From the IMG/VR virus record IMGVR_UViG_3300030101_003124, positions 1-64,000 of that record: a stretch of 64,000 nt of DNA; one strand, 5' to 3'. The DNA is from an uncultured virus (IMG/VR IMGVR_UViG_3300030101_003124) (taxonomy: Duplodnaviria; Heunggongvirae; Uroviricota; Caudoviricetes; Crassvirales). A program made the position numbers and the translations under genes. Within the stretch, counting starts at the first letter, position 1; each line of letters starts with the position of its first letter. The notes beneath the pieces were generated by a model. The model made no database searches, was not told the origin of the DNA, and was given only the letters and a program-made list of their open reading frames with translations. Below, one piece after another: positions 1 to 64,000 of this stretch.

Positions 1-229
1 CATTTACTTTGTGACCTGCGCCGTATAAAAACGCTTCACAAGACTCTGAGTCAGGATTCCATTTATTTTCATCATTACATAACGAGCTAATGTCATATCT
101 ATATACCTTACCGTCATTAAAATCTAGTAAGAATATGTACTTAGCTGTGTAGCTGCTTGTGCTTCTTAGCCCGCTGTAGTTACAAGTTTCTTCTTTATCT
201 TCAAAGTATTTTTTTACTGAATCACTCAT
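1..229 (-). CDS. Hypothetical early protein, runs off the window edge (MSDSVKKYFEDKEETCNYSGLRS...)
   Basis: Manual translation from ATG at 229 stays open to position 1; overlaps the stop of the 222..440 ORF. Confidence 0.6.
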   Translation of the reverse strand, partial: MSDSVKKYFEDKEETCNYSGLRSTSSYTAKYIFLLDFNDGKVYRYDISSLCNDENKWNPDSESCEAFLYGAGHKVN

Positions 230-440
230 CGTAATATTTATTAGTGTTTACATCAAAAGCATTTGCGACATGACGAGCGACAGTTCTTGCCATGTAACTA
301 TGAGCTTCGTTTATTATTTTGCCCTCACTGTTAGGGGGCAGAAACTGATCCACTTGCCAGTCGCATTGCTTATTGATTTGTTTTGTTATATCTTCTGCTA
401 TTTCTTTAGCTACTATATGTATTTGTTTTATTACTGCCAT
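222..440 (-). CDS. Hypothetical early protein, 72 aa
   Basis: ORF track; A-rich leader GATAATACT-ATG; packed in the - strand run. Confidence 0.65.
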   Translation of the reverse strand: MAVIKQIHIVAKEIAEDITKQINKQCDWQVDQFLPPNSEGKIINEAHSYMARTVARHVANAFDVNTNKYYDE

Positions 441-444
441 AGTA

Positions 445-657
445 TTATCTTAAACATGTACCGTAACCTCTACGAGCGCCAAGCTTTCTAACACGTTTCG
501 CCTGGCTTGCCGGCATAATTTGAATGGTGTTGCCGGTTTTGTGGTATGTGATTTGAACACAGCCGTACGCTTCTACATCGGAGCAGTTGACGCAAGAGGT
601 GTAACCTAGTGCGAGGCGCTGCGGAGGTATTATATTATTGCATTTACATTTTGTCAT
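445..657 (-). CDS. DksA/TraR-like C4 zinc-finger protein
   Basis: CKC-NNIIPPQRL-ALGYTS-CVNC resembles the Cxx(C)..IP..RL..CxxC finger. Confidence 0.55.
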   Translation of the reverse strand: MTKCKCNNIIPPQRLALGYTSCVNCSDVEAYGCVQITYHKTGNTIQIMPASQAKRVRKLGARRGYGTCLR

Positions 658-661
658 CGTA

Positions 662-694
662 TATATTATCCAGCTTTAATCGTATTTTGTTTGT
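662..694 (-). promoter_or_regulatory. Early promoter-like motif, copy 1 (ACAAA-N5-TACGA-N7-TGGATAATATA)
   Basis: One of four copies with identical blocks and spacing; ends 4 nt before the ATG at 657. Confidence 0.75.
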
Positions 695-1127
695 AATTCT
701 TTAGATAATATTCTAACATATAGTTTAATCTAGCAAGACCTGACCATACTTTAGCTCTTGCCTTGCCAATATATTTTCTAGTTTCTAACTTACCATCAAT
801 TAAAAATGTAGTTCTTTGTTCTTGATTATAAGTTTTATTTATTTGATATGGCGAATAAGTGCCATTTTGTTTTCTTACATAGCCTGATTTGAAGCAAGCT
901 AACCTTAATCTTGGTGTATCATTTAGTGATTTACCTTTAGATTTTAGCCAATTCTTGTAAAATTGATTAGTGTTCTCGTGTGTAGAACAAGGAAATTCAA
1001 ATTCTCTTGTACCATTTATTGCTTGTCTTTGTGTAGTTACTTCTTTAATATTGTATTTAATGAGCAATTGTCTTACAAAAGCGTTTTCTAACGCCTCTTG
1101 CTCTTGTTTCCAAGTTAATTCTGTCAT
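666..1127 (-). CDS. Hypothetical early protein; likely start MTELTW at 1127
   Basis: ORF track 666..1154; leader AATATAATAACT-ATG at 1127; the upstream start lies inside minihelix 1. Confidence 0.7.
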   Translation of the reverse strand: MTELTWKQEQEALENAFVRQLLIKYNIKEVTTQRQAINGTREFEFPCSTHENTNQFYKNWLKSKGKSLNDTPRLRLACFKSGYVRKQNGTYSPYQINKTYNQEQRTTFLIDGKLETRKYIGKARAKVWSGLARLNYMLEYYLKNYKQNTIKAG

Positions 1128-1147
1128 AGTTATTATATTTAAATTAG

Positions 1148-1194
1148 AGAGCATGGCAGGAGTCGAACCTGCACCTTAGTACCGTAGCATGCTC
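1148..1194 (-). ncRNA. tRNA-like minihelix 1 (acceptor stem plus T-arm, no anticodon arm)
   Basis: GAGCATG / 15-nt linker CTACGGTACTAAGGT / GCAGG-TTCGACT-CCTGC / CATGCTC-T, then CTA. Confidence 0.7.
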
Positions 1195-1249
1195 ACCGCT
1201 CTTTTGTTTTCAACACCAAGCTTACAGTGTATTCCCAAGAGCTATTTAG

Positions 1250-1312
<63 letters not shown>

Positions 1313-1322
<10 letters not shown>

Positions 1323-1546
1323 TTTATAAATTCCCAGTCAAGTTGAAATCTGCCTGGAGGCGCATATTTGTTATATGTGTCGACTAATTCTTTAGTCCAA
1401 CCGCCTTGTTCTTTAATTTTATTGTATATTATTTCACGCTCGCGACTGCCAGCTTTGTAATATCTATTGTCATCACTCATCATATAAGTGTGGTCGTGAT
1501 GCTCGAACATTTCTTCGAGTGTTAAATCGTCAAAGTATTTTGCCAT
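1313..1546 (-). CDS. Hypothetical early protein; likely start MAKYFDD at 1546
   Basis: ORF track 1313..1591; leader AAAACTAAAATT-ATG; stop codon lies inside the tRNA 5' end. Confidence 0.65.
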
Positions 1547-1557
1547 AATTTTAGTTT

Positions 1558-1749
1558 TTAAGAGTATATTCTGCCATTTACGCTTACCCATTTGTTAAAT
1601 GAGTGATACATTTTGTCTTCGCTGTCATAATATCTTGTATGTGGTGACAGTGTTAGTACTTCTGTTTTGCCATCTTTTGTTAATGTGATAGCTTGAGGTA
1701 CATTGAAGTTGCTAGGATTAGCGCCGTGGAATTTTATAGTATTAATCAT
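1558..1749 (-). CDS. Hypothetical early protein, 63 aa
   Basis: ORF track; just downstream of promoter-like motif copy 2. Confidence 0.65.
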   Translation of the reverse strand: MINTIKFHGANPSNFNVPQAITLTKDGKTEVLTLSPHTRYYDSEDKMYHSFNKWVSVNGRIYS

Positions 1750-1762
1750 AATTGTAATTTAT

Positions 1763-1795
1763 TATATTATCCAACTTTATTCGTATTTGTTTTGT
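1763..1795 (-). promoter_or_regulatory. Early promoter-like motif, copy 2
   Basis: ACAAA-ACAAA-TACGA-ATAAAGT-TGGATAATATA. Confidence 0.75.
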
Positions 1796-1892
1796 ATGTA
1801 GCAAGGTTATATCTTCTGTACCACTCGTCTACTTCAAAGTTAAATGCTTTTTTAGTTAGTTTTATTTGTTTATATTTTCTAGTGCGTGCCAT
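1767..1892 (-). CDS. Small basic protein, 41 aa (MARTRKYKQIKLTKK...)
   Basis: Manual translation; its stop is the TAA of promoter-like motif copy 2. Confidence 0.5.
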   Translation of the reverse strand: MARTRKYKQIKLTKKAFNFEVDEWYRRYNLATYKTNTNKVG

Positions 1893-1986
1893 AATAGTAT
1901 TCTGTATATTCTTCAACAGTTACATATTTATCTATTTCGTGACAGTAAATCATACCATCAATCACATGTAGTTCTTCAAATGTCAT
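1879..1986 (-). CDS. Small acidic protein, 35 aa (MTFEELHVIDG...)
   Basis: Manual translation; leader AATAATAACT-ATG shared with neighbouring genes. Confidence 0.5.
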   Translation of the reverse strand: MTFEELHVIDGMIYCHEIDKYVTVEEYTEYYYGTH

Positions 1987-1996
1987 AGTTATTATT

Positions 1997-2089
1997 TTAG
2001 CATGGGCAAAATACCCATAGTGATACATATAGTAGCGCGAATAAACACACTACAAATAAAAATTCTAGTATTATTTTCTTAAAATCCAT
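1997..2089 (-). CDS. Small membrane peptide, 30 aa (MDFKKIILEFLFVVCLFALLYVSLWVFCPC)
   Basis: Manual translation; one hydrophobic segment; overlaps the upstream stop. Confidence 0.5.
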   Translation of the reverse strand: MDFKKIILEFLFVVCLFALLYVSLWVFCPC

Positions 2090-2210
2090 AAGTTATAGTT
2101 GGGTTATTGAATATTAAGTGGTAAACTAAGTTTACAAAGCCGAATACAAAGAGTGAAGTCATACTGATTAACACTGCGTTGATTACATAGTGAGTGAATT
2201 TTCTGTTCAT
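2079..2210 (-). CDS. Small membrane peptide, 43 aa (MNRKFTHYVINAVLISMTSLFVFGFVNLVYHLIF...)
   Basis: Manual translation; leader AATATAATAACT-ATG directly after minihelix 2. Confidence 0.55.
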   Translation of the reverse strand: MNRKFTHYVINAVLISMTSLFVFGFVNLVYHLIFNNPTITYGF

Positions 2211-2231
2211 AGTTATTATATTAATTGTTAG

Positions 2232-2272
2232 TTGCCATGAGTGGAATCGAACCACTATAAACCATTATGGCA
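2232..2272 (-). ncRNA. tRNA-like minihelix 2 (acceptor stem plus T-arm, no anticodon arm)
   Basis: TGCCATA / 9-nt linker ATGGTTTAT / AGTGG-TTCGATT-CCACT / CATGGCA-A, then CTA. Confidence 0.65.
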
Positions 2273-2369
2273 TTTGCTTGTTCGCATTTTTTATAAGTCG
2301 CTAAACAATGCGCAACTACGACTTTAGCCACCTCAGCTTACTCTGCACTTCGGCTGAGGTATTTGTCGA

Positions 2370-2597
2370 CTATACTAAGTCTTTACCTCTTAGTGCTAAC
2401 GGTATATTGTTAGTTGCAGTGTAAGACTTGTACTTTTCCCAGCATGGTAAAGTTGTAAGTGTTGATTTCATAATGTTGAAAGCTTTGTCATGTGAGTACA
2501 CATACTTGTCACCTTTTTTGTTAGTGAATTCGAATGTTACATTTTTTCCGATTAGTGATTTTCTTAGTACAAATCTTTTTGTGATTAAATTGCTCAT
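2370..2597 (-). CDS. Hypothetical protein, first clear gene of the leftward early unit, 75 aa
   Basis: ORF track; downstream of motif copies 3 and 4. Confidence 0.75.
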   Translation of the reverse strand: MSNLITKRFVLRKSLIGKNVTFEFTNKKGDKYVYSHDKAFNIMKSTLTTLPCWEKYKSYTATNNIPLALRGKDLV

Positions 2598-2637
2598 AGT
2601 AAATTGATTTAAAGTTATTATTATTATTAGTTACATT

Positions 2638-2670
2638 TATATTATCCATTTGAGTTCGTATTTTGTTTGT
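2638..2670 (-). promoter_or_regulatory. Early promoter-like motif, copy 3
   Basis: ACAAA-CAAAA-TACGA-ACTCAAA-TGGATAATATA. Confidence 0.75.
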
Positions 2671-2778
2671 GTAAAAGTAGATACTTTGTTTACTTGTAAA
2701 ATTAGTATTAGTATTATTCCGCACTCACTCACACTATCTCATTTATTATTTAAGTATTTCATTTATATTACTTACAAT

Positions 2779-2811
2779 TATATTATCCATTATGATTCGT
2801 AATTACTTTGT
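2779..2811 (-). promoter_or_regulatory. Early promoter-like motif, copy 4
   Basis: ACAAA-GTAAT-TACGA-ATCATAA-TGGATAATATA. Confidence 0.75.
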
Positions 2812-2893
2812 GAGAATTAGAATAGTGAAGTGAAAAATGCTATACATGTCTACACGTGATTGCCAAAGGTTAACATGAAAAACCTGGGAAAAA

Positions 2894-3104
2894 GGGGCCC
2901 CGGCTGAAAAAAATCTGTTTTCCTAGGAAAATACGAATGGTGGAGGGTAGGGGCAACACAGTACCTCTTATTATCTAACGTGTTTTTTTATGACAATAGC
3001 CTATAAGATATACCTAGTAATAGGCTAGTGTCACTGTCTCCCTTTATAAGATTATACTAAGTATAATCTTTAGGATTAGTATAATTAATAATAGGCAAGT
3101 GTCA
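2894..3104. repeat. Palindrome and inverted-repeat cluster in the divergent intergenic region (possible origin or packaging site)
   Basis: GGGGCCCC 2894-2901; TTTTCCTAGGAAAA 2918-2931; TGACAATAGCCTAT 2991-3004 versus ATAGGCTAGTGTCA 3020-3033 and ATAGGCAAGTGTCA 3091-3104; AAGATTATACT-A-AGTATAATCTT 3048-3070. Confidence 0.7.
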
Positions 3105-3127
3105 TCATTTAAATTTTTGCTTTACTA

Positions 3128-3136
3128 TGTAATTAT
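3128..3136 (+). promoter_or_regulatory. Candidate middle/late promoter element GTAATWAT
   Basis: Same element precedes operon starts at 19974, 38870, 49834 (+) and 62917 (-). Confidence 0.4.
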
Positions 3137-3142
3137 TATTGT

Positions 3143-3382
3143 ATGGCACAGAAATTATCACGTCGAGCAGCATCGGCAAAGAAGAAAAGAGATTTAGCAT
3201 TTGCTAAGACTGCAGCGCGTAAACGTAAAAAAGCTGAGAATCAGAGGTTACGTAGAGCTGCTAAAAAAGCTGGTAAAAGCTTAAAGGGTAAAGACTATGA
3301 CCATAAAAGAAATAGATTTGTCAGCGTAAAATCTAACCGTGGAAACGAGGGCAAGGGTACCAAAAGAGAAGGGCGTAAGTAA
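3143..3382 (+). CDS. Highly basic small protein with a degenerate HNH-like DYDH...NR motif
   Basis: ORF track; K/R-rich; KGKDYDHK..VSVKSNRG. Confidence 0.55.
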   Translation: MAQKLSRRAASAKKKRDLAFAKTAARKRKKAENQRLRRAAKKAGKSLKGKDYDHKRNRFVSVKSNRGNEGKGTKREGRK

Positions 3383-3429
3383 GCTCCGCCAACCAAAAGC
3401 AGCATACATTAACCTAAAATACCAAAATT

Positions 3430-3756
3430 ATGACGTATTTTTATTACAAGACTAATACGTGGAATAGTCACCCACAACCACAAGTAACCGAAGAAACAAT
3501 AAACCTTTGGAAACACCTCGCAGAGAAAAAGAACTGGAGGATTGTACAACTACCTAACGGATTCTTTCAGACGGAATATATGGATATTGATTGTCCTTGT
3601 AATCCTGAAGAAGACGCATGCTGTGAAAAATGGCATGATGTCACAAGAAGAGAAACTATAGAAGGAGCAGAAGCTGCAATTGATGGAAGCATCGAGCACT
3701 ATGCTAAGAAAGTAGATTTCTTAAAAGGACCTAAAGTAGTAAAAACATTCAAATAG
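3430..3756 (+). CDS. Hypothetical protein, 108 aa
   Basis: ORF track; A-rich leader. Confidence 0.75.
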   Translation: MTYFYYKTNTWNSHPQPQVTEETINLWKHLAEKKNWRIVQLPNGFFQTEYMDIDCPCNPEEDACCEKWHDVTRRETIEGAEAAIDGSIEHYAKKVDFLKGPKVVKTFK

Positions 3757-3778
3757 TAAATAACTAAAATTTAATTAA

Positions 3779-5350
3779 ATGGAATTTAATAACCCTAGTC
3801 AGATCGTAAAAGATCTAAACTTTGGCGATGTTGCCAAAAAAAGAGTTATTACCGGTGTAGAAAAATTAGCATCCGCTGTTAAATCTACACTTGGTGCTTC
3901 TGGTAAGTGCGTAGTATATGAAGACGCAAGAGGAAACCCTGTTATTACAAAAGACGGTGTTACTGTAGCTGAATCAGTTATACTAAGAGATCCTGTAGAA
4001 AACATAGGTGCAACACTTATTAAAGAAGCTGCTAAAAATACAGTGAGAGAAGCAGGTGACGGTACCACTACGGCTACCGTCCTTGCTGAATCACTATTAA
4101 AATTAGCAAATAGTAACGAATATTATGATGAATCTATACGAGATATTAAGCACGGTATGCAAACTGGGCTTAAAAAAGTAGAAGATTACTTAAAAGATAA
4201 TTCAGTAGCGGTAACTGGTGATATGTTAACTAGTGTAGCTACTATAAGTTGCAACGGAGATGCTAATCTAGGTAAGATAATTGCTGAAGCTTATGCTAAA
4301 GTTGGTAAAGATGGCACGGTTTTAATGGAAGAAAGCGAAACTGAAGAGACTTATGCTGACGTTGTTGAGGGTGTTAAGCTATCTGGAGGTCTAACATCTC
4401 AATATTTTGTAACTGATAAAGATAAAAACAGAGCAATACTAGAAAATCCACTAGTTTTAATTGTATCTTCTAAAATACCTAACATAAGAAAGATACAAAA
4501 CATACTAGAACATGTGATAAAAACTGGTAGATCTTTGCTAATTATGGCAGAAGTTGATCAACAGGTCAAATCTGCGCTTTTAATGAATAAAGTTAAAGGT
4601 AATATTAAAGTAAACATTGTAGATTTACCTGCACATGGTAAATATAAAGATCAAACTTTAGATGATTTAGCTTTAATAACTGGTGCAAAGGTCATGAACG
4701 AAGAGCTTGGAGATGATTTAGATCTAATCCAGCCAGATTGCTTGGGTGAAGTAGTAAAATCTGTGACTGACGACAGAACTACAGTCCTGACAACTGGTCC
4801 TCGAACAAGTAAACTTGAAGAAAGACAAGAAGAAATCAGAAAGTTAATAAAAAATGAGGAAAACGGTTATATAAAGAAGCAATTGCAAAAAAGATTATCA
4901 ACACTTTCAGGTTTTGTTGGTGTGATAAAAGTCGGAGCGTACTCAAAAGTTGAAATGAAGGAGAAAAAGGACAGAGTTGAAGATGCTATTTTTGCTACAA
5001 AAGCTGCTTTACAAGAAGGAATCGTTTCAGGCGGTGGAATTGCATTATTAAATGCTGCTTTAAGTATAAAAGAAGAAAATATAGGCGAAGAAATAGTTTC
5101 AAAAGCTATATTATCACCATTTAGAACTATACTTGATAACGCAGGTATTGAAAATGCTAAAGTTCCTAAAAAAATAGGCTATGGTATTGATGTAATTACT
5201 GGAAAAGAGGTCAATATGATTGAAAATGGCATTATTGACCCGGTTTTGGTAACAAAAACGGCACTAAAAAATGCAATTTCAGTAGTTTCTACTATAATTT
5301 CTGCAGATTGTGTAATATCTAATATAAGAGTGGACAATGCAAGCAGTTAA
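3779..5350 (+). CDS. groEL: Chaperonin GroEL (phage-encoded)
   Basis: AVKSTLG, ITKDGVTVA, AGDGTTTATVLA, KEKKDRVEDA, GIIDP motifs. Confidence 0.97.
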   Translation: MEFNNPSQIVKDLNFGDVAKKRVITGVEKLASAVKSTLGASGKCVVYEDARGNPVITKDGVTVAESVILRDPVENIGATLIKEAAKNTVREAGDGTTTATVLAESLLKLANSNEYYDESIRDIKHGMQTGLKKVEDYLKDNSVAVTGDMLTSVATISCNGDANLGKIIAEAYAKVGKDGTVLMEESETEETYADVVEGVKLSGGLTSQYFVTDKDKNRAILENPLVLIVSSKIPNIRKIQNILEHVIKTGRSLLIMAEVDQQVKSALLMNKVKGNIKVNIVDLPAHGKYKDQTLDDLALITGAKVMNEELGDDLDLIQPDCLGEVVKSVTDDRTTVLTTGPRTSKLEERQEEIRKLIKNEENGYIKKQLQKRLSTLSGFVGVIKVGAYSKVEMKEKKDRVEDAIFATKAALQEGIVSGGGIALLNAALSIKEENIGEEIVSKAILSPFRTILDNAGIENAKVPKKIGYGIDVITGKEVNMIENGIIDPVLVTKTALKNAISVVSTIISADCVISNIRVDNASS

Positions 5351-5594
5351 TCAATACATAGTAATAGAAAAAATTAAGCAAGAGCGTACTAAAGTTGCAG
5401 GTTTAGAGCTTACAGAAGAATTAGACAGTGACAATAGGTATGCTAAAGGCAAGGTTATAACTTGTGGCAGGTTTGCAGAAGGAGTAAAAGACGGAGATAT
5501 TGTACATTACGACAAGCATGTTGGCCATAGTATAAGATACAATGACAATGTATATGAGGTTATAACAATAAGAGATGTTGTTCTTGTCGGATGA
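5337..5594 (+). CDS. groES: Co-chaperonin GroES
   Basis: 85 aa; KGKVITCG..GVKDGDIVHY..G; overlaps the groEL stop. Confidence 0.85.
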   Translation: MQAVNQYIVIEKIKQERTKVAGLELTEELDSDNRYAKGKVITCGRFAEGVKDGDIVHYDKHVGHSIRYNDNVYEVITIRDVVLVG

Positions 5595-6031
5595 GAATAA
5601 CAGCTCAAGATATTAGAGAATTAAATTTATTTAAGTATTACAGGCTTGTTAGAAAATGGGCCTGTAAAACTTACGGGTTAAAAGACGCTGATTTAGAACT
5701 TTTGATCTATTTAGATTGCAAATCGCGATTTACACGTAATAACTTTATAGATGGCACTTATACTTACTCATGGGATAAAAACCGATGGGAACGACTTAGA
5801 AGAGAAGGTTGGATAGAAGTATGGAGACATCGAAACAGAACTACAATTAAATATAGTATATACAAAACCTCATTTAAATCAAGTCAACTTATATCCCGTA
5901 TATACAGAATCTTATTGGGTGAAGAGGATCTCCCCACTTCAGAAAGAAATACATTTTATAATAATAAATCATATACTGATAAAGTTTATAATAAGGCTAT
6001 TGATGATATGATTAAAGACAAAAACAGATAA
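5591..6031 (+). CDS. Conserved-looking phage protein, possible winged helix-turn-helix
   Basis: LKDADLELLIYL...WERLRREGWIEVW...YKTS pattern; ATGA overlap with groES. Confidence 0.5.
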   Translation: MRITAQDIRELNLFKYYRLVRKWACKTYGLKDADLELLIYLDCKSRFTRNNFIDGTYTYSWDKNRWERLRREGWIEVWRHRNRTTIKYSIYKTSFKSSQLISRIYRILLGEEDLPTSERNTFYNNKSYTDKVYNKAIDDMIKDKNR

Positions 6032-6033
6032 TC

Positions 6034-6411
6034 ATGGGAAAACCAGGAAACAAAAATCAAAGCACACTTAGCAATATATTTTGCAGAGTGCCTAATGCGT
6101 GTTCAGCTAACACTAGAAAATCATCTAAACCTAAAGTACCAGGAATTAGTCCAGCTAAAGCAATGTACGATAGCAACTCTAAATTTACAGCTGAAGCTTT
6201 AAGCAAACTAAAAGCTGCTGACATAGGTGGTAAATTTGGTGCAATAGTAGACAATGCTCAACCTACTGATACTAATAGCAATGCTAAATACGGTATAGGT
6301 AATGAAGGTGGTTACGCTAGAGACGCTCAACAAATATCTTCAGATAAAGATGTTGTATCATCTGCTAAGAAAAAAGGCTGCGGACATAAAGGTAGTAAAT
6401 ATAAAAAATAA
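6034..6411 (+). CDS. Low-complexity basic protein with SPAK/SSAK motifs
   Basis: ORF track; TAATG overlap with the next gene. Confidence 0.65.
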   Translation: MGKPGNKNQSTLSNIFCRVPNACSANTRKSSKPKVPGISPAKAMYDSNSKFTAEALSKLKAADIGGKFGAIVDNAQPTDTNSNAKYGIGNEGGYARDAQQISSDKDVVSSAKKKGCGHKGSKYKK

Positions 6412-6860
6412 TGGGATTTAAATTACCAAAAACTCATAAGTCACTATTCTATAAAATGAACGGTAAGGCTTCTGATGCTTTTAAACCTAAACATCCTGTA
6501 GAAGTAAAACCTTTAGGTGAAGGTATAAAAGCTGAAGCAAATCAAGACGGGACAACATATGTTAGTCCAGACGTTGATCTAAATTCTTATGAGGGAAGAT
6601 TAGTTTTAGAACATGAAGAAGCTCATCACGATCAGTTTGAAGCTTTATGGGATAAAAAACTAGAAAAAGAAGTTGACGAACCAAATGAAAACACTGTTGC
6701 TTTATTTTCATATGATGATAAATATACATATTGGAAAGGCGAAGCTATTCCTAGAGATAAAGAAAACGAAGGTAGTGGTAACTTAGATTGGGAGAAAGAC
6801 GCTGAAGATAGAGTAAAAGCAAAAATAGGTTACGGTACCTATGGCAAAGTAAAAGAATAA
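6411..6860 (+). CDS. Putative zincin-like metallopeptidase
   Basis: VLEHEEAH (HExxH) plus downstream WEKDA. Confidence 0.55.
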   Translation: MGFKLPKTHKSLFYKMNGKASDAFKPKHPVEVKPLGEGIKAEANQDGTTYVSPDVDLNSYEGRLVLEHEEAHHDQFEALWDKKLEKEVDEPNENTVALFSYDDKYTYWKGEAIPRDKENEGSGNLDWEKDAEDRVKAKIGYGTYGKVKE

Positions 6861-6870
6861 ATAAAAAATC

Positions 6871-7983
6871 ATGGCAAAAATAACAGAAATATTAAAACAC
6901 AATGAGAAATCATTGTCATCTGCAAAACACTTAGTAGATGGTAAAGGACATGGCATGGACGGTCATGATCACACTTCAGCTATAGGTAATATAGATGGGA
7001 TTAAAAAAATTATAAACACTAAAGCTGATGGTACAAAAACTTACGAGGTTCCTCCTGCTGTAGCTGGTGGAGAAGCTGGTGACGCTTATAAAAACAAAAT
7101 GATTGAAATGTATAAGGGTGGCGCTTCAATAGAAGACCTAGTAAAGCAAAAGCACGGTACTGTTGAAGGTTTAACAAAATTATTAGAAGGAGTTACAAGA
7201 ACAACAACAATACCAGGTAGTCAAACATTACAAGATATACCTAGTACAAATCCAGGCACGCCTGGAACTCCTCCGATACCTGAAAAATCAGTGACAGAAG
7301 GTGATTATTTAACAGCTGGTGAAACTAGAGAAGCTGGTAAAATATTAAAACTAAGAAATAAAGGTGGTGATAAAAGAAAGAAACAAGCCACTAAAAGCTT
7401 AAACAAGATGGTTAAGCAAGGTTTAGATATAGATAAAGAAATAGCAGCTGGCAACCAAAGTGTTATTAGCTTACTAGAACAAAGCGGTGGTTATAACAAA
7501 GGTGGTAAATTCAGAAAAGGATTTCTTGGTTTAGGTGGGGTAAATGATGATTTTGTTAGTACATCAGATAAAGTAGATGTTAAAAGCGCAAGTAGTGATC
7601 CTAGAGTTACAAACCCATATGTACGTAGACCTGGTAGTGCACAAGGTGTTAATAGAATGAACTTAGACAATAAAGTTATAACACAAGAAGCTGTAGAAGG
7701 AACAGAGGGAACAGCCGGTACTAGTTCACCAACTACACCAGCTGGTCCAGATGATACAGTTTATAAGAAAAACCCTAACACAAATAAATATGAGGCCGTG
7801 CCTAGTCCTGACACAAAACAAGAGGACATTATTTCTACAACTAGTTTATCATCACAAATGGAAACAAATGTGACTGGTAGTGGCGTAAGACCTAGTAGTA
7901 AGTACAAAGGAAACGCTGTGTCTAGGTTTAAAGTTAAAGGATATAAAATGAGCGGCTTTGGAAACAAGGCTAGTAAAAAATGA
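6871..7983 (+). CDS. Hypothetical G/T/K-rich virion-associated protein, 370 aa
   Basis: ORF track; position in the late operon. Confidence 0.7.
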   Translation: MAKITEILKHNEKSLSSAKHLVDGKGHGMDGHDHTSAIGNIDGIKKIINTKADGTKTYEVPPAVAGGEAGDAYKNKMIEMYKGGASIEDLVKQKHGTVEGLTKLLEGVTRTTTIPGSQTLQDIPSTNPGTPGTPPIPEKSVTEGDYLTAGETREAGKILKLRNKGGDKRKKQATKSLNKMVKQGLDIDKEIAAGNQSVISLLEQSGGYNKGGKFRKGFLGLGGVNDDFVSTSDKVDVKSASSDPRVTNPYVRRPGSAQGVNRMNLDNKVITQEAVEGTEGTAGTSSPTTPAGPDDTVYKKNPNTNKYEAVPSPDTKQEDIISTTSLSSQMETNVTGSGVRPSSKYKGNAVSRFKVKGYKMSGFGNKASKK

Positions 7984-8384
7984 GCAAGATATTAAGTAAA
8001 ATATTTGGCAAAGCAGGTGGCTCTGTTGTAGATAAACTAGCTGGTGTTGCTGATAGATTCATAAGAACAAAAGACGAGAAAGCTGAGTTTGAAAAAGAAA
8101 TGACCAGCATTTTAATAGAAGCTGAAGCTGCTATGCAAAAAAATGTAACCGAAAGGTGGAAAGCAGATTTAGAGCACGGAAACTGGTTAACGCGTTCAGT
8201 TCGTCCTCTCGTACTTATATTCCTCATAGTGGCGACCGTGCTCATGGTATTTATAGATTCAGGTTCAATTAACTTCAATGTTGAAGAAAAATGGACTGAT
8301 TTATTGCAATTAGTACTTATGACAACTATCGGCGCCTATTTCGGCGGACGAAGTGTTGAAAAGTATAATAAAATGAAAAAATAA
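7980..8384 (+). CDS. Putative holin (3TM, GTA-type holin-like)
   Basis: ERWKADL..WLTRSVRPL, hydrophobic helices, GAYFGGRSVEK. Confidence 0.7.
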   Translation: MSKILSKIFGKAGGSVVDKLAGVADRFIRTKDEKAEFEKEMTSILIEAEAAMQKNVTERWKADLEHGNWLTRSVRPLVLIFLIVATVLMVFIDSGSINFNVEEKWTDLLQLVLMTTIGAYFGGRSVEKYNKMKK

Positions 8385-8386
8385 AA

Positions 8387-9121
8387 ATGGCAAGAATATC
8401 TACGTATCAAATAGATAATGATTTAACTCAAGACGATAGAGTCTTAGGTTCTGATGCTGGTGGAGCAACTAGAAACTATACTTTACTAGATATTGCTAAA
8501 TTTTTATCAAACACTAACTCACACGGTGTTTCTGGTTGTATACCTTACAAATACAGTAATACTGATGCAGGTGGTGGCAAAATGAAATTTCAAAACAGCG
8601 GTTTATCAGAACTTGCTTTTCCAACAGGTAACAACCAAATACTACAAGTTAGTAAGTTTCCAAATGGAAATACAAGTAGAAGTACTTTAGCTGTTTTAAA
8701 TACATACTTAAACAAAGACGTTATAATAAGTCAAGTACAAGACCCTAATGTTTTTGCTGTTTATAGAGTTAAAGAAATAGCTCAAGTTGGTAGTCAAGAT
8801 AAATATAGGCTAACAATGGATTTTATAACAGGAAATAACGATGCTAGTGGTAAAGGCTTATTAAATAATATTATATATAATTTAGTTCCATGGACTGGTA
8901 GTCAAGATAAAGAGTTCTCAAAAGACTTTTCAACAAGTGATTTAATTTTAGAAAACGGAGAATATTATTTTGCTATCACCCACAATTTAGGTAAATTCCC
9001 ATCTATAACTGTAAAAATAAGTACAGGACAAGTGGTAGAAGTACCGGTAAAACATATAACAAAAAATGAATCAAGAGTATATTTTAAGGGACAAAATTCC
9101 GGTACGGTATACGCGAACTAA
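8387..9121 (+). CDS. Putative tail/structural protein, 244 aa
   Basis: MARISTY..DRVLGSD N-terminus; ITHNLGKFPSITV C-terminal motif. Confidence 0.6.
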   Translation: MARISTYQIDNDLTQDDRVLGSDAGGATRNYTLLDIAKFLSNTNSHGVSGCIPYKYSNTDAGGGKMKFQNSGLSELAFPTGNNQILQVSKFPNGNTSRSTLAVLNTYLNKDVIISQVQDPNVFAVYRVKEIAQVGSQDKYRLTMDFITGNNDASGKGLLNNIIYNLVPWTGSQDKEFSKDFSTSDLILENGEYYFAITHNLGKFPSITVKISTGQVVEVPVKHITKNESRVYFKGQNSGTVYAN

Positions 9122-9136
9122 TAAACAACTTAAACA

Positions 9137-10759
9137 ATGGCAATACAATATTTACACGATTTAAATATCAATTACAACGAGCTGCAAAATGCTAAGCTCC
9201 ATGTAACAACATCCACGCCTACAGCTGTAAAAGGTGTTATTTATTATGATGATAACAACAACGTAATAAAGTACCGAGATAATGCTGGGTGGAAAACAAT
9301 TGAAACAACAACTGGCGACTCTAATACTTTTTTAAGTGGATTAGCTTTTAATACCAGTTCGGGTGTTTTAACAGCAACATTAACCGACTCAAGCACTGTA
9401 ACAGTTGATCTTGATGGTAAGTACGCTGAAGCATCACACGTTCACACTTTTGCTTCTTTAACAAGTAAACCAACAACAATAGATGGTTTCGGTATTACAG
9501 ATGCTTTTGATGGTGCTTATAGCTCTTTATCTGGAATACCATCTACTTTCACACCTGCTTCACATACTCACGCAGCAAGTGACGTAACATCTGGAACTTT
9601 TGCTGATGCAAGAATTCCTAGTTTGGCTGCAAGTAAAATAACTAGTGGCACTTTTGGAACAGCAAGAATACCTGATTTAGCAGCTTCTAAGATAACATCT
9701 GGAACTTTAGGTACAGCTAGAATTCCTAATTTAGCCGCATCTAAAATAAACAGTGGTACATTTGATGCTGCAAGAATACCAAATTTAGCTGCATCTAAAA
9801 TAAGTAGTGGTCAAGTAGCGGTTGCACAAGGTGGTACTGGTGCTAGTACATTAGATGGTGCTGGTATTGTGTTGAAGTCAGGTGCTCAGTCAATAGCTGG
9901 TAATAAAACGTTTAGTAATAATGTAACTGTAAATGGTGATTTAATTGTATCTGGTAATCAAACAACTAAAAATTCTGAAGTTGTATTAATTGAAGATAAT
10001 ATAATTACTCTTAATAGTAACGAAACTGGTTCACCTAGTGAAGATTCTGGTATACTAGTTGAAAGAGGAACAGCTACAAACGTACAGTGGATATGGGATG
10101 AGAGTGCTTCAAGATGGGGTGCTTTTGGTGGTGAATCAATGGGTACTAAAGGAAATGTTGGTGTAGGAACATTATATGCTGACACTCTTGATGTAACAAA
10201 CTACGGTTTAACTGCAGGTGATATACCAAACCTTAACACAAGTAAGTTAACAGCTGGCACACTGCCTGTTGCAAGAGGTGGTACTGGTGCTACTTCGTTT
10301 ACTGATAAATCAGTTATTGTTTCACAAGATACTGGTACAGATGCTTTAGCTGCAAAAGCAATGACTACAAATGGATCATTATTAATTGGTGGTACATCTG
10401 GTCCTGAAGTTGCAACTTTAACAGCTGGTTCAAATGTAACAATTACAAACGCAAACAACAGTATTACAATTGCGTCTTCTGTTAGTACATCAGATATTAA
10501 CAATCAGATCGATGCTAGATCTAGTGCTCATACAATTACTGGTGATGGTAGTGATGTTGAATTTACAATTACTTATGGGTTTACTGCAGCTGCTATAAAC
10601 GATGTTATGATACAAGTTGTTGATAGCTCTGGTGATCACGATGGCGATACAGTGTTTGCTGAAGTTGAAAGACACTCAACCACACAGTGTAAAATTAAAT
10701 TTGCTACAGCACCTGCTAACAACAAAACATATAGAGTACTTTGCTTTAAAATAGCATAA
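9137..10759 (+). CDS. Tail fibre protein
   Basis: Tandem ASKITSGT..ARIP repeats, VAxGGTGA motifs, S/T/G-rich. Confidence 0.8.
   Translation: MAIQYLHDLNINYNELQNAKLHVTTSTPTAVKGVIYYDDNNNVIKYRDNAGWKTIETTTGDSNTFLSGLAFNTSSGVLTATLTDSSTVTVDLDGKYAEASHVHTFASLTSKPTTIDGFGITDAFDGAYSSLSGIPSTFTPASHTHAASDVTSGTFADARIPSLAASKITSGTFGTARIPDLAASKITSGTLGTARIPNLAASKINSGTFDAARIPNLAASKISSGQVAVAQGGTGASTLDGAGIVLKSGAQSIAGNKTFSNNVTVNGDLIVSGNQTTKNSEVVLIEDNIITLNSNETGSPSEDSGILVERGTATNVQWIWDESASRWGAFGGESMGTKGNVGVGTLYADTLDVTNYGLTAGDIPNLNTSKLTAGTLPVARGGTGATSFTDKSVIVSQDTGTDALAAKAMTTNGSLLIGGTSGPEVATLTAGSNVTITNANNSITIASSVSTSDINNQIDARSSAHTITGDGSDVEFTITYGFTAAAINDVMIQVVDSSGDHDGDTVFAEVERHSTTQCKIKFATAPANNKTYRVLCFKIA
9572..9811 (+). 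repeat. About 4.5 tandem 54-nt (18-aa) repeats, AASKITSGTFxxARIPxL
   Basis: Visible in protein and DNA, with synonymous divergence. Confidence 0.85.
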
Positions 10760-10778
10760 TAAATTAAATTAAAATAAT

Positions 10779-11372
10779 ATGTCTTTAAAATTTCTACAAG
10801 ATTTAAATCTTAGTAGTGTCGAAATCGATGCGCCAAACGCTCCGACAAACTTAAGCTTAACAGTTGTTGGAGACACTATTAATGTGACTTTTACAGCGTC
10901 GACTTCTACAAACATAGACTATTATCTAATATTTGGCTCGGTTGCTGGTGGTGATTATGGATTAGTATCTGTAATACCTCCAGCTGACTTTGCTAATACA
11001 ATGAGTACAATAGATAATTCTTTTGATACTCCAGGCACACAAGCATATAGAGTATATGCGGTTAAATCAGGTAAATATTCCTCGGCTTTAACAGGCAGTA
11101 TATCTTTTAGCGCTGGTACTGTTGAGGTAACAGGTATGACAGTTACTGCTTTAAATAGTGCTTTTCTAATACAATGGAATCCTCCATCGTCAAAATCAAG
11201 ATTTGTTACAGCTTACAATGTTTTCAAGCATCAGCACGCTACTCAAGGTAGTTTAGCTGAAGGCTCGGCTAGTTTAATATATTCTGGTTTAGATACTAGG
11301 TTTATGTACGTAGTTAGTGGTAATAGCACTGACTTTCATCAATTTTGGATAACTACAACAATAGCATCGTGA
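10779..11372 (+). CDS. Protein with two fibronectin type III-like domains
   Basis: APNAPTNLSL..INVTF..YRVYAV; second domain LIQWNPP..AYNVF. Confidence 0.65.
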   Translation: MSLKFLQDLNLSSVEIDAPNAPTNLSLTVVGDTINVTFTASTSTNIDYYLIFGSVAGGDYGLVSVIPPADFANTMSTIDNSFDTPGTQAYRVYAVKSGKYSSALTGSISFSAGTVEVTGMTVTALNSAFLIQWNPPSSKSRFVTAYNVFKHQHATQGSLAEGSASLIYSGLDTRFMYVVSGNSTDFHQFWITTTIAS

Positions 11373-11530
11373 TGGAAGAAAAAGAATATTGGGAATGGTT
11401 TTTAGAACAAGCAGAACAAGATTTATCTTTAGAAGAAACTAGAAACGAAGATGACAATTTAATACAATTACTTAAGCAAAATATACAAGAAGCTAAAGTT
11501 AGAATAAAACAATTAGAAGATGGCATTTAA
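11372..11530 (+). CDS. Small acidic coiled-coil protein; likely start MEEKEY
   Basis: ORF track 11345..11530; TGATG overlap at 11370-11374. Confidence 0.55.
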   Translation: MEEKEYWEWFLEQAEQDLSLEETRNEDDNLIQLLKQNIQEAKVRIKQLEDGI

Positions 11531-13259
11531 AACAGAACCATTAGAACGTGGTGATATTATAAGTATAGTTGGCGCTGCTCAAAACGATTATTTAGGACAA
11601 AAAGGTATTATGCCTGTGGCTAAAGGTGGTGTAAGCAACGTACTTGTAAGAAGTGGCTCTGGTGAGTATGATGGTGGTGATAGGGTTATAGGCTGGCCAA
11701 ATGGTTTTGAGGTTCATGATGATTTAATATTCACTGTTGGTTGGGGTGATGGTTTTGCTGTTAGAAGATTAAACAATGACGGTTCATTAACAAAGTTATA
11801 CCACGATAATAACTTTTTATATAGAGATACTAGTAGTACATATAATCACTTACAGTCAGTAGCAATAAGCACAACACAGAAAAAAGGTGTTGTTATGACT
11901 TACAATGTTGATGGTTATACTACTTTTGATTATAGTGGTTTAATGAACGGAGGAACAACGTTTGTAAAAGATGCTAGACCAACACATTCAAATCCACAGA
12001 GATTTATAGGTGGTGCTGGTGATAGTGGATTAAATGTATCTTCAGCTGGTTTATATTACACTAGTGGTTTAGTTGCGGCTGGTGATTATATATATGTTGG
12101 TGAATATGACGCAAGACATTATAGAAGATGTTTACGAAGAAACATGTCTAATGGTAATGAAGAAGTATTAGGTAGTTCAGATGGAACTGCAGATAAATTG
12201 TCAGGTAGTGCAACTGTAGATAGAGATGGTTATAGATTTACTTTGTTTTATGATGAGGTAAATGATAGAGTATTTTACATGGCTTATTACAACTCTAATT
12301 TCCAAGTTGTATTAGATGCTTCAACTTCAACACCTGAATTATTATGGTGTGATTTAGGTGACGCTGGTGCTGGAGATGATGCTTACGAACAAGGTTTGTT
12401 TATACCTGATCCAACTAATGCTCCTAACAGAATGTGGGTAGGTTGTGCAAATAAACTAGTAGATATTGATATAACACCTTGTTTAACAGGTAGTGCACCT
12501 ACGGTTCACAACACTATACGCTTAGATAATAGTTCAAATATTGTCTTTGACGTTTTATTTAGGTTTGGTGCTAAATATCAAAAAACATCTGGTCTACCAA
12601 TGGACAAAGATCCTAGTTATCTTAACTATATAAGGACTATGTCTGATAGAGGTAAAAACATGAATTTAGGTTGGATAGACACATCAAATAATAAAACACC
12701 TGGTTTTATAAGATATAACGATACAACAGAAGACACAACAACAGGTGGTAGAGGAAGATCGCTAAGATATGATTACGGTGGTCATCATGTTTTAATGGCT
12801 TCTGCAAATGGAACTAAATATTGGGTTTTAGTAGGTTATAGTGGTGGAGATGGTCATACTCTTATAACTTACAACGAGTCTGATTACCCTAAAAGACTTA
12901 TAGGTAACTGGGAAATAGTATACGGTACATACACGCTTGCTAACAGTGCTAATATAGATGAGGCTTTTGTAAGCAATGTAGATAAATTTGATATACCATC
13001 AAACTGTTCTCTTACTGTTTATTTAAGTAATAATAATGGTTCTAACTGGGAAACTTACGATACAGCTTCGACAACAGCTCATAGGTTTAGTACAACAGGA
13101 ACTCAATTGAGAATAAAAATAACAGCGAGTGGACATCCAGATAAATCACCATATTATATGGGGTTTGAAGGACCTTTAGCCGTACATTACAAATCATTAC
13201 ACGCGGCTGCAAAAGATGCAAATATTAAATATAAAGTAACAAGAAAAAGATTAAGGTAA
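11520..13259 (+). CDS. Putative receptor-binding or structural protein, probable beta-propeller
   Basis: 579 aa, beta-strand-rich, Asp-box-like SNNNGSNW; located in the fibre cluster. Confidence 0.55.
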   Translation: MAFKTEPLERGDIISIVGAAQNDYLGQKGIMPVAKGGVSNVLVRSGSGEYDGGDRVIGWPNGFEVHDDLIFTVGWGDGFAVRRLNNDGSLTKLYHDNNFLYRDTSSTYNHLQSVAISTTQKKGVVMTYNVDGYTTFDYSGLMNGGTTFVKDARPTHSNPQRFIGGAGDSGLNVSSAGLYYTSGLVAAGDYIYVGEYDARHYRRCLRRNMSNGNEEVLGSSDGTADKLSGSATVDRDGYRFTLFYDEVNDRVFYMAYYNSNFQVVLDASTSTPELLWCDLGDAGAGDDAYEQGLFIPDPTNAPNRMWVGCANKLVDIDITPCLTGSAPTVHNTIRLDNSSNIVFDVLFRFGAKYQKTSGLPMDKDPSYLNYIRTMSDRGKNMNLGWIDTSNNKTPGFIRYNDTTEDTTTGGRGRSLRYDYGGHHVLMASANGTKYWVLVGYSGGDGHTLITYNESDYPKRLIGNWEIVYGTYTLANSANIDEAFVSNVDKFDIPSNCSLTVYLSNNNGSNWETYDTASTTAHRFSTTGTQLRIKITASGHPDKSPYYMGFEGPLAVHYKSLHAAAKDANIKYKVTRKRLR

Positions 13260-13260
13260 T

Positions 13261-16200
13261 ATGAGTGTAACAGTAACAGGACAAAAACGACATCTTGATT
13301 TAAATGGTGCTACGCTAACCACGACTGGCAATATTACTATTGGTGGTGATATATTAGTTGCAGAGAGTAAAGCTATAAAGCTTGGTACTGGTGGAACTTT
13401 TCAGCTTTGGCATCAATCTGGTGCAAATGGTAATAGTTTTATTGACGAGCAAAGCACAGGTGAATTATTCATAAGATCTAACAGTACTATAAGATTAGCT
13501 CATTATGCTAATAATACTTATTCAGCTACTTTTAATCCAGCAGGTGCTGTTGAGTTGTATCATAATACTGCTAAGAAATTTCAAACAGAAGCCGCGGGTG
13601 CTTCAGTAACAGGTAATTTTTATTTAACATCTGGTAATCATGTACATTTTGACAACGGTGTAAGTAATAATTACTATTTAAGAAAAACAGGTACCACGTT
13701 AGAGTTTAAAACAGGTGGTAGTTATAACTTTTTATCTGGTGATGCAACTTTTTCAGGTAGAGTTGGACTAAATGGAACAACGCCAAGTGATTTTAATGCA
13801 GACGCTGATGATTTAATAGTAGGTAGTGGATCGGGAGATGTTGGAATTACTATGTATTCTGGTTCAAGCGTAGGAGATTATGGTGCAATTTATTTTGCAG
13901 ATGGAACTACTGGTTCTGCTGAATATAAAGGAATTATATCTTACGAACAAAATAATGAAATCATGAGATTTCATACTAATACAACGGAAGCTCTTAGATT
14001 AGATTTAAATCAAAATGCAACTTTTGCAGGGAATATTGGTCTTGGTAACGCAACTAGTCCTAACAGACTTTTGCATATAGACAATACATCTAACACATCT
14101 AAAGCTAGTGCTTATTTCTATACAAATGGTGTTCATACAGGAACAACATCACAATCACATGTTGCAATATGGTCAGACAACGCAAGTTCTACTGGTACAT
14201 TAATATACGGTAGAGGTGACGGCACCGGTGATTTACTTATTTTAAATAAAGGCGGTACAAACAAACTTGTTGTTGATGATGATGGAGCTGCAACTTTTGC
14301 AAGTTCGGTAACAGCAACTTCATTTTCTGGTGATGGTAGTAATTTAACAAATCTTCCAGCACAAGCTGCGCCATCAAATATGGTAACCACTGATACAAGC
14401 CAAACAATATCAGGAGATAAAACATTTACAGGATCTACAATTGTTGGTGAATTAGTTACTACTAATCATATTTACGGTAGGTATGTAAATAATTCGTTCT
14501 CTCAATTATATAGATTTGGTGGTTTATTCTTAACTTGGGATAGTGATACTTATGGAACTCAATTAAATCATAGTATAACATCTACAGACAACGGAACGTA
14601 TAGTGATAGTATTACTATTAACTCATATGATAAAGTTAGAATTAATATTGATAGTAACAATAACGATTCAGCCTCTACATTTAGTATTGGTAAACATGGA
14701 ACTGGAACAAGTGGAACTTTATTAACACTTGAAGAAGATGGTGATTTAACAATTACAGGTAATGTAACTGCTAACGGTACTGTTCTTACAGGTGCTACCA
14801 GCTTAGCTGGTTATGCAACTGAAAGTTATGTAGACACTGCTGTATCGAATTTAGTTGATAATGCGCCAGCAAATTTAAACACATTAAACGAATTAGCAGA
14901 AGCTTTAAATGATGATGATGATGCTATTGTAACTATCAACACCGCTTTAGGTAATAGAGTTAGAGTTGATACAGCTAGTCAAGGATTAACTTCTACTCAA
15001 AAGTCAAATGCTAGGACAAATATAGGTGCTCAAGCATCGGGAAATTATTTAACTTCATTTGATATAACAACACAAACAGATTCTAAGTATTTAAGAAGTG
15101 ATACAGCTGATACAGCTACTGGTAAAATAGTATTAGAAGGTAACTCAGCTGCTTGGAACACAACAACTCCTGGAACTACAACAGGTTCTTTACATTTTGA
15201 TCCGGGCGCTACTACTGATCACTTTGGTAGTGCTATAACATTTGGTGCTTCAGATACTGGTGATGGAGCTAATGCTCAAGCTGGTATATACACAAGATCA
15301 GATGGTAGTTATGGTACTAGAATGTATTTTGCAACTACAGATAGTTATGCTAGTGGATCTAAAGTAGCTATGTACATAAACCATAATAAAGACGTTTATT
15401 TTAAATCTAACATAGTTGTTGATGGTACAGTAGATGGTGTTGATATAGCTACAAGAGATGGTGTATTGACATCTACAACAACTACCGCAAACGCTGCATT
15501 ACCAAAAGCTGGTGGTACAATGACTGGTAATTTAGTCATGGAAGATGAAATGATTGATTTTGCTAACAATGGCAACGCAACACTACCAAACTTTAAAGGT
15601 AAAAGAGCTAATACTAGACTTAATGATAGAGACTGGGACACTGAAGGTGGTTGGTCTTATACTACATTTGAAAATAATACAACCGATAGACCTAGTGATG
15701 GCTTACATAATGGTAATGGATTGTTAACCTTTAACACACATAGTGGTGATGGTACTAACAACTACATGCATCAAATTGCTATGACTACAAACACCAATAA
15801 ACTTTGGCATAGACGTAGAAGCGGTGCAAGTTGGGGTTCTTGGGAAGAAATTTTAAAAGGTTCTCAAACTTTTGCTAGTTTAACAAGCAAGCCTACTACA
15901 ATATCTGGTTATGGTATAACAGATGCTTATACAAAAACAGAGTCTGATGGAAAATACTTGTTAAACACCACTGATACACTTAGTGGTAATTTAACTGTTA
16001 CTGGTAACTTAACTGTTCAAGGTATTAATTATGGCTTGTATCATGCTGAAACCCCTGCTAGTAATGAAAGTGGTAGTTCTAGTAATTATTATCACGATCC
16101 ATATGGTGGTGGTAGACATTTAGCAATGTTCTTAAAAAATGCTAGAGCAGATATTATTAGATATAGAGCTATAGACAACGTTGAATATTGGAATGGTAGT

Positions 16201-18807
16201 TCTTGGCAAGACGGATCATCTCAATTAGCAAACGTAAAAAAATTATTAGATGGTAGACAAGATACAATGTGGGCTATACCAGAAGCTTATTATAAGTTTA
16301 GATTTACAATTTCTCCGTCTACACCTTGGCCAACAACAGCTAAAGTAGGTACACAAACAAGTTGGACTGGTTCTACATACCCTGGTCACAGAATGATAGT
16401 TGAAGAGTATGATGGTAGTGCTTGGGGAACTAGAGTTACAGCTAAGTTCGGTGGTAGCAGCACCACAGTGGAAACAACTGATAATAATTGTGATAACTGG
16501 GGTTGGAATTTTATATCAACAAACCAATTACATACTGGTAATGGTACTAGTAGTAGTTATAACAGCGGTCAAAATACTAGAATAACAATTGATTTTTACG
16601 GTTGGTCACCTAGTAACAGTAGTTATGTAACTATACCTATGCAGAATATATTTATAACTTCTAATTTCTCTGGTATAGAAAACACTGATTACACAAACTT
16701 ATTAGATTACGATAGAAACATAACTACAGCGGGTGCTATAAACTTAGGTCACGCTAGTGATACTACTATAGCTAGATCTGCTGCTGGTAAAGTTACTATT
16801 GAAGGTAACGAAATATATCATGAAGGCCATAAACCTACTTATTCAGAGCTTGGCAATATGAATTACAGCAATTTAACAGGTACAGTGCCTACTTGGAACC
16901 AAAATACTACTGGTTCAGCCGGTTCAGTTCCTTATAGTGGCGTAAGTAGTAAACCAACGTTTGTTGTTAACGCGGCATTATCAGGTAGAAGCACTACAGC
17001 ACAAGATACAGCAGGAGACGGTAGAGGTGTAACATTTAATTATAGCGGTACCACTGGTAATAAACCTACAGGTACAGACCATAGTTTAATGACAATGGCT
17101 TACAGTAATGATTGGCAAACACAATTAGCACAAGACTGGAGAAACTCTGGTAGAATGTATTTAAGAGGCCAAAACAATGGTACATGGTCTTCGTGGAACC
17201 AAGTGTGGGATTCATCTGATTTTACCAAAGCTAGTGTATTAAACTCAAACGTAACGCTAGCGTCACTAGGTGCACAAGCTGCTGGTAATTATTTAACAGC
17301 TCACCCAAGTATTTCTGCAGCAAATAGTGTAGATAACACTGGTAATACTTTTATACAAGATTTAACACTTGATAGTAACGGTCATGTTACATTTGTTACT
17401 TCAGCTGGTGTTGCAATACCTAACCACGACGATTTATCAGGTTGGGTTGCAGAAAAACATATTGATTGGACTGTTGATAATAGTGGTGTATATTCAATAC
17501 ACTCAGGAAATATACCTGATTTATCTGGAACTTATTTAACTAGTTTGTCAGGAGCTGTGTTAACAACTACTAATCAAACAATAGCTGGAGTAAAAACTTT
17601 TGACGGTAAAACAGTACATAATGATGGAATAGCAGTACAAGATTTAAACGATACAACTATAACTAGACATTCGTCTGGACATTTACAATTACCTAGTAAC
17701 GTTAGAATATTCTCTGATAATTACCATCCCAATGCAGACAAGCTAACTACAGCAAGAACGATCGCTGGTACTAGCTTTGATGGTTCTGCAAATATAGATA
17801 TTAATTATAATAATTTAATTAATAAACCTACCATACCTACTGGTGATATAACTCAAGTTTCTGCAGGAGCTGGTTTAACAGGGGGTGCTACAAGTGGAAA
17901 CGCAACACTTAATTTAGATGTAGACGGAACTAACAGCTACATACACATGAATAACACAGTAACACCTACCACTGGTGATTTTATTCCTTTTCATGATACA
18001 AACGGTAATGTTGTTAGAAAAACAACTATAAGTACTCTTTTAGGTTTAGGTGGAACTGGAAGCAAAAGTTTATCTTCTAGTGGTAACAGATATGATGTAA
18101 TACCTTTTGTTGGTAGCGACGGTGTTATGGAAGTAGGTAGATATATTGATTTCCATACTAGTGATGGTAGCACAAGTGATTTTGCACATAGACTAACTGT
18201 TAACGGTAGTACATTAAGCTTTAGTGCTGGTATATCTGGATCTTCAGCTTCATTTAGTAGTACTGTTGATATGAACTCTACCGCAAGGTTTAACTATTCA
18301 TCTGGTAGTAGAGGTTCTCAATTTGAAGCAGCTACAACCTCATTGCAAACTTTAAGGTGTGATTCTGATAGATTTAGATTTTGGTTAGGTAGTGAAAGAC
18401 TTACTATTACTGATACTGGTAGAGTAGGTATAAATGATAGCACACCTGATTACACTTTAGACGTAAGTGGAAATGTTAGTGGTATATCAATATATGCTTC
18501 TCACGATATAGCTGCATACTCTGATAAACGAGTTAAAAAAGATATAGAAACAATAGAAGATGCTTTACAAAAAGTAAACAAGTTAAGAGGTGTAACGTTT
18601 AAAAGAAAAGACGGAAAATCAGATAAAGTTCACATGGGTGTTATAGCTCAAGAAGTACAAGAAGTAATACCTGAGGTTGTTACAGCTAAAGAATCTGATG
18701 GGCATTTATCGGTTTCATACGGTAACATGGTAGGTGTATTAATAGAAGCTGTAAAAGAATTAACAGCTGAAGTTGAAGAACTAAAAAGTAAATTAAACGA
18801 TGTTTAG
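13261..18807 (+). CDS. Long tail fibre with C-terminal intramolecular chaperone (peptidase S74-like)
   Basis: LVDNAPANLNTLNELAEAL, LTTARTIAGTSFDGSANI, YSDKRVKKDI..LRGVTF..GVIAQEV..LIEAVKEL. Confidence 0.9.
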   Translation: MSVTVTGQKRHLDLNGATLTTTGNITIGGDILVAESKAIKLGTGGTFQLWHQSGANGNSFIDEQSTGELFIRSNSTIRLAHYANNTYSATFNPAGAVELYHNTAKKFQTEAAGASVTGNFYLTSGNHVHFDNGVSNNYYLRKTGTTLEFKTGGSYNFLSGDATFSGRVGLNGTTPSDFNADADDLIVGSGSGDVGITMYSGSSVGDYGAIYFADGTTGSAEYKGIISYEQNNEIMRFHTNTTEALRLDLNQNATFAGNIGLGNATSPNRLLHIDNTSNTSKASAYFYTNGVHTGTTSQSHVAIWSDNASSTGTLIYGRGDGTGDLLILNKGGTNKLVVDDDGAATFASSVTATSFSGDGSNLTNLPAQAAPSNMVTTDTSQTISGDKTFTGSTIVGELVTTNHIYGRYVNNSFSQLYRFGGLFLTWDSDTYGTQLNHSITSTDNGTYSDSITINSYDKVRINIDSNNNDSASTFSIGKHGTGTSGTLLTLEEDGDLTITGNVTANGTVLTGATSLAGYATESYVDTAVSNLVDNAPANLNTLNELAEALNDDDDAIVTINTALGNRVRVDTASQGLTSTQKSNARTNIGAQASGNYLTSFDITTQTDSKYLRSDTADTATGKIVLEGNSAAWNTTTPGTTTGSLHFDPGATTDHFGSAITFGASDTGDGANAQAGIYTRSDGSYGTRMYFATTDSYASGSKVAMYINHNKDVYFKSNIVVDGTVDGVDIATRDGVLTSTTTTANAALPKAGGTMTGNLVMEDEMIDFANNGNATLPNFKGKRANTRLNDRDWDTEGGWSYTTFENNTTDRPSDGLHNGNGLLTFNTHSGDGTNNYMHQIAMTTNTNKLWHRRRSGASWGSWEEILKGSQTFASLTSKPTTISGYGITDAYTKTESDGKYLLNTTDTLSGNLTVTGNLTVQGINYGLYHAETPASNESGSSSNYYHDPYGGGRHLAMFLKNARADIIRYRAIDNVEYWNGSSWQDGSSQLANVKKLLDGRQDTMWAIPEAYYKFRFTISPSTPWPTTAKVGTQTSWTGSTYPGHRMIVEEYDGSAWGTRVTAKFGGSSTTVETTDNNCDNWGWNFISTNQLHTGNGTSSSYNSGQNTRITIDFYGWSPSNSSYVTIPMQNIFITSNFSGIENTDYTNLLDYDRNITTAGAINLGHASDTTIARSAAGKVTIEGNEIYHEGHKPTYSELGNMNYSNLTGTVPTWNQNTTGSAGSVPYSGVSSKPTFVVNAALSGRSTTAQDTAGDGRGVTFNYSGTTGNKPTGTDHSLMTMAYSNDWQTQLAQDWRNSGRMYLRGQNNGTWSSWNQVWDSSDFTKASVLNSNVTLASLGAQAAGNYLTAHPSISAANSVDNTGNTFIQDLTLDSNGHVTFVTSAGVAIPNHDDLSGWVAEKHIDWTVDNSGVYSIHSGNIPDLSGTYLTSLSGAVLTTTNQTIAGVKTFDGKTVHNDGIAVQDLNDTTITRHSSGHLQLPSNVRIFSDNYHPNADKLTTARTIAGTSFDGSANIDINYNNLINKPTIPTGDITQVSAGAGLTGGATSGNATLNLDVDGTNSYIHMNNTVTPTTGDFIPFHDTNGNVVRKTTISTLLGLGGTGSKSLSSSGNRYDVIPFVGSDGVMEVGRYIDFHTSDGSTSDFAHRLTVNGSTLSFSAGISGSSASFSSTVDMNSTARFNYSSGSRGSQFEAATTSLQTLRCDSDRFRFWLGSERLTITDTGRVGINDSTPDYTLDVSGNVSGISIYASHDIAAYSDKRVKKDIETIEDALQKVNKLRGVTFKRKDGKSDKVHMGVIAQEVQEVIPEVVTAKESDGHLSVSYGNMVGVLIEAVKELTAEVEELKSKLNDV

Positions 18808-19387
18808 ATCATCTGACTACATATCATCTACACTAACGTTTAATAGCGATAGTATACTTTGGACAAATCCTCATGACAATAAAGTGTATGAGGTTATGAT
18901 GAGCTGGGAACAACCTATTATGGATAAAATGGCTGAACTAGCTGTTAACGAAGGCGACGATGTTTTAGAACTGGGTTTTGGTATGGGTATACTTTCAAAT
19001 GCGATACAATTAAGAAAGCCTAAATCACATACTATAGTAGAGTGTCACCCAGAAATAATAGTTAAATTAAAAGAGTGGGCCAGTGATAAAACAAACGTTA
19101 CTATAGTTGAGGGTAATTGGTTAGAAAAAACAGAAGAATTAAGTACTTACGACGCAATATTACAAGATACATATGCGGATGACAATTTACATAATTTTGT
19201 TTCTTTTGTTTGTGATATAGCAAATCCTGGTTGTAAAGTAACTTGGTGGAATAACAAAAACAGTGACACTGACTGGAGTTATTTATTTGATGATTATAAT
19301 TTAACTTTAACTGATGTGGATGTAAATCCACCAGCTAATGAATATTATAATGAAAAGAATTATAAAATACCTTTAAAGATAATATAA
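18800..19387 (+). CDS. Class I SAM-dependent methyltransferase, GAMT/Rmt2-like
   Basis: VMMSWEQPIM, VLELGFGMGI, HTIVECHP, YDAILQDTY. Confidence 0.8.
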   Translation: MFRSSDYISSTLTFNSDSILWTNPHDNKVYEVMMSWEQPIMDKMAELAVNEGDDVLELGFGMGILSNAIQLRKPKSHTIVECHPEIIVKLKEWASDKTNVTIVEGNWLEKTEELSTYDAILQDTYADDNLHNFVSFVCDIANPGCKVTWWNNKNSDTDWSYLFDDYNLTLTDVDVNPPANEYYNEKNYKIPLKII

Positions 19388-19953
19388 TGACAATGCAAGC
19401 ATCGGGACTGATAAAGTTCTCTCAAATAATGGCTGAAATAGATAGTGATGAAGAACCTTTTAGATTAGGTCACGCTAATAATGGTATTTATGAAAATATA
19501 AATATTACTAATAGTAATGCAAATAAACCAGACACTGTTGATCCAGATAGAATAAGCGAGTGGTATAAATACCAACACAACAATAGTGTTAGTACAACAC
19601 CATTTAGCGATTCAAATAACAGTAATAGTGGGGCAACTGGTTCAATAACAGTTTCAACAGGTACATATGTACCTTGGACTGCTAGCACATCTGCTTCATG
19701 GATAACAATAAGCGCATCGTCTAGTTCTGGTACTGGAAATGGAACAGTTAGTTACACTATAGCTTCAAACTCAGGTAGCTCTAGATCAGCAACAGTTGTA
19801 GTTACTTTTACAGTAGGAACAAGCAGTGGGTCTCACCCATCTGGTGCTAATAGTAGCACAACAAGAAGCACGAATGTAAGTCAAAATGCTGGAAGCGGTG
19901 GCGGCGGTGGCGGAGATGGTCCTCCTCCAGGTGGTGGTCGTGGCGAACCATAG
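19387..19953 (+). CDS. BACON-domain protein
   Basis: ITVS..WTASTSASWITI..SGTGNGTVSYTIASN..RSATVVV. Confidence 0.7.
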   Translation: MTMQASGLIKFSQIMAEIDSDEEPFRLGHANNGIYENINITNSNANKPDTVDPDRISEWYKYQHNNSVSTTPFSDSNNSNSGATGSITVSTGTYVPWTASTSASWITISASSSSGTGNGTVSYTIASNSGSSRSATVVVTFTVGTSSGSHPSGANSSTTRSTNVSQNAGSGGGGGGDGPPPGGGRGEP

Positions 19954-19987
19954 GTAAAAAATGTGAAAATAGCGTAATAATATAATC

Positions 19988-20314
19988 ATGGCAATAACAT
20001 ATACATATAAGATAAATAACGTAAGAGTGTATTCAACTAGTGAGTTAACCGATATAGTTAGCGAAGTTGACTATACTTATACAGCTACTGAAGGAACTGG
20101 AGACGATAAAGTTAGCGTCTTTCATGACTTCATGGTAACGTTAAATGAACCTGATAAGAATAATTTTAAAGCTTTCAATGATCTTACAGAGGCAGAAGTA
20201 AGAAATTTTGTTAAATCTGTAGCTGACGTTGAAGGTAGTAAATACATATTAAATTCTTATTTAGAGGCAAAAAAAGCCCCTGTAAAAGTAGACAAAGTTC
20301 TACCTTGGGCATAA
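19988..20314 (+). CDS. Hypothetical protein (tail-assembly type), 108 aa
   Basis: MAITYTYKI...FNDLTEAEV...LPW pattern often seen next to phage fibres. Confidence 0.6.
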   Translation: MAITYTYKINNVRVYSTSELTDIVSEVDYTYTATEGTGDDKVSVFHDFMVTLNEPDKNNFKAFNDLTEAEVRNFVKSVADVEGSKYILNSYLEAKKAPVKVDKVLPWA

Positions 20315-20341
20315 AATTAAGTTAAATTAAATAAATAAATT

Positions 20342-20614
20342 ATGGCAAAGAAAACAAATGATTTAAAAATCACTGACAAAGAATTAGAAAATATTCAGTC
20401 AAAAGTAAAGGATATACAAGCTATCGAGGCTAACATAGGAAGAACTGAAATAGCTAAAATGTCGATGCTTGAACAAGTTAAGTTGTTACAAACAGATATT
20501 CAAGGAATACAAGTAGAACTTGAAGAAAAGTACGGTAAAGTTTCTGTAAACTTACAAGACGGTACAATATCTGAGATACCTGAAGAAGATGGAGAAGCTG
20601 ATAAGAAAGATTAG
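20342..20614 (+). CDS. Coiled-coil protein, 90 aa
   Basis: Heptad pattern; LEEKYG.VSVNLQDG. Confidence 0.7.
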   Translation: MAKKTNDLKITDKELENIQSKVKDIQAIEANIGRTEIAKMSMLEQVKLLQTDIQGIQVELEEKYGKVSVNLQDGTISEIPEEDGEADKKD

Positions 20615-20810
20615 TATTGGTAAAGATTATAAAAACGATGCCATGCATTACTCTGTAGGCCAAGAGGTTTATGGTGGGCATACTATTGAAGCTATATTAG
20701 AGGATAAAGATAAGTTTAGCGTTTATATAAAAAAGAACGATGAAATTATACCTTGGAAAGATTTCAATAAAAACATGGCAATATCTGTTGAATATAACCT
20801 AGAGTATTAG
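20589..20810 (+). CDS. Hypothetical protein, 73 aa
   Basis: ORF track; overlaps both neighbours. Confidence 0.7.
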   Translation: MEKLIRKISIGKDYKNDAMHYSVGQEVYGGHTIEAILEDKDKFSVYIKKNDEIIPWKDFNKNMAISVEYNLEY

Positions 20811-21406
20811 TGAAAGGTGTACAAAACTTTATAATAAAACCATTAGGTAGTAGATATAACAACGAGAAAAAAATTGGTGATAAAAATCTTATATTAAATA
20901 CAGATATTTTTCAACATAAATTTGTAAATAGACACGCTGTTGTTATAGAAACTCCTACTGTTGGTGATACAAAAATAAAAAAAGGTGACACTGTTATAGT
21001 GCACCATAATGTTTTTCGTAGATGGCATGATGTAAAAGGTGTTGAAAGAAATAGCAAAAGCTATTACAAAGACGGTTTATATTTTGTTTATCCAGATCAA
21101 GTTTTTGCTTATAATAATGGTAAAGAGTGGTTAGCTACCGATGGTTTTTGTTTTGTACAACCTATTGAAAACGATAGTGTGTATAGCATAAATGCAGAAA
21201 AAGAATTAGCAGGTATATTGTTTTACCCAGATAAACACTTAACTGATGCAGGTTTAAAAAAAGGAGACTTAGTTGGTTTTAAACCTAACACTGCTTACGA
21301 GTTTACAATAGATGGTAAGAAATTATATAGAATTATGAACCACTCAATTACAATTAAATATGAGTACAAAGGAAACGAAAAAGAGTATAATCCAAGCTGG
21401 TCATAA
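20810..21406 (+). CDS. Protein with two GroES-like repeats (GTG start)
   Basis: FIIKP..AVVIETP..IKKGDTVIV and CFVQP..GILFY..LKKGDLVGF..IDGKKLYRI. Confidence 0.5.
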   Translation: MKGVQNFIIKPLGSRYNNEKKIGDKNLILNTDIFQHKFVNRHAVVIETPTVGDTKIKKGDTVIVHHNVFRRWHDVKGVERNSKSYYKDGLYFVYPDQVFAYNNGKEWLATDGFCFVQPIENDSVYSINAEKELAGILFYPDKHLTDAGLKKGDLVGFKPNTAYEFTIDGKKLYRIMNHSITIKYEYKGNEKEYNPSWS

Positions 21407-21635
21407 AGCTGTTGAAGAATTAATAAAAGTAGCTAAAGAACCTATAGTCGATAGCGATGATGATATATCAGCTGATAGATTAAAAAATGCTGCAGCAACA
21501 AAAAAGCTAGCTATATTTGATGCTTTTGAAATATTAAATAGAATACAAGACGAGCAAGATATGCTTGACGGTAAAGCAAAAGAAGAGAAAAAAGAAGAAA
21601 GTTTTTCTGGTTTTGCTGAAAGAAGATCTAAGTAA
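21360..21635 (+). CDS. Putative terminase small subunit or helical protein
   Basis: 91 aa, helical; TAATG-coupled to terL. Confidence 0.45.
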   Translation: MSTKETKKSIIQAGHKAVEELIKVAKEPIVDSDDDISADRLKNAAATKKLAIFDAFEILNRIQDEQDMLDGKAKEEKKEESFSGFAERRSK

Positions 21636-23851
21636 TGTACGAGCAAAGCTTATATAAGGTTATAGAACCTATAAAAATAAACACCATTAAAAGATTAAAT
21701 AAATCTAAAAAATGGGAATATGGATATAATAAAGAACACGATGTTATAGTTGTATCTAAAACTGGTATGATAGGTGAAATCTATGAAATACAAAACTTAA
21801 AAATAGCTTTACCAAAAAAACCTAAAGATATTTATAAGTTTAAAAGCGATAGGTGGGAAGTAACTGAATATCCAAAAGAATTAAATAGAATAAAAACGAT
21901 ATTTGATTGGAAAGAATATCCTAAAGATTTTAAAAGTAAGTACATAGATTATATAGAAAATGAGTTTAAAAAAAGAGAAGAAGGTTTTTGGTATTATAAC
22001 AAAGGTGTTTCTACTTATATTACTGGTACTCATTACATGTACTTGCAGTGGTCCAAAATTGATGTTGGGAAACCAGACTTTAGAGAAGCAAATAGATTAT
22101 TCTACATCTTTTGGGAAGCTTGTAAAGCAGACAGAAGGTGTTATGGAATGTGCTATCTTAAAAACCGTAGATCGGGATTCTCGTTTATGGCCTCAGGAGA
22201 GGTGGTTAATGCAGCTACTATTAGTTCCGATTCACGATTCGGCATATTGTCCAAATCTGGGCCCGACGCTAAGAAAATGTTCACAGATAAGGTGGTCCCA
22301 ATATCGGTCAATTATCCGTTCTTTTTTAAACCCATACAGGACGGTATGGATAGACCAAAAACCGAACTCGCATATAGAGTACCCGCTAGTAAGCTCACAA
22401 GACGGAACATTACAAGTACCGATAAACCCGAAGCCCTACAAGGACTCGATACAACGATCGATTGGAAGAACACCGGTGATAACTCCTATGATGGAGAGAA
22501 ACTTAAACTCCTCGTCCATGATGAATCAGGGAAGTGGGAAAGGCCAAACAACATCCTCAACAACTGGAGGGTCACGAAAACAACATTAAGGTTAGGTAGT
22601 AGAATTATTGGTAAGTGTATGATGGGCTCAACGTCAAATGCTTTAGATAAAGGTGGTGATAACTTTAAAAAACTTTATAAAGATTCAGATGTCACAAAAA
22701 GAAACCGCAACGGACAGACTAGTTCGGGATTATATAGTTTGTTCATACCTATGGAATGGAACTACGAAGGATTCATTGATTCTTATGGCTTACCTGTATT
22801 CGAAACACCCGATACTGAGACAACAGGACCCCATGGAGATTATATCGATACAGGGATTATCGAGCATTGGCAAAACGAAGTTGACGGATTAAAACACGAT
22901 GGAGACGCTTTAAATGAATTTTATAGACAGTTTCCAAGAACTGAAGAACATGCTTTCAGAGATGAAACTAAAAACAGTATATTTAATTTAGCAAAAATAT
23001 ACGAGCAAATAGATTTTAATGAAGAGTTAAATAGTAGTGCAGCTATAACTACTGGTAACTTTCAATGGGTTAATGGTATAAAAGATACAAGAGTTATATT
23101 TTATCCTGACATAAAAGGAAGGTTTAAGGTATCATGGGTACCACCTAGTAGACTACAAAATAATATTATATTAAAAAATAATAGAAAATATCCTGGTAAC
23201 GAGCACATGGGTGCTTTTGGTTGTGATAGTTATGATATATCAGGCACAGTTGATGGTAAAGGATCTAAAGGTGCTTTACACGGTTTAACTAAGTTTAGTA
23301 TGGAAGACTGTCCACCTAGTCAGTTCTTTTTAGAATATATAGCTAGACCAGCAACCGCAGAGATGTTTTTTGAAGATGTTTTAATGGCTTTAGTATTTTA
23401 CGGGATGCCATTACTTGCAGAGAATAATAAACCTCGTCTATTGTATTATTTACGAAGACGTGGTTATAGAGGTTTTTCAATGAATAGACCTGATAAAGTT
23501 TGGAATAAATTATCAGTTGCTGAAAAAGAAGTGGGTGGTATACCAAACTCAAGTGAAGATATTAAACAAGCACATGCAGCTGCTATTGAAATGTATATAC
23601 AAGAGCACGTTGGTATGAAGTCAGATGGTTCTCATGGTACAATGTATCTTACAGAAACTTTACAAGACTGGGCTAAGTTTAATATAAACAATAGAACAAA
23701 GTACGATGCTACTATAAGTTCTGGTTTAGCTATTATGGCTTGTAACAGACACTTATATACGCCAAATGCTAATATAGAAAAACAGAAATTAAACATAAGT
23801 ATTGCCAGATATAAAAACGATGGTAGTATATCAAAACTAATACAAAATTAA
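21635..23851 (+). CDS. terL: Terminase large subunit
   Basis: Walker A-like LKNRRSGFS, Walker B LLVHDESGK, GST motif, nuclease GAFGCDSYD. Confidence 0.9.
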   Translation: MYEQSLYKVIEPIKINTIKRLNKSKKWEYGYNKEHDVIVVSKTGMIGEIYEIQNLKIALPKKPKDIYKFKSDRWEVTEYPKELNRIKTIFDWKEYPKDFKSKYIDYIENEFKKREEGFWYYNKGVSTYITGTHYMYLQWSKIDVGKPDFREANRLFYIFWEACKADRRCYGMCYLKNRRSGFSFMASGEVVNAATISSDSRFGILSKSGPDAKKMFTDKVVPISVNYPFFFKPIQDGMDRPKTELAYRVPASKLTRRNITSTDKPEALQGLDTTIDWKNTGDNSYDGEKLKLLVHDESGKWERPNNILNNWRVTKTTLRLGSRIIGKCMMGSTSNALDKGGDNFKKLYKDSDVTKRNRNGQTSSGLYSLFIPMEWNYEGFIDSYGLPVFETPDTETTGPHGDYIDTGIIEHWQNEVDGLKHDGDALNEFYRQFPRTEEHAFRDETKNSIFNLAKIYEQIDFNEELNSSAAITTGNFQWVNGIKDTRVIFYPDIKGRFKVSWVPPSRLQNNIILKNNRKYPGNEHMGAFGCDSYDISGTVDGKGSKGALHGLTKFSMEDCPPSQFFLEYIARPATAEMFFEDVLMALVFYGMPLLAENNKPRLLYYLRRRGYRGFSMNRPDKVWNKLSVAEKEVGGIPNSSEDIKQAHAAAIEMYIQEHVGMKSDGSHGTMYLTETLQDWAKFNINNRTKYDATISSGLAIMACNRHLYTPNANIEKQKLNISIARYKNDGSISKLIQN
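21960..22589 (+). CDS. Candidate overprinted +1-frame gene inside terL, 209 aa
   Basis: Long alternate ORF coinciding with atypical terL codon choice (CTC, GTC, ATC). Confidence 0.4.
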   Translation: MSLKKEKKVFGIITKVFLLILLVLITCTCSGPKLMLGNQTLEKQIDYSTSFGKLVKQTEGVMECAILKTVDRDSRLWPQERWLMQLLLVPIHDSAYCPNLGPTLRKCSQIRWSQYRSIIRSFLNPYRTVWIDQKPNSHIEYPLVSSQDGTLQVPINPKPYKDSIQRSIGRTPVITPMMERNLNSSSMMNQGSGKGQTTSSTTGGSRKQH

Positions 23852-23852
23852 T

Positions 23853-26270
23853 ATGGCTGAGTCAGTTGTAAAAAGTAATTTTCCGAGTCAAATCGCAAGC
23901 GATTTAGAAAAGCTGAGTCCAGAGTATGGGCTAGAAGTGGCTAAAGCCATTGAAAGTGAGTGGTTTGATAGAGATACGGGTGCTAATAGATATTTTAATA
24001 ATATAAACGAGTTTCATAAACTAAGGCTTTATGCTCGTGGAGAACAATCTGTGCAAAAATATAAAGACGAGTTATCTATAAACGGAGATATGTCTTATCT
24101 TAATTTAGACTGGAAACCAGTTCCTATTATACCTAAGTTTGTAGATATAGTAGTGAATGGTATTGCAGAAAGAACCTATGACGTAAAAGCATTTTCACAA
24201 GATCCTTTTGGTATATCTAAAAGAACTAAATACATGGAAGGTGTTTTAGCTGACATGAGAACTAAGGAATTAACTAACTTAGCTCAAACAGCATTTGGTA
24301 TAAGCATAGGTCAATATCCAGAGCCTGAATTACCTGATTCAAAAGAAGAGTTAGAATTACATATGGCTTTAACTTACAAACAAGCTATTGAGCTTGCTGA
24401 GGAACAGGCTATAAATACTTTATTTGAGTCTAACAAGTATGAGTATACTAAGAAAAGATTTTATTATGATTTAACTGTTTTAGGTATTGGTTGTGTAAAA
24501 AATACATTTAATACTTCTGAAGGAGTTAAAATAGAATATGTAGATCCAGCTGATATTGTTTATTCACATACAGATTCACCTTATTTTGATGATATATATT
24601 ATGTAGGTGAAATGAAAACAATACCTGTAAATGAGTTAAAAAAACAATTTCCAGACTTAGACGAGGATAAATTAAAAGAAATAACAAGTTCTGCTTTATA
24701 TAAGAAAAGTAGACACATGCACACACACAATGCTCATCATGACAAAATAGACCAGAACCAAGTTCAAGTTTTATATTTTAATTATAAAACATATATGAAT
24801 GAGGTTTATAAAGTTAAAGAAACAGCTACAGGTTCTGATAAAGCTATATTAAAAGATGATCAATTTAATCCACCTGTTAGCGATAACTTTGAAAAAGTAG
24901 AAAGATCTTTAGAGGTTTTATATGAAGGTGTTTTAATATTAGGTACTGATATATTATTAAAGTGGGAAATGGCTAGAAATATGATGAGGCCAAAAAGTGA
25001 TAATTCAAAAGTAAAAATGAATTATGCTATAGTTGCACCACGTATGTATCAAGGTGAAATAGATTCTTTAGTAAAACGTATTACAGGTTTTGCTGATATG
25101 GTTCAATTAACACATTTAAAGCTGCAACAAGTTATGTCTAGATTAATACCTGATGGTATTTATTTAGATGCTGATGGTTTAGCTGAAATAGATTTAGGTA
25201 ATGGAACAAACTATAATCCACAAGAAGCATTAAACATGTTCTTCCAAACTGGTAGTATTATAGGTAGATCTATGACTGGTGATGGTGAAATGAATCCTGG
25301 TAAAATACCTATACAAGAAATACAAAGCGGTAGTGGTGGTCAAAAACTACAGAGTTTAATTAGTACATATAATTATTATTTGCAAATGATAAGAGATGTG
25401 ACTGGATTAAACGAGGCTAGAGACGCTAGTGTGCCTGATGCTAAGTCTTTAGTTGGTATACAAAAAATGGCAGCTGCTAATAGTAATACTGCTACTAGAC
25501 ATATATTACAAGCTGGGTTGTTTTTAACAGCTGAAACCGCTGAGTCTTTATCGTTAAGGGTATCTGATATTATAGAATACTCACCAACAAAAGAAGCATT
25601 TATACAAAAAATAGGTGCTCACAATGTAGGTACGTTAGAGGAAATGTCCAACTTACATCTACATGATTTTGGTATATTTATAGAGTTATCACCTGATGAT
25701 GAAGAAAAACAGATATTAGAAAACAATATACAACAAGCGTTGTCTCAACAATCAATAGATTTAGAAGACGCAATTGATCTTAGAGAAATTAAAAATGTTA
25801 AATTAGCTAACAGATTATTAAAAATTAAACGTAGAAAGAAACAAGAAAAAGATCAAAAAATACAACAGCAAAATATGCAGGCTCAATCACAGGCTAACGC
25901 TCAACAACAACAAGCTGCCGCAGAAGCTGAAGTACAAAAACAACAAGCGTTAACTCAAAATAACATTGCTTTTGAAGAAGCTAAAGATGCAATTGAAGAA
26001 AGAAAGCAAATGAGAGAAATGCAAATGAAAAAAGATTTAATGGATCACGAGTTTCAGTTAAACATGCAATTAAAAAGAGTTGAAACTGATGCATTAGCTA
26101 ATAAAGAATCTATGAAGGAAGATAGAAAAGATGAACGTACTAGAATACAAGCGTCTCAACAGTCTGAATTAATAGATCAAAGAAAAAAAGATAAAGCACC
26201 TAAAAAGTTTGAATCAAAAGGTAACGATGGATTAGGTGGTTTTGATCTAGGTCAATTTATGCCTAGATAA
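23853..26270 (+). CDS. Portal protein
   Basis: 805 aa directly after terL; IIPKFVDIVV, IRDVTGLNEARD, C-terminal Q-rich coiled coil. Confidence 0.85.
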   Translation: MAESVVKSNFPSQIASDLEKLSPEYGLEVAKAIESEWFDRDTGANRYFNNINEFHKLRLYARGEQSVQKYKDELSINGDMSYLNLDWKPVPIIPKFVDIVVNGIAERTYDVKAFSQDPFGISKRTKYMEGVLADMRTKELTNLAQTAFGISIGQYPEPELPDSKEELELHMALTYKQAIELAEEQAINTLFESNKYEYTKKRFYYDLTVLGIGCVKNTFNTSEGVKIEYVDPADIVYSHTDSPYFDDIYYVGEMKTIPVNELKKQFPDLDEDKLKEITSSALYKKSRHMHTHNAHHDKIDQNQVQVLYFNYKTYMNEVYKVKETATGSDKAILKDDQFNPPVSDNFEKVERSLEVLYEGVLILGTDILLKWEMARNMMRPKSDNSKVKMNYAIVAPRMYQGEIDSLVKRITGFADMVQLTHLKLQQVMSRLIPDGIYLDADGLAEIDLGNGTNYNPQEALNMFFQTGSIIGRSMTGDGEMNPGKIPIQEIQSGSGGQKLQSLISTYNYYLQMIRDVTGLNEARDASVPDAKSLVGIQKMAAANSNTATRHILQAGLFLTAETAESLSLRVSDIIEYSPTKEAFIQKIGAHNVGTLEEMSNLHLHDFGIFIELSPDDEEKQILENNIQQALSQQSIDLEDAIDLREIKNVKLANRLLKIKRRKKQEKDQKIQQQNMQAQSQANAQQQQAAAEAEVQKQQALTQNNIAFEEAKDAIEERKQMREMQMKKDLMDHEFQLNMQLKRVETDALANKESMKEDRKDERTRIQASQQSELIDQRKKDKAPKKFESKGNDGLGGFDLGQFMPR

Positions 26271-26295
26271 TTGTTTAATTATATAATATTATATT

Positions 26296-27504
26296 ATGGA
26301 AGAAAAAAATGAAAACCCAGTAGTAGAAACTACTGAGCAAAAAGACGTGCCACAAGAAACTGGTAAGTTAAAAGCTAAAAAACCTAAAAATTTAGGAAAA
26401 GTTAATGAACCTGCTGTAGCAAAAGTTGATATGGCAAAGGTTGAAGAAAAACAACAAGAAGCTACTGAAGAAGTGGCTAAAGTTGATTTATCTGAAGATA
26501 AAAAAGAAGAAGTTGTAGAAGAAGTTAAAGAAACTGTAGAAGATGTTAAGGAAGAAGAAACTCCTGTAATAGAAGAAATAGTAGATGAAGAAACTTCTGA
26601 TGAAAAAACTGTAGAAGAGGTAAAAGAACAAGTTGAAGAAGCTGTACAAGAAGCTCAACAAACTGGTGAACCTTTACCGGAAAACATACAGAAAGTTGTA
26701 GATTTTATAAATGAAACAGGTGGTAGTTTAGATGATTACGTTAGTTTAAATAAAGACTATAGTAACTTTGACAACGAAGCTTTGTTAAGAGAGTACTACA
26801 AACAAACAAAACCTCATCTATCTAGTGAAGAAATTAATTTTATGCTAGAAGATCAATTTTCGTATGACGAAAACACTGAAGATGAGCGTGATATTAAAAG
26901 AAAAAAATTGGCGTTAAAGGAGCAAGTTGCGAACGCTAAGTCCCACTTAGACGGGCTAAAGTCTAAATATTACGAAGAAATCAAAGCTGGAAGTAAACTG
27001 CTCCCAGAGCAACAGAAAGCAGTTGATTTTTTCAATCGTTACAATAAAGAAGCTGAACAGAATCAAAAACTTCTTGACAGACAACAAAACATTTTCAACA
27101 AAAAGACTAATGAAGTCTTTAACGAAAAGTTCAAAGGTTTTGAATTTAACGTAGGTGAAAAAAAGTATAGGTTTAACGTTAAGAATGCAGATGAGGTAAA
27201 ACAACAGCAAAGTAGTATTGATAATTTTGTTTCTAAATTTTTAGGCAAAGACAATACTATAGATAATGCTAAAGATTATCACAAATCGTTGTTTACCGCT
27301 ATGAATCCAGATGCTGTGGCTAGACACTTTTATGAACAAGGAAAAGCTGATGCTATTAAAGATAGTGTTGCTAAATCTAAGAACATTAACATGGATCCTA
27401 GAGCGCAACACTCAACTAATAAATCAGAATTTATTGATGGTATAAAAGTTAGACACGTAGCTGGTAGTTCTGCTAGTGACTTTAAAGTGCGAATTAAAAA
27501 ATAA
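26296..27504 (+). CDS. Putative capsid scaffolding protein
   Basis: Very acidic N-terminus, helical C-terminus; between portal and MCP. Confidence 0.7.
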   Translation: MEEKNENPVVETTEQKDVPQETGKLKAKKPKNLGKVNEPAVAKVDMAKVEEKQQEATEEVAKVDLSEDKKEEVVEEVKETVEDVKEEETPVIEEIVDEETSDEKTVEEVKEQVEEAVQEAQQTGEPLPENIQKVVDFINETGGSLDDYVSLNKDYSNFDNEALLREYYKQTKPHLSSEEINFMLEDQFSYDENTEDERDIKRKKLALKEQVANAKSHLDGLKSKYYEEIKAGSKLLPEQQKAVDFFNRYNKEAEQNQKLLDRQQNIFNKKTNEVFNEKFKGFEFNVGEKKYRFNVKNADEVKQQQSSIDNFVSKFLGKDNTIDNAKDYHKSLFTAMNPDAVARHFYEQGKADAIKDSVAKSKNINMDPRAQHSTNKSEFIDGIKVRHVAGSSASDFKVRIKK

Positions 27505-27531
27505 AGTTTAACATATTAAAAATTAGAAATT

Positions 27532-29019
27532 ATGCCTTTTCAAAATTCCGGGGCTGGAACAGCCCTAGCAAATTTGACTCCGCGACCAACTCAGATCACA
27601 GCATGGGATAACTACATGTCATTTGACTCTGCTTCAGGTGGTGGAACATTCTTACAGCAATTTCTACCTGAAATTTATGAAAAAGAAGTCGAAAGATATG
27701 GTAAAAGAACTGTATCAGGTTTCTTAAAAATGGTAGGTGCTGAAATGCCTTTAGCTTCTGATCAAGTAATTTGGTCTGAGCAAGGTAGATTACATATCGC
27801 TTATGATGACAGCGTTGCAGGTGAAGCTTGTAACATTGTTGTTGCTGCTGATAATACAATAGCTTTACCAACTGGACACCAAGTTCAAATTAACGATACT
27901 ATTATCGTTAGAAACTTGACACAAGCAAGTGCTCCAGTTATGAAAGCAAGAGTTAGTGCAGTTAATGGATCTGGTGGCGCACCTGCTTCAGGTATCGTTG
28001 CTCTTCCTTATGCTACTAACGATTTTGCAGACTCTGGTTTTGGTTACGCAAACAACGATAACTTAGCGTTATTTGTTTATGGTAACGAATTCGGTAAAGG
28101 ATCTGCAAACTTAACAAGATCTATGGACGCGAGTTTTACTCAGTTCTCTAACAGACCAATGATCATTAGAGATAGATACTCTGTTACTGGTTCTAACACT
28201 GCTCAAATCGGTTGGGTTGAAGTTACTACTGAAAACGGAGCTTCTGGTTACTTATGGTACTTAAAGTCTGAAGCAGAAACTAGATTAAGATTCGAAGATT
28301 ACCTAGAGATGGCAATGATCGAGGCTGAAGAAGTTGAGTCTGGTTCTGCTATCAGCGGTGTATCTGGTTCACAAGGTTTATTTGACGCTCTAGAATCTAG
28401 AGGTTTAGTATTTACTGGAACTGACTTTGATGTACAAACGGGTGCAAACTCAAGTGGTGTTTCAACTGCTTACGTATTCCAAAGTGGTTTAGCTGAATTT
28501 GATGCTATTCTTCAAGAATTAGATAGTCAAGGTGCTATTGAAGAAAACATGATGTTCTTAGATAGAGGAACTTCTCTTGAAATTGACAACATGCTTGCTT
28601 CTCAAAACTCTGCAGTAGTTGGTGGATCATCTTACGGTGTATTCAACAATGAAGAAGATATGGCGCTTAATTTAGGTTTCTCTGGTTTCAGAAGAGGTTC
28701 TTATGACTTCTACAAAACTGACTGGAAATATTTAAATGACTCTGTAACACGAGGAAACTTCAGCGATGTTGAAGGTCTTATTGTACCAGCTGGTACTTCT
28801 ACTGTATACGATGAAAGCTTAGGTAAAAACATAGCTAGACCGTTCTTACACGTTAGATATAGAGCTTCAGAAGCAGATGATAGAAAGATGAAATCATGGA
28901 TTACTGGTTCAGTAGGTGGTAACTACACTTCTGACGAAGATGCTATGAATGTAAACTTCTTATCAGAAAGATGTTTATGTGTTCAAGCTGCGAATAACTT
29001 CGTATTATTGAAATCATAA
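27532..29019 (+). CDS. Major capsid protein
   Basis: 495 aa after the scaffold; strongly biased codons (TTC, AAC, ATC, TAC); followed by a strong hairpin. Confidence 0.8.
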   Translation: MPFQNSGAGTALANLTPRPTQITAWDNYMSFDSASGGGTFLQQFLPEIYEKEVERYGKRTVSGFLKMVGAEMPLASDQVIWSEQGRLHIAYDDSVAGEACNIVVAADNTIALPTGHQVQINDTIIVRNLTQASAPVMKARVSAVNGSGGAPASGIVALPYATNDFADSGFGYANNDNLALFVYGNEFGKGSANLTRSMDASFTQFSNRPMIIRDRYSVTGSNTAQIGWVEVTTENGASGYLWYLKSEAETRLRFEDYLEMAMIEAEEVESGSAISGVSGSQGLFDALESRGLVFTGTDFDVQTGANSSGVSTAYVFQSGLAEFDAILQELDSQGAIEENMMFLDRGTSLEIDNMLASQNSAVVGGSSYGVFNNEEDMALNLGFSGFRRGSYDFYKTDWKYLNDSVTRGNFSDVEGLIVPAGTSTVYDESLGKNIARPFLHVRYRASEADDRKMKSWITGSVGGNYTSDEDAMNVNFLSERCLCVQAANNFVLLKS

Positions 29020-29030
29020 CAACTATTATT

Positions 29031-29064
29031 AAAAGCAAAGGGAGCTTCGGCTCCCTCGGCTTTT
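29031..29064 (+). terminator. Rho-independent terminator after MCP
   Basis: AGGGAGC-TTCG-GCTCCCT, extended by AAAAGC/GCTTTT and a T-rich tail. Confidence 0.8.
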
Positions 29065-29091
29065 ATTTATTAACTTTTATTATATTATATC

Positions 29092-29832
29092 ATGGAAAAA
29101 ACACAATTAAAAGACCAATTATGGGTCTTAAAAGGTAAAAAACAACCGTTAATAACGGTTATACAATCAAAACATACTAGAAATAAACCTCTATTATATT
29201 TTGATCAAGAAAAGGGTTACAATAGAGAATTAAGATACGCAACAAATCAAAAGTCTCCTTTTGCTGATGAGCAACAAGGAAATGCTACTTTAGGACATAT
29301 TGTATTTAGACGAGGAAAATTGTTTGTAGAAGGTGTAAAACCAAATTTACAAAAATTTTTAGAACTTCACCCTAAAAACAATGATTTGTTTGAGTTATAC
29401 GATGCTGTCGAAGAAGCTCAAGATGAAACAGCTTGGATAAATGCACAACTTGACGCTATGAATATGGCTAGAGAGTTAGATATAGAGCATTTAGAAGCTA
29501 TATTAAGAGTAGAATACGGTAATAAGGTATCAGAGATGAGTTCTAAGGAGCTTAAAAGAGATGCTTTAGTATTTGCTCAAAGACAACCATTAAACTTCTT
29601 AGCGTTAGCTAAAGACGATAATGTAGAAATTAGAAACTTTGGTGTAAAAGCCGTAGAAGCTAATATTATTCAATTATCAAACGATCAAAGAACGTTTAAA
29701 TGGACATCAAATGGTAGAAAACTAATGACTGTTCCTTTTGACGAACATCCATACTCTGCTTTGGCCTCTTGGTTTAAAACAGATGAAGGTTTAGAAATCT
29801 ACAAAGCAATAGAAAAAAAGATTAAAAAATAA
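29092..29832 (+). CDS. Hypothetical protein, 246 aa
   Basis: ORF track; structural operon. Confidence 0.75.
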   Translation: MEKTQLKDQLWVLKGKKQPLITVIQSKHTRNKPLLYFDQEKGYNRELRYATNQKSPFADEQQGNATLGHIVFRRGKLFVEGVKPNLQKFLELHPKNNDLFELYDAVEEAQDETAWINAQLDAMNMARELDIEHLEAILRVEYGNKVSEMSSKELKRDALVFAQRQPLNFLALAKDDNVEIRNFGVKAVEANIIQLSNDQRTFKWTSNGRKLMTVPFDEHPYSALASWFKTDEGLEIYKAIEKKIKK

Positions 29833-29840
29833 TTAATCAC

Positions 29841-29882
29841 TTATAGAGGTAACCATCTCTATGAGGTGGTTACTTACTATAA
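29841..29882 (+). other. Intergenic hairpin
   Basis: AGGTAACCATCTC-TAT-GAGGTGGTTACTT with outer TTATAG/CTATAA; no U-tract. Confidence 0.55.
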
Positions 29883-29894
29883 ATAAAAGAAATT

Positions 29895-30674
29895 ATGGCG
29901 GTAAACATAGATACTGTATATCAAAGAGTGCAAGCTATAGCAAATAAAGAACAAAGAGGTTATATAACACCACAAGAGTTTAACTTATTAGCTAACCAAG
30001 CTCAAATGGATATATTTGAACAATATTTTTATGATCAAAACGAACATGGTAGAAGACCTAGTAACGATACTACATATTCTGACATGTTAGATTTATTAGA
30101 AGAAAAAATTGATCATTTTGAAAGATATAGACAACCAGTCACTATGTCTACGCAAAGTGGTGAAGAAGGATTAGGTACTTTACCATCATACTATAGATTA
30201 GGTGAGTTATATTACAAAAAAGGTGCTGACTATTACGAAATAGAAAACGTTACTCAAAACGAAATACATCATTATCAAAGATCACCATTAACTGCACCAA
30301 CAGCCACAAGACCAATATATGTTAGGCATAGCGCTGTAACAGCAACAGGTCAAACAGGTACTACACTAAACGAAATTCCACTAGCTAGAACAATACAAGT
30401 TTATCCTATTACTATTACCAGTGGTGTGGTTTGTAATTATATAGCTAGACCACAAACAGTTAACTGGAACTATACTTTAGTTAACGGTTATCCATTATAT
30501 AACGCTACAGAAGGCGTTACAAACGGCACAAGACATTTTGAGCTACATCAGTCTGAAGAAACTGAATTAGTTATAAAAATATTAGCGCTAGCTGGTATAA
30601 CATTAAATGACGCAAACTTAGTTACATTAGCTGCTCAAGAAGATGTAAGAAACGAAACACAGAAAAAACAATAA
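29895..30674 (+). CDS. Putative head-tail adaptor or ring protein
   Basis: ANKEQRGYITPQEFNLLANQAQ; position after MCP. Confidence 0.6.
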   Translation: MAVNIDTVYQRVQAIANKEQRGYITPQEFNLLANQAQMDIFEQYFYDQNEHGRRPSNDTTYSDMLDLLEEKIDHFERYRQPVTMSTQSGEEGLGTLPSYYRLGELYYKKGADYYEIENVTQNEIHHYQRSPLTAPTATRPIYVRHSAVTATGQTGTTLNEIPLARTIQVYPITITSGVVCNYIARPQTVNWNYTLVNGYPLYNATEGVTNGTRHFELHQSEETELVIKILALAGITLNDANLVTLAAQEDVRNETQKKQ

Positions 30675-30677
30675 GCC

Positions 30678-31781
30678 ATGCCATTATTCACAGGAACACA
30701 ACAACAATATTACGATAATAGTCAAAGTTTTACCGCTACAGCGAACCAAACTGTATTTACTTTAACTTTTGATCCTTTACCTGCGATAGAAACTGAATTT
30801 ATAGTTTTTGTTAATGGTAATCAAATTAATAGTAATACATATTCTTACGCTGGTAACACCGGTGGTACTGCTGGTCAATTAACACTACCAGCTCAAGCAG
30901 CAGGTAATATTGTATTAGTAAGGCAAATAACAGAAAATGAATTATTAGGTAATTATCAATATATTGGTTTAAATGAATTGGTTAATAACTTTATAATAAG
31001 TTATGTTGGTGAAGAAAAATTAATAACTAAAGTAAAAAGAGCTGATGTAATATTCCATGCGTCACGAGGTATTGCTGAATTAAGTTATGATACATTAAGA
31101 TCTCATAAATCTCAAGAAATAGAATTACCACCAAGTTTAAAAATGAAATTACCACATGATTATGTTAACTATGTTAAAATATGTTATGCTGATAACAATG
31201 GTGTAGAAAGATTATTATATCCTTCAAGAAAAACAAGTAACCCAACAGCTTTATTACAAAGTGATGATTACGAATATTTATTTAATGAAGACGGAACACT
31301 TTTAAATGCTTTTGAATCTGACACTTGGGTTAATTATCAATCATCTGATAGAGCTTTAACTGATCCACAATACACTAGTGCTGATGATTACGATGATGAT
31401 AAACTTATATTTGAAGGTAAAAGATATGGTTTAGATCCAGAGTTTGCTCAAGCAAACGGTATATTCTATATTGATAAAAACAAAGGTTTTATACACTTTA
31501 GTAGTAATATGGTTGGTAAAATAATAACTTTAAAATACATAAGTGATAGCTTAGGTACTGAAGATGAAAAATTAGTACATAAATTTGCTGAAGAAGCAAT
31601 ATATAAACATATAGCTCATGCAATAATTGCTACAAGAGCTAATATGCCTGAATATCTTGTTCAAAGATTTAAAAGAGAACGCTATGCTGCTATTAGAAAC
31701 GCTAAGTTAAGATTATCTAACTTTAAGTCAGAAGAAATAGCACAAGTAATGAGAGGTAAATCTAAACAAATAAAACATTAG
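30678..31781 (+). CDS. Putative tail tubular or ring protein
   Basis: LPHDYVNYVKI, IHFSS..ITLKYISD; position. Confidence 0.6.
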   Translation: MPLFTGTQQQYYDNSQSFTATANQTVFTLTFDPLPAIETEFIVFVNGNQINSNTYSYAGNTGGTAGQLTLPAQAAGNIVLVRQITENELLGNYQYIGLNELVNNFIISYVGEEKLITKVKRADVIFHASRGIAELSYDTLRSHKSQEIELPPSLKMKLPHDYVNYVKICYADNNGVERLLYPSRKTSNPTALLQSDDYEYLFNEDGTLLNAFESDTWVNYQSSDRALTDPQYTSADDYDDDKLIFEGKRYGLDPEFAQANGIFYIDKNKGFIHFSSNMVGKIITLKYISDSLGTEDEKLVHKFAEEAIYKHIAHAIIATRANMPEYLVQRFKRERYAAIRNAKLRLSNFKSEEIAQVMRGKSKQIKH

Positions 31782-31784
31782 TAA

Positions 31785-34700
31785 ATGGCGGAAATAAAAA
31801 ATACGTTCACGTCGGGGAAAATGAATAAAGACCTCGACGAAAGATTAATTCCTAAAGGTGAATACAGAGACGCTTTAAACATAGATGTTGTCAACTCTGA
31901 AAGTTCAGATGTTGGTTCAATAGAAAATTGTTTTGGTACTGTTCAAAGGTCATTTTTAAGTCAAGTAGGTAATACTTGTATAGGTTCTTGTACGTATGGA
32001 AAAGAAGATAAAATATTATGGTTTATAAGAGGACCTGTTCAAGCTGGTACTGGTATAGATTTAATAGCTGAGTATAATGTTCAAACAGGCACGCCTAGAG
32101 CTGTTTTAGTTGATGTTTATCAGTGGAAAGGTGTTGTAGCTACAGCTAATCAAGGTTCTAATACAGTAGTTTTAGACGGAAGTATTGGTACATATAACAT
32201 TAGAAGAGATATGACCTTTACGATCGGTGTTAACGTATATACTGTAACAGCTGTAAACGGTAATAATATAACATTAGCTTCAAATTTAACAGCCGCTATA
32301 TCATCAGGAACAACAATAACATTTCACGCTGAAAGAGTTTTAAACTTTAGCGCTTTTGCAGATAGAAGAATTACTGGTATAAATGCTATAGATGGTTATT
32401 TATATTGGGCTGATGCTCAATCAGAGCCTAAAAAAATTAAAATAAAAAGATGTATATCTGGTACTCCAGATCCTATAAGCCACACTAAACACAGGGTTAA
32501 TGGTACAAATGTAGGTTATATAAAAGAAGAACATATAACTGTTATAAGAAAATATCCATTAGACGCTCCAACAATATCTATGTCTGATAGTCCTTTTACT
32601 GGAGCAATATCAGCAACCTGTACTACAGCTGCTGGTGTTTTTACATATAAAGATCAAGCTGGTAATACATTTCCTGTTCCAGCTGGTACTTCGCATGTAC
32701 CTACTGGTTTATTAGATTATTCAACATCTAGTAGTGGTTCTTCAAAAGTTATAGCACCTATAGCTTTTATTGGCAGTAACTTAGCTTTTGACGTTGGCCA
32801 TACTATTAAGTTAAAAGCTGATGCTACATTAAACGGTATAACAGAGGACTTAGAGGTTAGACTCGTTATAGACAATATACTTTCTCAAAATGCTACAGGA
32901 AAAACAACTCAAGTTACAATTGCTAGTATATCAGCGGGTATACCAAGTGCAGAATTAACATGGGTTGCAACACTAGAACAAGAAGATCCTTTTTATGAAT
33001 TAGTATTTCCTAGATTTGCTTATAGATGGAAGTATCAAGATGGAGAGTATTCAGCTATATCACCTTTTACAGACGCTGCGTTTTTACCAGAAAAGGTGTT
33101 TGGCTTTGATTACGATGCTCAAAATGGTTTTAATAAAGCAATGACTAACAATGTTAGAACAATCACACTTGGTGGTTGGGCTACAAAACCAGTTGATGTA
33201 ACTGAGGTTGATATATTATATAAAGAAGATGGTAAAACAGCTGTATACACTTTAGAAACATTAAAGAAAAATGAAATAACATTTGATATAACATCTGAGT
33301 TAATACACGCTTTATTACCTAGTAACCAAATGTTAAGACCTTATGATAACGTACCTCGTTACGCTAAAGCACAAGAAATAACTGGTAATAGATTACTTTA
33401 CGGAAACTATGTTCAACAATATGATTTGTTAGAAGACCCTGAGTTTGTTGTTAGTATTAATAGAACGCCTTGTCCTATTAAAATACCAAACCAATCACTT
33501 AAATCAATAAGAACATATCAAGTTGGTGTTGTATTCTTAGATAAATACGGTAGACAAACACCTGTATTTTCTTCAGATTCTGCAAACGTAACTCTTCACC
33601 AACAAGACTCTGACAAAATAAATAAACTTCAAGCTAGAATTACTACAGCTGCACCAAGTTGGGCTACTCACTATAAATATTACGTTAAAGAGCCATCTGC
33701 TGAATATTATAATTTAGCTATGGATCGTTGGTACGATGCTGAAGATGGTAATGTTTGGATCAGCTTTCCTTCAAGTGAAAGAAATAAAGTAGCTGTTGAT
33801 GATTATTTAATATTAAAGAAAGAACACTCTAGCAACGATCCTGTTTTTAGTGGTAGTGGTGGTACTATAAAGTATAAAATATTAGCTATAGATAATGAAG
33901 CGCCTGATTTTCTTAAACAAACAAAGTCTTCGTTAGGTAAAATTAATACTCAATACGGTAGAGGTCAAGCACCAACAGAAGGTTTTCCACAAAAAGACTT
34001 TAAAACAATAATGATACCTGGTGCTGATATAGCTAACAGTTCTTTAAAAAATATAGCAAGCGAATCAACTGGTGATAAATACCTTAGATTTGGTGACCAA
34101 TCTGGTAATGTTAGTGAATATTATGAAATATCATCTATAACTAGATATGATATAGGCGGTGATGGTGATTATGATGGTAGTGATGACTATTATGAAATAG
34201 AGTTAAAAACAGGTATGGGTGCTGACGTTAATTTTACTGGTACACCTACTAATAAAAAACCAAATTTAACTTTTGAGTGGTTTATAGAAGAATTAGATTT
34301 ATATAAAGCTGAGTTTGTAGGTAGATTTTTTATAAAAATAAACAAAGACTCTGCTTTAAGAAAACATTTATTAGATAAAGATGTTGATCAACAATATGTA
34401 ATAAAACATGAAGAACCTGTGTATTATTTAAAAGGTTCTAGAGATCAAGATGATTATAAAGGCGCACAGATTTTCTCTATTGATTACGGTACTACTCATA
34501 AACCTAGAGAATTTAGTGGTTACAATACTGGTAAAAGTTTTATACAAGGTAACAAAAAGGTAGATTTTAGATTAACTAACATGGGTCCTGAAACAGCCGC
34601 TTCTGGTTGGTATTATCCTGGTAAAAGTGAATTTAGAAATAATAATTACAAAATACACAGCGCTCTTAGAACTAATGGTACTTTGTTTAGATGGAAAGAT

Positions 34701-37700
34701 GATCCAGATCAAACAGTTTATGAAATACTAAATGTTCAAGCTGAGCATTTACACAACTGGAGTGATGAAGGCCAAGATTTAACTACATGGACAAACCAAA
34801 CAAAATGGACTACCAACCATGGTATTAGATATAAAATGACGTTAGACAAACAAGTAACTTGGTCTCCTGTAACGTCTCCAAATTCTGTGTCTTCGCCATC
34901 AAACCCTGATAGTAAAAATAAATTTGGTCAGAACGTTTTTCCGTTAACTAGATGGAAAAAAGGAGGTAGACATAGAAAATCGTTTACTGAACTTCAAATA
35001 TTAGAACAAAAGAACGACGAGGTTAGTTTTGTTTCAAGAAATCCAGCAATATTTGAAACTGAACCAAAAGAAAGAGCTGATTTAAATTTATATTACGAAA
35101 CTAAAAATACTTATCCTATATCTGATTTAGGTGTAGATAAAGAGCTAAGCTGGTATAATTGTTTTACTTTTGGTAATGGTGTAGAAAGTGATAGAATAAG
35201 AGATGACTTTAATGCTTCTAGGTTAGATAATGGCCCTAGAGTATCTACTGAGTTAGCAGAGCCATATAAGTCAGAGCGTAAAACAAATGGTTTAATATGG
35301 TCTGGTATATATAATAGTAATAGTAGAACCAATAATTTAAATCAATTTATACAAGCTGAAGCTATAACTAAAGATTTAAATCCTACTTACGGTAGTATAC
35401 AAAAGTTATTTTCTAGAAATACAAACGTATTAGCTTTTTGTGAAGATAAAGTTTTAAAAATACTAGCAAACAAAGACGCTTTATTCAATGCTGATGGTAG
35501 TAATAATTTAACAGCAACAAATAAAGTTTTAGGCCAGTCAATGCCTTTCTTAGCTGATCATGGTATATCTACGCATCCTGAGTCTTTTGCAGAATATGCT
35601 TTTAGAATATATTTTGCAGATTATCAAAGAAACGCTATATGTAGATTATCTAACGATGGTATAGAAGAAATAACTAGATATAGTATGACTGATTATTTTG
35701 GTGATGCTTTTAATGCTATTAGCTCTGGCGAATTAATAGTAGGTACTTATGATGAAGATAAACATAACTATAATATAACAATTAATAGTGAAAGAGTAGA
35801 TACAAATGTTCCTAGTACAACTAGTTTTACTGAAAAAGTAACTGGCTGGACAAGTAGAAAATCTTTTATACCTGAATCTGGCGTATCGTTAAATGGTTCT
35901 TATTATACGTTTAAAAACGGTGAAATATGGGAGCATAATGCAAATGCTACAAGAAACTCTTTTTATGGCGCTGCTGCTCAACCATCTACTGTTGATCTTA
36001 TATTTAACGATGAAGGTTCTAGTATTAAGAATTTTAAAACAATAAACTACGAAGGAACTACAAGTAGAGTTTATGATACAAGTCCTGGTAAAGAAACAGC
36101 TGTTACAACTCAAGGTTGGTACACGCCTACAATAACAACTGATCAACAAGATGGACATGTTAAATATTTTATTGAAAAAGAAGGTAAGTGGTACAACTAT
36201 ATAAAAGGTGTTTCAACTACTTGGGACAATAATTCGGGTTCTGGTAACCTAGATATTAGAGAGTTTTCAACACAAGGTATAGGTAATATTACAAGTAACG
36301 GTGTTGGTGGCGCTGCTCAAACAGTGCAAAACGTCACTGTATCTATTAATCCCACAACTAGCAATCCTAACTTTACAGCCTCAATACCTCAGATTATAAC
36401 CGCTACACCTGGTGAAACAGTTAATAACAGTTTAACATTTACACTATCACCTGTACATGGAAATGCTTTTTATCCTAGTCCAAACAACTTGACGTTTACT
36501 AGTGAAACAAGTAGCCCTGTTGCTGATGCAATGGGTACTCCAACTGGTTTAACAACTATAAAAGAAAATGGCGACATAGACGTAGTAATACCATTAAACT
36601 TTACTATGCCTTCGGCTAATCAATCAGTTACCGTTAACATAGCTGGTAGAGCTTTAAAATCTAGTAAAAGTATTAATGGTACACTAGATATTGTAGGAGA
36701 AAACTTTACAAAAGCGTTTACACCTTCTGGAGAAGCTTATAGCGGCACCGGTGCCCAAGGCAGTGGACCTGTTACTTTAAAAACAGTTGTATTAACAGCT
36801 GCTTCAAATCATAAGTTTAGTATATTACCAGCTTTAGATACAAGTGGTTTAAATGATGTAAACGATTATGATATAACAGTTACTGAAACCACAGGTAGTA
36901 TAGCTGGTGGTGATTTAACTGTTGTAACAATTGTTGTAAAATATACTTTCCCTGCTTCTAATGTTACTGGTGATGTTATAGGTATATTAGGAACAACTGA
37001 AACTACATTTGTTCCTTCTACAGATAAAATATATAACTATCAAATAAACGAAGCAAATATATCACATATAGGTGAAACAAGAAATTTAGTTTTATTTGGT
37101 GATCCGGGAGCTACCGTTACAATAGAAGCTGAAAACGCTGCAAGTACTTCTGAAAGCTTAATATCAGGTCCTAAGGTAGTGACTATAGCTTCTGCAACTG
37201 ATGAATTAACAGGTACTATAGCTGGTCAACATACTGAGGAAATATACTTCCCACCTATAACAGGAAGTTCTAATATAACTTATAATGTAACTTTAACAGA
37301 AACTTCTTCTGATTCTTTTCAGTTTAATTCTGGTAACTCACCAAAAGTAATAGCTTTAACACAAGCACCTTCAGTTAATGTTAATTTTGCAATATCAAAA
37401 ACAAGTACAACAAATCTAACAATACCTTCAACAGTATATACGTTTACTGGTAACGGTAGTAGTTATGATCCTAGAACACACGAGGGTTATGAAGATCCTG
37501 TTGTTTCTTGGGTTATTTCTTCTCAAAATAATAAATTATTTAGATTACCTGTTACACCTACAAACGCACATATAACAGAGGGTAGTACTAGCGGTGAAAC
37601 AAGATTATTAACAGGTGGAACTAAAGTTTTACCATTATTAGATATAACAGTTAACAATGCTGTTACTCCAGCTACAGCAACCGTAAACGGTGATTATTCA

Positions 37701-38480
37701 ATACACTTTTTAGGTACTAGCACTCAAACAGCTACTTTAAATTTAGATAATCTTATAAGTTTAAACACCGCGCCAACAACATCAAATAGTAGTTTTACAG
37801 CTAACTTAAACGGAGCTACAACACACGGTTTAACAGCAGCAGATGCTGATGGAGATAGTTTATCATACACTGTTGTTAACGCTCCTTCAAAAGGTACGCT
37901 TTCAATATCAACAAACGGTGTTGCAACATATACTAGAAACGTGGGTCAAACAGGAACTGACTTGTTTAGATTTAAAGTAAGTGACGGTTTACAAGATAGC
38001 AACACAGCAACCGTAAACATAACGCTTGGCTCGGGTAGTTTATTTAGTGTTAACACTGTTTATAAATGGAAAGATTTATCAGATACAGGAAATGAAACTA
38101 CAGAATATAACATGTCAGCTGTATTTAGTGGTACTTTAAATTCTACTAACTTAACATCAGGTAGTAGCAATGATATAACATTACAAGTTACGGACTGGGA
38201 TGTTAATGATACAAACGCTGGTGTTCCTACATATATGAACGACATATATGATTTCCATCAAGTATTATATAGACTTATAAACTCTTCTGGAACAACAGTA
38301 GCTAGTGGAGATATACCTATAAATCGTACAGGTTCAGGTAGTGGAACGTCAACGTTTAATAACAGTGAAAGAACAGGTGTGGTTAAAACTAACGTTCTTG
38401 ATACTAATCATAACAGTTTATCAGCTGAATCACACACTTTAGAAATAATATTAGTTTATAGAAACAACGCAACCCCATAA
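31785..38480 (+). CDS. Tail nozzle/muzzle (stabilisation-type) protein with Ig-like C-terminal extension
   Basis: N-terminal F.SGKMNKDLDERL.P.GEYRDALN; GISTHPESFA; cadherin/Big_9-like ADADGDSLSY..FKVSDG near 37764-38030. Confidence 0.7.
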   Translation: MAEIKNTFTSGKMNKDLDERLIPKGEYRDALNIDVVNSESSDVGSIENCFGTVQRSFLSQVGNTCIGSCTYGKEDKILWFIRGPVQAGTGIDLIAEYNVQTGTPRAVLVDVYQWKGVVATANQGSNTVVLDGSIGTYNIRRDMTFTIGVNVYTVTAVNGNNITLASNLTAAISSGTTITFHAERVLNFSAFADRRITGINAIDGYLYWADAQSEPKKIKIKRCISGTPDPISHTKHRVNGTNVGYIKEEHITVIRKYPLDAPTISMSDSPFTGAISATCTTAAGVFTYKDQAGNTFPVPAGTSHVPTGLLDYSTSSSGSSKVIAPIAFIGSNLAFDVGHTIKLKADATLNGITEDLEVRLVIDNILSQNATGKTTQVTIASISAGIPSAELTWVATLEQEDPFYELVFPRFAYRWKYQDGEYSAISPFTDAAFLPEKVFGFDYDAQNGFNKAMTNNVRTITLGGWATKPVDVTEVDILYKEDGKTAVYTLETLKKNEITFDITSELIHALLPSNQMLRPYDNVPRYAKAQEITGNRLLYGNYVQQYDLLEDPEFVVSINRTPCPIKIPNQSLKSIRTYQVGVVFLDKYGRQTPVFSSDSANVTLHQQDSDKINKLQARITTAAPSWATHYKYYVKEPSAEYYNLAMDRWYDAEDGNVWISFPSSERNKVAVDDYLILKKEHSSNDPVFSGSGGTIKYKILAIDNEAPDFLKQTKSSLGKINTQYGRGQAPTEGFPQKDFKTIMIPGADIANSSLKNIASESTGDKYLRFGDQSGNVSEYYEISSITRYDIGGDGDYDGSDDYYEIELKTGMGADVNFTGTPTNKKPNLTFEWFIEELDLYKAEFVGRFFIKINKDSALRKHLLDKDVDQQYVIKHEEPVYYLKGSRDQDDYKGAQIFSIDYGTTHKPREFSGYNTGKSFIQGNKKVDFRLTNMGPETAASGWYYPGKSEFRNNNYKIHSALRTNGTLFRWKDDPDQTVYEILNVQAEHLHNWSDEGQDLTTWTNQTKWTTNHGIRYKMTLDKQVTWSPVTSPNSVSSPSNPDSKNKFGQNVFPLTRWKKGGRHRKSFTELQILEQKNDEVSFVSRNPAIFETEPKERADLNLYYETKNTYPISDLGVDKELSWYNCFTFGNGVESDRIRDDFNASRLDNGPRVSTELAEPYKSERKTNGLIWSGIYNSNSRTNNLNQFIQAEAITKDLNPTYGSIQKLFSRNTNVLAFCEDKVLKILANKDALFNADGSNNLTATNKVLGQSMPFLADHGISTHPESFAEYAFRIYFADYQRNAICRLSNDGIEEITRYSMTDYFGDAFNAISSGELIVGTYDEDKHNYNITINSERVDTNVPSTTSFTEKVTGWTSRKSFIPESGVSLNGSYYTFKNGEIWEHNANATRNSFYGAAAQPSTVDLIFNDEGSSIKNFKTINYEGTTSRVYDTSPGKETAVTTQGWYTPTITTDQQDGHVKYFIEKEGKWYNYIKGVSTTWDNNSGSGNLDIREFSTQGIGNITSNGVGGAAQTVQNVTVSINPTTSNPNFTASIPQIITATPGETVNNSLTFTLSPVHGNAFYPSPNNLTFTSETSSPVADAMGTPTGLTTIKENGDIDVVIPLNFTMPSANQSVTVNIAGRALKSSKSINGTLDIVGENFTKAFTPSGEAYSGTGAQGSGPVTLKTVVLTAASNHKFSILPALDTSGLNDVNDYDITVTETTGSIAGGDLTVVTIVVKYTFPASNVTGDVIGILGTTETTFVPSTDKIYNYQINEANISHIGETRNLVLFGDPGATVTIEAENAASTSESLISGPKVVTIASATDELTGTIAGQHTEEIYFPPITGSSNITYNVTLTETSSDSFQFNSGNSPKVIALTQAPSVNVNFAISKTSTTNLTIPSTVYTFTGNGSSYDPRTHEGYEDPVVSWVISSQNNKLFRLPVTPTNAHITEGSTSGETRLLTGGTKVLPLLDITVNNAVTPATATVNGDYSIHFLGTSTQTATLNLDNLISLNTAPTTSNSSFTANLNGATTHGLTAADADGDSLSYTVVNAPSKGTLSISTNGVATYTRNVGQTGTDLFRFKVSDGLQDSNTATVNITLGSGSLFSVNTVYKWKDLSDTGNETTEYNMSAVFSGTLNSTNLTSGSSNDITLQVTDWDVNDTNAGVPTYMNDIYDFHQVLYRLINSSGTTVASGDIPINRTGSGSGTSTFNNSERTGVVKTNVLDTNHNSLSAESHTLEIILVYRNNATP

Positions 38481-38482
38481 TT

Positions 38483-38857
38483 ATGGCAACAGTAACATTA
38501 GAATTTGACAACCCAATAAACGAATCATTACAAGCTAAAGCGCTTAATATTGCTACAGCTACATCACAAGCTGATGAAGGTGCTTGGGATATTATATACT
38601 ATGTAAGTAATAATGGTTCTATAATAAGATTGGGTGAGTGTATAGCAATTGATACAGCAACGAACACTATTTCTGTAGAAGTTGACAACAGTGTACCTAG
38701 ACCAAACGATGGTAACTTTGTGTTTTTTGGTAAAGATGTACAGGCGGGAACATCGGGTGTTATAGGTTATTATGCTCAAGTACAGATGAGAAATGACTCT
38801 ACAGATAGAGCAGAACTGTTTGCAGTTAGCTCTGAAATCTTTATAAGTAGTAAATAA
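38483..38857 (+). CDS. Hypothetical structural protein, 124 aa
   Basis: ORF track; GYYAQVQMRND..AELFAV. Confidence 0.7.
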   Translation: MATVTLEFDNPINESLQAKALNIATATSQADEGAWDIIYYVSNNGSIIRLGECIAIDTATNTISVEVDNSVPRPNDGNFVFFGKDVQAGTSGVIGYYAQVQMRNDSTDRAELFAVSSEIFISSK

Positions 38858-38899
38858 ATGATAAAAAGTGTAATTATAAATATATAAATAAATAAGAAA

Positions 38900-39652
38900 A
38901 TGAGTAATTCACCAGCAAAATTATTTCCAGTAGCTTTAGCCATGCAGGCCGCAGGTGGCGTGTATAATATTGCTAAGGGTATAATAGGTAGTAAAAAAAG
39001 AAAACAAGAGCAAAGAGAAGCTCAAGGTGAGTATAATAGAATGAAGGATAAAATTCTTCAGCAAGATACTAGTAATCCTTACGCAAACATGGAAAACGCG
39101 TATGAAGATCTTACCGTTAATCAACAAATGAATGAGTTTAAAGCTCAACAACAAAATCAAGCTTTAGCTAATACAATGCAAACAATGAGTGCTTCAGCTG
39201 GTGGTAGCGGTATTGCTTCGTTAGCTCAGGCTATGGCTCAACAACAAACACAGAACATACAGGCAAATGCTGCTTCTATAGGTCAGCAAGAGCAAGCTAA
39301 TCAAATGAAAATGGCTCAAGGTGCTGAAAGAGTTGATTTGTTACAAAGAAAAGGAGAGATGATGTCTAGAGAGATGCAGGCTAATCAAAATAAAACAGAG
39401 TTTGGTTTTTCGGCTAATAGATTAGAAAAAGCTAATCAAGCTAGAGAAGAAGCTAGAAAAAATTTAGAATCTGGTATAGCTACAACAGCAACAGCTGGAA
39501 TGAAGCTAGGTAATATGTTCGGTAAATCAACTAAAATCGGTGGATTTGGTGGTGGTGGCCAAGACGGTTTAGGTGGAGGTTTCCAAAATCACCCGTTGTT
39601 ATTTGGTGAAGGTGGAGTACCGTTAAGATCAGATAATTCATATGGTACATAG
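38900..39652 (+). CDS. Putative ejection (DNA pilot-like) protein
   Basis: Hydrophobic A/G-rich N-terminus, Q/A/M-rich coiled coil. Confidence 0.6.
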   Translation: MSNSPAKLFPVALAMQAAGGVYNIAKGIIGSKKRKQEQREAQGEYNRMKDKILQQDTSNPYANMENAYEDLTVNQQMNEFKAQQQNQALANTMQTMSASAGGSGIASLAQAMAQQQTQNIQANAASIGQQEQANQMKMAQGAERVDLLQRKGEMMSREMQANQNKTEFGFSANRLEKANQAREEARKNLESGIATTATAGMKLGNMFGKSTKIGGFGGGGQDGLGGGFQNHPLLFGEGGVPLRSDNSYGT

Positions 39653-39668
39653 GATAAATAAATAAGAC

Positions 39669-41063
39669 ATGACACAAGAAGAATACAATAAAGCAATGAA
39701 ACAAAGAGCGTCTGGCGGTTATGCTAACACAAGCATAAACAAGGTACCTTATGCTACATCTACTGACTTAATAAACATAGATAGAAGAGTTGTACAGAGT
39801 CGTAACGACATGGGTATGAACTATAAAGAGCTAGGTGAAGTATTAAATCCTTTAATTTCTGATGCGCAAAGAAGAACTGATGCTGCTAGTAGACAATACT
39901 TATTAGACAAAGCAAATAAAAAAAATGAAAGAAAACTACGTAGAGCAGCTGCTAAAGCTGAAGTAGATAAAATGCCTTCCTTGGATTTAAGTAAAATACC
40001 ACCACAGTTTCAACCTATGTTGACACAAATGTTAATGCAAGATAAAATGACTTTTGCAAATAATGCTAAAGTTATTGCAGAAGGCGATCCATATTCAGAA
40101 GAGTATATGAATGCTAAAACTGGCAACGCTGGTATTATAGCTAACGCTAATAAATACAATAACTACTTTACTAATATGCAGGAAGAAAACATCGGTTATT
40201 TAAAAGATTTTGACGGTGGTATGATTTCTGAATCTAACAGTGATAAAGATCTTCATATTATAGACCAAATAAGAAGAAATAAAGCTCAAATAACAATGGA
40301 CGAAAATAAAAACATTGTTTATAATGTCGATTATAATGGAGAAGTGCTTAGTATACCTCAAGATCAAATTCCTGATTATAGACTAGAAGATGCTGAAGGA
40401 GCAACTGCTTATCTAGACATGTATCAAAAGTATATAGACAATGGTAATAGATATGGTATTCCTTATGACGATGCTAGTGTTAGATTAAAACTTATGAATA
40501 TGTTTAAAGGTAATAGAGATCGTTTATTATCTATGGCATATGATGATGTTGGTTCTACTGGTTTAAGTTTTGATGAGTGGTACGATAACGAGATTTTAGA
40601 AGGCAGAAAACAACCTGTTGATTGGATAGCACCACAAAACGAAGATTTATTAAGAAAAGAGCTAACTGATTATTATGCTGGTGTAATATCTAGTGGTGTT
40701 GGTACAGCTGTTGGTAATTATAATGCTAGAAAAAATCCTGATGATGATAAACCTGACTTTTCTCAATCTCAATTGGAGATGTTACAATGGATGAAAACTA
40801 ACGACGATCCAACTATATCGTTGACAATTGATGATTGGCAAAGTAATGTTTTCGCTGGAAGTAACTATGTAATTGTTCCTTTGCCTGATGGAGTTGGAAT
40901 TTATGATAAAAGAATGAATCAAGGTATGATGAAAACTTCTGATCCTAAATCCGCAGACTGGTTTTCTAAAAATATACTTTTTGATAAAAAAATGAAAGGC
41001 ACAAGCGTAAAAGATTTTATGAAGTACATAAGAAGACTAATAGCTCAAGGCGAACTTAAATAA
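39669..41063 (+). CDS. Putative internal virion protein, 464 aa
   Basis: Helical; between the pilot-like gene and the giant virion gene. Confidence 0.6.
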   Translation: MTQEEYNKAMKQRASGGYANTSINKVPYATSTDLINIDRRVVQSRNDMGMNYKELGEVLNPLISDAQRRTDAASRQYLLDKANKKNERKLRRAAAKAEVDKMPSLDLSKIPPQFQPMLTQMLMQDKMTFANNAKVIAEGDPYSEEYMNAKTGNAGIIANANKYNNYFTNMQEENIGYLKDFDGGMISESNSDKDLHIIDQIRRNKAQITMDENKNIVYNVDYNGEVLSIPQDQIPDYRLEDAEGATAYLDMYQKYIDNGNRYGIPYDDASVRLKLMNMFKGNRDRLLSMAYDDVGSTGLSFDEWYDNEILEGRKQPVDWIAPQNEDLLRKELTDYYAGVISSGVGTAVGNYNARKNPDDDKPDFSQSQLEMLQWMKTNDDPTISLTIDDWQSNVFAGSNYVIVPLPDGVGIYDKRMNQGMMKTSDPKSADWFSKNILFDKKMKGTSVKDFMKYIRRLIAQGELK

Positions 41064-41069
41064 TAAAAC

Positions 41070-44000
41070 ATGTCAAATCATAATTACGAAGATTTATTGA
41101 CTTGGTGGAATACACCACAAGAAGATCCTATTATAGACCCTGATCTTCCTAAACCCTTTGATATAGCTAATCAACCAAACCCACGTATATTTGCTGGTGG
41201 TGGAATGGACGCTAAATTTAAGCCACAAGCTGTATACGATCAAGAGGAAGAAAACAGAAAGCAAAACAAAATAAAAGAAAACAAAAGAATAAACGACGTT
41301 AATTTTGTAAACCAGTATAATGGTGCTAAACAACCTATAATGGATTGGTTAAATAATCCTGAAAATATAGCTAACATCTATGGTGTTGACGTTGATCAAT
41401 ACGATAACGTAGTTCAATGGAAAAACATACTAAGAGGATATGATGATCAAGCTGAAGGTGATGCTGATGCTTATAAAAAAATAGCAAAAGAATTAAAAAA
41501 ACAATTCGGTGATCAAAACTGGTACGGTGGTTTTGAGCAAAAAGAAGGTTACGAAAACCTATTAGAAAGAGACTTAGACAAACTAATAAAATACGGTATT
41601 GAGAAAAAAGTATCAGAAGAAGATAATTTAAATAAAGATACTAATAAAAAAAGATTAAACTCTGAAATAGTAAAAAGAGCTGAAGATCCTAAGTTTAATA
41701 GTGAAGGCGCTATTGTTGCCACCTATGAAGAATACGATTATTTAGCATCAACTCCAGCTGAACAAAATGTAATGGATATTACAAAACAGCTAAAAAAATC
41801 CATGGCAGGTGAAACCATTGAAGATGAAAATGGTAATATTCTTACACCTGAAATCCTACAACAAAAATTAAAGAAAGCATATGATGAGCTTAATAAAAGC
41901 GAATATGGTAATAATGTTAAAAACCTATATGACTGGGATGGTAATCCTATTGAAACTTTAGATAAAACAAAAGATTCATACGAGTTTACAGAAGAAGAAA
42001 TAAATGCTTATAAAGAAATAATAGAAAACGGTGGTCAACTAACAGAACCTACATACGCAGAGCATATAAGATCATTAAGAGAGGGTAAGTTCAAAGAACT
42101 TGCTTTAAATGACTTTGAGGGTGAAGACATGTATGATGTTGTCGTTAATGATCCTGAAGCTTGGGAAGTATTAAAAGAATATAAAACAGGTGCTGTAGAA
42201 AATGGTTTTACTTATAGAGTACCTATGAGTGTATTAAGTAAAAATTTTAGTAGAACAATAGCTACTGATGGTGATAGTGCTGGTGGATCAAACGTGATAA
42301 CTGGAGAGGAACAAGCTGCTATAGAACAAGGTACTGGACAAAATATAATAACTGGTAATAATTTTGATTCACCATTAGGTTATTTTGGTTTATTAGAAAA
42401 TGATAAAAAACAAGAATTTGGTTGGTTAGAAAGAAATTTTTACGATGAGGATTTATTTAGTGATAAAGACTTGTCAAGAGCATTTAAATTAAAAGTTAGA
42501 GACCACAGAGATAACAGAAAACAAATACTTTTAGAAAAAGAAGTGTTAAGACAAATGGATGCAATGAACATTGATCCAACACAAAAACTAGAAGGACAAG
42601 GCTTTAAAGACTTTATGAAACAAGGTTTACTTAAAGCTGGTGAAGGTTTTAAAGGCGATTTAGCACAATGGGCAGGTTTTGATAAAGTATTTGAAAAATA
42701 CGATGAAGACAGTTACAATAAAGTTTATAAAAGAGATATATACACTATACGAAAAGAAAAAGACGTTGTACAAACATTAGAAGATACTTATGGTGGTGTT
42801 GTAACTGAAGAAATGAAAAAGAGACTTGACAGGTCAGTTGGTTATAAAACATGGGAAGGTTTTACTGGTTTTATACCTGCGTTAGCAGAGTTTGCTGCTA
42901 TAGATGTTGCTGCTAAAAAAGTTGGTGTATTTACAGGTATACCTAAATTAGCTAAAAACTTATATAAAGCCGGTAGAGGTGCTGGCATGAGTGTTAAGTC
43001 TTCTAGAGGATTAGCACACACAACCAACTTTGTATTACATGCTATGTACGAAGAAGCTAAAATGAAAGCTGCTTTTGACGAATATTATCATATGGGTGGT
43101 GGCGTTGCTTTTTACTCTATAGGAAAAGCTTTACCATTTTTAAAATCTGCAAGCCCTACATTAAACAACGTTGTTAACAATATAGGTAGAGGTGGTATAG
43201 CCGGTACGTTATCTGTTCAAGGTGCACAAAACCTTGAGGCGTTAGTTGAAGATTTAAAAGGTAATAAAACCTTTATGTCTCATTTAGAAGAAACTTACTT
43301 TAATGAAAACGATGAGTTTAAACTATCAGACACAGCACAAACAGCTTTAGTTGACTTTTTAGTATTTGGTACTTTAGGTATAAGAGGTATGGCTAAACAA
43401 GGTGGTCAAATAAGAAAAGGTTATGATGGTCTTGGTAAAATACCAGCCTCATTAGGTATAGCTCCTGTAAGATCACAAACGTTAAGAGGTAAAGTTTGGT
43501 GGAAAGGTATTGAGCAAGTTAGAAACGAATCAGTTGCTGTAACAAAACAAATAAATGAACAGATTTCATTTTTAGAAAATCAAATGAAAACCTTAGAAGG
43601 TAATAATCCAACCACAAAACAGAGATTAGAAAAATTAAAAGCAGATAGAAAAAAATATCAAGAGCTTTATATAAACTCAGAGAATATGTTGATGACAGCA
43701 TATAGATTTGAAGACTGGCAAGATGATGCTAAAGCAACAGAGCACGTTAATAAAGTTTTTGATAATGTAAAAACTATTATTGATCCTGAAGGTAATTTAG
43801 AAATGATTGCTGGTAAAGAAGCACCTAAGTGGGTTACAGACAAAACTGCTGCAGCTGAAATAAACGCTGCTAGAAACAGAATATGGATAAACACTAACAA
43901 AGCAGAACCTGGTAAATTACCTCATGAAATAGTACATTACGCATTTAAAGAACTTATAAAAAGAAATCCTGATGTAGCTGCACAATTAAGAACACAGCTA

Positions 44001-47000
44001 GAAAAAGTTTTTGATAAAAAGAAAATGTTTGACATGAAAGGTAACGAGTTCTTTATTAAAGATATTGTAGAAGGATATAAATTTACTGAAGAAAGAAAAG
44101 GAGCGCTTGAATTAGAGGGTAAAACAAAAGAACAAATAAAAACAGAAGAAAAGAAATTATTAAATGAAGAGTATGTTGCTTATGTATTTGAAGCTTTAGC
44201 TAATCCAAGAAATTACAGTAGGTTTGTAACGTCTGAAAAATATAAAGACCTAGGCAAGTGGTCTGAAGGTTTAATGGAAAAATTTGGCGTTGATTATAAA
44301 ATAAAAACAAAAGAAGATTTAGTTAATTTCTTTTATAGTCTATCACAAGGTTTATCAAAAGGTAAAGTAACTCAAAAACAATGGGATATTTTTAATAATA
44401 TAGATAAACAACACTGGTTAAAAGAACCTATTGGTTCAGATATGAGAACTAGAAAATCTGAAGCTGAAGGCTTTGCTGTAGAAACATCTTCTAAAAATTT
44501 ACAAGAACTTGCTAAAAAATCAAAATCAACACAAGATAGGTTTAATCAGTTAAAAGAAAAATACGATGGAAATATAGATCAAGTGTTAAAAGAACTTTTA
44601 CTACCTGATCCAGCAAAACCAACTACATCTGTTAGTAAAGAGTTTGACGGTATTGTATATAACGTTATTGATTCTTATAATCAAAGGATGGTTAGAAAAG
44701 GTGCTCCTGATCTACAAGTAACAGACCCAGCTGATAGATACATGCTAGCTACAGAATTAGTTTATGATTTATCAAGAGGTAAAAACAGAGGTTTAGAGTC
44801 TATAATTAAAACATATGATCCAGCCGCTTTTGGTAAAACAGAAGCTCAATACCCTTTAACAAAACATGTTATGCAGCAGTTAGCGCTACGTGTATTTGAA
44901 ATAAAAGAAGGTAGTTTAGATGTTGGTAAATCTGGAGGTTTTGATATTAGCTTGTCTGATCCTGATATTGCTAGAAATTTAGAAAACAAATATTTAAGCG
45001 GAGAGTCTTTTGATTTTAGACCAAAAGAAAGTGAACCAGCAAAAGCATTTAACGCTTTAAACGAGGGTATACGTATAAGTGAAATTACTAAAGCTCCTTC
45101 TTCTATAAAAACCCAAGATGTTATAGATTATGTAAAAGGTATAAAACCTGAAAACTATATAAAAGATTTATCTTTTAATAGTATAGGTAAAGCTTTTGAA
45201 AAAGTTACTGAAGATGGTTTGTATGAAGCTATGAATGTTACTCGTGATATGAAGCCAGCTGAGTTTGTAAATAATTTTAAAGAAGCATTTGATAATATAG
45301 GTGAAAAAAATGCACATGTGTTTTTGCCTAAAACATCTAATGAAAAGTTTTATCAACCTACAAACATAAACAAAAGTATATTTAAATCTATATATACTAA
45401 AACAAACGAAAAGTTTAAAAGTAATGAAATGCCTGAGTGGTCAGAAACTAACGCTAGAACACTTAAGTATACTAAAAACGATTATGTAGAAGGTCAACTA
45501 GAAAACATTATATTTAACAAAAGAGATAATGTAGCTATTAAAAAAGCAGCACAACAGTTTATAACATATATAAGTAAACCTAAGTCATCACAAGATTTTA
45601 GAGAAAAACTAAATGATCCAATGGTTCAAGATTTTATGAAAAAACAAGCTCCTGAAGCATATCATAAACTTACATTTGAAGATATTTATAATAGTTATAT
45701 TAAAGAAAAAATTGAAGGAGCAACACCAAAAGGTTTGCAGTCAAAAGATTTAAGCGAGTTGGCTAAAAAAGAAATAGGTGTTTGGAATAAGTTTAAACAA
45801 AGTATAAGAACACATAATTGGAATGATTATGAAAACACGGGTGAAGCATGGGAAAACTTAAAATTAAAATTTAGTACAGCTGATCAAAAAGTTTTAGATA
45901 AACACTGGGATAAAATAAGTGGTGAAAACGGTTATAAAATAAGTAGTGACGTTGTAAAAAACTTAAACGATAGAATGACAGCTATGCAGTCACTAGGTCT
46001 TACAGCTAAAGTAAAACCATTTGTGCCTATTTCTTTTCCTGACAAATACGTGGGAATAAATAGAGAGATAAATAGAGTTTTACAAGAAAAAGGTTGGGAT
46101 GCAAAAGATATTCAAAGACTAGAGTTTAACATTACCGACAAAAATGGTAAAATAAAAACAATGACAGATAGAGTAAAAGATCCTGTTTTTAATGAAAAGT
46201 TTTACTCTGAAATGGCTGAGATTGCAAAAACAATGGATCCTGCTATTGCTAAATTATTTACTAATAGTTTAGGTCATGGACAATACAAAACACCTTTATT
46301 AAATTTTGAAAAAGCAGATTATACTAAGGAAGGTTATTTGTCAGCTAGTCATAGAAAAAGAACTTATGATGGTTTAGGAACAAAAGAAAAATTAGATTTT
46401 AATCCAGCACATGTTAAATTAACTGATAACGTAAATGTTAAAAAGAAACACGATCAGTTGTTAGAAACTATTGACACGTCTACTCCTGCTGGTAAAAAGA
46501 GATATGCTAAAGCAATGTCTGACTTTTTAACTAAAAAAGGTGTTACATTAGAACAAACGGAAATAGCTAACGAAAAAGCATTAAACTATATAAAAGGCAA
46601 GTTGTTTGACTACTATGCTGGTTCTAAGGATAAAGCTTCTGCTTTAAGTAGTATACATCATCTTTTACAACTACAAACAAGTATAGGTCAAGGTTTTGCT
46701 AGAGGTTTAGCTACTCACAATGCCGGTGTTATAGACAAAGGTATGATTGATCCTGAAACTGGTAAAAGGATGTATAGAAGTGAGCATGAACTTCAAGTAG
46801 CTAATTTTAATGGTAACTCTTTAATTAAACTTCTTGAATCTAAAACAAAAGAAGAATATTTAAAAGAAATTGGAAAACTAACGGCTAAATATAGACAAAG
46901 TATAATACCTGAACAATTAAGAAAAATTGTAGATAACCCTGAGTTTGGCGGTAATACAGGTTTGTTAAAAGGGTATAATAGTAATATATCTGCTAAAGCA

Positions 47001-49817
47001 AATTTTATGCTAAATGAAATTGTAATGGAAAAAACAATAGATTTTAAAACAGGTAAGTCGTACAAACAACTAGTTGAAGAATCTGTAAATATAGCTACAA
47101 GCTATAAAACAGTAAACAAGATAAAACAAAATCTTTTAGAAAATTTAAATAAAAGATTTCCAGGCATGAAGTCTTTAGATTTATCTTCACCAGAATTAAT
47201 GAAAAAAATAGCAGAGGTTAATGATGTTATTACATTAATGGGTATAAAAGGTAGAAAAAGACAAGGTATTAGTATATTTGACTTTGATGACACATTAGCT
47301 AAGTCAAATAGTAAGGTATTAGTTACAATGCCTGATGGTAAGAAGTTTAAAATAAATGCTACTGAATTTGCTAAGCGAGATGCTGAGTTAACGGAAAAAG
47401 GGGCTAAATATGATTTTAGTGAATTTAATAAAGTTATACAAGGTAAAAAAGGTCCTTTAGCGGATTTAGCTTTAAAGCGACAAGATAAGTTTGGAAGCGG
47501 TGATATATTTGTATTAACAGCAAGACCACAACAATCAGCTAAGTCTATACATAAATTTTTAAAGAGTATAGGGTTAGAAATACCACTAGAAAACATAACA
47601 GGTTTAGAAAATGGAACACCAGCTGCAAAAGCAATGTGGGTTTTAAACAAAGCATCTAAAGGTTATAATGATTTTTATTTTGCTGATGATGCTATTAAAA
47701 ATGTAAAAGCTGTAAAACAAGTATTAGATTTAATAGATGTTAAAGGTGATGTTCAACAAGCAATGCAGTCAAAAGACCTTGACAAACTTATTAACGACAT
47801 GGTCGAAAGAAAATTTGGTATTGGATCACAAAAAGTTTATTCACCTAGTAAAGCTCAAGTCATGGGTGCTAAAAGTGGTAAGTTTCAATTTATGGCCTCT
47901 TCTGCTCAAGATTTTCAAGGTTTATGGTATAGACTTTTAGGTAAAGGAAAACAAGGTGATTTAGATAAAAAGTTTTTTGAAGATAATCTACAGAAACCAT
48001 ACAACAGAGCAGAAAACAAATTATCTAGCGATAGAATGAATATGATAAATGATTTTAACGCTATGAAAAAACAATTAGTTGAAGCTGGAATACCTAAAGA
48101 TTTAATGAAAGAAATACCAGGTGAGCCTTATACAATTCAACAAGCTATAAGAGTTTATACTTGGGCTAAGTCTGGTTACGAAATACCTAACTTATCAAAA
48201 GCTGATCAAAAAATGATGGTTGATTATGTAAATTCAAAACCTGCTTTAGCTAGATTTTCTCAACAATTAATAAATTTAAACGGTGGTAATGGTTATATAA
48301 AACCAACTGAGTCTTGGTTAGCTGGAACAATAACAACAGACTTACATAAAAACTTAAATGAAAATAAAAGAGCTGAGTATTTACAAGAGTGGCAACAAAA
48401 TGTTGATATAATATTTAGTCCTAAAAACATGAATAAGTTTGAGGCTGCTTTAGGTAGTAACTGGAGAGCTGCTATGGAGAACATGTTACAAAGAATGAAA
48501 ACTGGTAGCAACAGGCCTGGTCCTTTATTAAGTGGTAAGGCTGGTCAAATGGAACAAAGAGCTCTTGACTGGGTGAACAACTCTGTTGGCGCTATAATGT
48601 TCTTGAACTCTAAATCAGCTTTATTACAAACAATATCTACTATAAACTATGTTAACTGGACAGATAATAATCCTCTTCAGTTTTCTAAAGCTATAGCAAA
48701 CCAAAAACAGTTTTGGAAAGATTACACATATTTAATGAACTCTGATTTCTTAGTAGAAAGAAGGGGTGGTAATAGAATAAATGTTGCTGAAAATGAAATA
48801 GCAGAAGCTGCTAATAAAAATGGTGTTGAAGGTGCTATAAGTTATTTACTCAATAAAGGTTTTGTATTAACAAGAGCAGCTGATAGTCATGCTATTGCTT
48901 CTGGTGGTGCTGCTTTTTATAGAAACAGAACTAACAGATACATTAAAGAAGGTATGAGTAAAGCTGAAGCAGAGAAAAAAGCATTTGATGATTTTAGAGA
49001 AATAACAGAAGAGTCACAGCAGTCAAGTAGAGCTGATAGAATATCAATGCAACAAGCTAGTCATTTAGGTAGATTAGTTTTATCGTTTGCTAACACTCCA
49101 TCTCAGTATGCTAGAATAATGCAAAGAGCCGCTGATGATCTTAAAAACGGTAGAGGTGATGCTAGAGAGCATATGTCTAAAATAGCTTATTATGGTTTTA
49201 TACAAAACCTAATGTTTAACGGCTTACAAAACGCTTTATTTAGAGATGCATTTGATGATAATGAAAAAATAGACGGTGACTATGTTAGAACAGCTAATGG
49301 TATGGCTGAAAGTATATTAAGAGGTATGGGTTGGCAAGGTGCCGCTGTGAATACAGTTAGAAGTATGATGTATGCTGCTATAAAAGAAAGTCAAAAGAAA
49401 AGATCTAAATATGCTAACGTAGGTTATAATATAATGGACATGGCTCCACCTATAGATTCTAAAGTATCTAAACTAAGATCTGCTGGTTTAAAATTAGATT
49501 ATGAAATGGATCAAATAAAAGAAAAAGGATTTTTAGATCCTACAAACCCTGCTTACATGTCTCTTGGTCAAGTTGTATCAGCTACGACAAACGTTCCTTT
49601 AGACAGATTATTTATAAAATACAATAACATAGAAGCTGCGTTAAGAGAAGATACAGAAGACTGGCAACGTATAGCTTTATTACTAGGTTGGACAGAGTGG
49701 CAACTTGGCATGTTAGATAAAGACGAAACAGAGGATTTAAAAGATCTTATAAGGGAAATTGGTGAAAGATCAGTCGGAGAAAGAGAAATTGGTGAGAGAA
49801 CAATACAAGAACGTTAA
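41070..49817 (+). CDS. Giant multidomain internal virion protein (2915 aa) with zincin-like and HAD-like domains
   Basis: LPHEIVHY..NEEYVA; ISIFDFDDTLA..FVLTARP..FYFADDAIKNV. Confidence 0.75.
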   Translation: MSNHNYEDLLTWWNTPQEDPIIDPDLPKPFDIANQPNPRIFAGGGMDAKFKPQAVYDQEEENRKQNKIKENKRINDVNFVNQYNGAKQPIMDWLNNPENIANIYGVDVDQYDNVVQWKNILRGYDDQAEGDADAYKKIAKELKKQFGDQNWYGGFEQKEGYENLLERDLDKLIKYGIEKKVSEEDNLNKDTNKKRLNSEIVKRAEDPKFNSEGAIVATYEEYDYLASTPAEQNVMDITKQLKKSMAGETIEDENGNILTPEILQQKLKKAYDELNKSEYGNNVKNLYDWDGNPIETLDKTKDSYEFTEEEINAYKEIIENGGQLTEPTYAEHIRSLREGKFKELALNDFEGEDMYDVVVNDPEAWEVLKEYKTGAVENGFTYRVPMSVLSKNFSRTIATDGDSAGGSNVITGEEQAAIEQGTGQNIITGNNFDSPLGYFGLLENDKKQEFGWLERNFYDEDLFSDKDLSRAFKLKVRDHRDNRKQILLEKEVLRQMDAMNIDPTQKLEGQGFKDFMKQGLLKAGEGFKGDLAQWAGFDKVFEKYDEDSYNKVYKRDIYTIRKEKDVVQTLEDTYGGVVTEEMKKRLDRSVGYKTWEGFTGFIPALAEFAAIDVAAKKVGVFTGIPKLAKNLYKAGRGAGMSVKSSRGLAHTTNFVLHAMYEEAKMKAAFDEYYHMGGGVAFYSIGKALPFLKSASPTLNNVVNNIGRGGIAGTLSVQGAQNLEALVEDLKGNKTFMSHLEETYFNENDEFKLSDTAQTALVDFLVFGTLGIRGMAKQGGQIRKGYDGLGKIPASLGIAPVRSQTLRGKVWWKGIEQVRNESVAVTKQINEQISFLENQMKTLEGNNPTTKQRLEKLKADRKKYQELYINSENMLMTAYRFEDWQDDAKATEHVNKVFDNVKTIIDPEGNLEMIAGKEAPKWVTDKTAAAEINAARNRIWINTNKAEPGKLPHEIVHYAFKELIKRNPDVAAQLRTQLEKVFDKKKMFDMKGNEFFIKDIVEGYKFTEERKGALELEGKTKEQIKTEEKKLLNEEYVAYVFEALANPRNYSRFVTSEKYKDLGKWSEGLMEKFGVDYKIKTKEDLVNFFYSLSQGLSKGKVTQKQWDIFNNIDKQHWLKEPIGSDMRTRKSEAEGFAVETSSKNLQELAKKSKSTQDRFNQLKEKYDGNIDQVLKELLLPDPAKPTTSVSKEFDGIVYNVIDSYNQRMVRKGAPDLQVTDPADRYMLATELVYDLSRGKNRGLESIIKTYDPAAFGKTEAQYPLTKHVMQQLALRVFEIKEGSLDVGKSGGFDISLSDPDIARNLENKYLSGESFDFRPKESEPAKAFNALNEGIRISEITKAPSSIKTQDVIDYVKGIKPENYIKDLSFNSIGKAFEKVTEDGLYEAMNVTRDMKPAEFVNNFKEAFDNIGEKNAHVFLPKTSNEKFYQPTNINKSIFKSIYTKTNEKFKSNEMPEWSETNARTLKYTKNDYVEGQLENIIFNKRDNVAIKKAAQQFITYISKPKSSQDFREKLNDPMVQDFMKKQAPEAYHKLTFEDIYNSYIKEKIEGATPKGLQSKDLSELAKKEIGVWNKFKQSIRTHNWNDYENTGEAWENLKLKFSTADQKVLDKHWDKISGENGYKISSDVVKNLNDRMTAMQSLGLTAKVKPFVPISFPDKYVGINREINRVLQEKGWDAKDIQRLEFNITDKNGKIKTMTDRVKDPVFNEKFYSEMAEIAKTMDPAIAKLFTNSLGHGQYKTPLLNFEKADYTKEGYLSASHRKRTYDGLGTKEKLDFNPAHVKLTDNVNVKKKHDQLLETIDTSTPAGKKRYAKAMSDFLTKKGVTLEQTEIANEKALNYIKGKLFDYYAGSKDKASALSSIHHLLQLQTSIGQGFARGLATHNAGVIDKGMIDPETGKRMYRSEHELQVANFNGNSLIKLLESKTKEEYLKEIGKLTAKYRQSIIPEQLRKIVDNPEFGGNTGLLKGYNSNISAKANFMLNEIVMEKTIDFKTGKSYKQLVEESVNIATSYKTVNKIKQNLLENLNKRFPGMKSLDLSSPELMKKIAEVNDVITLMGIKGRKRQGISIFDFDDTLAKSNSKVLVTMPDGKKFKINATEFAKRDAELTEKGAKYDFSEFNKVIQGKKGPLADLALKRQDKFGSGDIFVLTARPQQSAKSIHKFLKSIGLEIPLENITGLENGTPAAKAMWVLNKASKGYNDFYFADDAIKNVKAVKQVLDLIDVKGDVQQAMQSKDLDKLINDMVERKFGIGSQKVYSPSKAQVMGAKSGKFQFMASSAQDFQGLWYRLLGKGKQGDLDKKFFEDNLQKPYNRAENKLSSDRMNMINDFNAMKKQLVEAGIPKDLMKEIPGEPYTIQQAIRVYTWAKSGYEIPNLSKADQKMMVDYVNSKPALARFSQQLINLNGGNGYIKPTESWLAGTITTDLHKNLNENKRAEYLQEWQQNVDIIFSPKNMNKFEAALGSNWRAAMENMLQRMKTGSNRPGPLLSGKAGQMEQRALDWVNNSVGAIMFLNSKSALLQTISTINYVNWTDNNPLQFSKAIANQKQFWKDYTYLMNSDFLVERRGGNRINVAENEIAEAANKNGVEGAISYLLNKGFVLTRAADSHAIASGGAAFYRNRTNRYIKEGMSKAEAEKKAFDDFREITEESQQSSRADRISMQQASHLGRLVLSFANTPSQYARIMQRAADDLKNGRGDAREHMSKIAYYGFIQNLMFNGLQNALFRDAFDDNEKIDGDYVRTANGMAESILRGMGWQGAAVNTVRSMMYAAIKESQKKRSKYANVGYNIMDMAPPIDSKVSKLRSAGLKLDYEMDQIKEKGFLDPTNPAYMSLGQVVSATTNVPLDRLFIKYNNIEAALREDTEDWQRIALLLGWTEWQLGMLDKDETEDLKDLIREIGERSVGEREIGERTIQER

Positions 49818-49860
49818 AAAAAACTAAAAACAAGTAATAATAAAATAAAACCCCTACAAC

Positions 49861-51057
49861 ATGAGACAATTGCTAATTATAGTATTTTTACTATCAAATA
49901 TCACTGTTTTTGCACAAGAAAACAAAAAAAGTATATTTAAATCAATTTATGATGAATTTTTTAAATATAGTACTTTTTACATAGCTGGTGATATAGATAA
50001 TCCAAAAGAAGAAGTTAAAGATTATTTTGTAAGAACAAATCCAGATGGTGGTCTGTATGATATACCCGTTGTAGTAGACGGAACAGATTACTATGACTTT
50101 GATTATAGATATGGTTTTGGTGTGCGTAAACTAGCTAGGTTTGATTATGAATTTAAAGGTAAACATTATTATGATGGTACTGAAAGTAGTGTAGGCTTAG
50201 CCGCAACTAATTCACCTGTAAAAGGTTTTGAATATTTATTCCACTGGGAAAAGGAAAGAGAAAGAGACGAAGTATTTGACAATCATAGATATTTTTTAAA
50301 ACATAGTGGTAAATACCATGTTGTTAAAATAGAAAGTAGAAAACAAGGTAAAGTTGATTTTAACTATAAGTCAGCTGAAGTAAAAGCTAAATTACCTATT
50401 GGTAATAAATTTAGTTTATCTGCAGGCGCTATATACCGTACACACGAAAGACCTTATGGATATAATCCTATTGAAATATGGTTAAATGAAACAGAAATAA
50501 TAAACGGTCAAGAATATCCTGTTAACTATTGGTACGAACTAGGTTTCTTATATGGTTATGATGATGTATATTATACACAGCAAGATGAGTTTGGCAACGA
50601 AGTATATGACTGGTATTGGATAGATCCAGATGGAAATATAGTTGCTGATAGTGATTTAGAGTTTCGTGATGGTGTGTTTGCAGATCTTATGAACCGATAC
50701 AATAATGAGATATTTGAAAACATCGATGCGTTTGGTGTAATATCACCTGTTGTCGGTTTTGACTTTTACCACTATAAAAATAATTTCTGGCTCCATGCTT
50801 ATGGTAACTACCTATTACCATATCACAAGTATGTTCAAGGTGACGAAGACTTTAGTTATTTAAATAGAAATAACTGGGGTAAAGGTGGACTAAAACAAGA
50901 TTCTGAGCCAGAACAATGGGAGGATTATCAAGCTGGTGTTGTATTTGGTTGGAAGCTAAGTAAATCAATTGGTTTGTTTGTAGAGGGTGAATATACTAAA
51001 TTCTGGGATAGTAAAATCTATAACAGTTCTGTTGGACTAAATATAACACTAAGATAA
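49861..51057 (+). CDS. Exported protein, probable outer-membrane beta-barrel
   Basis: Sec signal MRQLLIIVFLLSNITVFA-Q; alternating aromatic strands; C-terminal YNSSVGLNITLR. Confidence 0.6.
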   Translation: MRQLLIIVFLLSNITVFAQENKKSIFKSIYDEFFKYSTFYIAGDIDNPKEEVKDYFVRTNPDGGLYDIPVVVDGTDYYDFDYRYGFGVRKLARFDYEFKGKHYYDGTESSVGLAATNSPVKGFEYLFHWEKERERDEVFDNHRYFLKHSGKYHVVKIESRKQGKVDFNYKSAEVKAKLPIGNKFSLSAGAIYRTHERPYGYNPIEIWLNETEIINGQEYPVNYWYELGFLYGYDDVYYTQQDEFGNEVYDWYWIDPDGNIVADSDLEFRDGVFADLMNRYNNEIFENIDAFGVISPVVGFDFYHYKNNFWLHAYGNYLLPYHKYVQGDEDFSYLNRNNWGKGGLKQDSEPEQWEDYQAGVVFGWKLSKSIGLFVEGEYTKFWDSKIYNSSVGLNITLR

Positions 51058-51341
51058 TGGCAAATCAAATTGGAGAAAACACAAAGGTAACATTAGACCT
51101 TAAAACAATAGGTATTATTGTAGGTTTTACAATTACTTTAGCAAGTATGTATTTTGTAATGCAAGCAGATATAGCTAAAGCTATGGAACTACCAGCACCT
51201 GTTATTGATAGAGTTGAATATGATTTAAAAGATGAATTAATTCGTCAGACAATTATGGATACGCAAGAAGACGTAGAAGAAATTAAAGAAACTATTGACA
51301 AGATAGATCAAAGATTATACGAAATACAAAGAAACAGGTAA
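51057..51341 (+). CDS. Single-TM coiled-coil protein, 94 aa
   Basis: TIGIIVGFTITLASMYFVM followed by heptads; TAATG overlaps on both sides. Confidence 0.7.
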   Translation: MANQIGENTKVTLDLKTIGIIVGFTITLASMYFVMQADIAKAMELPAPVIDRVEYDLKDELIRQTIMDTQEDVEEIKETIDKIDQRLYEIQRNR

Positions 51342-51784
51342 TGAAAGAAAAAACTAAAATTTTTATAATGTATATGCTTATTTTAATACTAGCATTTACA
51401 GCTAGCCTTGCAATGGCACAATCAGACGTGCCAGAAAAATATTGGATAGATGATACTAATTTTGAAGAAAAAATAAATATAAAAGAGGCTTTTGGAGACG
51501 ATAACAACAAACCTGTTGTAGTTGAGTTTTGGGCAAAGTTTAACGAAGTAAACTGTTTTGCTGAGTGGGATCAGTTAGAAGATGCTATTTATTATAGAGT
51601 TGATATAGCTAAAGCTCCAACAGCTAAAAAGAAATACAAAGTCCGTATGGCACCAACTATTATAATATATAAAGATGGTTTTAAAGAAGAAGTTTTTAAA
51701 GCAGGTTTAGATCTTGAATTACCTGCAGGTCTCGAAGAAATTCAAGAAGCAATAAATGAAGTTAATAACGCAAGTAAATTTTAA
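51341..51784 (+). CDS. Exported thioredoxin-fold protein lacking CxxC
   Basis: Signal peptide; PVVVEFWAKFN..YRVDI..YKVRMAPTIIIYKDG. Confidence 0.7.
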   Translation: MKEKTKIFIMYMLILILAFTASLAMAQSDVPEKYWIDDTNFEEKINIKEAFGDDNNKPVVVEFWAKFNEVNCFAEWDQLEDAIYYRVDIAKAPTAKKKYKVRMAPTIIIYKDGFKEEVFKAGLDLELPAGLEEIQEAINEVNNASKF

Positions 51785-52142
51785 GCTATGTGTCCTTTTT
51801 GTCCTATTTGCATTTGTAAGTAATGCACAATTATTAAGTGAAAAAGATAAACAGTTACATTTTGTAGCTGGTAGCTTGGCTAGTGCAACCGGCTATACGT
51901 ATGTGTGGAACAAAACAAAGGATAAAAAATTATCTTTAATGGCTGGTATAGGTACTTCTATATTAGCTGGATCAATAAAAGAAATATTAGACTCTACTCA
52001 ACCAGGTAACAAGTTTGACACAAGAGATCTAACCGCTACAGCACTTGGCGGTATAACTGTAAGTGTTACAATTAATTTATTTAATAATGATAAATCTAAT
52101 AAAAAAGTTCGTAAAAGACGTTTGGGCGTATTTATGGAGTAA
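51756..52142 (+). CDS. YfiM/DUF2279-like membrane protein
   Basis: DKQLHF..AGSIKEILD..FDTRDLTATALG. Confidence 0.6.
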   Translation: MKLITQVNFKLCVLFVLFAFVSNAQLLSEKDKQLHFVAGSLASATGYTYVWNKTKDKKLSLMAGIGTSILAGSIKEILDSTQPGNKFDTRDLTATALGGITVSVTINLFNNDKSNKKVRKRRLGVFME

Positions 52143-52326
52143 AACTACAGTAGATGAAAAAGCAATTGCTACTGTAAAAGAAATAAAGAAAAGATATAAG
52201 CTAACTGCAGAAGAACTTGCAGATGTAGCTAAAGCAATAAAAGAAGTTGGAAACCAATTAGGTGACATTGATGACGCTATTGCTGGTAAAGCACGTAAAG
52301 GTAGAAAAAGTGGAAAGACTAAGTAA
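52087..52326 (+). CDS. Small amphipathic/coiled-coil protein; likely start MINLIKK
   Basis: ORF track 52063..52326. Confidence 0.55.
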   Translation: MINLIKKFVKDVWAYLWSKTTVDEKAIATVKEIKKRYKLTAEELADVAKAIKEVGNQLGDIDDAIAGKARKGRKSGKTK

Positions 52327-52774
52327 ACACGTAAGTTATCGCGAAGGTGTGTATAGCAGAACAGCAGAGAGACTTGGATTAAAAAATGATCCCTCTGATG
52401 TTCATTTAACAAACATGAAGCTTATTGCAGAAAAAGTATTTGAACCTCTTAGAGAGTTTGTAGGAGGTCCTATAAAGATAAATTCATTTTATCGTGGACC
52501 TGAACTTAACAAAGCTATTGGTGGTTCATCAAAATCTCAACATTGTCATGGTCAAGCAATTGACATTGATGATACATTTGGACATGCTACTAATGCTGTT
52601 ATGTTTAAATGGATAAGAGAAAACATAGACTTTGATCAGATGATATGGGAGTTCGGCACTGACAAAAATCCTAACTGGGTTCACGTTAGTTACGTAAGTC
52701 CTGAGTCTAATAGAAAAAGATGCTTAAAAGCATATAAAGACAAAAACAATAAAACAAACTACAAAATAATATAA
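52310..52774 (+). CDS. Peptidase M15-family endolysin; likely GTG start at 52310
   Basis: PIKINSFYR..LNKAIGGS..SQHCHGQAIDI..WVHVSY. Confidence 0.85.
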   Translation: MERLSKHVSYREGVYSRTAERLGLKNDPSDVHLTNMKLIAEKVFEPLREFVGGPIKINSFYRGPELNKAIGGSSKSQHCHGQAIDIDDTFGHATNAVMFKWIRENIDFDQMIWEFGTDKNPNWVHVSYVSPESNRKRCLKAYKDKNNKTNYKII

Positions 52775-52776
52775 CT

Positions 52777-53046
52777 ATGGCAAAGAAAAAAGGTAAAGGT
52801 TTAAAAAGCGCTTGCTGGTCAGGTTACGAAGCTATCGGCATGAAGAAAAAAGGCGGTAGGATGGTACCTAACTGCGTTCCTATAACTAAGAAAGTAAAAA
52901 AATCGCCAGCTAAAATAGCTCCATTATTAGCAGCTGCTGTACCAATGGTTGGTAAAGCAATTGCGGGTGCTGTTGCAAATAAAGCTGTTAACGCAGTATC
53001 AAAATACTCACCTGCTAAAGCTGGTTGTGGTAATCATAAAAAATAA
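52777..53046 (+). CDS. Small basic protein with CWxGY..VPNCVP motif and two SPAK motifs
   Basis: ORF track; leader AATATAACT-ATG. Confidence 0.65.
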   Translation: MAKKKGKGLKSACWSGYEAIGMKKKGGRMVPNCVPITKKVKKSPAKIAPLLAAAVPMVGKAIAGAVANKAVNAVSKYSPAKAGCGNHKK

Positions 53047-53049
53047 GAT

Positions 53050-53466
53050 ATGTGGTTAAAAAGAGTTAATAGCACTACAAACAATACGTTTAATTACGAC
53101 TGTCATACAGAGTGTAAAACCTGTGGTAGTCCAGCTAAACATTGTGGTTGTGGTATTATAGGACCTAAAAAAATAGGTGACGCACCATATCCATCTCCAG
53201 CTAAAAAGAAAAAAAGTAACGAACCTAGAAAAACTACTAAAGGTAAAGGGCGTAACTTTCGTACTACAAAAGAAGGTGCAGGTATGACTGAAAAAGGTGT
53301 AAAAGAGTATAGAAAGAAAAATCCTGGTAGTAAATTAAAGACAGCTGTAACAGGTAAAGTAAAACCTGGTAGCAAAGCTGCTAAACGTAGAAAATCATTT
53401 TGCGCTAGATCAAAAGGTTGGACCGGTGAAAGAGGTCGAGCTGCTAGACGTAGATGGAAATGCTAA
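53050..53466 (+). CDS. Basic Cys-rich protein (RRKSFCAR...RRWKC) with two SPAK motifs
   Basis: ORF track. Confidence 0.7.
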   Translation: MWLKRVNSTTNNTFNYDCHTECKTCGSPAKHCGCGIIGPKKIGDAPYPSPAKKKKSNEPRKTTKGKGRNFRTTKEGAGMTEKGVKEYRKKNPGSKLKTAVTGKVKPGSKAAKRRKSFCARSKGWTGERGRAARRRWKC

Positions 53467-53470
53467 AATT

Positions 53471-53686
53471 ATGTGGAAATTATTTGAAGATAAAAACAAC
53501 ATTAACGAAAAGAACATAATAGGTTTTGCTTCTTTTATAGTAATGGTTTTGTTTGCTGTGGCTGACTTACTAACAAGTCTTATAGCAGATAAAGATCTTA
53601 TTATTAATGAAGTAGTTTATAATTCTTTCGTGTGGGTTACACTTGGATGTTTTGGCATATCTGCTGTAGAAAAAATAAAGAAATAA
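53471..53686 (+). CDS. Two-TM membrane protein, holin candidate; likely start MWKLFED
   Basis: Two hydrophobic helices; last gene of the + strand block. Confidence 0.55.
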   Translation: MWKLFEDKNNINEKNIIGFASFIVMVLFAVADLLTSLIADKDLIINEVVYNSFVWVTLGCFGISAVEKIKK

Positions 53687-53716
53687 AAAAAAGGGGCTTT
53701 CGCCCCTTTAATTTTA
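53685..53716. terminator. Bidirectional rho-independent terminator between convergent blocks
   Basis: A-run, AAAGGGGC-TTTC-GCCCCTTT, T-rich tail. Confidence 0.85.
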
Positions 53717-55435
53717 TCCATCGCAACTTAAACAATCTTCACTCATAGCTTGTTTAGCTATATCTCCTCTGAGAACTGATTCTGTTCTCATATAATACAA
53801 AGTTTTAATTCCTTTCTTCCAAGCTTCTAAATGTATTTTATTTATCCATTTAGGTTCTGCTTGTGAAGGAAAAGCTAAGTTTAAACTAACAGACTGATCT
53901 ATGTACTGTTGACGTATACCCGCCTGATTAACTAGTTCTAGTTGATTTATTTCCTTAAATGTTTTGTAAACTTCTTTTATAGGCACGTTGTGTTCTCCAA
54001 TAGTAATTTTGTCTAATTGTTTTATACCTTGTACTGAACCACCGTCTTTTAAAATTTGATTCCATATTTTATCTGTATTTAAATTATTCTTTTTTAATTC
54101 TTGTACCAACGTAGGGTTCTTACGAATGAACGTACCTTTAGCAGATTGCTCTGTAAAAACATTAGCAGCCCATGGCTCAACTCCAGGGCTAATATTACCA
54201 GAGAGCTTGCTATTACTAACAGTAGGAGCGATAGCTCTAAGATGTGTGTTCCTAAATCCTGTGCCAACGCACCAAAGCGGTTCGCCGAACGTTTCAGCAA
54301 GTGCCATGCTTGCTCTTTCCGATTCAATTTTGATTTGTGAAAATATTCTTCTTGTTTCATATTGTGCTAATAATCCTTCAAAAGGTAAACCTTTTTGTTG
54401 TAAATAAGTATGCCAACCTAATACTCCTAATCCTAGTGCTCTACCTTTTTCAGCAGATCTTATAGAGTTTTCAAAACCTTTTCTATATTTAGCTTTTTGT
54501 ATAAACTCTTCTAACACTCCATCTAAAAACCATATACTATCGTATATTAAATTAGAGTTTTTCCACTCTTTATATTTAGCTAGATTTAAACTAGATAAAC
54601 AACATACAAAACTATGGTTTTCATCTGTATGTAATACTATTTCACTGCATATATTAGTCATAAACACTTTTAAAGCATTGTCTTTATACGCAGCAGGGTT
54701 GTTCTTGTTAATATTACCTTTAAACATTATATAGGGTTCGCCTGTAGCTTTACGCTTTTGTAATAACTTACCCCATTTACGTCTTGCAACTTTATCACCA
54801 GCCATGAGTTTACGCATAAACTTATCGCCAATAACAGTACACTGATGCATGTTTAGTGATTGTCTATTAATATCACCTTTAGGTTCTCTTATTTCCAACC
54901 AGTCTTCCCAATCTTTATGTTCTATATTCAAGTTAACTGACGCAGCACCTCTACGGACAGCACCTTGATTTGTAGCTAATATAGTTGAATCATATATTTT
55001 ACAAAAAGGTACTACTCCGTCCGACGTGCCATTCATTGTTATCTCTGCACCTGCAGGCCTGATCTGGTTAATACCAATACCAACACCACCTCCGTGCTTT
55101 GCGAGTAACATCATCTCTAAATTTTTAGTTCCAATATCAATTATACTATCTGCAACATCAATACCAAAACAACTGATTGGTAAACCCCTATCAGTTCCTG
55201 TATTAGAGAGTACAGGAGACGCTAAGCATAACCAACCTTTCCATATATAATCAAAGAAAGTTTCAGCCATCTCAGGTCTTTTTAAACGTTTAGCTACAGT
55301 TGTAGCCACACGCATGTAAGCTTCTCTAGGTGTTTCACCGTTATATAAGTAACCACCTTGTATTGTTTTTTTATATACGTCAGCTTCTGCCCAATCTGGG
55401 TAGTCCTGACCTTTTATCCATCTATTACTCCACAT
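53714..55435 (-). CDS. nrdA: Class I ribonucleotide reductase alpha subunit with no evident ATP cone; likely start MWSNRW
   Basis: LPISCF, TNICSEI, CCLSSLNL, AIAPT, KTLYY, C-terminal CLSC. Confidence 0.95.
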   Translation of the reverse strand: MWSNRWIKGQDYPDWAEADVYKKTIQGGYLYNGETPREAYMRVATTVAKRLKRPEMAETFFDYIWKGWLCLASPVLSNTGTDRGLPISCFGIDVADSIIDIGTKNLEMMLLAKHGGGVGIGINQIRPAGAEITMNGTSDGVVPFCKIYDSTILATNQGAVRRGAASVNLNIEHKDWEDWLEIREPKGDINRQSLNMHQCTVIGDKFMRKLMAGDKVARRKWGKLLQKRKATGEPYIMFKGNINKNNPAAYKDNALKVFMTNICSEIVLHTDENHSFVCCLSSLNLAKYKEWKNSNLIYDSIWFLDGVLEEFIQKAKYRKGFENSIRSAEKGRALGLGVLGWHTYLQQKGLPFEGLLAQYETRRIFSQIKIESERASMALAETFGEPLWCVGTGFRNTHLRAIAPTVSNSKLSGNISPGVEPWAANVFTEQSAKGTFIRKNPTLVQELKKNNLNTDKIWNQILKDGGSVQGIKQLDKITIGEHNVPIKEVYKTFKEINQLELVNQAGIRQQYIDQSVSLNLAFPSQAEPKWINKIHLEAWKKGIKTLYYMRTESVLRGDIAKQAMSEDCLSCDG

Positions 55436-55686
55436 TATGCTATTAAGTGTTTTGTCCAAGCAACTAAACCATTGATGTTTAGCGCTACTAAGTTCCATTG
55501 TTTTCTAGCTGCAACCTGTATTAACACGCAGCAAAAACCAGCTATGTATAATTTAGGTTCTAACGTCCAGTGTGCTGCTAATAAACAGCCCGCACCAAAA
55601 TAACCTACCCTACTAGCTAGTCTTTCGCTAGGTGTTAATTTTTTATTACGTACTAGAAACTTCATTATTTTATATTTAGTTCCCAT
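55435..55686 (-). CDS. Small membrane protein, 83 aa
   Basis: Hydrophobic segments; TAATG-coupled to nrdA. Confidence 0.65.
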   Translation of the reverse strand: MGTKYKIMKFLVRNKKLTPSERLASRVGYFGAGCLLAAHWTLEPKLYIAGFCCVLIQVAARKQWNLVALNINGLVAWTKHLIA

Positions 55687-55931
55687 TATTTATATAAATC
55701 TTTATATATATCATCTTCTGTTATATCGATATTATTCATAATATTTAATCTATTACCATATATCTTCGAAATCTTCTCCTTCATTCGCTTTGCTGTAGTC
55801 TGTTGGGCGTATCGCGAAAAAGTCAGTATGAGTATGCCCGCCGGTAAGATGGTAAAACCAATCAAGATTATTTGCTGAAGCCTCGTCATACTTGAAAACT
55901 CCTTTATAACCGAGTTCAACAAGTTTTTCAT
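55686..55931 (-). CDS. Candidate gene overlapping the nrdB 3' end in the +1 frame
   Basis: Stop is TAATG-coupled to the next gene; nrdB uses atypical codons in the overlap. Confidence 0.4.
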   Translation of the reverse strand: MKNLLNSVIKEFSSMTRLQQIILIGFTILPAGILILTFSRYAQQTTAKRMKEKISKIYGNRLNIMNNIDITEDDIYKDLYK

Positions 55932-56712
55932 TTAGTCTTTTTTTAATAAATTGTTTTAAATCGTTTGCTTTTAAATTTTCTATGTCACCCATTTCAAACA
56001 TTTTATCAATATACTTCATTTCAGCATCGTGCATTGCGCTAGCCGCATCAACAACAGCTTCTTTGCAATCTTTTAAAAGATCTTTATCTTCTTCACACAT
56101 ATGTCTAAATAATCTACATCCCATTTTACTATGTAATGATTCGTCTCTTACAGACCATTTCATTTGTTGTCCAATTCCTTTGAGCATGTTTCGCATTTGA
56201 AAGCTGTACAATACTGCAAAAGCGGAGTATAAAGAAACACCTTCAGCAAAAGCGGAAAATACCGCCAAGCTTTTAGCAATTTCTTTTTTATCATTTCCTT
56301 CATATCCTACTAAATTATCAAAACGTTCCATTGTTGCTTCGTCTTGCAAGAACGCTTCAAAGTTTTCTAATCCTAATGTTTCATTTAAGTAACTATAAGC
56401 TACTGCGTGTATTGTCTCTTGTGATCCAAACATCATAGCCATTTGTTGTATCTCGTGTTTAGGAAACCATGATACAACTTTTTGTGTCCAGTAATCACTT
56501 ACTGCACATTCAGTCTGAGCAAAACCTAGTAGTATATTTCCTACTAAGTTTTTTTCAGCTGGTGTTAACTTTTCGTTCCAGTCTTTTACATCTCCACTCA
56601 TTGGTATTTCTGTATGTAACCAAAACGCCTGAGCTTGTTTTAACCAACCTTCTGTGTAATACTCAGGGTACTCAAAAGGTTTATATGGTATTCTTTGATC
56701 AAATAATCCCAT
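55753..56712 (-). CDS. nrdB: Class I ribonucleotide reductase beta subunit; likely start MGLFDQR
   Basis: FWLHTEI, QETIHAVAYS, AEGVSLYSAF, RDESLH, TDFF. Confidence 0.95.
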   Translation of the reverse strand: MGLFDQRIPYKPFEYPEYYTEGWLKQAQAFWLHTEIPMSGDVKDWNEKLTPAEKNLVGNILLGFAQTECAVSDYWTQKVVSWFPKHEIQQMAMMFGSQETIHAVAYSYLNETLGLENFEAFLQDEATMERFDNLVGYEGNDKKEIAKSLAVFSAFAEGVSLYSAFAVLYSFQMRNMLKGIGQQMKWSVRDESLHSKMGCRLFRHMCEEDKDLLKDCKEAVVDAASAMHDAEMKYIDKMFEMGDIENLKANDLKQFIKKRLNEKLVELGYKGVFKYDEASANNLDWFYHLTGGHTHTDFFAIRPTDYSKANEGEDFEDIW

Positions 56713-56716
56713 TTTC

Positions 56717-56857
56717 TTAATAATATGTTGTGTAACAAATATCAAAGAAGCCTAAGTATAATACATAGTCTATCTTTGAGTTATCTATATCTTCGTACTG
56801 TCTTATTCCAAACAGTACTCCTGGCACTAAGCCAATATTAATTTCCCATGCTTTCAT
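56717..56857 (-). CDS. Small protein, 46 aa (MKAWEINIGLVPGVLFG...)
   Basis: Manual translation; ATGA overlap with the upstream ORF. Confidence 0.55.
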   Translation of the reverse strand: MKAWEINIGLVPGVLFGIRQYEDIDNSKIDYVLYLGFFDICYTTYY

Positions 56858-56988
56858 CTACCTTGTCCTTTATAACGTTTAACATAATTTTTACTACCTT
56901 TGCATTTAGACGTTTTAGTTTTAGCATGAACGCCTGGTCGTTTTTTTCTAGCTGGTTTATATATATGCACTGATACTTTTCTAGCCAT
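56854..56988 (-). CDS. Small basic protein, 44 aa (MARKVSVHIYKPARKKRPGVHAK...YKGQGR)
   Basis: Manual translation; fills the operon gap with overlaps on both sides. Confidence 0.6.
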   Translation of the reverse strand: MARKVSVHIYKPARKKRPGVHAKTKTSKCKGSKNYVKRYKGQGR

Positions 56989-57439
56989 TTTTCATTTGTT
57001 TTAATATTAGTTCTACAGTCATATCACACTCTTTTTGGTTTTGTGGTTTATATAGTGTAAAAGGTCCTAATCTTCTTTCAGCTACTAACTTTTTAAATAT
57101 TTTCCAACGTAGTGGAAAAGACTCATTAGCTCTACCTTTACACTCAATAATCCAGCCTTTACCTATAAAGTCTGGTGTGTATTTCATGTTTAATATTTTC
57201 TTATTACCTCTGTCTTTATAATCACCTTTACCATTGCTACATCTTTCGTAACATGAAAAAGGAAAATCAAATGATTCTATAAGTTCAAAGGTTTGGCCTT
57301 CGTATAAAGCGTGTATTTTAGCTTTCTTTAAAGCTTGATACATATACTTTTCTAAACCAGAAGCAAAGGTTATCCCGTCAACAGTAATTTTCTTACTATT
57401 AACAGGACCTTTCTTTTTTCTTCTATAATTCTTCCTCAT
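56981..57439 (-). CDS. PD-(D/E)xK nuclease, T7 endonuclease I/DUF1064-like resolvase
   Basis: GITFASGLE..YTPDF..IIECKG. Confidence 0.8.
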   Translation of the reverse strand: MRKNYRRKKKGPVNSKKITVDGITFASGLEKYMYQALKKAKIHALYEGQTFELIESFDFPFSCYERCSNGKGDYKDRGNKKILNMKYTPDFIGKGWIIECKGRANESFPLRWKIFKKLVAERRLGPFTLYKPQNQKECDMTVELILKQMKNG

Positions 57440-57722
57440 CGTTTACAATATATTCTTTTCCAGTTTCAGGGTCTTTCCCATAATACCGTTGAATCATAGC
57501 TTCTTCAACTTCATCTTGCAAACATCTTTTTGCTGCTTCAATATATAATAACGCATCCATTATTTCTTCTTGTACATCTGTAAGAAACATATGTAAATCT
57601 TTTTTACCTGTTTCTATTTCGTCTTGCATTGTTTGACCATATTTTTTTTGACCAATAATACTTCGACTATCCATTTTTTGTATTACCGCTTGTACAATAG
57701 CGTCTGTTGTTTTAATTTTCAT
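57423..57722 (-). CDS. Putative all-alpha NTP pyrophosphatase-like protein
   Basis: GQKKYG..QEEIMDALLY. Confidence 0.5.
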   Translation of the reverse strand: MKIKTTDAIVQAVIQKMDSRSIIGQKKYGQTMQDEIETGKKDLHMFLTDVQEEIMDALLYIEAAKRCLQDEVEEAMIQRYYGKDPETGKEYIVNDEEEL

Positions 57723-58507
57723 CTTTTACAAATGTTCCGTTAATCATTTTACCTTTTCGTTTACTTATCACGTTGTATGCTTCTGCTATACACGTTTCTA
57801 TATTTGTTCCGTGTAAATGTGCTAGGTTTGTTAATACAACAACCATGTCACCGATAGCGTCATTTATCTCATCATGATCGTTATTTAATAATGCCTGAGC
57901 CAGTTCGCCAGCTTCTTCTTGAAGTTTTACATANNNNNNNNNNGATTGTGTTACCTTTATCATAAAGACCTCGTTGCTCTGCCCAGTCTCTAATATTTTG
58001 AAACATTTTTAAAGGTTTTTTGGAGCACTTGGCTGTTGTTGGTTTTTCGAACACATCATTGTTGTCGTAAAACCTAGCAAATGCTTTGTTGTACACATAA
58101 CATCTTTCGTTATTATACATTGAAGTTTTTACGTTTCTCATTATCCAGTCTATTGTTTTAGGCGTTACATCTAGTTGACCGTGCTCGGTTTTCCAGTTCA
58201 TACCTATATTGTCAAACAATCTACCTTTTAATTTGTCAACAGGACAAGGAAACGTAGTGGTCTGTTCAGTAATATTTATATTCATTTTTTTATTTGGTTT
58301 AAGGTTTTTATATGGTACCATATCTACACGATAACCATATTCTTTTTGTAATTCTAGTTCTTTAGAAGATATAAAATCTACATCTTCTGATTTTTCTAGT
58401 ATTTCATACTCATCAGGATTATAGCCTTGTTGAACAGTGACCCGGTTATTAAGATCACACGTAACACCTATCTTTTTACCTGGTATATGATAAATATAAT
58501 ATGTCAT
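57712..58507 (-). CDS. GIY-YIG-like plus MazG-like fusion protein, split by an N gap
   Basis: YYIYHIPGKKIGVTCDLNNR N-terminus; IRDWAEQRGL...KLQEEAGEL..DAIGDMVVVL on either side of Ns at 57934-57943. Confidence 0.7.
57934..57943. other. Assembly gap (10 N)
   Basis: Run of n characters. Confidence 1.
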
Positions 58508-59145
58508 AGTTTATCTTCGTATATATGCATGTTATGCGCGTGATGATAATACCATCCAATGTCAATATTTAATCTCTCTGCAATTAATTCTTGTAATGAT
58601 GCAAATTGGTATTGATCGTTACAAAAACCGTACCAGAGGTCATTAGAACGCATATAAACAGACATATTTAGTTTATTGTTAAGTATTGTAAATTGAACAG
58701 CATATGTACAAGGAGTATCAAACTCATATGTATTATGTTCTTTACAGTCATATATACTTATTGCTGCATGTCTAGTATTAGGGTTTGACTTTAGCTTGTT
58801 AACTACATAATCTATTTGATGATTACGTTGCCATTGCCAACCATAGTTACTTCTTACAGTACCGTTCTCATCAGCCATACGTTGCCATATCGCTGGTATT
58901 TTTCCATAAATCTCTCCTAGTTTTCCAATACTTGGATTACCTGATAGATACCACTGCCACTCAGCCTCAGCATATTCTTTTTTCCATTTACGCCAAGTTG
59001 CTGTAATGTTTTTATCAGAAGGATCGTCTAAATAAAAACCGCAGTTAAATATAGCTTTTGTGTTATCAAACGGTATACCTTCAAACGCTATATATTCTTG
59101 AAGATATTCAAAAGCTTCGTTTGCATTAAAAAAATTATCTTTCAT
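58504..59145 (-). CDS. Thymidylate-synthase-fold enzyme, T4 gp42-like dCMP hydroxymethylase type; likely start MKDNFF
   Basis: SNYGW, DTPCTYAVQF, MRSNDLWYGFCND, HNMHIY. Confidence 0.75.
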   Translation of the reverse strand: MKDNFFNANEAFEYLQEYIAFEGIPFDNTKAIFNCGFYLDDPSDKNITATWRKWKKEYAEAEWQWYLSGNPSIGKLGEIYGKIPAIWQRMADENGTVRSNYGWQWQRNHQIDYVVNKLKSNPNTRHAAISIYDCKEHNTYEFDTPCTYAVQFTILNNKLNMSVYMRSNDLWYGFCNDQYQFASLQELIAERLNIDIGWYYHHAHNMHIYEDKL

Positions 59146-59368
59146 ATTTTTTATAATAATAGTTATAATATTCGTACATTTTCTCCCAGACATCTGTTGG
59201 TCCATAAGCTTCAGGGCTCATATATTTTCTACCGTTGATACTTATTTCTAATTTCCAAAGCCTGTGTCTGTAACCTGTTTCTACAGGAGTAATAAATATT
59301 TTATTTTTAAAACACCATAGATGAGCTTCTTGATTTGCTTGATCAAAAGCAAATTTGTTTTCACCCAT
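59135..59368 (-). CDS. Hypothetical protein; likely start MGENKF
   Basis: ORF track 59135..59407. Confidence 0.65.
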   Translation of the reverse strand: MGENKFAFDQANQEAHLWCFKNKIFITPVETGYRHRLWKLEISINGRKYMSPEAYGPTDVWEKMYEYYNYYYKKYER

Positions 59369-59384
59369 ATATTTCTTTTTATTA

Positions 59385-61109
59385 CTACTCCCAAGGTAAG
59401 GCGCCATCGTCTACTATTTCATCTGTTATTTGTGGTACAAATGAACCAGATCTTGGCTCCCATGTGAAATATGATTCACCACCGTTTTCGCCTAGATTTT
59501 GAAACTTAACTTTTAATACTTTTACTTTAGTATTTTTAGCTTCATAATCTCTGTGTACTAATATACCGTGATAGCTAGCATCATACCATTCGCCACCACC
59601 TTTTATGTTATACATTGTTGGTTCTTGTATTTTACCGTTTTGGTCTCTCATCATTTTAGTCGGATGTGCTACAATAAACGTTAAAACGTCATACTTTTTA
59701 CAAAATGATTCTATCTTTGATAGATAATCCATAGTATATCTGTTAACATCATCTGACACAGCGTTTGTGTCTCTAACTTTATTATAAGGATCTATTACTA
59801 GACATTTAATACCTTTACGTTTAACCAACTCAGCACCTTTTCTTAAAACTGATTCTAAACTATATTTATCCATGTCTATAAAATAGTAGTTATCATTAAC
59901 ATGGTTTGCAACTTGTTTCCATTTACTACCTCCAATATCAGATCTACTAGGCATATCACCCCAATGCTTACGCATTAGTTTATGTGCATGTAAATATATT
60001 GGTTGATTTTCTGGACTTGCAAAAGCTGTTTTCCAGCCATAGTTATTATTATAACCTACAACCATTTGGTCAACAAAATCAGACTTACCGCTACTAGGTA
60101 TGCCAGTAACAGTAATGAACTGACCAGTGTATGTACTGAATATTTTGTCAAAGTTTTGTAAACCGACTTGAAAGCCAGGTTTGAAACCGTGTTTAACAAA
60201 GTCTTTAAGGTCATTCTCTACAGTTTTTAAGGTTGATACGTTTTCTAGTGGTACTTGCTGCGAGTTGTGTATAGCAGATTTGAGGTCGTCTGCTCCATAC
60301 TTAATTAAATATTCATTAGCATCTTTGCAGTCTAAAAAATCTACTATATAACAGTTCTCAGCGCCAAGCCTACGTATAAACTCTTGTTTTAACATAGTGC
60401 CAGGTTCATCAGCGTCTACCGCTAGTATTATCTTGTCTTTGTCTTCAAAGTAATCTATACAATTGTCAAGATAATCTAAGTTGTTGTGATTTAACGTAGC
60501 ACCGTTAGGTACTGATATTACGTTAGGCACACCTGCCTCATGTAAAGATAACGCATCTATTTCACCCTCTACAATTACAACTGAGTTGTGACCTACAATA
60601 CTATTAATATTATAGAATACCTTTTCAGCTCCTTTATATAGTTTAAAATTCTTACGTCCATCTCTGTATTTAATATTTATGAGTTGATTACCCATAAAAT
60701 AATTAAACTTAATTGTGTTCTCTTGTTTGCCAGTTTGCGGCATGAACTCAGAACCTTCAGAAACATTTAATGCCTCCAAAGTGTTCTGAGATATACCTCT
60801 AGACTTAAACCATTCTACAACTTTACTACTAGGTGCTTTATGAGTCTTTGTAGAAAAACTCGGGCGTACGTATTCACGTTCACTAGCACCCTTACGTTCG
60901 TAAGTGTGTAGTTGAAAAGTTGAATTACAGTTGTGGCAAGTACCGAGACCACGTTCCCAATCATAAGAAGCACATTTAAGCTTCTGATTTTTAGGTTTCC
61001 TGTTGTGAGAGCACAGAGGACAAATCCCCTGTGTCTTACCCACTTCAAGACCATGTTGATTGAACTCGTCAATCAAAAATCCATTAATCTCTCTATTTTC
61101 TACTTGCAT
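59385..61109 (-). CDS. Primase-helicase (T7 gp4/Twinkle-like)
   Basis: CPLC..CHNC zinc domain, TOPRIM IVEGEIDALS and DADEPG, Walker A TGIPSSGKS, LVIDP, VAHP. Confidence 0.92.
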   Translation of the reverse strand: MQVENREINGFLIDEFNQHGLEVGKTQGICPLCSHNRKPKNQKLKCASYDWERGLGTCHNCNSTFQLHTYERKGASEREYVRPSFSTKTHKAPSSKVVEWFKSRGISQNTLEALNVSEGSEFMPQTGKQENTIKFNYFMGNQLINIKYRDGRKNFKLYKGAEKVFYNINSIVGHNSVVIVEGEIDALSLHEAGVPNVISVPNGATLNHNNLDYLDNCIDYFEDKDKIILAVDADEPGTMLKQEFIRRLGAENCYIVDFLDCKDANEYLIKYGADDLKSAIHNSQQVPLENVSTLKTVENDLKDFVKHGFKPGFQVGLQNFDKIFSTYTGQFITVTGIPSSGKSDFVDQMVVGYNNNYGWKTAFASPENQPIYLHAHKLMRKHWGDMPSRSDIGGSKWKQVANHVNDNYYFIDMDKYSLESVLRKGAELVKRKGIKCLVIDPYNKVRDTNAVSDDVNRYTMDYLSKIESFCKKYDVLTFIVAHPTKMMRDQNGKIQEPTMYNIKGGGEWYDASYHGILVHRDYEAKNTKVKVLKVKFQNLGENGGESYFTWEPRSGSFVPQITDEIVDDGALPWE

Positions 61110-61122
61110 TTATTTAATTATA

Positions 61123-61443
61123 TTAAAATGGTAAATCGTCATTTGCTGGTGCAGCTGCTGCAGGTTGTGCTGCTGGCTGCGCAGGCATAGCCTCTTTAGG
61201 TGCAACGCCTACATTTACATCATTTGTCCATACTACCTTTACATTACCTAAATAAACTTTTTCAGTTTTAGCATCTCTTTCCTCTTTAGTTTGTTGAACT
61301 ACGACAGGACCGTTGTTGCCAAACTGATCAAGCTCATCATTTAATGTAATTGTAATAGGTAAGTATTTACCTTTTTTACCTTCGATAATTTTATCTTTAG
61401 GTATTTTAGTAAGGTCAATACTAGTTGCTATTATACTTGCCAT
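61123..61443 (-). CDS. ssb: Single-stranded DNA-binding protein
   Basis: IDLTKIPK..GKKGKY..DQFGN, acidic DDLPF tail. Confidence 0.75.
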   Translation of the reverse strand: MASIIATSIDLTKIPKDKIIEGKKGKYLPITITLNDELDQFGNNGPVVVQQTKEERDAKTEKVYLGNVKVVWTNDVNVGVAPKEAMPAQPAAQPAAAAPANDDLPF

Positions 61444-61444
61444 A

Positions 61445-61624
61445 TTATGCGTATTGATTTATTTGATTAAACATTCTTTCTAATTGCTCTTTTGTAGCAT
61501 TAGTATTTCTTCTCATATTATCTACAGCTTTAACGTGGTTTTGATTAGCATAAAAATTGTTTACGCTAGTTTCTAAACCTGTTACGCTGCATACTTTAGT
61601 TTGAGTTCTTTTTCTTCTTGCCAT
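61445..61624 (-). CDS. Small protein, 59 aa (MARRKRTQTKVCSVTG...)
   Basis: Manual translation; fills the operon gap. Confidence 0.6.
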   Translation of the reverse strand: MARRKRTQTKVCSVTGLETSVNNFYANQNHVKAVDNMRRNTNATKEQLERMFNQINQYA

Positions 61625-61634
61625 ATATTAAAAA

Positions 61635-62366
61635 TTAAAGTGTTTTGCTTATGAAATACTGTTTAGGATTAAAGTCCTTGGTTTTAAAGAACAACTCATA
61701 AGCTTCCATTGCTCTATCAACCTTGTCTTTACCTGATGCATAAAACTCAGGTGAGCAGTCAAACATACCGATCTGATGTGTCGTTTTATCTATAACCACA
61801 AATAACATTTCGTAGCCAAATAATTTTTGGTAAATGTATGCTTGTGAATCGTAGTTATAACGATAAGCAGAATTTTTAAATTTATGAATATCTGCTGTTG
61901 TCTTCAGATCAACTACTAACTTCTCATTATGATTTACTATATCAGCCTTGCCTTTCCACATATATTTGCCGATTTTTGTTACTTCAGGTATTTCATATTC
62001 AGTGTTAGTGTCTTGTATTATACCTTTACAAATGTTGTTGCTTAATAACTTTTCAGTCATTAATTCTATATGATCAACTTCATGTTGTAATAAGCATAGT
62101 TCTCCGCCTGACATTTCTTTGTAAACCTTAGTATTTCTAGTTGTTGAAGGTATCACCTTGTATTTCTTAAGCTTATCTGGCTCAAGTATTGCAGTGTGAA
62201 AATACCCGCCAACTAGAAACGCTGAGGTTGGTTTACTTGGTTGCCCTAATGCTAGTGGATTATTTAGTAATGTACTAATATCAGAGTTACTCAAGTATTT
62301 CTTGCCAAATTCTCCATAATAATCTTCATCATTTTTTAATTTAGCTAAGATCTCTTTTTTATTCAT
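61635..62366 (-). CDS. RecE/exonuclease VIII-like PD-(D/E)xK exonuclease
   Basis: LSNSDI, GGYFHTAILEP, KGKADI..VDLKTT, YDSQAYIY. Confidence 0.85.
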   Translation of the reverse strand: MNKKEILAKLKNDEDYYGEFGKKYLSNSDISTLLNNPLALGQPSKPTSAFLVGGYFHTAILEPDKLKKYKVIPSTTRNTKVYKEMSGGELCLLQHEVDHIELMTEKLLSNNICKGIIQDTNTEYEIPEVTKIGKYMWKGKADIVNHNEKLVVDLKTTADIHKFKNSAYRYNYDSQAYIYQKLFGYEMLFVVIDKTTHQIGMFDCSPEFYASGKDKVDRAMEAYELFFKTKDFNPKQYFISKTL

Positions 62367-62367
62367 T

Positions 62368-62883
62368 TTATAGTGTTGTTAATTCCTTCTCTTGTTGAGG
62401 AGTTAATTGATACTTCTTTTTGATAGCATCTAATTTACCACCTGATTGAATATAACTTTTAGCCTTCGCGAGGTCTTGTAGTTTATCTTTACCATGTTTA
62501 TTAGTTGCATCGCTATCTTGAGTATCATCAATTAAAAATAAATTCCCAAGAGCATACTTTTTACCGTATGAACTAGCACTACCAAACTGTTGTGGAACCT
62601 GCATACCTTTTTGATTTAAGTCTACTCCGACTATAGCTGAGGTTTGCATTGTCATGCCTTTCTCATCATGTATAGTTGCTGTAGTTTTAATCACAGGTAC
62701 AGGACCTTCAACGATTAATTCTTCGTCAACAGTTACGGTAATACCGTACTTCAATAAAAAGGGTTTGATTGCTTCGAGAATATCTTCGGCACTACGAAAG
62801 TAATACTTACCGAAGGAGTTAAATCTACTCTTTTTCGATTTAAACTCAGTCTGGACTTGAGCCAGCTTTTGTTGTAAAGTCAT
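62368..62883 (-). CDS. erf: ERF-family ssDNA annealing protein
   Basis: NSFGKYYFRSAEDILEAIKP, QQFGSASSYGKKYALGNLFLIDD. Confidence 0.88.
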   Translation of the reverse strand: MTLQQKLAQVQTEFKSKKSRFNSFGKYYFRSAEDILEAIKPFLLKYGITVTVDEELIVEGPVPVIKTTATIHDEKGMTMQTSAIVGVDLNQKGMQVPQQFGSASSYGKKYALGNLFLIDDTQDSDATNKHGKDKLQDLAKAKSYIQSGGKLDAIKKKYQLTPQQEKELTTL

Positions 62884-62957
62884 ATTTAATTTAATTTTAG
62901 TCTATATATATAATTACACATTAGCGAACATAATTTAAATTATTTCCGCTCTATAAC

Positions 62958-63725
62958 TTACAGATAATCAAGCACTTGCGAGTGATCGACATTCTCTATT
63001 AGTTTATCTACGGCTTGCTTTTTTAACTGTGAAACCCTAACATATGAGCTGCTACCTTCAATACCTAATTTCTTAGCTATTTCTTTAGCAGAATGTTTAT
63101 CACAGTTTAAACCGTAACTTAAAACCAGTACGTTATATTCTTTTTCTGTTAAATGTTTTCTTAACAAACCGTCAAGATAAGCATTTAGCAGATCCATATT
63201 ATAAGGTTCTGATTTATCAGGAATTTGCATTATCATGTCTTCTTCCTGATTGTTCTTAGGTTTTTCATCTATACTTAAAAATATAGAGTTAAAGAACATT
63301 GCTACCATTTTTTTATCTTTACCGAAGTTTCTACGTATTTCATTTAGTTTGTGCTCAGGTATTCTCATGTCACCACGATTAATATCTATAGCTCTACGTA
63401 TTGCACCTCGTATACGTTTAGATAAAAATGATTTCATTGTTTTTTCTTTGTCTTCTGATTTATCAAATAATTCCCAGTCTATTCTGTCAACAGCTTTTGT
63501 TAAACCAGCATTACCCTCTTGTATGAGGTCCATGATAGTCATAACACCTGAAGCTTGTTGACTAGTTGAAAATTTTCTTGCTATGTTTTCAGACAAAGGT
63601 AAGAAGTTTACAATCAACTGATCTCTTGTTAATTCTTTATATTCTTTGAATTTAGGCAAAGCCCAGATCAGTTCTTGTATCTGCTTCTTGTAAATAACAT
63701 AGTTTCGTATATTATAACTCTTCAT
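62958..63725 (-). CDS. Sigma-70 family RNA polymerase sigma factor
   Basis: Region 2 DLIQEGNAGLTKAV..RIRGAIRRAI; region 4 LTEKEYNVL..YGL..EIAKKLG..RVSQL. Confidence 0.88.
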   Translation of the reverse strand: MKSYNIRNYVIYKKQIQELIWALPKFKEYKELTRDQLIVNFLPLSENIARKFSTSQQASGVMTIMDLIQEGNAGLTKAVDRIDWELFDKSEDKEKTMKSFLSKRIRGAIRRAIDINRGDMRIPEHKLNEIRRNFGKDKKMVAMFFNSIFLSIDEKPKNNQEEDMIMQIPDKSEPYNMDLLNAYLDGLLRKHLTEKEYNVLVLSYGLNCDKHSAKEIAKKLGIEGSSSYVRVSQLKKQAVDKLIENVDHSQVLDYL

Positions 63726-64000
63726 TTAATGTTTGTTTTTCTTGTTTTAAAGTGTCACACATATGTCTGTGTATTGTTCTTGCAGAGCAATTAAGTAAAC
63801 CAGCAATACGACTAATAGTAATTTTATTACCCATATCGTTTAAATCTATCATAGTTTCATATATCATATCTTTATCAATACTAGATCTACCTATTAATTT
63901 ACCTACAATTTTTAATTTACCACTCAAGTCTAAACCTGAGTATGGTTTAAAAACTACTTTACGTAGCTTATTTGCAGGTGGATCACCACCTTGCATTAAT
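63712..64000 (-). CDS. C-terminal part of a protein with a terminal helix-turn-helix, probably truncated by the window edge
   Basis: ITISRIAGLLNCSARTIHRH. Confidence 0.6.
   Translation of the reverse strand, partial: LMQGGDPPANKLRKVVFKPYSGLDLSGKLKIVGKLIGRSSIDKDMIYETMIDLNDMGNKITISRIAGLLNCSARTIHRHMCDTLKQEKQTLNEEL

Follow-up and report, generated by a model that had tools for sequence, protein, structure and literature searches.

terL is the most conserved gene of the tailed phages and a standard marker for phylogeny and for analyses of codon usage and selection. In the window (the whole 64-kb stretch of phage DNA that was analysed) its identity is established by a nearly full-length profile match of PHROG 6681, 'terminase large subunit', to residues 23-737 (E 9e-167) and by a portal gene, also recognized by its PHROG, that adjoins it at 23853. 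No Pfam family was found in the protein, and phmmer and profile searches of the PDB with it returned chance matches only (E > 0.1). The same phage has an M15 endolysin gene at 52262-52774 and a holin-family gene at 7980-8384. Its nearest complete relatives are dsDNA phages of ~60 kb, and the named phages most closely related to it have Flavobacterium, Cellulophaga, Tenacibaculum and Maribacter as hosts.

Entirely within terL lies a second open reading frame (Table 1), in the +1 frame because the distance between the two starts (21960-21635 = 325) is 3x108+1. The first-pass annotation had described it as a 209-codon +1 ORF. Its length and position are borne out by the sequence (+ strand, ATG start), as are the N-terminus MSLKKEKK, the in-frame alternative ATG at 22062 and the terL codons CTC CTC GTC at 22508-22516. 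The stop-free +1 run spans 210 codons (21957-22587); the runner-up among the +1 runs of terL has 81 codons, and no +2 run exceeds 28. A stop codon stands immediately before the ATG in many homologues. The nested ORF overlaps terL residues 109-318, among them the Walker-B-like LLVHDE (a motif read by eye), and this motif together with its position suggests that the overlap falls in the ATPase domain. An AlphaFold model of terL residues 1-420, built on 15 sequences, has pLDDT < 50 over residues 168-341.

Table 1. Features of the terL locus and of the ORF nested in it (window coordinates)
Feature	Position	Strand	Basis or remark
terL, terminase large subunit, 738 aa	21635..23851	+	older host gene, frame 0; ORF and PHROG 6681
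TAG closing the +1 frame, one codon before the nested start	21954..21956	+	sequence; open run begins at 21957
Nested +1 ORF, proposed overprinted gene	21960..22589	+	209 codons and TAA, ATG start; shuffles; clade conservation
Codons 1-27: start codon ATG, Lys-rich stretch, the sole hydrophobic segment, and Cys27	21960..22040	+	proposed export/anchor signal
Codons 28-46 (T-C-S-G-P-K-L-M-L-G...Q..D), conserved after the hydrophobic stretch	22041..22097	+	synonymous-constraint peak
Codons 47-209: hydrophilic basic tail, open, composition-shifted, little sequence constraint	22098..22586	+	pLDDT, GRAVY, GC3
Last ~41 codons, Ser/Thr/Gly-rich, ending ..T-T-S-S-T-T-G-G-S-R-K-Q-H	22464..22586	+	highest GC3 block
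terL Leu-Leu-Val-His-Asp-Glu, Walker-B-like	22508..22525	+	CTC CTC GTC CAT GAT GAA; nested frame S-S-S-M-M-N

The overlap is also distinguished by its base composition. In 30-codon blocks the GC3 of terL is 0.13-0.27 before it, 0.33-0.53 over 21995-22625 and mostly 0.10-0.37 after it, so that the shift in codon choice noticed at first reading is real (from about 0.15 to 0.33-0.53). The 600-nt segment of highest GC in the whole 64 kb is 22001-22600 (0.422). The gain is mostly in C, because the GC skew there drops to about -0.04; third positions are 0.22 C and 0.18 G over the ORF, and 0.08 C and 0.09 G outside it. Another GC-rich patch, at 19600-20100, owes its composition to the Gly/Ser/Thr-rich tail of a protein and holds no nested ORF.

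A GC3-rich stretch of terL, whether acquired by recombination with a relative of higher GC or selected for the translation of terL itself, might leave a +1 frame open as an untranslated by-product, and the raised GC3 does lower the number of +1 stops to be expected, from 9-17 to about 5. When the synonymous codons of the whole gene were shuffled, a 210-codon +1 run arose in 0/5000 trials (mean longest run 62, maximum 167); when 212 codons were shuffled locally, with local GC3 kept, the mean was 5.2 +1 stops against 1 observed, which is the terminal stop of the nested ORF, and one stop or none was found in 11/5000. The ORF is thus longer than either codon permutation allows. The +2 frame is not stop-depleted (25 stops observed, 20.3 expected in local shuffles). 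GC3-keeping shuffles almost never open the frame in relatives either: for the 44 genes with runs of at least 200 codons, 2.4-8.7 stops are expected per gene, and zero stops occurred in 0-4/1000 shuffles per gene (20/1000 for one gene).

The phylogenetic distribution of the open frame was examined on a tree of 192 terL genes rooted on an elemovirus (all trees are rapid or FastTree reconstructions, supported by SH-like values only). Clades I and II, the former containing the window phage, are sister clades joined with support 96. At the nested site, +1 runs of at least 150 codons are present in 73/109 genes of these two clades and in 0/82 of the next clade, III; runs of at least 200 codons are present in 44 of the 109. 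Clade II has long runs in 17/17 genes and the elemovirus outgroup has none. Within clade I the frame is shorter than 100 codons in 28/92 genes and 150-199 codons long in 29. Frequent +1 stops in homologues had been named as a finding that would speak against a gene; the nearest clades are predominantly open. A control for the by-product explanation is furnished by 48 clade III genes whose GC3 over the region is at least 0.43 (0.43-0.67): they have 5-16 +1 stops and no run longer than 119 codons, and the explanation is largely refuted by them. In clades I and II the frame is thus mostly open despite synonymous divergence close to saturation, with four-fold sites different in 52-55% of pairs.

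A recombined origin of the GC-rich segment, also raised beforehand, fares no better. The protein tree made from the overlap mirrors the tree made from the rest of terL and does not split ORF-bearing from ORF-less genes, as two deep alleles would, and pairs of ORF-bearing genes have diverged to the same extent within the overlap and beyond it. A recombined allele as the source of the open frame is rejected on these grounds. Mosaicism as such is real and could be held in favour of a by-product: the window sequence and the relative L070 are 93% identical within the overlap and 82% identical past it, whereas L052 and L055 show no difference past the overlap and 96% identity within it. Because terL is mosaic, counts of independent ORF losses on the tree are uncertain. 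Across the overlap terL is collinear in alignment with the ORF-less clades and the elemovirus outgroup, without an insertion; an intein bearing an out-of-frame homing endonuclease was considered and set aside, since there is no insertion relative to clade III and the elemovirus and no nuclease family in the +1 product.

How the frame is kept open can be read from codon choice. In genes with runs of at least 200 codons, Leu, Ile and Val codons end in A in 157/302 cases (52%) when the next codon starts with C or T, and in 12/396 (3%) when it starts with A or G, the context in which a +1 stop would result. Downstream of the overlap the corresponding figures in the same genes are 67% and 59%. The expected depletion of +1 stops across terL homologues is therefore found, and takes the form of avoiding NTA codons only where they would make a stop, which a general rise in GC3 does not explain. 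The at-risk columns are still variable, being filled by CTT, CTC, TTG, GTT, GTC, ATT and ATC; around the Walker-B-like motif the at-risk Leu columns are TTA or CTA in ORF-less relatives. Since ORF length defines the classes used in the codon-context and constraint comparisons, the absence of stops in ORF-bearing genes is to some extent circular; the contrast between clades, the shuffles and the constraint peak described below are free of this circularity.

Synonymous constraint over the overlap, another anticipated mark of a second gene, is present in one part and missing from another. Over nested codons ~5-45 of the ORF-bearing clade I genes, observed minus expected codon homozygosity peaks at 0.24-0.35; the same region reaches 0.14-0.24 in the shorter class (150-199 codons), while ORF-less clade I (-0.03 to 0.14) and clade III (0.02-0.09) show none, so that the peak is limited to ORF-bearing lineages, against the expectation for a by-product. 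In ORF-bearing genes the terL codons fixed over nested codons 1-27 are ACT, ATT and TAC, and the fixed choices are those that preserve Leu along the hydrophobic segment and the Thr/Ser residues of C-T-C-S-G. Four +1 residues (G31, L34, Q44 and D46) are nearly invariant. Over most of the length of the tail, synonymous constraint is near baseline and the +1 residues vary freely by transitions, a lack of sequence constraint that a by-product would share; because of it, the case for the tail is one of openness and composition. The C-terminal block of ~41 codons is confined to genes with a full-length ORF, and four Asn codons in it are written AAC in 18-19/20 ORF-bearing genes.

The composition of terL follows the extent of the ORF lineage by lineage. 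Over alignment columns 316-357, GC3 reaches 0.69 in clade I and 0.65 in clade II among genes whose ORF ends at column 355 or beyond, and is 0.27 in genes whose ORF ends at or before column 315; outside it is about 0.2-0.3. Where the ORF of a lineage ends, its GC3 rise ends too. Given this, the agreement of the trees, the clade III control and the context-specific avoidance of NTA codons, a recombined GC-rich segment does not account for the data, and an untranslated by-product of any kind is very unlikely. As far as comparison of sequences can show it, selection keeps the frame open, and with it an ATG before the hydrophobic N-terminal segment; fixes terL synonymous codons across the first ~45 nested codons; and drives terL third positions to C and G exactly along the extent of the nested ORF. 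Through that push toward C and G, a frame that would otherwise be hydrophobic and full of stops encodes a hydrophilic, basic tail rich in Ser, Thr, Pro and Arg.

Selection for an open frame would also be seen if ribosomes reached it by a +1 shift, generating a truncated TerL N-terminus fused to +1 sequence, and hosts of the Bacteroidota type are without Shine-Dalgarno sites, so that there is no ribosome-binding site to point to as the mark of independent initiation. The start of the open run speaks against such a fusion: in the window and in many relatives it begins just 1-2 codons before the ATG, leaving no room for an upstream shift site. Moreover, an ATG precedes the hydrophobic core in 70/73 ORF-bearing genes (27/27, 26/29 and 17/17), despite a position that differs by clade (of the remaining three genes, two have GTG/TTG only and one has no start); the Lys-rich and hydrophobic segment suits a free N-terminus; and an informal look noticed no conserved slippery motif. 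We regard frameshifting as very unlikely. Still less probable is a nucleic-acid element in terL (an RNA structure, a packaging signal or an internal promoter) with the open frame incidental to it. The concentration of the sharpest constraint within about 135 nt and the AAC codons kept in the C-terminal block would be in keeping with one, but it predicts neither the frame- and context-specific avoidance of TAA, TAG and TGA over 630 nt, nor the conserved ATG, nor a GC3 shift that tracks the ORF end, and the fixed codons are those on which the Leu residues of the hydrophobic segment and the Thr/Ser of C-T-C-S-G depend.

The comparative evidence thus favours, with a probability of about 0.8, the reading of 21960-22589 as a real protein-coding gene in the +1 frame, overprinted on the N-terminal half of terL (its ATPase side); that the nested ORF is a genuine coding gene under selection we consider highly probable. 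The first-pass proposal of an overprinted +1 gene inside terL is supported. It appears to be a rare, well-supported gene within a gene, in the most conserved gene of the tailed phages. The nested ORF is also dispensable, because it is often lost or shortened.

The predicted product has a single hydrophobic segment (Kyte-Doolittle 19-residue maximum 2.74 at residue 9) followed by a tail. It carries a net charge of about +12 per 100 aa and has a pI of 9.8, and S+T+P make up 26.4% of the residues past Cys27, in agreement with the 'S/T/P-rich' label given to it at the outset. The tail has a GRAVY of -0.83 in ORF-bearing genes, versus +0.21 for the same frame in ORF-less relatives. AlphaFold2 on 36 aligned +1 proteins gives a mean pLDDT of 42, in which helix 4-29 alone stands out at around 70; pLDDT is < 50 for residues 32-175 and 177-209. 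Conserved terL residues dictate much of the N-terminus, both Cys among it, and the warning about the default character of +1 frames in AT-rich genes, which tend to be hydrophobic, holds in part: the two Cys are uninformative by themselves, because they are forced by the terL Met-Tyr and Tyr-Leu-Gln codons (read by eye).

Searches of PHROGs and Pfam with the +1 product found 0 families (no Hint, intein or nuclease family), a search of the ESM Atlas gave a best score of 0.77, below the threshold for a lead, and a cluster look-up of 10 homologue sequences returned no names. There is no free-standing homologue among 34 sequences examined from 87 word-index and 154 profile matches: these are ~210-aa nested ORFs, fragments, or terL/+1 frame-switch chimeras. 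One non-nested match is an unrelated repeat protein (E 2.9e-4). Contigs from RNA libraries (four marine runs) are short partial pieces of terL, one of 276 nt being identical to 22170-22445; they weigh neither way on translation, because they come without strand, start or frame, and DNA carry-over is possible.

The N-terminus had been likened to a lipoprotein signal peptide, a comparison that is sustained for some of its elements. The n-region (M-S-L-K-K-E-K-K) and h-region (Kyte-Doolittle 11-residue maximum 3.50, residue 16) of a lipoprotein are there, as is Cys27. With a PROSITE-type lipobox pattern (G/A/S at -1), 17/17 clade II genes match, with ..G-S-C and the -1 Ser coming from a TTC codon; in clade I, the window included, 0/56 match, the motif L-[IT]-[TIL]-C (L-I-T-C in the window) failing at -1. 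In one clade I subclade a single synonymous TTT-to-TTC change would produce the canonical -1 Ser and is not used. That the product is a true lipoprotein in this window is accordingly unlikely on its sequence features; that it is membrane-targeted seems reasonably probable.

These same features bear on the suggestion that the product is an Rz1-like outer-membrane lipoprotein (o-spanin) acting in lysis. Its nesting in the +1 frame recalls Rz1 in Rz and T7 18.7 in 18.5, a signal-like N-terminal segment is followed by Cys at residue 27, clade II has its 17 lipoboxes, and late expression with terL would be expected. An o-spanin should nevertheless be encoded within or beside its i-spanin in a lysis cassette. 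The gene around this ORF is terL, no i-spanin partner was identified, and the endolysin gene is about 30 kb away, so that the ORF is not in the lysis region; the lipobox fails at -1 throughout the window's clade; the mature part would be ~180 aa, against roughly 40 aa for mature Rz1; and spanins are usually needed in Gram-negative hosts, in contrast to the frequent loss of this ORF. An o-spanin is, on balance, distinctly improbable.

Comparison with the nested spanins is nonetheless instructive. Rz1 and T7 18.7 share with the window ORF its situation, a same-strand gene wholly inside another in a shifted frame, and a signal-like start with Cys, to which the clade II relatives add a lipobox. 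They differ in size (T7 18.7, annotated in RefSeq as a nested spanin, is 252 nt and Rz1 about 60 codons, against 209 codons here) and in their host gene, which is the partner spanin rather than a terminase motor outside the lysis region; there is no sequence similarity, and the window's clade is without a canonical lipobox. A second parallel is with gene E of phiX174, the single-gene lysis protein, which is likewise nested in the +1 frame of an essential morphogenesis gene, D. In E the N-terminal membrane segment is the functional, conserved part and the sequence of the basic tail matters little, and the pattern of constraint in the window ORF looks alike. However, phiX174 is a small ssDNA phage with no endolysin and an E of 91 aa, whereas the window phage has dsDNA, its own M15 endolysin and a holin-family gene.

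The closest parallel by host gene is in T7, where 19.2 (38016-38273) and 19.3 (38553-38726) are same-strand ORFs in gene 19 (terL, 37370-39130), in the +1 frame since their offsets leave remainder 1 on division by 3. They are the only annotated +1 same-strand ORFs in terL that could be documented. Both are entered as 'hypothetical protein', at 258 and 174 nt including the stop, and we know of no comparative or expression support for either; the window ORF, by contrast, is 630 nt long and has strong comparative support. T7 terL is unrelated in sequence to terL of the window, T7 being absent from 87 tblastn matches. In the portions of the literature that a search brought up, nothing concerned a gene nested in or overprinted on terL, T7 19.2/19.3 included; the passages matched dealt with Rz/Rz1 or with capsid frameshifting.

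The following sequence of events would accommodate these facts. The overprinting, without inserted DNA, most probably dates from the ancestor shared by clades I and II, sister clades of uncultured aquatic phages; the nested gene has been kept by most of their members and lost by several sub-lineages. Translation of the ORF would begin at its own start codon, on the late transcript that carries terL, and its Lys-rich start and hydrophobic segment would direct the product to the cytoplasmic membrane, the tail lying outside the cytoplasm. The clade II product would probably be lipid-anchored through its canonical lipobox Cys; that of the window's clade is more likely to be a signal-anchor protein or to be cleaved by signal peptidase I. 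The tail would work by composition and length rather than by fold. Our best guess at a role is a late-acting envelope function, as a lysis accessory or in the blocking of receptors or superinfection.

A more far-reaching proposal, which we put forward only tentatively, is that the family presents a de novo gene at several stages of its making, the outcome being a new late envelope-anchored protein acting through a basic low-complexity tail. Clade III would represent the closed proto-frame, clades I and II the full gene of 210-240 codons, and many clade I members its shortened or decayed forms. The export signal would have been built twice, about 22 codons apart, as a lipobox in clade II and a signal-anchor in clade I. 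The tail might act on lysis timing or outer-membrane disruption, or alternatively block receptors against superinfection and the loss of progeny on cell debris. Location within terL would couple the nested gene to a gene that cannot be lost.

If the overprinted gene is accepted, part of the 'silent' terL variation in this family is not silent, because a long second gene spans the ATPase side, and standard gene callers hide genuine phage genes, since an ORF nested in another on the same strand is normally discarded. An envelope protein could be a new protein class and an added player in the infection cycle of abundant marine phages. The phage family would offer a natural series in gene birth: metagenomes supply hundreds of variants in which the frame is closed, open, shortened or lost, and codon choice directly exposes the features under selection: openness, start codon, hydrophobic N-terminus and the composition of the tail.

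In terL, which encodes the terminase large subunit, the +1 frame holds the 209-codon, ATG-initiated ORF that the first-pass annotation had claimed. The reading of this nested ORF as an overprinted gene, belonging to a new family and housed in an unusual gene, is well supported by codon shuffles, the contrast between clades of homologues, stop avoidance and codon constraint. The codons, the alternative ATG (22062) and the N-terminal sequence quoted in that annotation all match the window. The +1 frame stays free of stops for 210 codons, its second-longest open run being 81; the longest open run in the +2 frame is 28. The GC shift described for terL is likewise present: third-position GC (GC3) rises from 0.13-0.27 upstream to 0.33-0.53 over 21995-22625 and is mostly back at 0.10-0.37 beyond it, and the ORF stretch is the window's most GC-rich 600 nt. 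The window is apparently most or all of a tailed-phage genome (nearest complete relatives ~60 kb), with GroEL- and GroES-like, tail fibre, terL, portal, structural and M15 endolysin genes, and it also encodes a ribonucleotide reductase, a primase-helicase and an Erf-type annealing protein.

Features of the window that bear on the nested ORF, with minor observations
Feature	Position	Strand	Remarks
GroEL-like chaperonin	3779-5350		PHROG 5725, E 1e-129
Holin-family gene	7980-8384		about 44 kb from endolysin
ORF with Gly/Ser/Thr-rich low-complexity C-terminus	19387-19953		
Second most GC-rich patch	19600-20100		0.40-0.44
GroES-like co-chaperonin	20810-21406		PHROG 13932; just upstream of terL, 15 kb from GroEL-like gene
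terL	21635..23851	+	738 aa; PHROG 6681, E 9e-167
Nested ORF	21960..22589	+	209 codons, ATG start, +1 offset relative to terL
Reopened terL +1 frame	22647-22890		81 codons
2915-aa gene	41070-49817		
Antisense ORF	47102-47650	-	182 codons, nested in 2915-aa gene
Thioredoxin-like ORF	51341-51784		in block directly upstream of endolysin
'Lipoprotein' PHROG ORF	51756-52142		overlaps thioredoxin-like ORF; directly upstream of endolysin
M15 endolysin	52262-52774		
10 N	57934-57943		presumably assembly gap

Among named phages, tblastn finds only distant relatives: an uncultured podovirus (62% identity) and, at ~45%, Flavobacterium elemoviruses and phages of Cellulophaga, Tenacibaculum and Maribacter. 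Homologues were drawn from IMG/VR in three sets: 80 loci of 72-86% identity, 80 around the 62% relative, and 38 retrieved by searching with a divergent +1 protein taken from the protein database. The alignment comprised 192 terL genes of sufficient completeness, counting the window's, and a FastTree phylogeny was built from the C-terminal columns only, which lie outside the overlap, with an elemovirus as root. Clade I (92 genes, the window's among them) and clade II (17 genes, support 100) form a group of 109 genes (support 96) to which clade III (82 genes) is sister. Frequent +1 stops among homologues had been named as evidence that would count against a gene; what is found at the window's position is a run of at least 200 codons in 27 of the 92 clade I genes and in all 17 of clade II. 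The other clade I genes have runs of 150-199 (29 genes), 100-149 (8) or fewer than 100 codons (28). No run in clade III reaches 150 codons (maximum 119), and that of the outgroup gene is 49. Within each class, four-fold sites differ in 52-55% of pairs, which puts these lineages near saturation; for distant ORF-bearing pairs divergence is equal inside and outside the overlap (e.g. 0.42 vs 0.43).

Whole-gene shuffling of synonymous terL codons produced a 210-codon run in 0 of 5000 trials (mean 62, maximum 167). When only the 212 local codons were permuted, keeping their raised GC3, a mean of 5.2 +1 stops resulted against the 1 observed, which is the terminal one, and at most one stop was left in 11 of 5000 shuffles; the permutation test of ORF length suggested with the original claim thus comes out in its favor. 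No such depletion is seen in the +2 frame (25 stops observed, 20.3 expected), which makes it specific to the +1 frame. In each of the 44 genes with long ORFs (at least 200 codons), local shuffling predicts 2.4-8.7 stops and hardly ever yields none. Composition is not by itself enough to open the frame: 48 clade III genes have GC3 of at least 0.43 in the region and yet keep 5-16 +1 stops.

For a stop to arise in the +1 frame, terL must have an NTA codon with A or G as the next base, or an NTG codon with A next. Inside the overlap, genes with ORFs of at least 200 codons have NTA before C or T at 157 of 302 sites (52%) and before A or G at 12 of 396 (3%), the latter count being partly circular because the class was chosen by ORF length. 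The corresponding values are 67% and 59% downstream in the same genes, and 67% and 48% inside the overlap in ORF-less clade I genes; the window alone has NTA at 6 of 14 harmless and 0 of 18 would-stop sites. The informative aspects are how large the contrast is, that it is restricted to the overlap, and that codons turn over at at-risk columns, where ORF-bearing genes use a varied set of codons (CTT, CTC, TTG, CTG, GTT, GTC, GTG, ATT, ATC) and their ORF-less relatives TTA, CTA, ATA and GTA. Over the last ~165 nested codons, third-position C and G are 0.22 and 0.18 vs 0.08 and 0.09 elsewhere. In alignment columns 316-357 GC3 is 0.69 (clade I) and 0.65 (clade II) where the ORF continues to the end, 0.36 where it ends slightly earlier and 0.27 where it ends before column 316, and on both flanks it returns to about 0.2-0.3: the rise tracks the extent of the ORF, lineage by lineage.

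Synonymous constraint, measured as codon homozygosity at conserved-residue terL columns minus the expectation from class- and region-specific usage, peaks at 0.24-0.35 across nested codons ~5-45 in ORF-bearing clade I genes and reaches 0.14-0.24 in the 150-199 class; the peak is absent from ORF-less clade I (-0.03 to 0.14) and from clade III (0.02-0.09). The constraint anticipated in the first-pass annotation is accordingly found in that segment and in ORF-bearing lineages only, the last ~165 nested codons being at baseline. Fixed ACT/ATT terL codons can be read as supplying Leu of the nested hydrophobic stretch, and fixed TAC and CAG (20/20 each) as yielding Thr and Ser of a nested C-T-C-S-G; both predicted Cys would be dictated by terL Met-Tyr and Tyr-Leu-Gln and are uninformative. 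An ATG precedes the hydrophobic core, at a clade-specific position, in 27/27, 26/29 and 17/17 ORF-bearing genes (clade I of at least 200 codons, the 150-199 class and clade II). The pattern of constraint is that of a conserved membrane segment followed by a basic tail in which composition alone matters. A similar pattern, with a membrane segment and a basic tail, is that of phiX174 E, a +1 gene nested within gene D. Rz1 in Rz and T7 18.7 in 18.5 are similarly nested, and the terL of T7 (NC_001604) itself contains two short annotated +1 ORFs, the 'hypothetical' genes 19.2 (38016-38273) and 19.3 (38553-38726), wholly within gene 19 and in +1 by arithmetic. The window's ORF has no sequence relationship to any of these.

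The window's +1 protein (23.7 kDa, pI 9.8) has a Lys-rich start, a single hydrophobic segment (residues ~9-27) and Cys27. AlphaFold2, given 36 relatives, predicts a helix at 4-29 with pLDDT about 70 (<50 elsewhere), and searches of PHROG, Pfam and the Atlas with this protein gave no match; the product is probably envelope-targeted, with a tail that lacks a confident predicted fold. Tail GRAVY is -0.83 in ORF-bearing genes vs +0.21 when ORF-less relatives are read in this frame and -0.22 in GC3-rich clade III, a consequence of the C/G-shifted third positions; tail net charge, about +12 per 100 aa, is similar in the frame without the ORF (+8 to +13 in relatives and clade III). The N-terminus had been likened to a lipoprotein signal peptide. 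The Lys-rich start, hydrophobic stretch and Cys27 agree with this, and a PROSITE-type lipobox pattern fits all 17 clade II ORFs, whose lipobox reads G-S-C with Ser from a TTC codon; against it, none of 56 clade I ORFs fits, their -1 residue being Thr, Ile or Leu. One clade I subclade could gain the canonical -1 Ser by a synonymous TTT-to-TTC change, and does not use it. The hydrophobic segment of clade II lies ~22 codons upstream of the clade I position, so that a predicted positive start, hydrophobic stretch and Cys is retained in both clades from different terL codons. To judge from these features, the products of both clades probably go to the membrane. A lipid anchor is probable for those of clade II and improbable for the window's, and the lipoprotein/spanin analogy would hold at best for clade II only. 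The nested gene would be transcribed together with terL, and hence late. Four marine RNA-library runs contain short contigs from parts of the ORF stretch, one of which (276 nt) is identical to 22170-22445; such contigs are uninformative on strand, start and frame, and may include DNA. The 'lipoprotein' PHROG ORF near the endolysin has an N-terminus with an ordinary signal-peptide look, without a lipobox Cys.

terL is collinear with its ORF-less and outgroup homologues across the entire overlap, so no insertion lies behind the nested ORF. The gene is mosaic within the phage family: homologues L052 and L055 match exactly over 413 downstream codons but differ by 4% inside the overlap; between the window and homologue L070, identity is 93% inside it and 82% downstream. 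The inside-overlap protein tree mirrors the outside tree, with no two-allele split of ORF-bearing and ORF-less genes. One gain at the base of clades I and II, and then recurrent loss or truncation within clade I, would be the simplest history, an inference limited by terL mosaicism and by quickly built trees. Database searches with the +1 protein (87 matches) and a profile of 36 relatives (154 representatives) were sampled by inspecting 34 matches, which are nested ORFs, fragments, terL frame-switch chimeras and one unrelated repeat protein (E 2.9e-4). Chimeras of terL and the nested frame in the public collection (P0080, P0085-P0087, P0095, P0096, P0116, P0153, P0161) probably arise from assembly indel errors and illustrate how gene callers come to include the nested frame.

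The window's second most GC-rich patch coincides with a Gly/Ser/Thr-rich C-terminus, so its GC is driven by amino-acid content, and it contains no long off-frame ORF. Past three closely spaced stops, the terL +1 frame reopens for a run that seems due to composition and not to another nested gene, because ORF-less homologues share it as the longest of their +1 runs.

What the first reader, a model, noticed from the sequence alone, without database searches (positions are those of the whole stretch)
49861..52326. Phage-encoded envelope module: beta-barrel, TM coiled coil, exported thioredoxin fold and YfiM-like protein
Seen in sequence: five overlapping or coupled genes behind their own GTAATAAT element and directly upstream of the endolysin. 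Three have signal peptides. The barrel candidate has a very acidic, aromatic insert (YDDVYYTQQDEFGNEVYDWYWIDPDG). Inference: a trans-envelope system that remodels the infected cell (uptake pore, superinfection exclusion or non-canonical outer-membrane disruption). I do not know of a described equivalent.
Basis: partly seen in the sequence, partly recalled or inferred. Interest (0 to 1): 0.7.

Follow-up and report, generated by a model that had tools for sequence, protein, structure and literature searches.

The report
Lysis-linked phage outer-membrane barrel trio
An uncultured marine phage, probably of Flavobacteria, carries three genes that related ocean phages keep together (an outer-membrane barrel, an inner-membrane helical protein and an exported thioredoxin lacking its catalytic cysteines), usually beside whichever cell-wall-cutting enzyme the phage uses, so they may be an undescribed way of opening or timing the opening of the host's outer membrane; no function has been tested.

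Summary
The five genes are real, but they are two blocks. The core is a trio: a predicted 12-stranded outer-membrane barrel (pLDDT 85), a type II membrane protein with periplasmic helices, and an exported thioredoxin fold with NxxN in place of CxxC. In 50 distant viral records all carry the membrane protein and 48 the thioredoxin (both misses end at the record edge); order permutes. The YfiM/lipocone gene (17 of 50) and ORF5 (10 of 50) are accessory. The trio sits within 1.3 kb of the endolysin in 31 of 33 distant records with a detectable one, across three unrelated endolysin classes. No lipoprotein o-spanin was seen. Best reading: a spanin-substitute bridge for the outer-membrane step of lysis (0.45); main rival: a trans-envelope sensor that times lysis (0.3). 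A large-phage clade fuses an MshE/PilB-N-like domain to the membrane protein and lies beside pilin-like genes, with no lysis gene seen nearby. GTAATAAT is not enriched. No paper describing the trio turned up in five searches; this scan noted the same trio before on other genomes.

The parts
49861..51057 (+). BAR: predicted 12-stranded outer-membrane beta-barrel, Sec signal, long conserved loop 91-121 on the inferred periplasmic side, ~95-aa insert 196-290 (holds the acidic aromatic hairpin) on the inferred outer side, C-terminal G-x-N-x-x beta-signal-like strand. Core of trio.
   Evidence: AF2 pLDDT 84.8, pTM 0.76; Foldseek NanC E 5e-6; VIA VhGalP Z 10.7 rmsd 4.2 over 154, TamA 10.5, Omp33 10.5; ESM features near porins/autotransporters; no Pfam/PHROG/NCBIfam/PDB sequence hit; 2427 clusters at 90% (8).
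51057..51341 (+). TMCC: single TM (about 17-35), inferred N-in/C-out, short helix, invariant P-x-P linker, C-terminal coiled coil; no Cys. Core of trio; i-spanin-like architecture.
   Evidence: Alignment A3; 50 of 50 distant records; exact-motif scan 55 of 80 close loci; virus-only clusters in ESM Atlas.
51341..51784 (+). TRX: exported thioredoxin fold, F-N-x-x-N where thioredoxins have CxxC, cis-Pro position kept, invariant Gln after the signal peptide and invariant C-terminal Phe. Core of trio.
   Evidence: PF00085 E 4.7e-7 (6); AF2 pLDDT 86 (101); Foldseek thioredoxins TM(target) 0.79 (109); A4 (71); 50 of 50 close and 48 of 50 distant records.
51756..52142 (+). YfiM-like lipocone-type protein with signal peptide; His35/Glu76/Asp91 kept. 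Accessory, travels with the lysis block.
   Evidence: NF008028 YfiM E 5.7e-9, below cut-off; phrog_26616 (7); triad invariant in 7 of 7 rows incl. gp38 of cultured Elemovirus; 17 of 50 close records.
52090..52326 (+). ORF5: 78-aa basic amphipathic protein without signal peptide (net about +8, hand count); disruptin-like candidate; accessory.
   Evidence: 10 of 50 close records; directly before or near the endolysin in L002, L003 (53, 54 region listings); weak TM-bearing relative in L079 cassette, 33% E 1e-4 (106).
52310..52774 (+). Peptidase M15 endolysin (probable start GTG 52310; longest frame from 52262).
   Evidence: PF08291 E 5.7e-14 (6); phrog_894 endolysin E 2.6e-30 (7).
53453..53686 (+). 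Two-TM protein, holin candidate; relatives abut the trio in L079, L087, L102, L111.
   Evidence: 56% to L079:7715 (107); weak holin phrog_4325 E 0.028 (103).
7980..8384 (+). 3-TM holin, 42 kb from the trio here but adjacent to it in many relatives.
   Evidence: PF11351 E 1.9e-5 (86); phrog_3427 holin E 7e-24 (103).
53690..53709 (.). Bidirectional terminator-like hairpin closing the late + strand run.

Best explanation
BAR, TMCC and TRX form a three-part bridge across the envelope of the infected cell that carries out the outer-membrane step of lysis, working like a spanin but with a barrel and a soluble adaptor in place of the lipoprotein. Steps: (1) late expression with the virion and lysis genes (inferred from position and strand); (2) BAR is exported by Sec and inserted by BAM, TRX is exported and is redox-dead, TMCC sits N-in/C-out in the inner membrane (predicted fold shown; localisation inferred); (3) TMCC's periplasmic helices bind TRX, which binds the conserved periplasmic loop or lumen of BAR (hypothesis; co-occurrence is shown, contact is not); (4) once holin and endolysin remove the peptidoglycan, the bridge draws the membranes together or opens the barrel and the outer membrane fails (hypothesis). 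The YfiM-like lipid head-group enzyme and ORF5 are optional helpers of the lysis cassette.
For: Obligate co-occurrence: distant set BAR 50 of 50, TMCC 50 of 50, TRX 48 of 50, both misses truncated at the record end; close set TRX 50 of 50. Order permutes (BAR-TMCC-TRX adjacent 20, TMCC-TRX-BAR 4, same strand 0.3-3.7 kb apart 23, opposite strands 3). Endolysin linkage survives replacement of the enzyme: M15 peptidase co-directional within 0.7 kb in 20 of 21 distant records that have one and within 2 kb in 41 of 41 close records; a second class (phrog_33083-like) within 1.3 kb in 11 of 12 (133); PG-binding Amidase_2 24 nt after TRX in L079 and 330 nt in G050. Holins of three kinds also abut it (3-TM: 22 strong hits all within 2.7 kb; Phage_holin_4_1 in L079; holin-like L102:7302). 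TMCC matches the Rz plan of TM, helix, linker, helix (PMC6139136 passages). No lipobox lipoprotein seen by eye in TMCC's other frames or in the late ORFs read. 91 of 677 phages in that survey have no spanin. From own knowledge: divalent cations, high in seawater, make the outer-membrane step more necessary.
Against: Spanins are extremely diverse (PMC6139136) whereas BAR is 72-79% identical across the listed clusters and carries a large outer domain that fusion would not need. TMCC has only about 59 periplasmic residues and no Cys (70). Linkage is not universal: endolysin 5.4 kb away in G002, over 40 kb in G001, 6.7 kb in G092, not near in L078 and L161, and BAR is on the opposite strand from TMCC-TRX in 3 of 50 records. 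In the MshE/PilB-N-fused clade no M15 was found in 0 of 20 and no class-2 endolysin in 0 of 5 records (all fragments), and the two loci read show pilin-like neighbours instead. Cultured Elemovirus lacks the trio and shows no evident spanin either, so the trio is not the only solution in this lineage. Records within each set are related, so counts overstate independence.
Confidence: 0.45

Rival explanations
1. The trio is a trans-envelope sensing device that times lysis or excludes superinfection: BAR's outer domain senses a ligand or an incoming phage, TRX relays it, and TMCC passes it to the holin or the cytoplasm (lysis-inhibition-like).
For: Strong conservation and a large outer insert; conserved polar residues that alternate toward the lumen (R193, S295, D301, H312; read by hand); a clade in which TMCC carries a cytoplasmic domain similar to PilB/MshE N-termini (5zfr E 2.3e-6, 5htl E 2.8e-4), with BAR in 18 of 20 such records; equally explains the linkage to lysis genes.
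Against: Most TMCCs have only about 16 cytoplasmic residues; Pfam did not call the MshEN family and c-di-GMP binding is recalled, not tested; leaves the outer-membrane step without a gene unless ORF5 does it, and ORF5 is in only 10 of 50 records.
Confidence: 0.3
2. The trio is an uptake pore or surface-remodelling unit (auxiliary metabolic or exclusion moron) parked in the lysis region; the outer membrane is broken by something else, such as ORF5 acting as a disruptin.
For: Top fold matches are 12-stranded sugar-acid porins NanC and VhGalP; other envelope genes cluster nearby (DUF6580 in L074, small OMPs in L081/L082, lipocone, pilin-like genes); ORF5 resembles phiKT gp28 in size, charge and amphipathy (abstract of 10.1101/515445).
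Against: Fold scores are generic (Z about 10, rmsd 4-5; many barrels tie); a porin needs no inner-membrane partner; a moron would not keep within 1.3 kb of three unrelated endolysin classes.
Confidence: 0.2
3. The three are virion or ejection proteins because they follow the 2915-aa cargo gene.
For: Position after the cargo gene here and in L072, L165.
Against: Cleavable signal peptides on BAR and TRX; the trio occurs in unrelated genome plans; cultured relatives with the same head-tail module lack it.
Confidence: 0.04

Closest known systems
Two-component spanins (lambda Rz/Rz1, T4 PseT.3/PseT.2; PMC6139136, PMC5295617 passages)
   Same: Type II inner-membrane protein with two periplasmic helices and a linker; position in lysis cassettes; proposed role.
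   Different: No OM lipoprotein; partner genes encode a 12-stranded barrel and a soluble thioredoxin fold; no periplasmic Cys; no sequence hit of TMCC to spanin PHROGs; far more conserved.
Disruptin gp28 of phiKT (10.1101/515445, abstract)
   Same: ORF5 is small, basic, amphipathic and next to the endolysin.
   Different: 78 aa, no sequence comparison made, present in only 10 of 50 trio-bearing records.
KdgM/NanC 12-stranded porins (2wjr, 8xua)
   Same: Strand number and best structural scores.
   Different: 7-9% identity, rmsd 4-14 A, large outer insert and long inner loop absent from those porins.
Lipocone superfamily, YfiM clade (PMC12419801 passages)
   Same: Four-helix motif pattern DKxxH / ExxD / DxxD; YfiM-clade members are reported linked to OM barrels.
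   Different: Below the NCBIfam cut-off; here accessory and found without the barrel in Elemovirus; family within the clade not assigned.
Phage-encoded OMPs (lambda Lom, Lc/NmpC porins, cyanophage OMP PF24653; the first two recalled)
   Same: Phage-made OM barrels exist.
   Different: They are single genes without an IM partner and adaptor; no hit of BAR to these families.

Membership tests
Two-component spanin | i-spanin: N-in/C-out single TM with periplasmic helices | tested here: met
   TMCC alignment: Lys before TM, acidic C-side, helix-PxP-helix; topology inferred by hand.
Two-component spanin | o-spanin: OM lipoprotein embedded in, overlapping or next to the i-spanin gene | tested here: not met
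   No + strand ORF of 20 aa or more inside TMCC other than the listed genes; neighbours BAR and TRX have no lipobox Cys. A lipoprotein follows TRX in some relatives (L070, L003) but not here.
Two-component spanin | Periplasmic cysteines for disulfide-linked dimers | tested here: not met
   No Cys in 14 of 14 TMCC rows.
Two-component spanin | Complements a spanin-null lysis defect / fuses IM and OM | not testable with these tools
   Needs experiment.
Outer-membrane beta-barrel | Even number of antiparallel amphipathic strands, signal peptide, C-terminal strand signal | tested here: met
   12 long strands in the AF2 model; best structural matches all OM barrels; conserved G-x-N-Y/I-x-F/L end.
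KdgM/NanC porin family | Sequence or close structural homology | tested here: inconclusive
   Top by Foldseek and VIA but tied with TamA, Omp33; 7-9% identity; no Pfam hit.
Thioredoxin (redox-active) | Thioredoxin fold | tested here: met
Thioredoxin (redox-active) | CxxC active site | tested here: not met
   F-N-x-x-N instead; N68 and N71 at least 90% conserved in 24 rows.
Lipocone / YfiM clade | His (H2), Glu (H3), Asp (H4) in a four-helix core | tested here: met
   H35, E76, D91 invariant in 7 rows; motifs compared with passages of PMC12419801; fold not modelled.
YfiM family lipoprotein (NF008028) | Curated score cut-off and lipobox | tested here: not met
   36 bits against 117 (108); signal ends A-Q, no Cys at the cleavage site (1).
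Disruptin | Cationic amphipathic peptide that disrupts the OM in lysis | tested here: inconclusive
   ORF5 composition fits (hand count); activity untested.
MshEN c-di-GMP receptor (variant clade only) | Tandem RLGxxL...LxxQ motif, c-di-GMP binding | tested here: inconclusive
   phmmer hits to PilB/PilF/MshE N-termini; no Pfam call; first Arg often Lys or Ile; binding untested; motif recalled.

The most novel reading that the evidence does not exclude
A widespread class of marine phages breaks the outer membrane with a three-component machine (IM coiled coil, redox-dead thioredoxin adaptor, BAM-inserted barrel) that is neither spanin nor disruptin, and in one large-phage clade the machine is gated from the cytoplasm by c-di-GMP through a fused MshEN-like domain, coupling lysis to the host's lifestyle state.
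Probability: 0.3. Interest if true: 0.88.

Novelty: categorically new. Interest (0 to 1): 0.68.

Why it matters
About 13% of surveyed phages of Gram-negative hosts have no recognisable spanin (91 of 677, PMC6139136), and how flavobacterial phages open the outer membrane is largely unannotated. The family is large (2427 clusters at 90% identity for the barrel, 3919 for the thioredoxin), virus-restricted in the searches run, and absent from the cultured-phage collection, so it would be a major unseen lysis or lysis-control pathway in the ocean. It gives three small genes for a direct complementation test and, whichever reading holds, an undescribed phage-built trans-envelope complex.

Tried and rejected
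Complex prediction of BAR(20-398) + TMCC(36-94) + TRX(27-147): no verdict, score 0.02 against a mark of 0.32, controls not folded. GTAATAAT as a dedicated element: not enriched. Five-gene unit: rejected. TMCC-TRX fusions P0392, P0393, P0397, P0399, P0402, P0403, P0405: single-contig entries that keep TRX's signal peptide inside, most likely read-throughs, not counted as fusion evidence. Cys-rich micro-ORF at 51789-51824: similar frames turn up inside other signal-peptide codons, so probably a by-product; unresolved for L039 and L064. OMPLA/PagL-type enzyme: conserved polar residues alternate toward the lumen by hand reading, no triad on the lipid face seen; not modelled. L074:10202 as a T4-T-like holin: not confirmed. 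Cellular homologues: the GTDB scan (close-relative patterns only) gave 3 loci, all in MAG contigs; the one read (L165) is a phage contig; alignment-based GTDB scans could not run, so distant cellular relatives are not excluded. Cultured phages: no tblastn match for BAR (two queries) or TMCC. PDB sequence search with A1: none. No named OM-barrel family stood out in VIA. The script machine was lost, so distances were computed by hand from listed coordinates and no tree, coordinate-level or lipobox scan was run.

Full report
Context. The window is bases 1-64000 of a 68.7-kb virus record with terminase, portal, capsid, muzzle and cargo genes on the + strand. Its capsid protein is 41-47% identical to those of Flavobacterium elemo, Cellulophaga and Maribacter phages, so a flavobacterial host is likely (inference). 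The finding lies between the 2915-aa cargo gene and an M15 endolysin; the late run ends at a bidirectional hairpin at 53690-53709.

Observation. The five ORFs, their coupling and the acidic stretch are as described. The GTAATAAT element is not above chance (11 against 7.9; 15 of 100 shuffles) and is mostly intragenic. Signal peptides were judged by eye.

The barrel. With 53 sequences AF2 gives pLDDT 84.8 and twelve long strands. Reading the topology from the termini, a conserved 30-residue loop (GxRKxARFxYExK...YDGxE) lies on the periplasmic side and the 95-residue insert with the acidic hairpin on the outside; several distant rows carry a DxDxNG-like stretch there (calcium-binding reading recalled). 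Structure searches return only generic OM barrels, NanC and VhGalP first, plus one true viral relative in BFVD (A0A516LKJ4, TM 0.69). There is no Pfam, PHROG, NCBIfam or PDB sequence family. The family is large: 2427 clusters at 90% and 267 representatives at 50%, viral in the Atlas, absent from cultured phages.

The partners. TMCC is a 94-aa single-pass protein with TM, helix, invariant PxP and coiled coil, without Cys. TRX folds as thioredoxin but has NxxN for CxxC, and an invariant terminal Phe, which points to a binding role. The fourth gene keeps the lipocone His/Glu/Asp set (PMC12419801, passages seen). ORF5 is basic and amphipathic with no signal.

What travels together. I searched 50 of 80 close loci and 50 of 80 distant loci (the longer records). 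Distant: BAR 50, TMCC 50, TRX 48 of 50, the two misses being cut at the record end; five of these records supplied rows to A3 and A4 and match by construction. TMCC and TRX are neighbours in all 48; BAR is adjacent in 24 (4 with permuted order), 0.3-3.7 kb away on the same strand in 23, and on the opposite strand in 3. Close: TRX 50 of 50; TMCC was tested there only by an exact motif (55 of 80). The YfiM-like gene is in 17 of 50 (one is a weak overlap artefact) and ORF5 in 10 of 50; in the nearest relatives other genes separate them from the trio, and cultured Elemovirus has a lipocone-like gene before its endolysin without any trio. So the five genes are a trio abutting a lysis block.

Link to lysis. 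Close set: M15 in 41 of 50, all co-directional within 2 kb of a trio gene (G008 across the record ends). Of the nine others, three end at the trio, G047 has a phrog_33083-like endolysin and a 3-TM holin right after TRX, G049 and G050 have an Amidase_2 there, G002 has its endolysin 5.4 kb on, and G001 and G003 have it far away. Distant set: M15 in 21 of 50, 20 within 0.7 kb; the second class in 12 of 30 records tested (one further weak hit dropped), 11 within 1.3 kb; in sum 31 of 33, with 17 of 50 showing neither class. The window's holin probe hit 33 of 50; the 22 strong hits are all within 2.7 kb, 8 of 11 weak ones are far. These records are related and the counts are not tree-corrected, but the linkage persists through three unrelated enzymes and several genome plans, which inheritance of one gene order does not explain.

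A variant that cuts the other way. A search for longer TMCC forms found a clade with a cytoplasmic N-terminal domain like PilB/MshE N-termini (no Pfam call). BAR is in 18 of 20 such records (20 of 47 loci tested). The two loci read show BAR, TMCC and TRX with lipocone-like, lipoprotein and pilin-like neighbours (pilin label from the recalled N-terminal motif) and no lysis gene; neither endolysin probe hit these fragmentary records. This raises the sensor reading.

Mechanism. The best-supported reading is a spanin substitute: TMCC has the Rz plan (PMC6139136, passages), no lipoprotein partner is seen, and the unit follows the endolysin. It fails membership as a spanin (no o-spanin, no Cys) but may work like one. 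Against it stand the high conservation, the outer domain, the short periplasmic reach and the exceptions above. I give 0.45 to the outer-membrane step, 0.3 to a sensor that times lysis or excludes, 0.2 to uptake or surface remodelling, 0.04 to a virion role. Physical contact among the three is not shown.

Literature. Five full-text searches listed no paper describing this trio. Seen: passages of PMC6139136, PMC12419801, PMC8776804, PMC10136315 and PMC5295617; abstracts and outlines of 10.1101/515445 and 10.1101/2024.01.23.576932; no supplements, where gene tables of flavobacterial phages could bear on spanin annotation. The library omits most subscription papers. Earlier notes of this scan reached the same trio and lysis lead on other genomes; my reading was formed before that call and the counts here are my own. 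In the excerpts shown they did not mention the endolysin-replacement counts or the MshE/PilB-N-fused clade.

Noticed in passing
L180:4001-4642, L190:4001-4600; P0433, P0455, P0489: TMCC variant with a cytoplasmic PilB/MshE-N-like (MshEN-like) domain in large phages; trio intact, followed by several pilin-like genes.
   Followed up: partly
L167:7644-7901 (NC_055853 gp38): Cultured Flavobacterium phage elemo has a lipocone-like gene with His/Glu/Asp kept, 340 nt before its endolysin, and no evident spanin in that block.
   Followed up: partly
window 51789-51824; L039:9824: Cys-rich micro-ORFs right after the TRX stop; in the window nested out of frame in the YfiM-like signal peptide; probably a by-product.
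   Followed up: partly
L072:10295-10921, L087:7971-8480, L102:8165-8707, L161:13643-14458: Exported proteins with tails resembling type IX secretion C-terminal signals (recalled pattern; no NCBIfam hit) lie next to trio genes.
   Followed up: partly
window 3143-3382, 6034-7983, 52777-53466 and L001/L002 9890-11230: Clusters of small very basic genes (DUF6321, phrog_10346 and kin) that move around the late region and often flank the trio.
   Followed up: no
window 3779-5594 and 20810-21406: Phage-encoded GroEL and two GroES-like genes, as in Elemovirus.
   Followed up: no
L074:4990-5469 and 10202-10819: DUF6580 transporter-like gene and a TM plus GAF-like protein flank the trio in a 213-kb phage.
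   Followed up: partly
L163, L164 (PBPJ01 contigs), L165 (QQUU01000066.1): Barrel-bearing contigs are binned into a Woesearchaeota MAG and a Bacteroidetes MAG; L165 is a phage contig, so likely binning contamination.
   Followed up: partly
window 19974, 38870, 49834: GTAAT(A/T)AT lies 14-30 nt before three late genes; could be part of a late promoter, but no enrichment was shown.
   Followed up: partly
window 57934-57943: A run of 10 N breaks the reading of a gene on the - strand.
   Followed up: no
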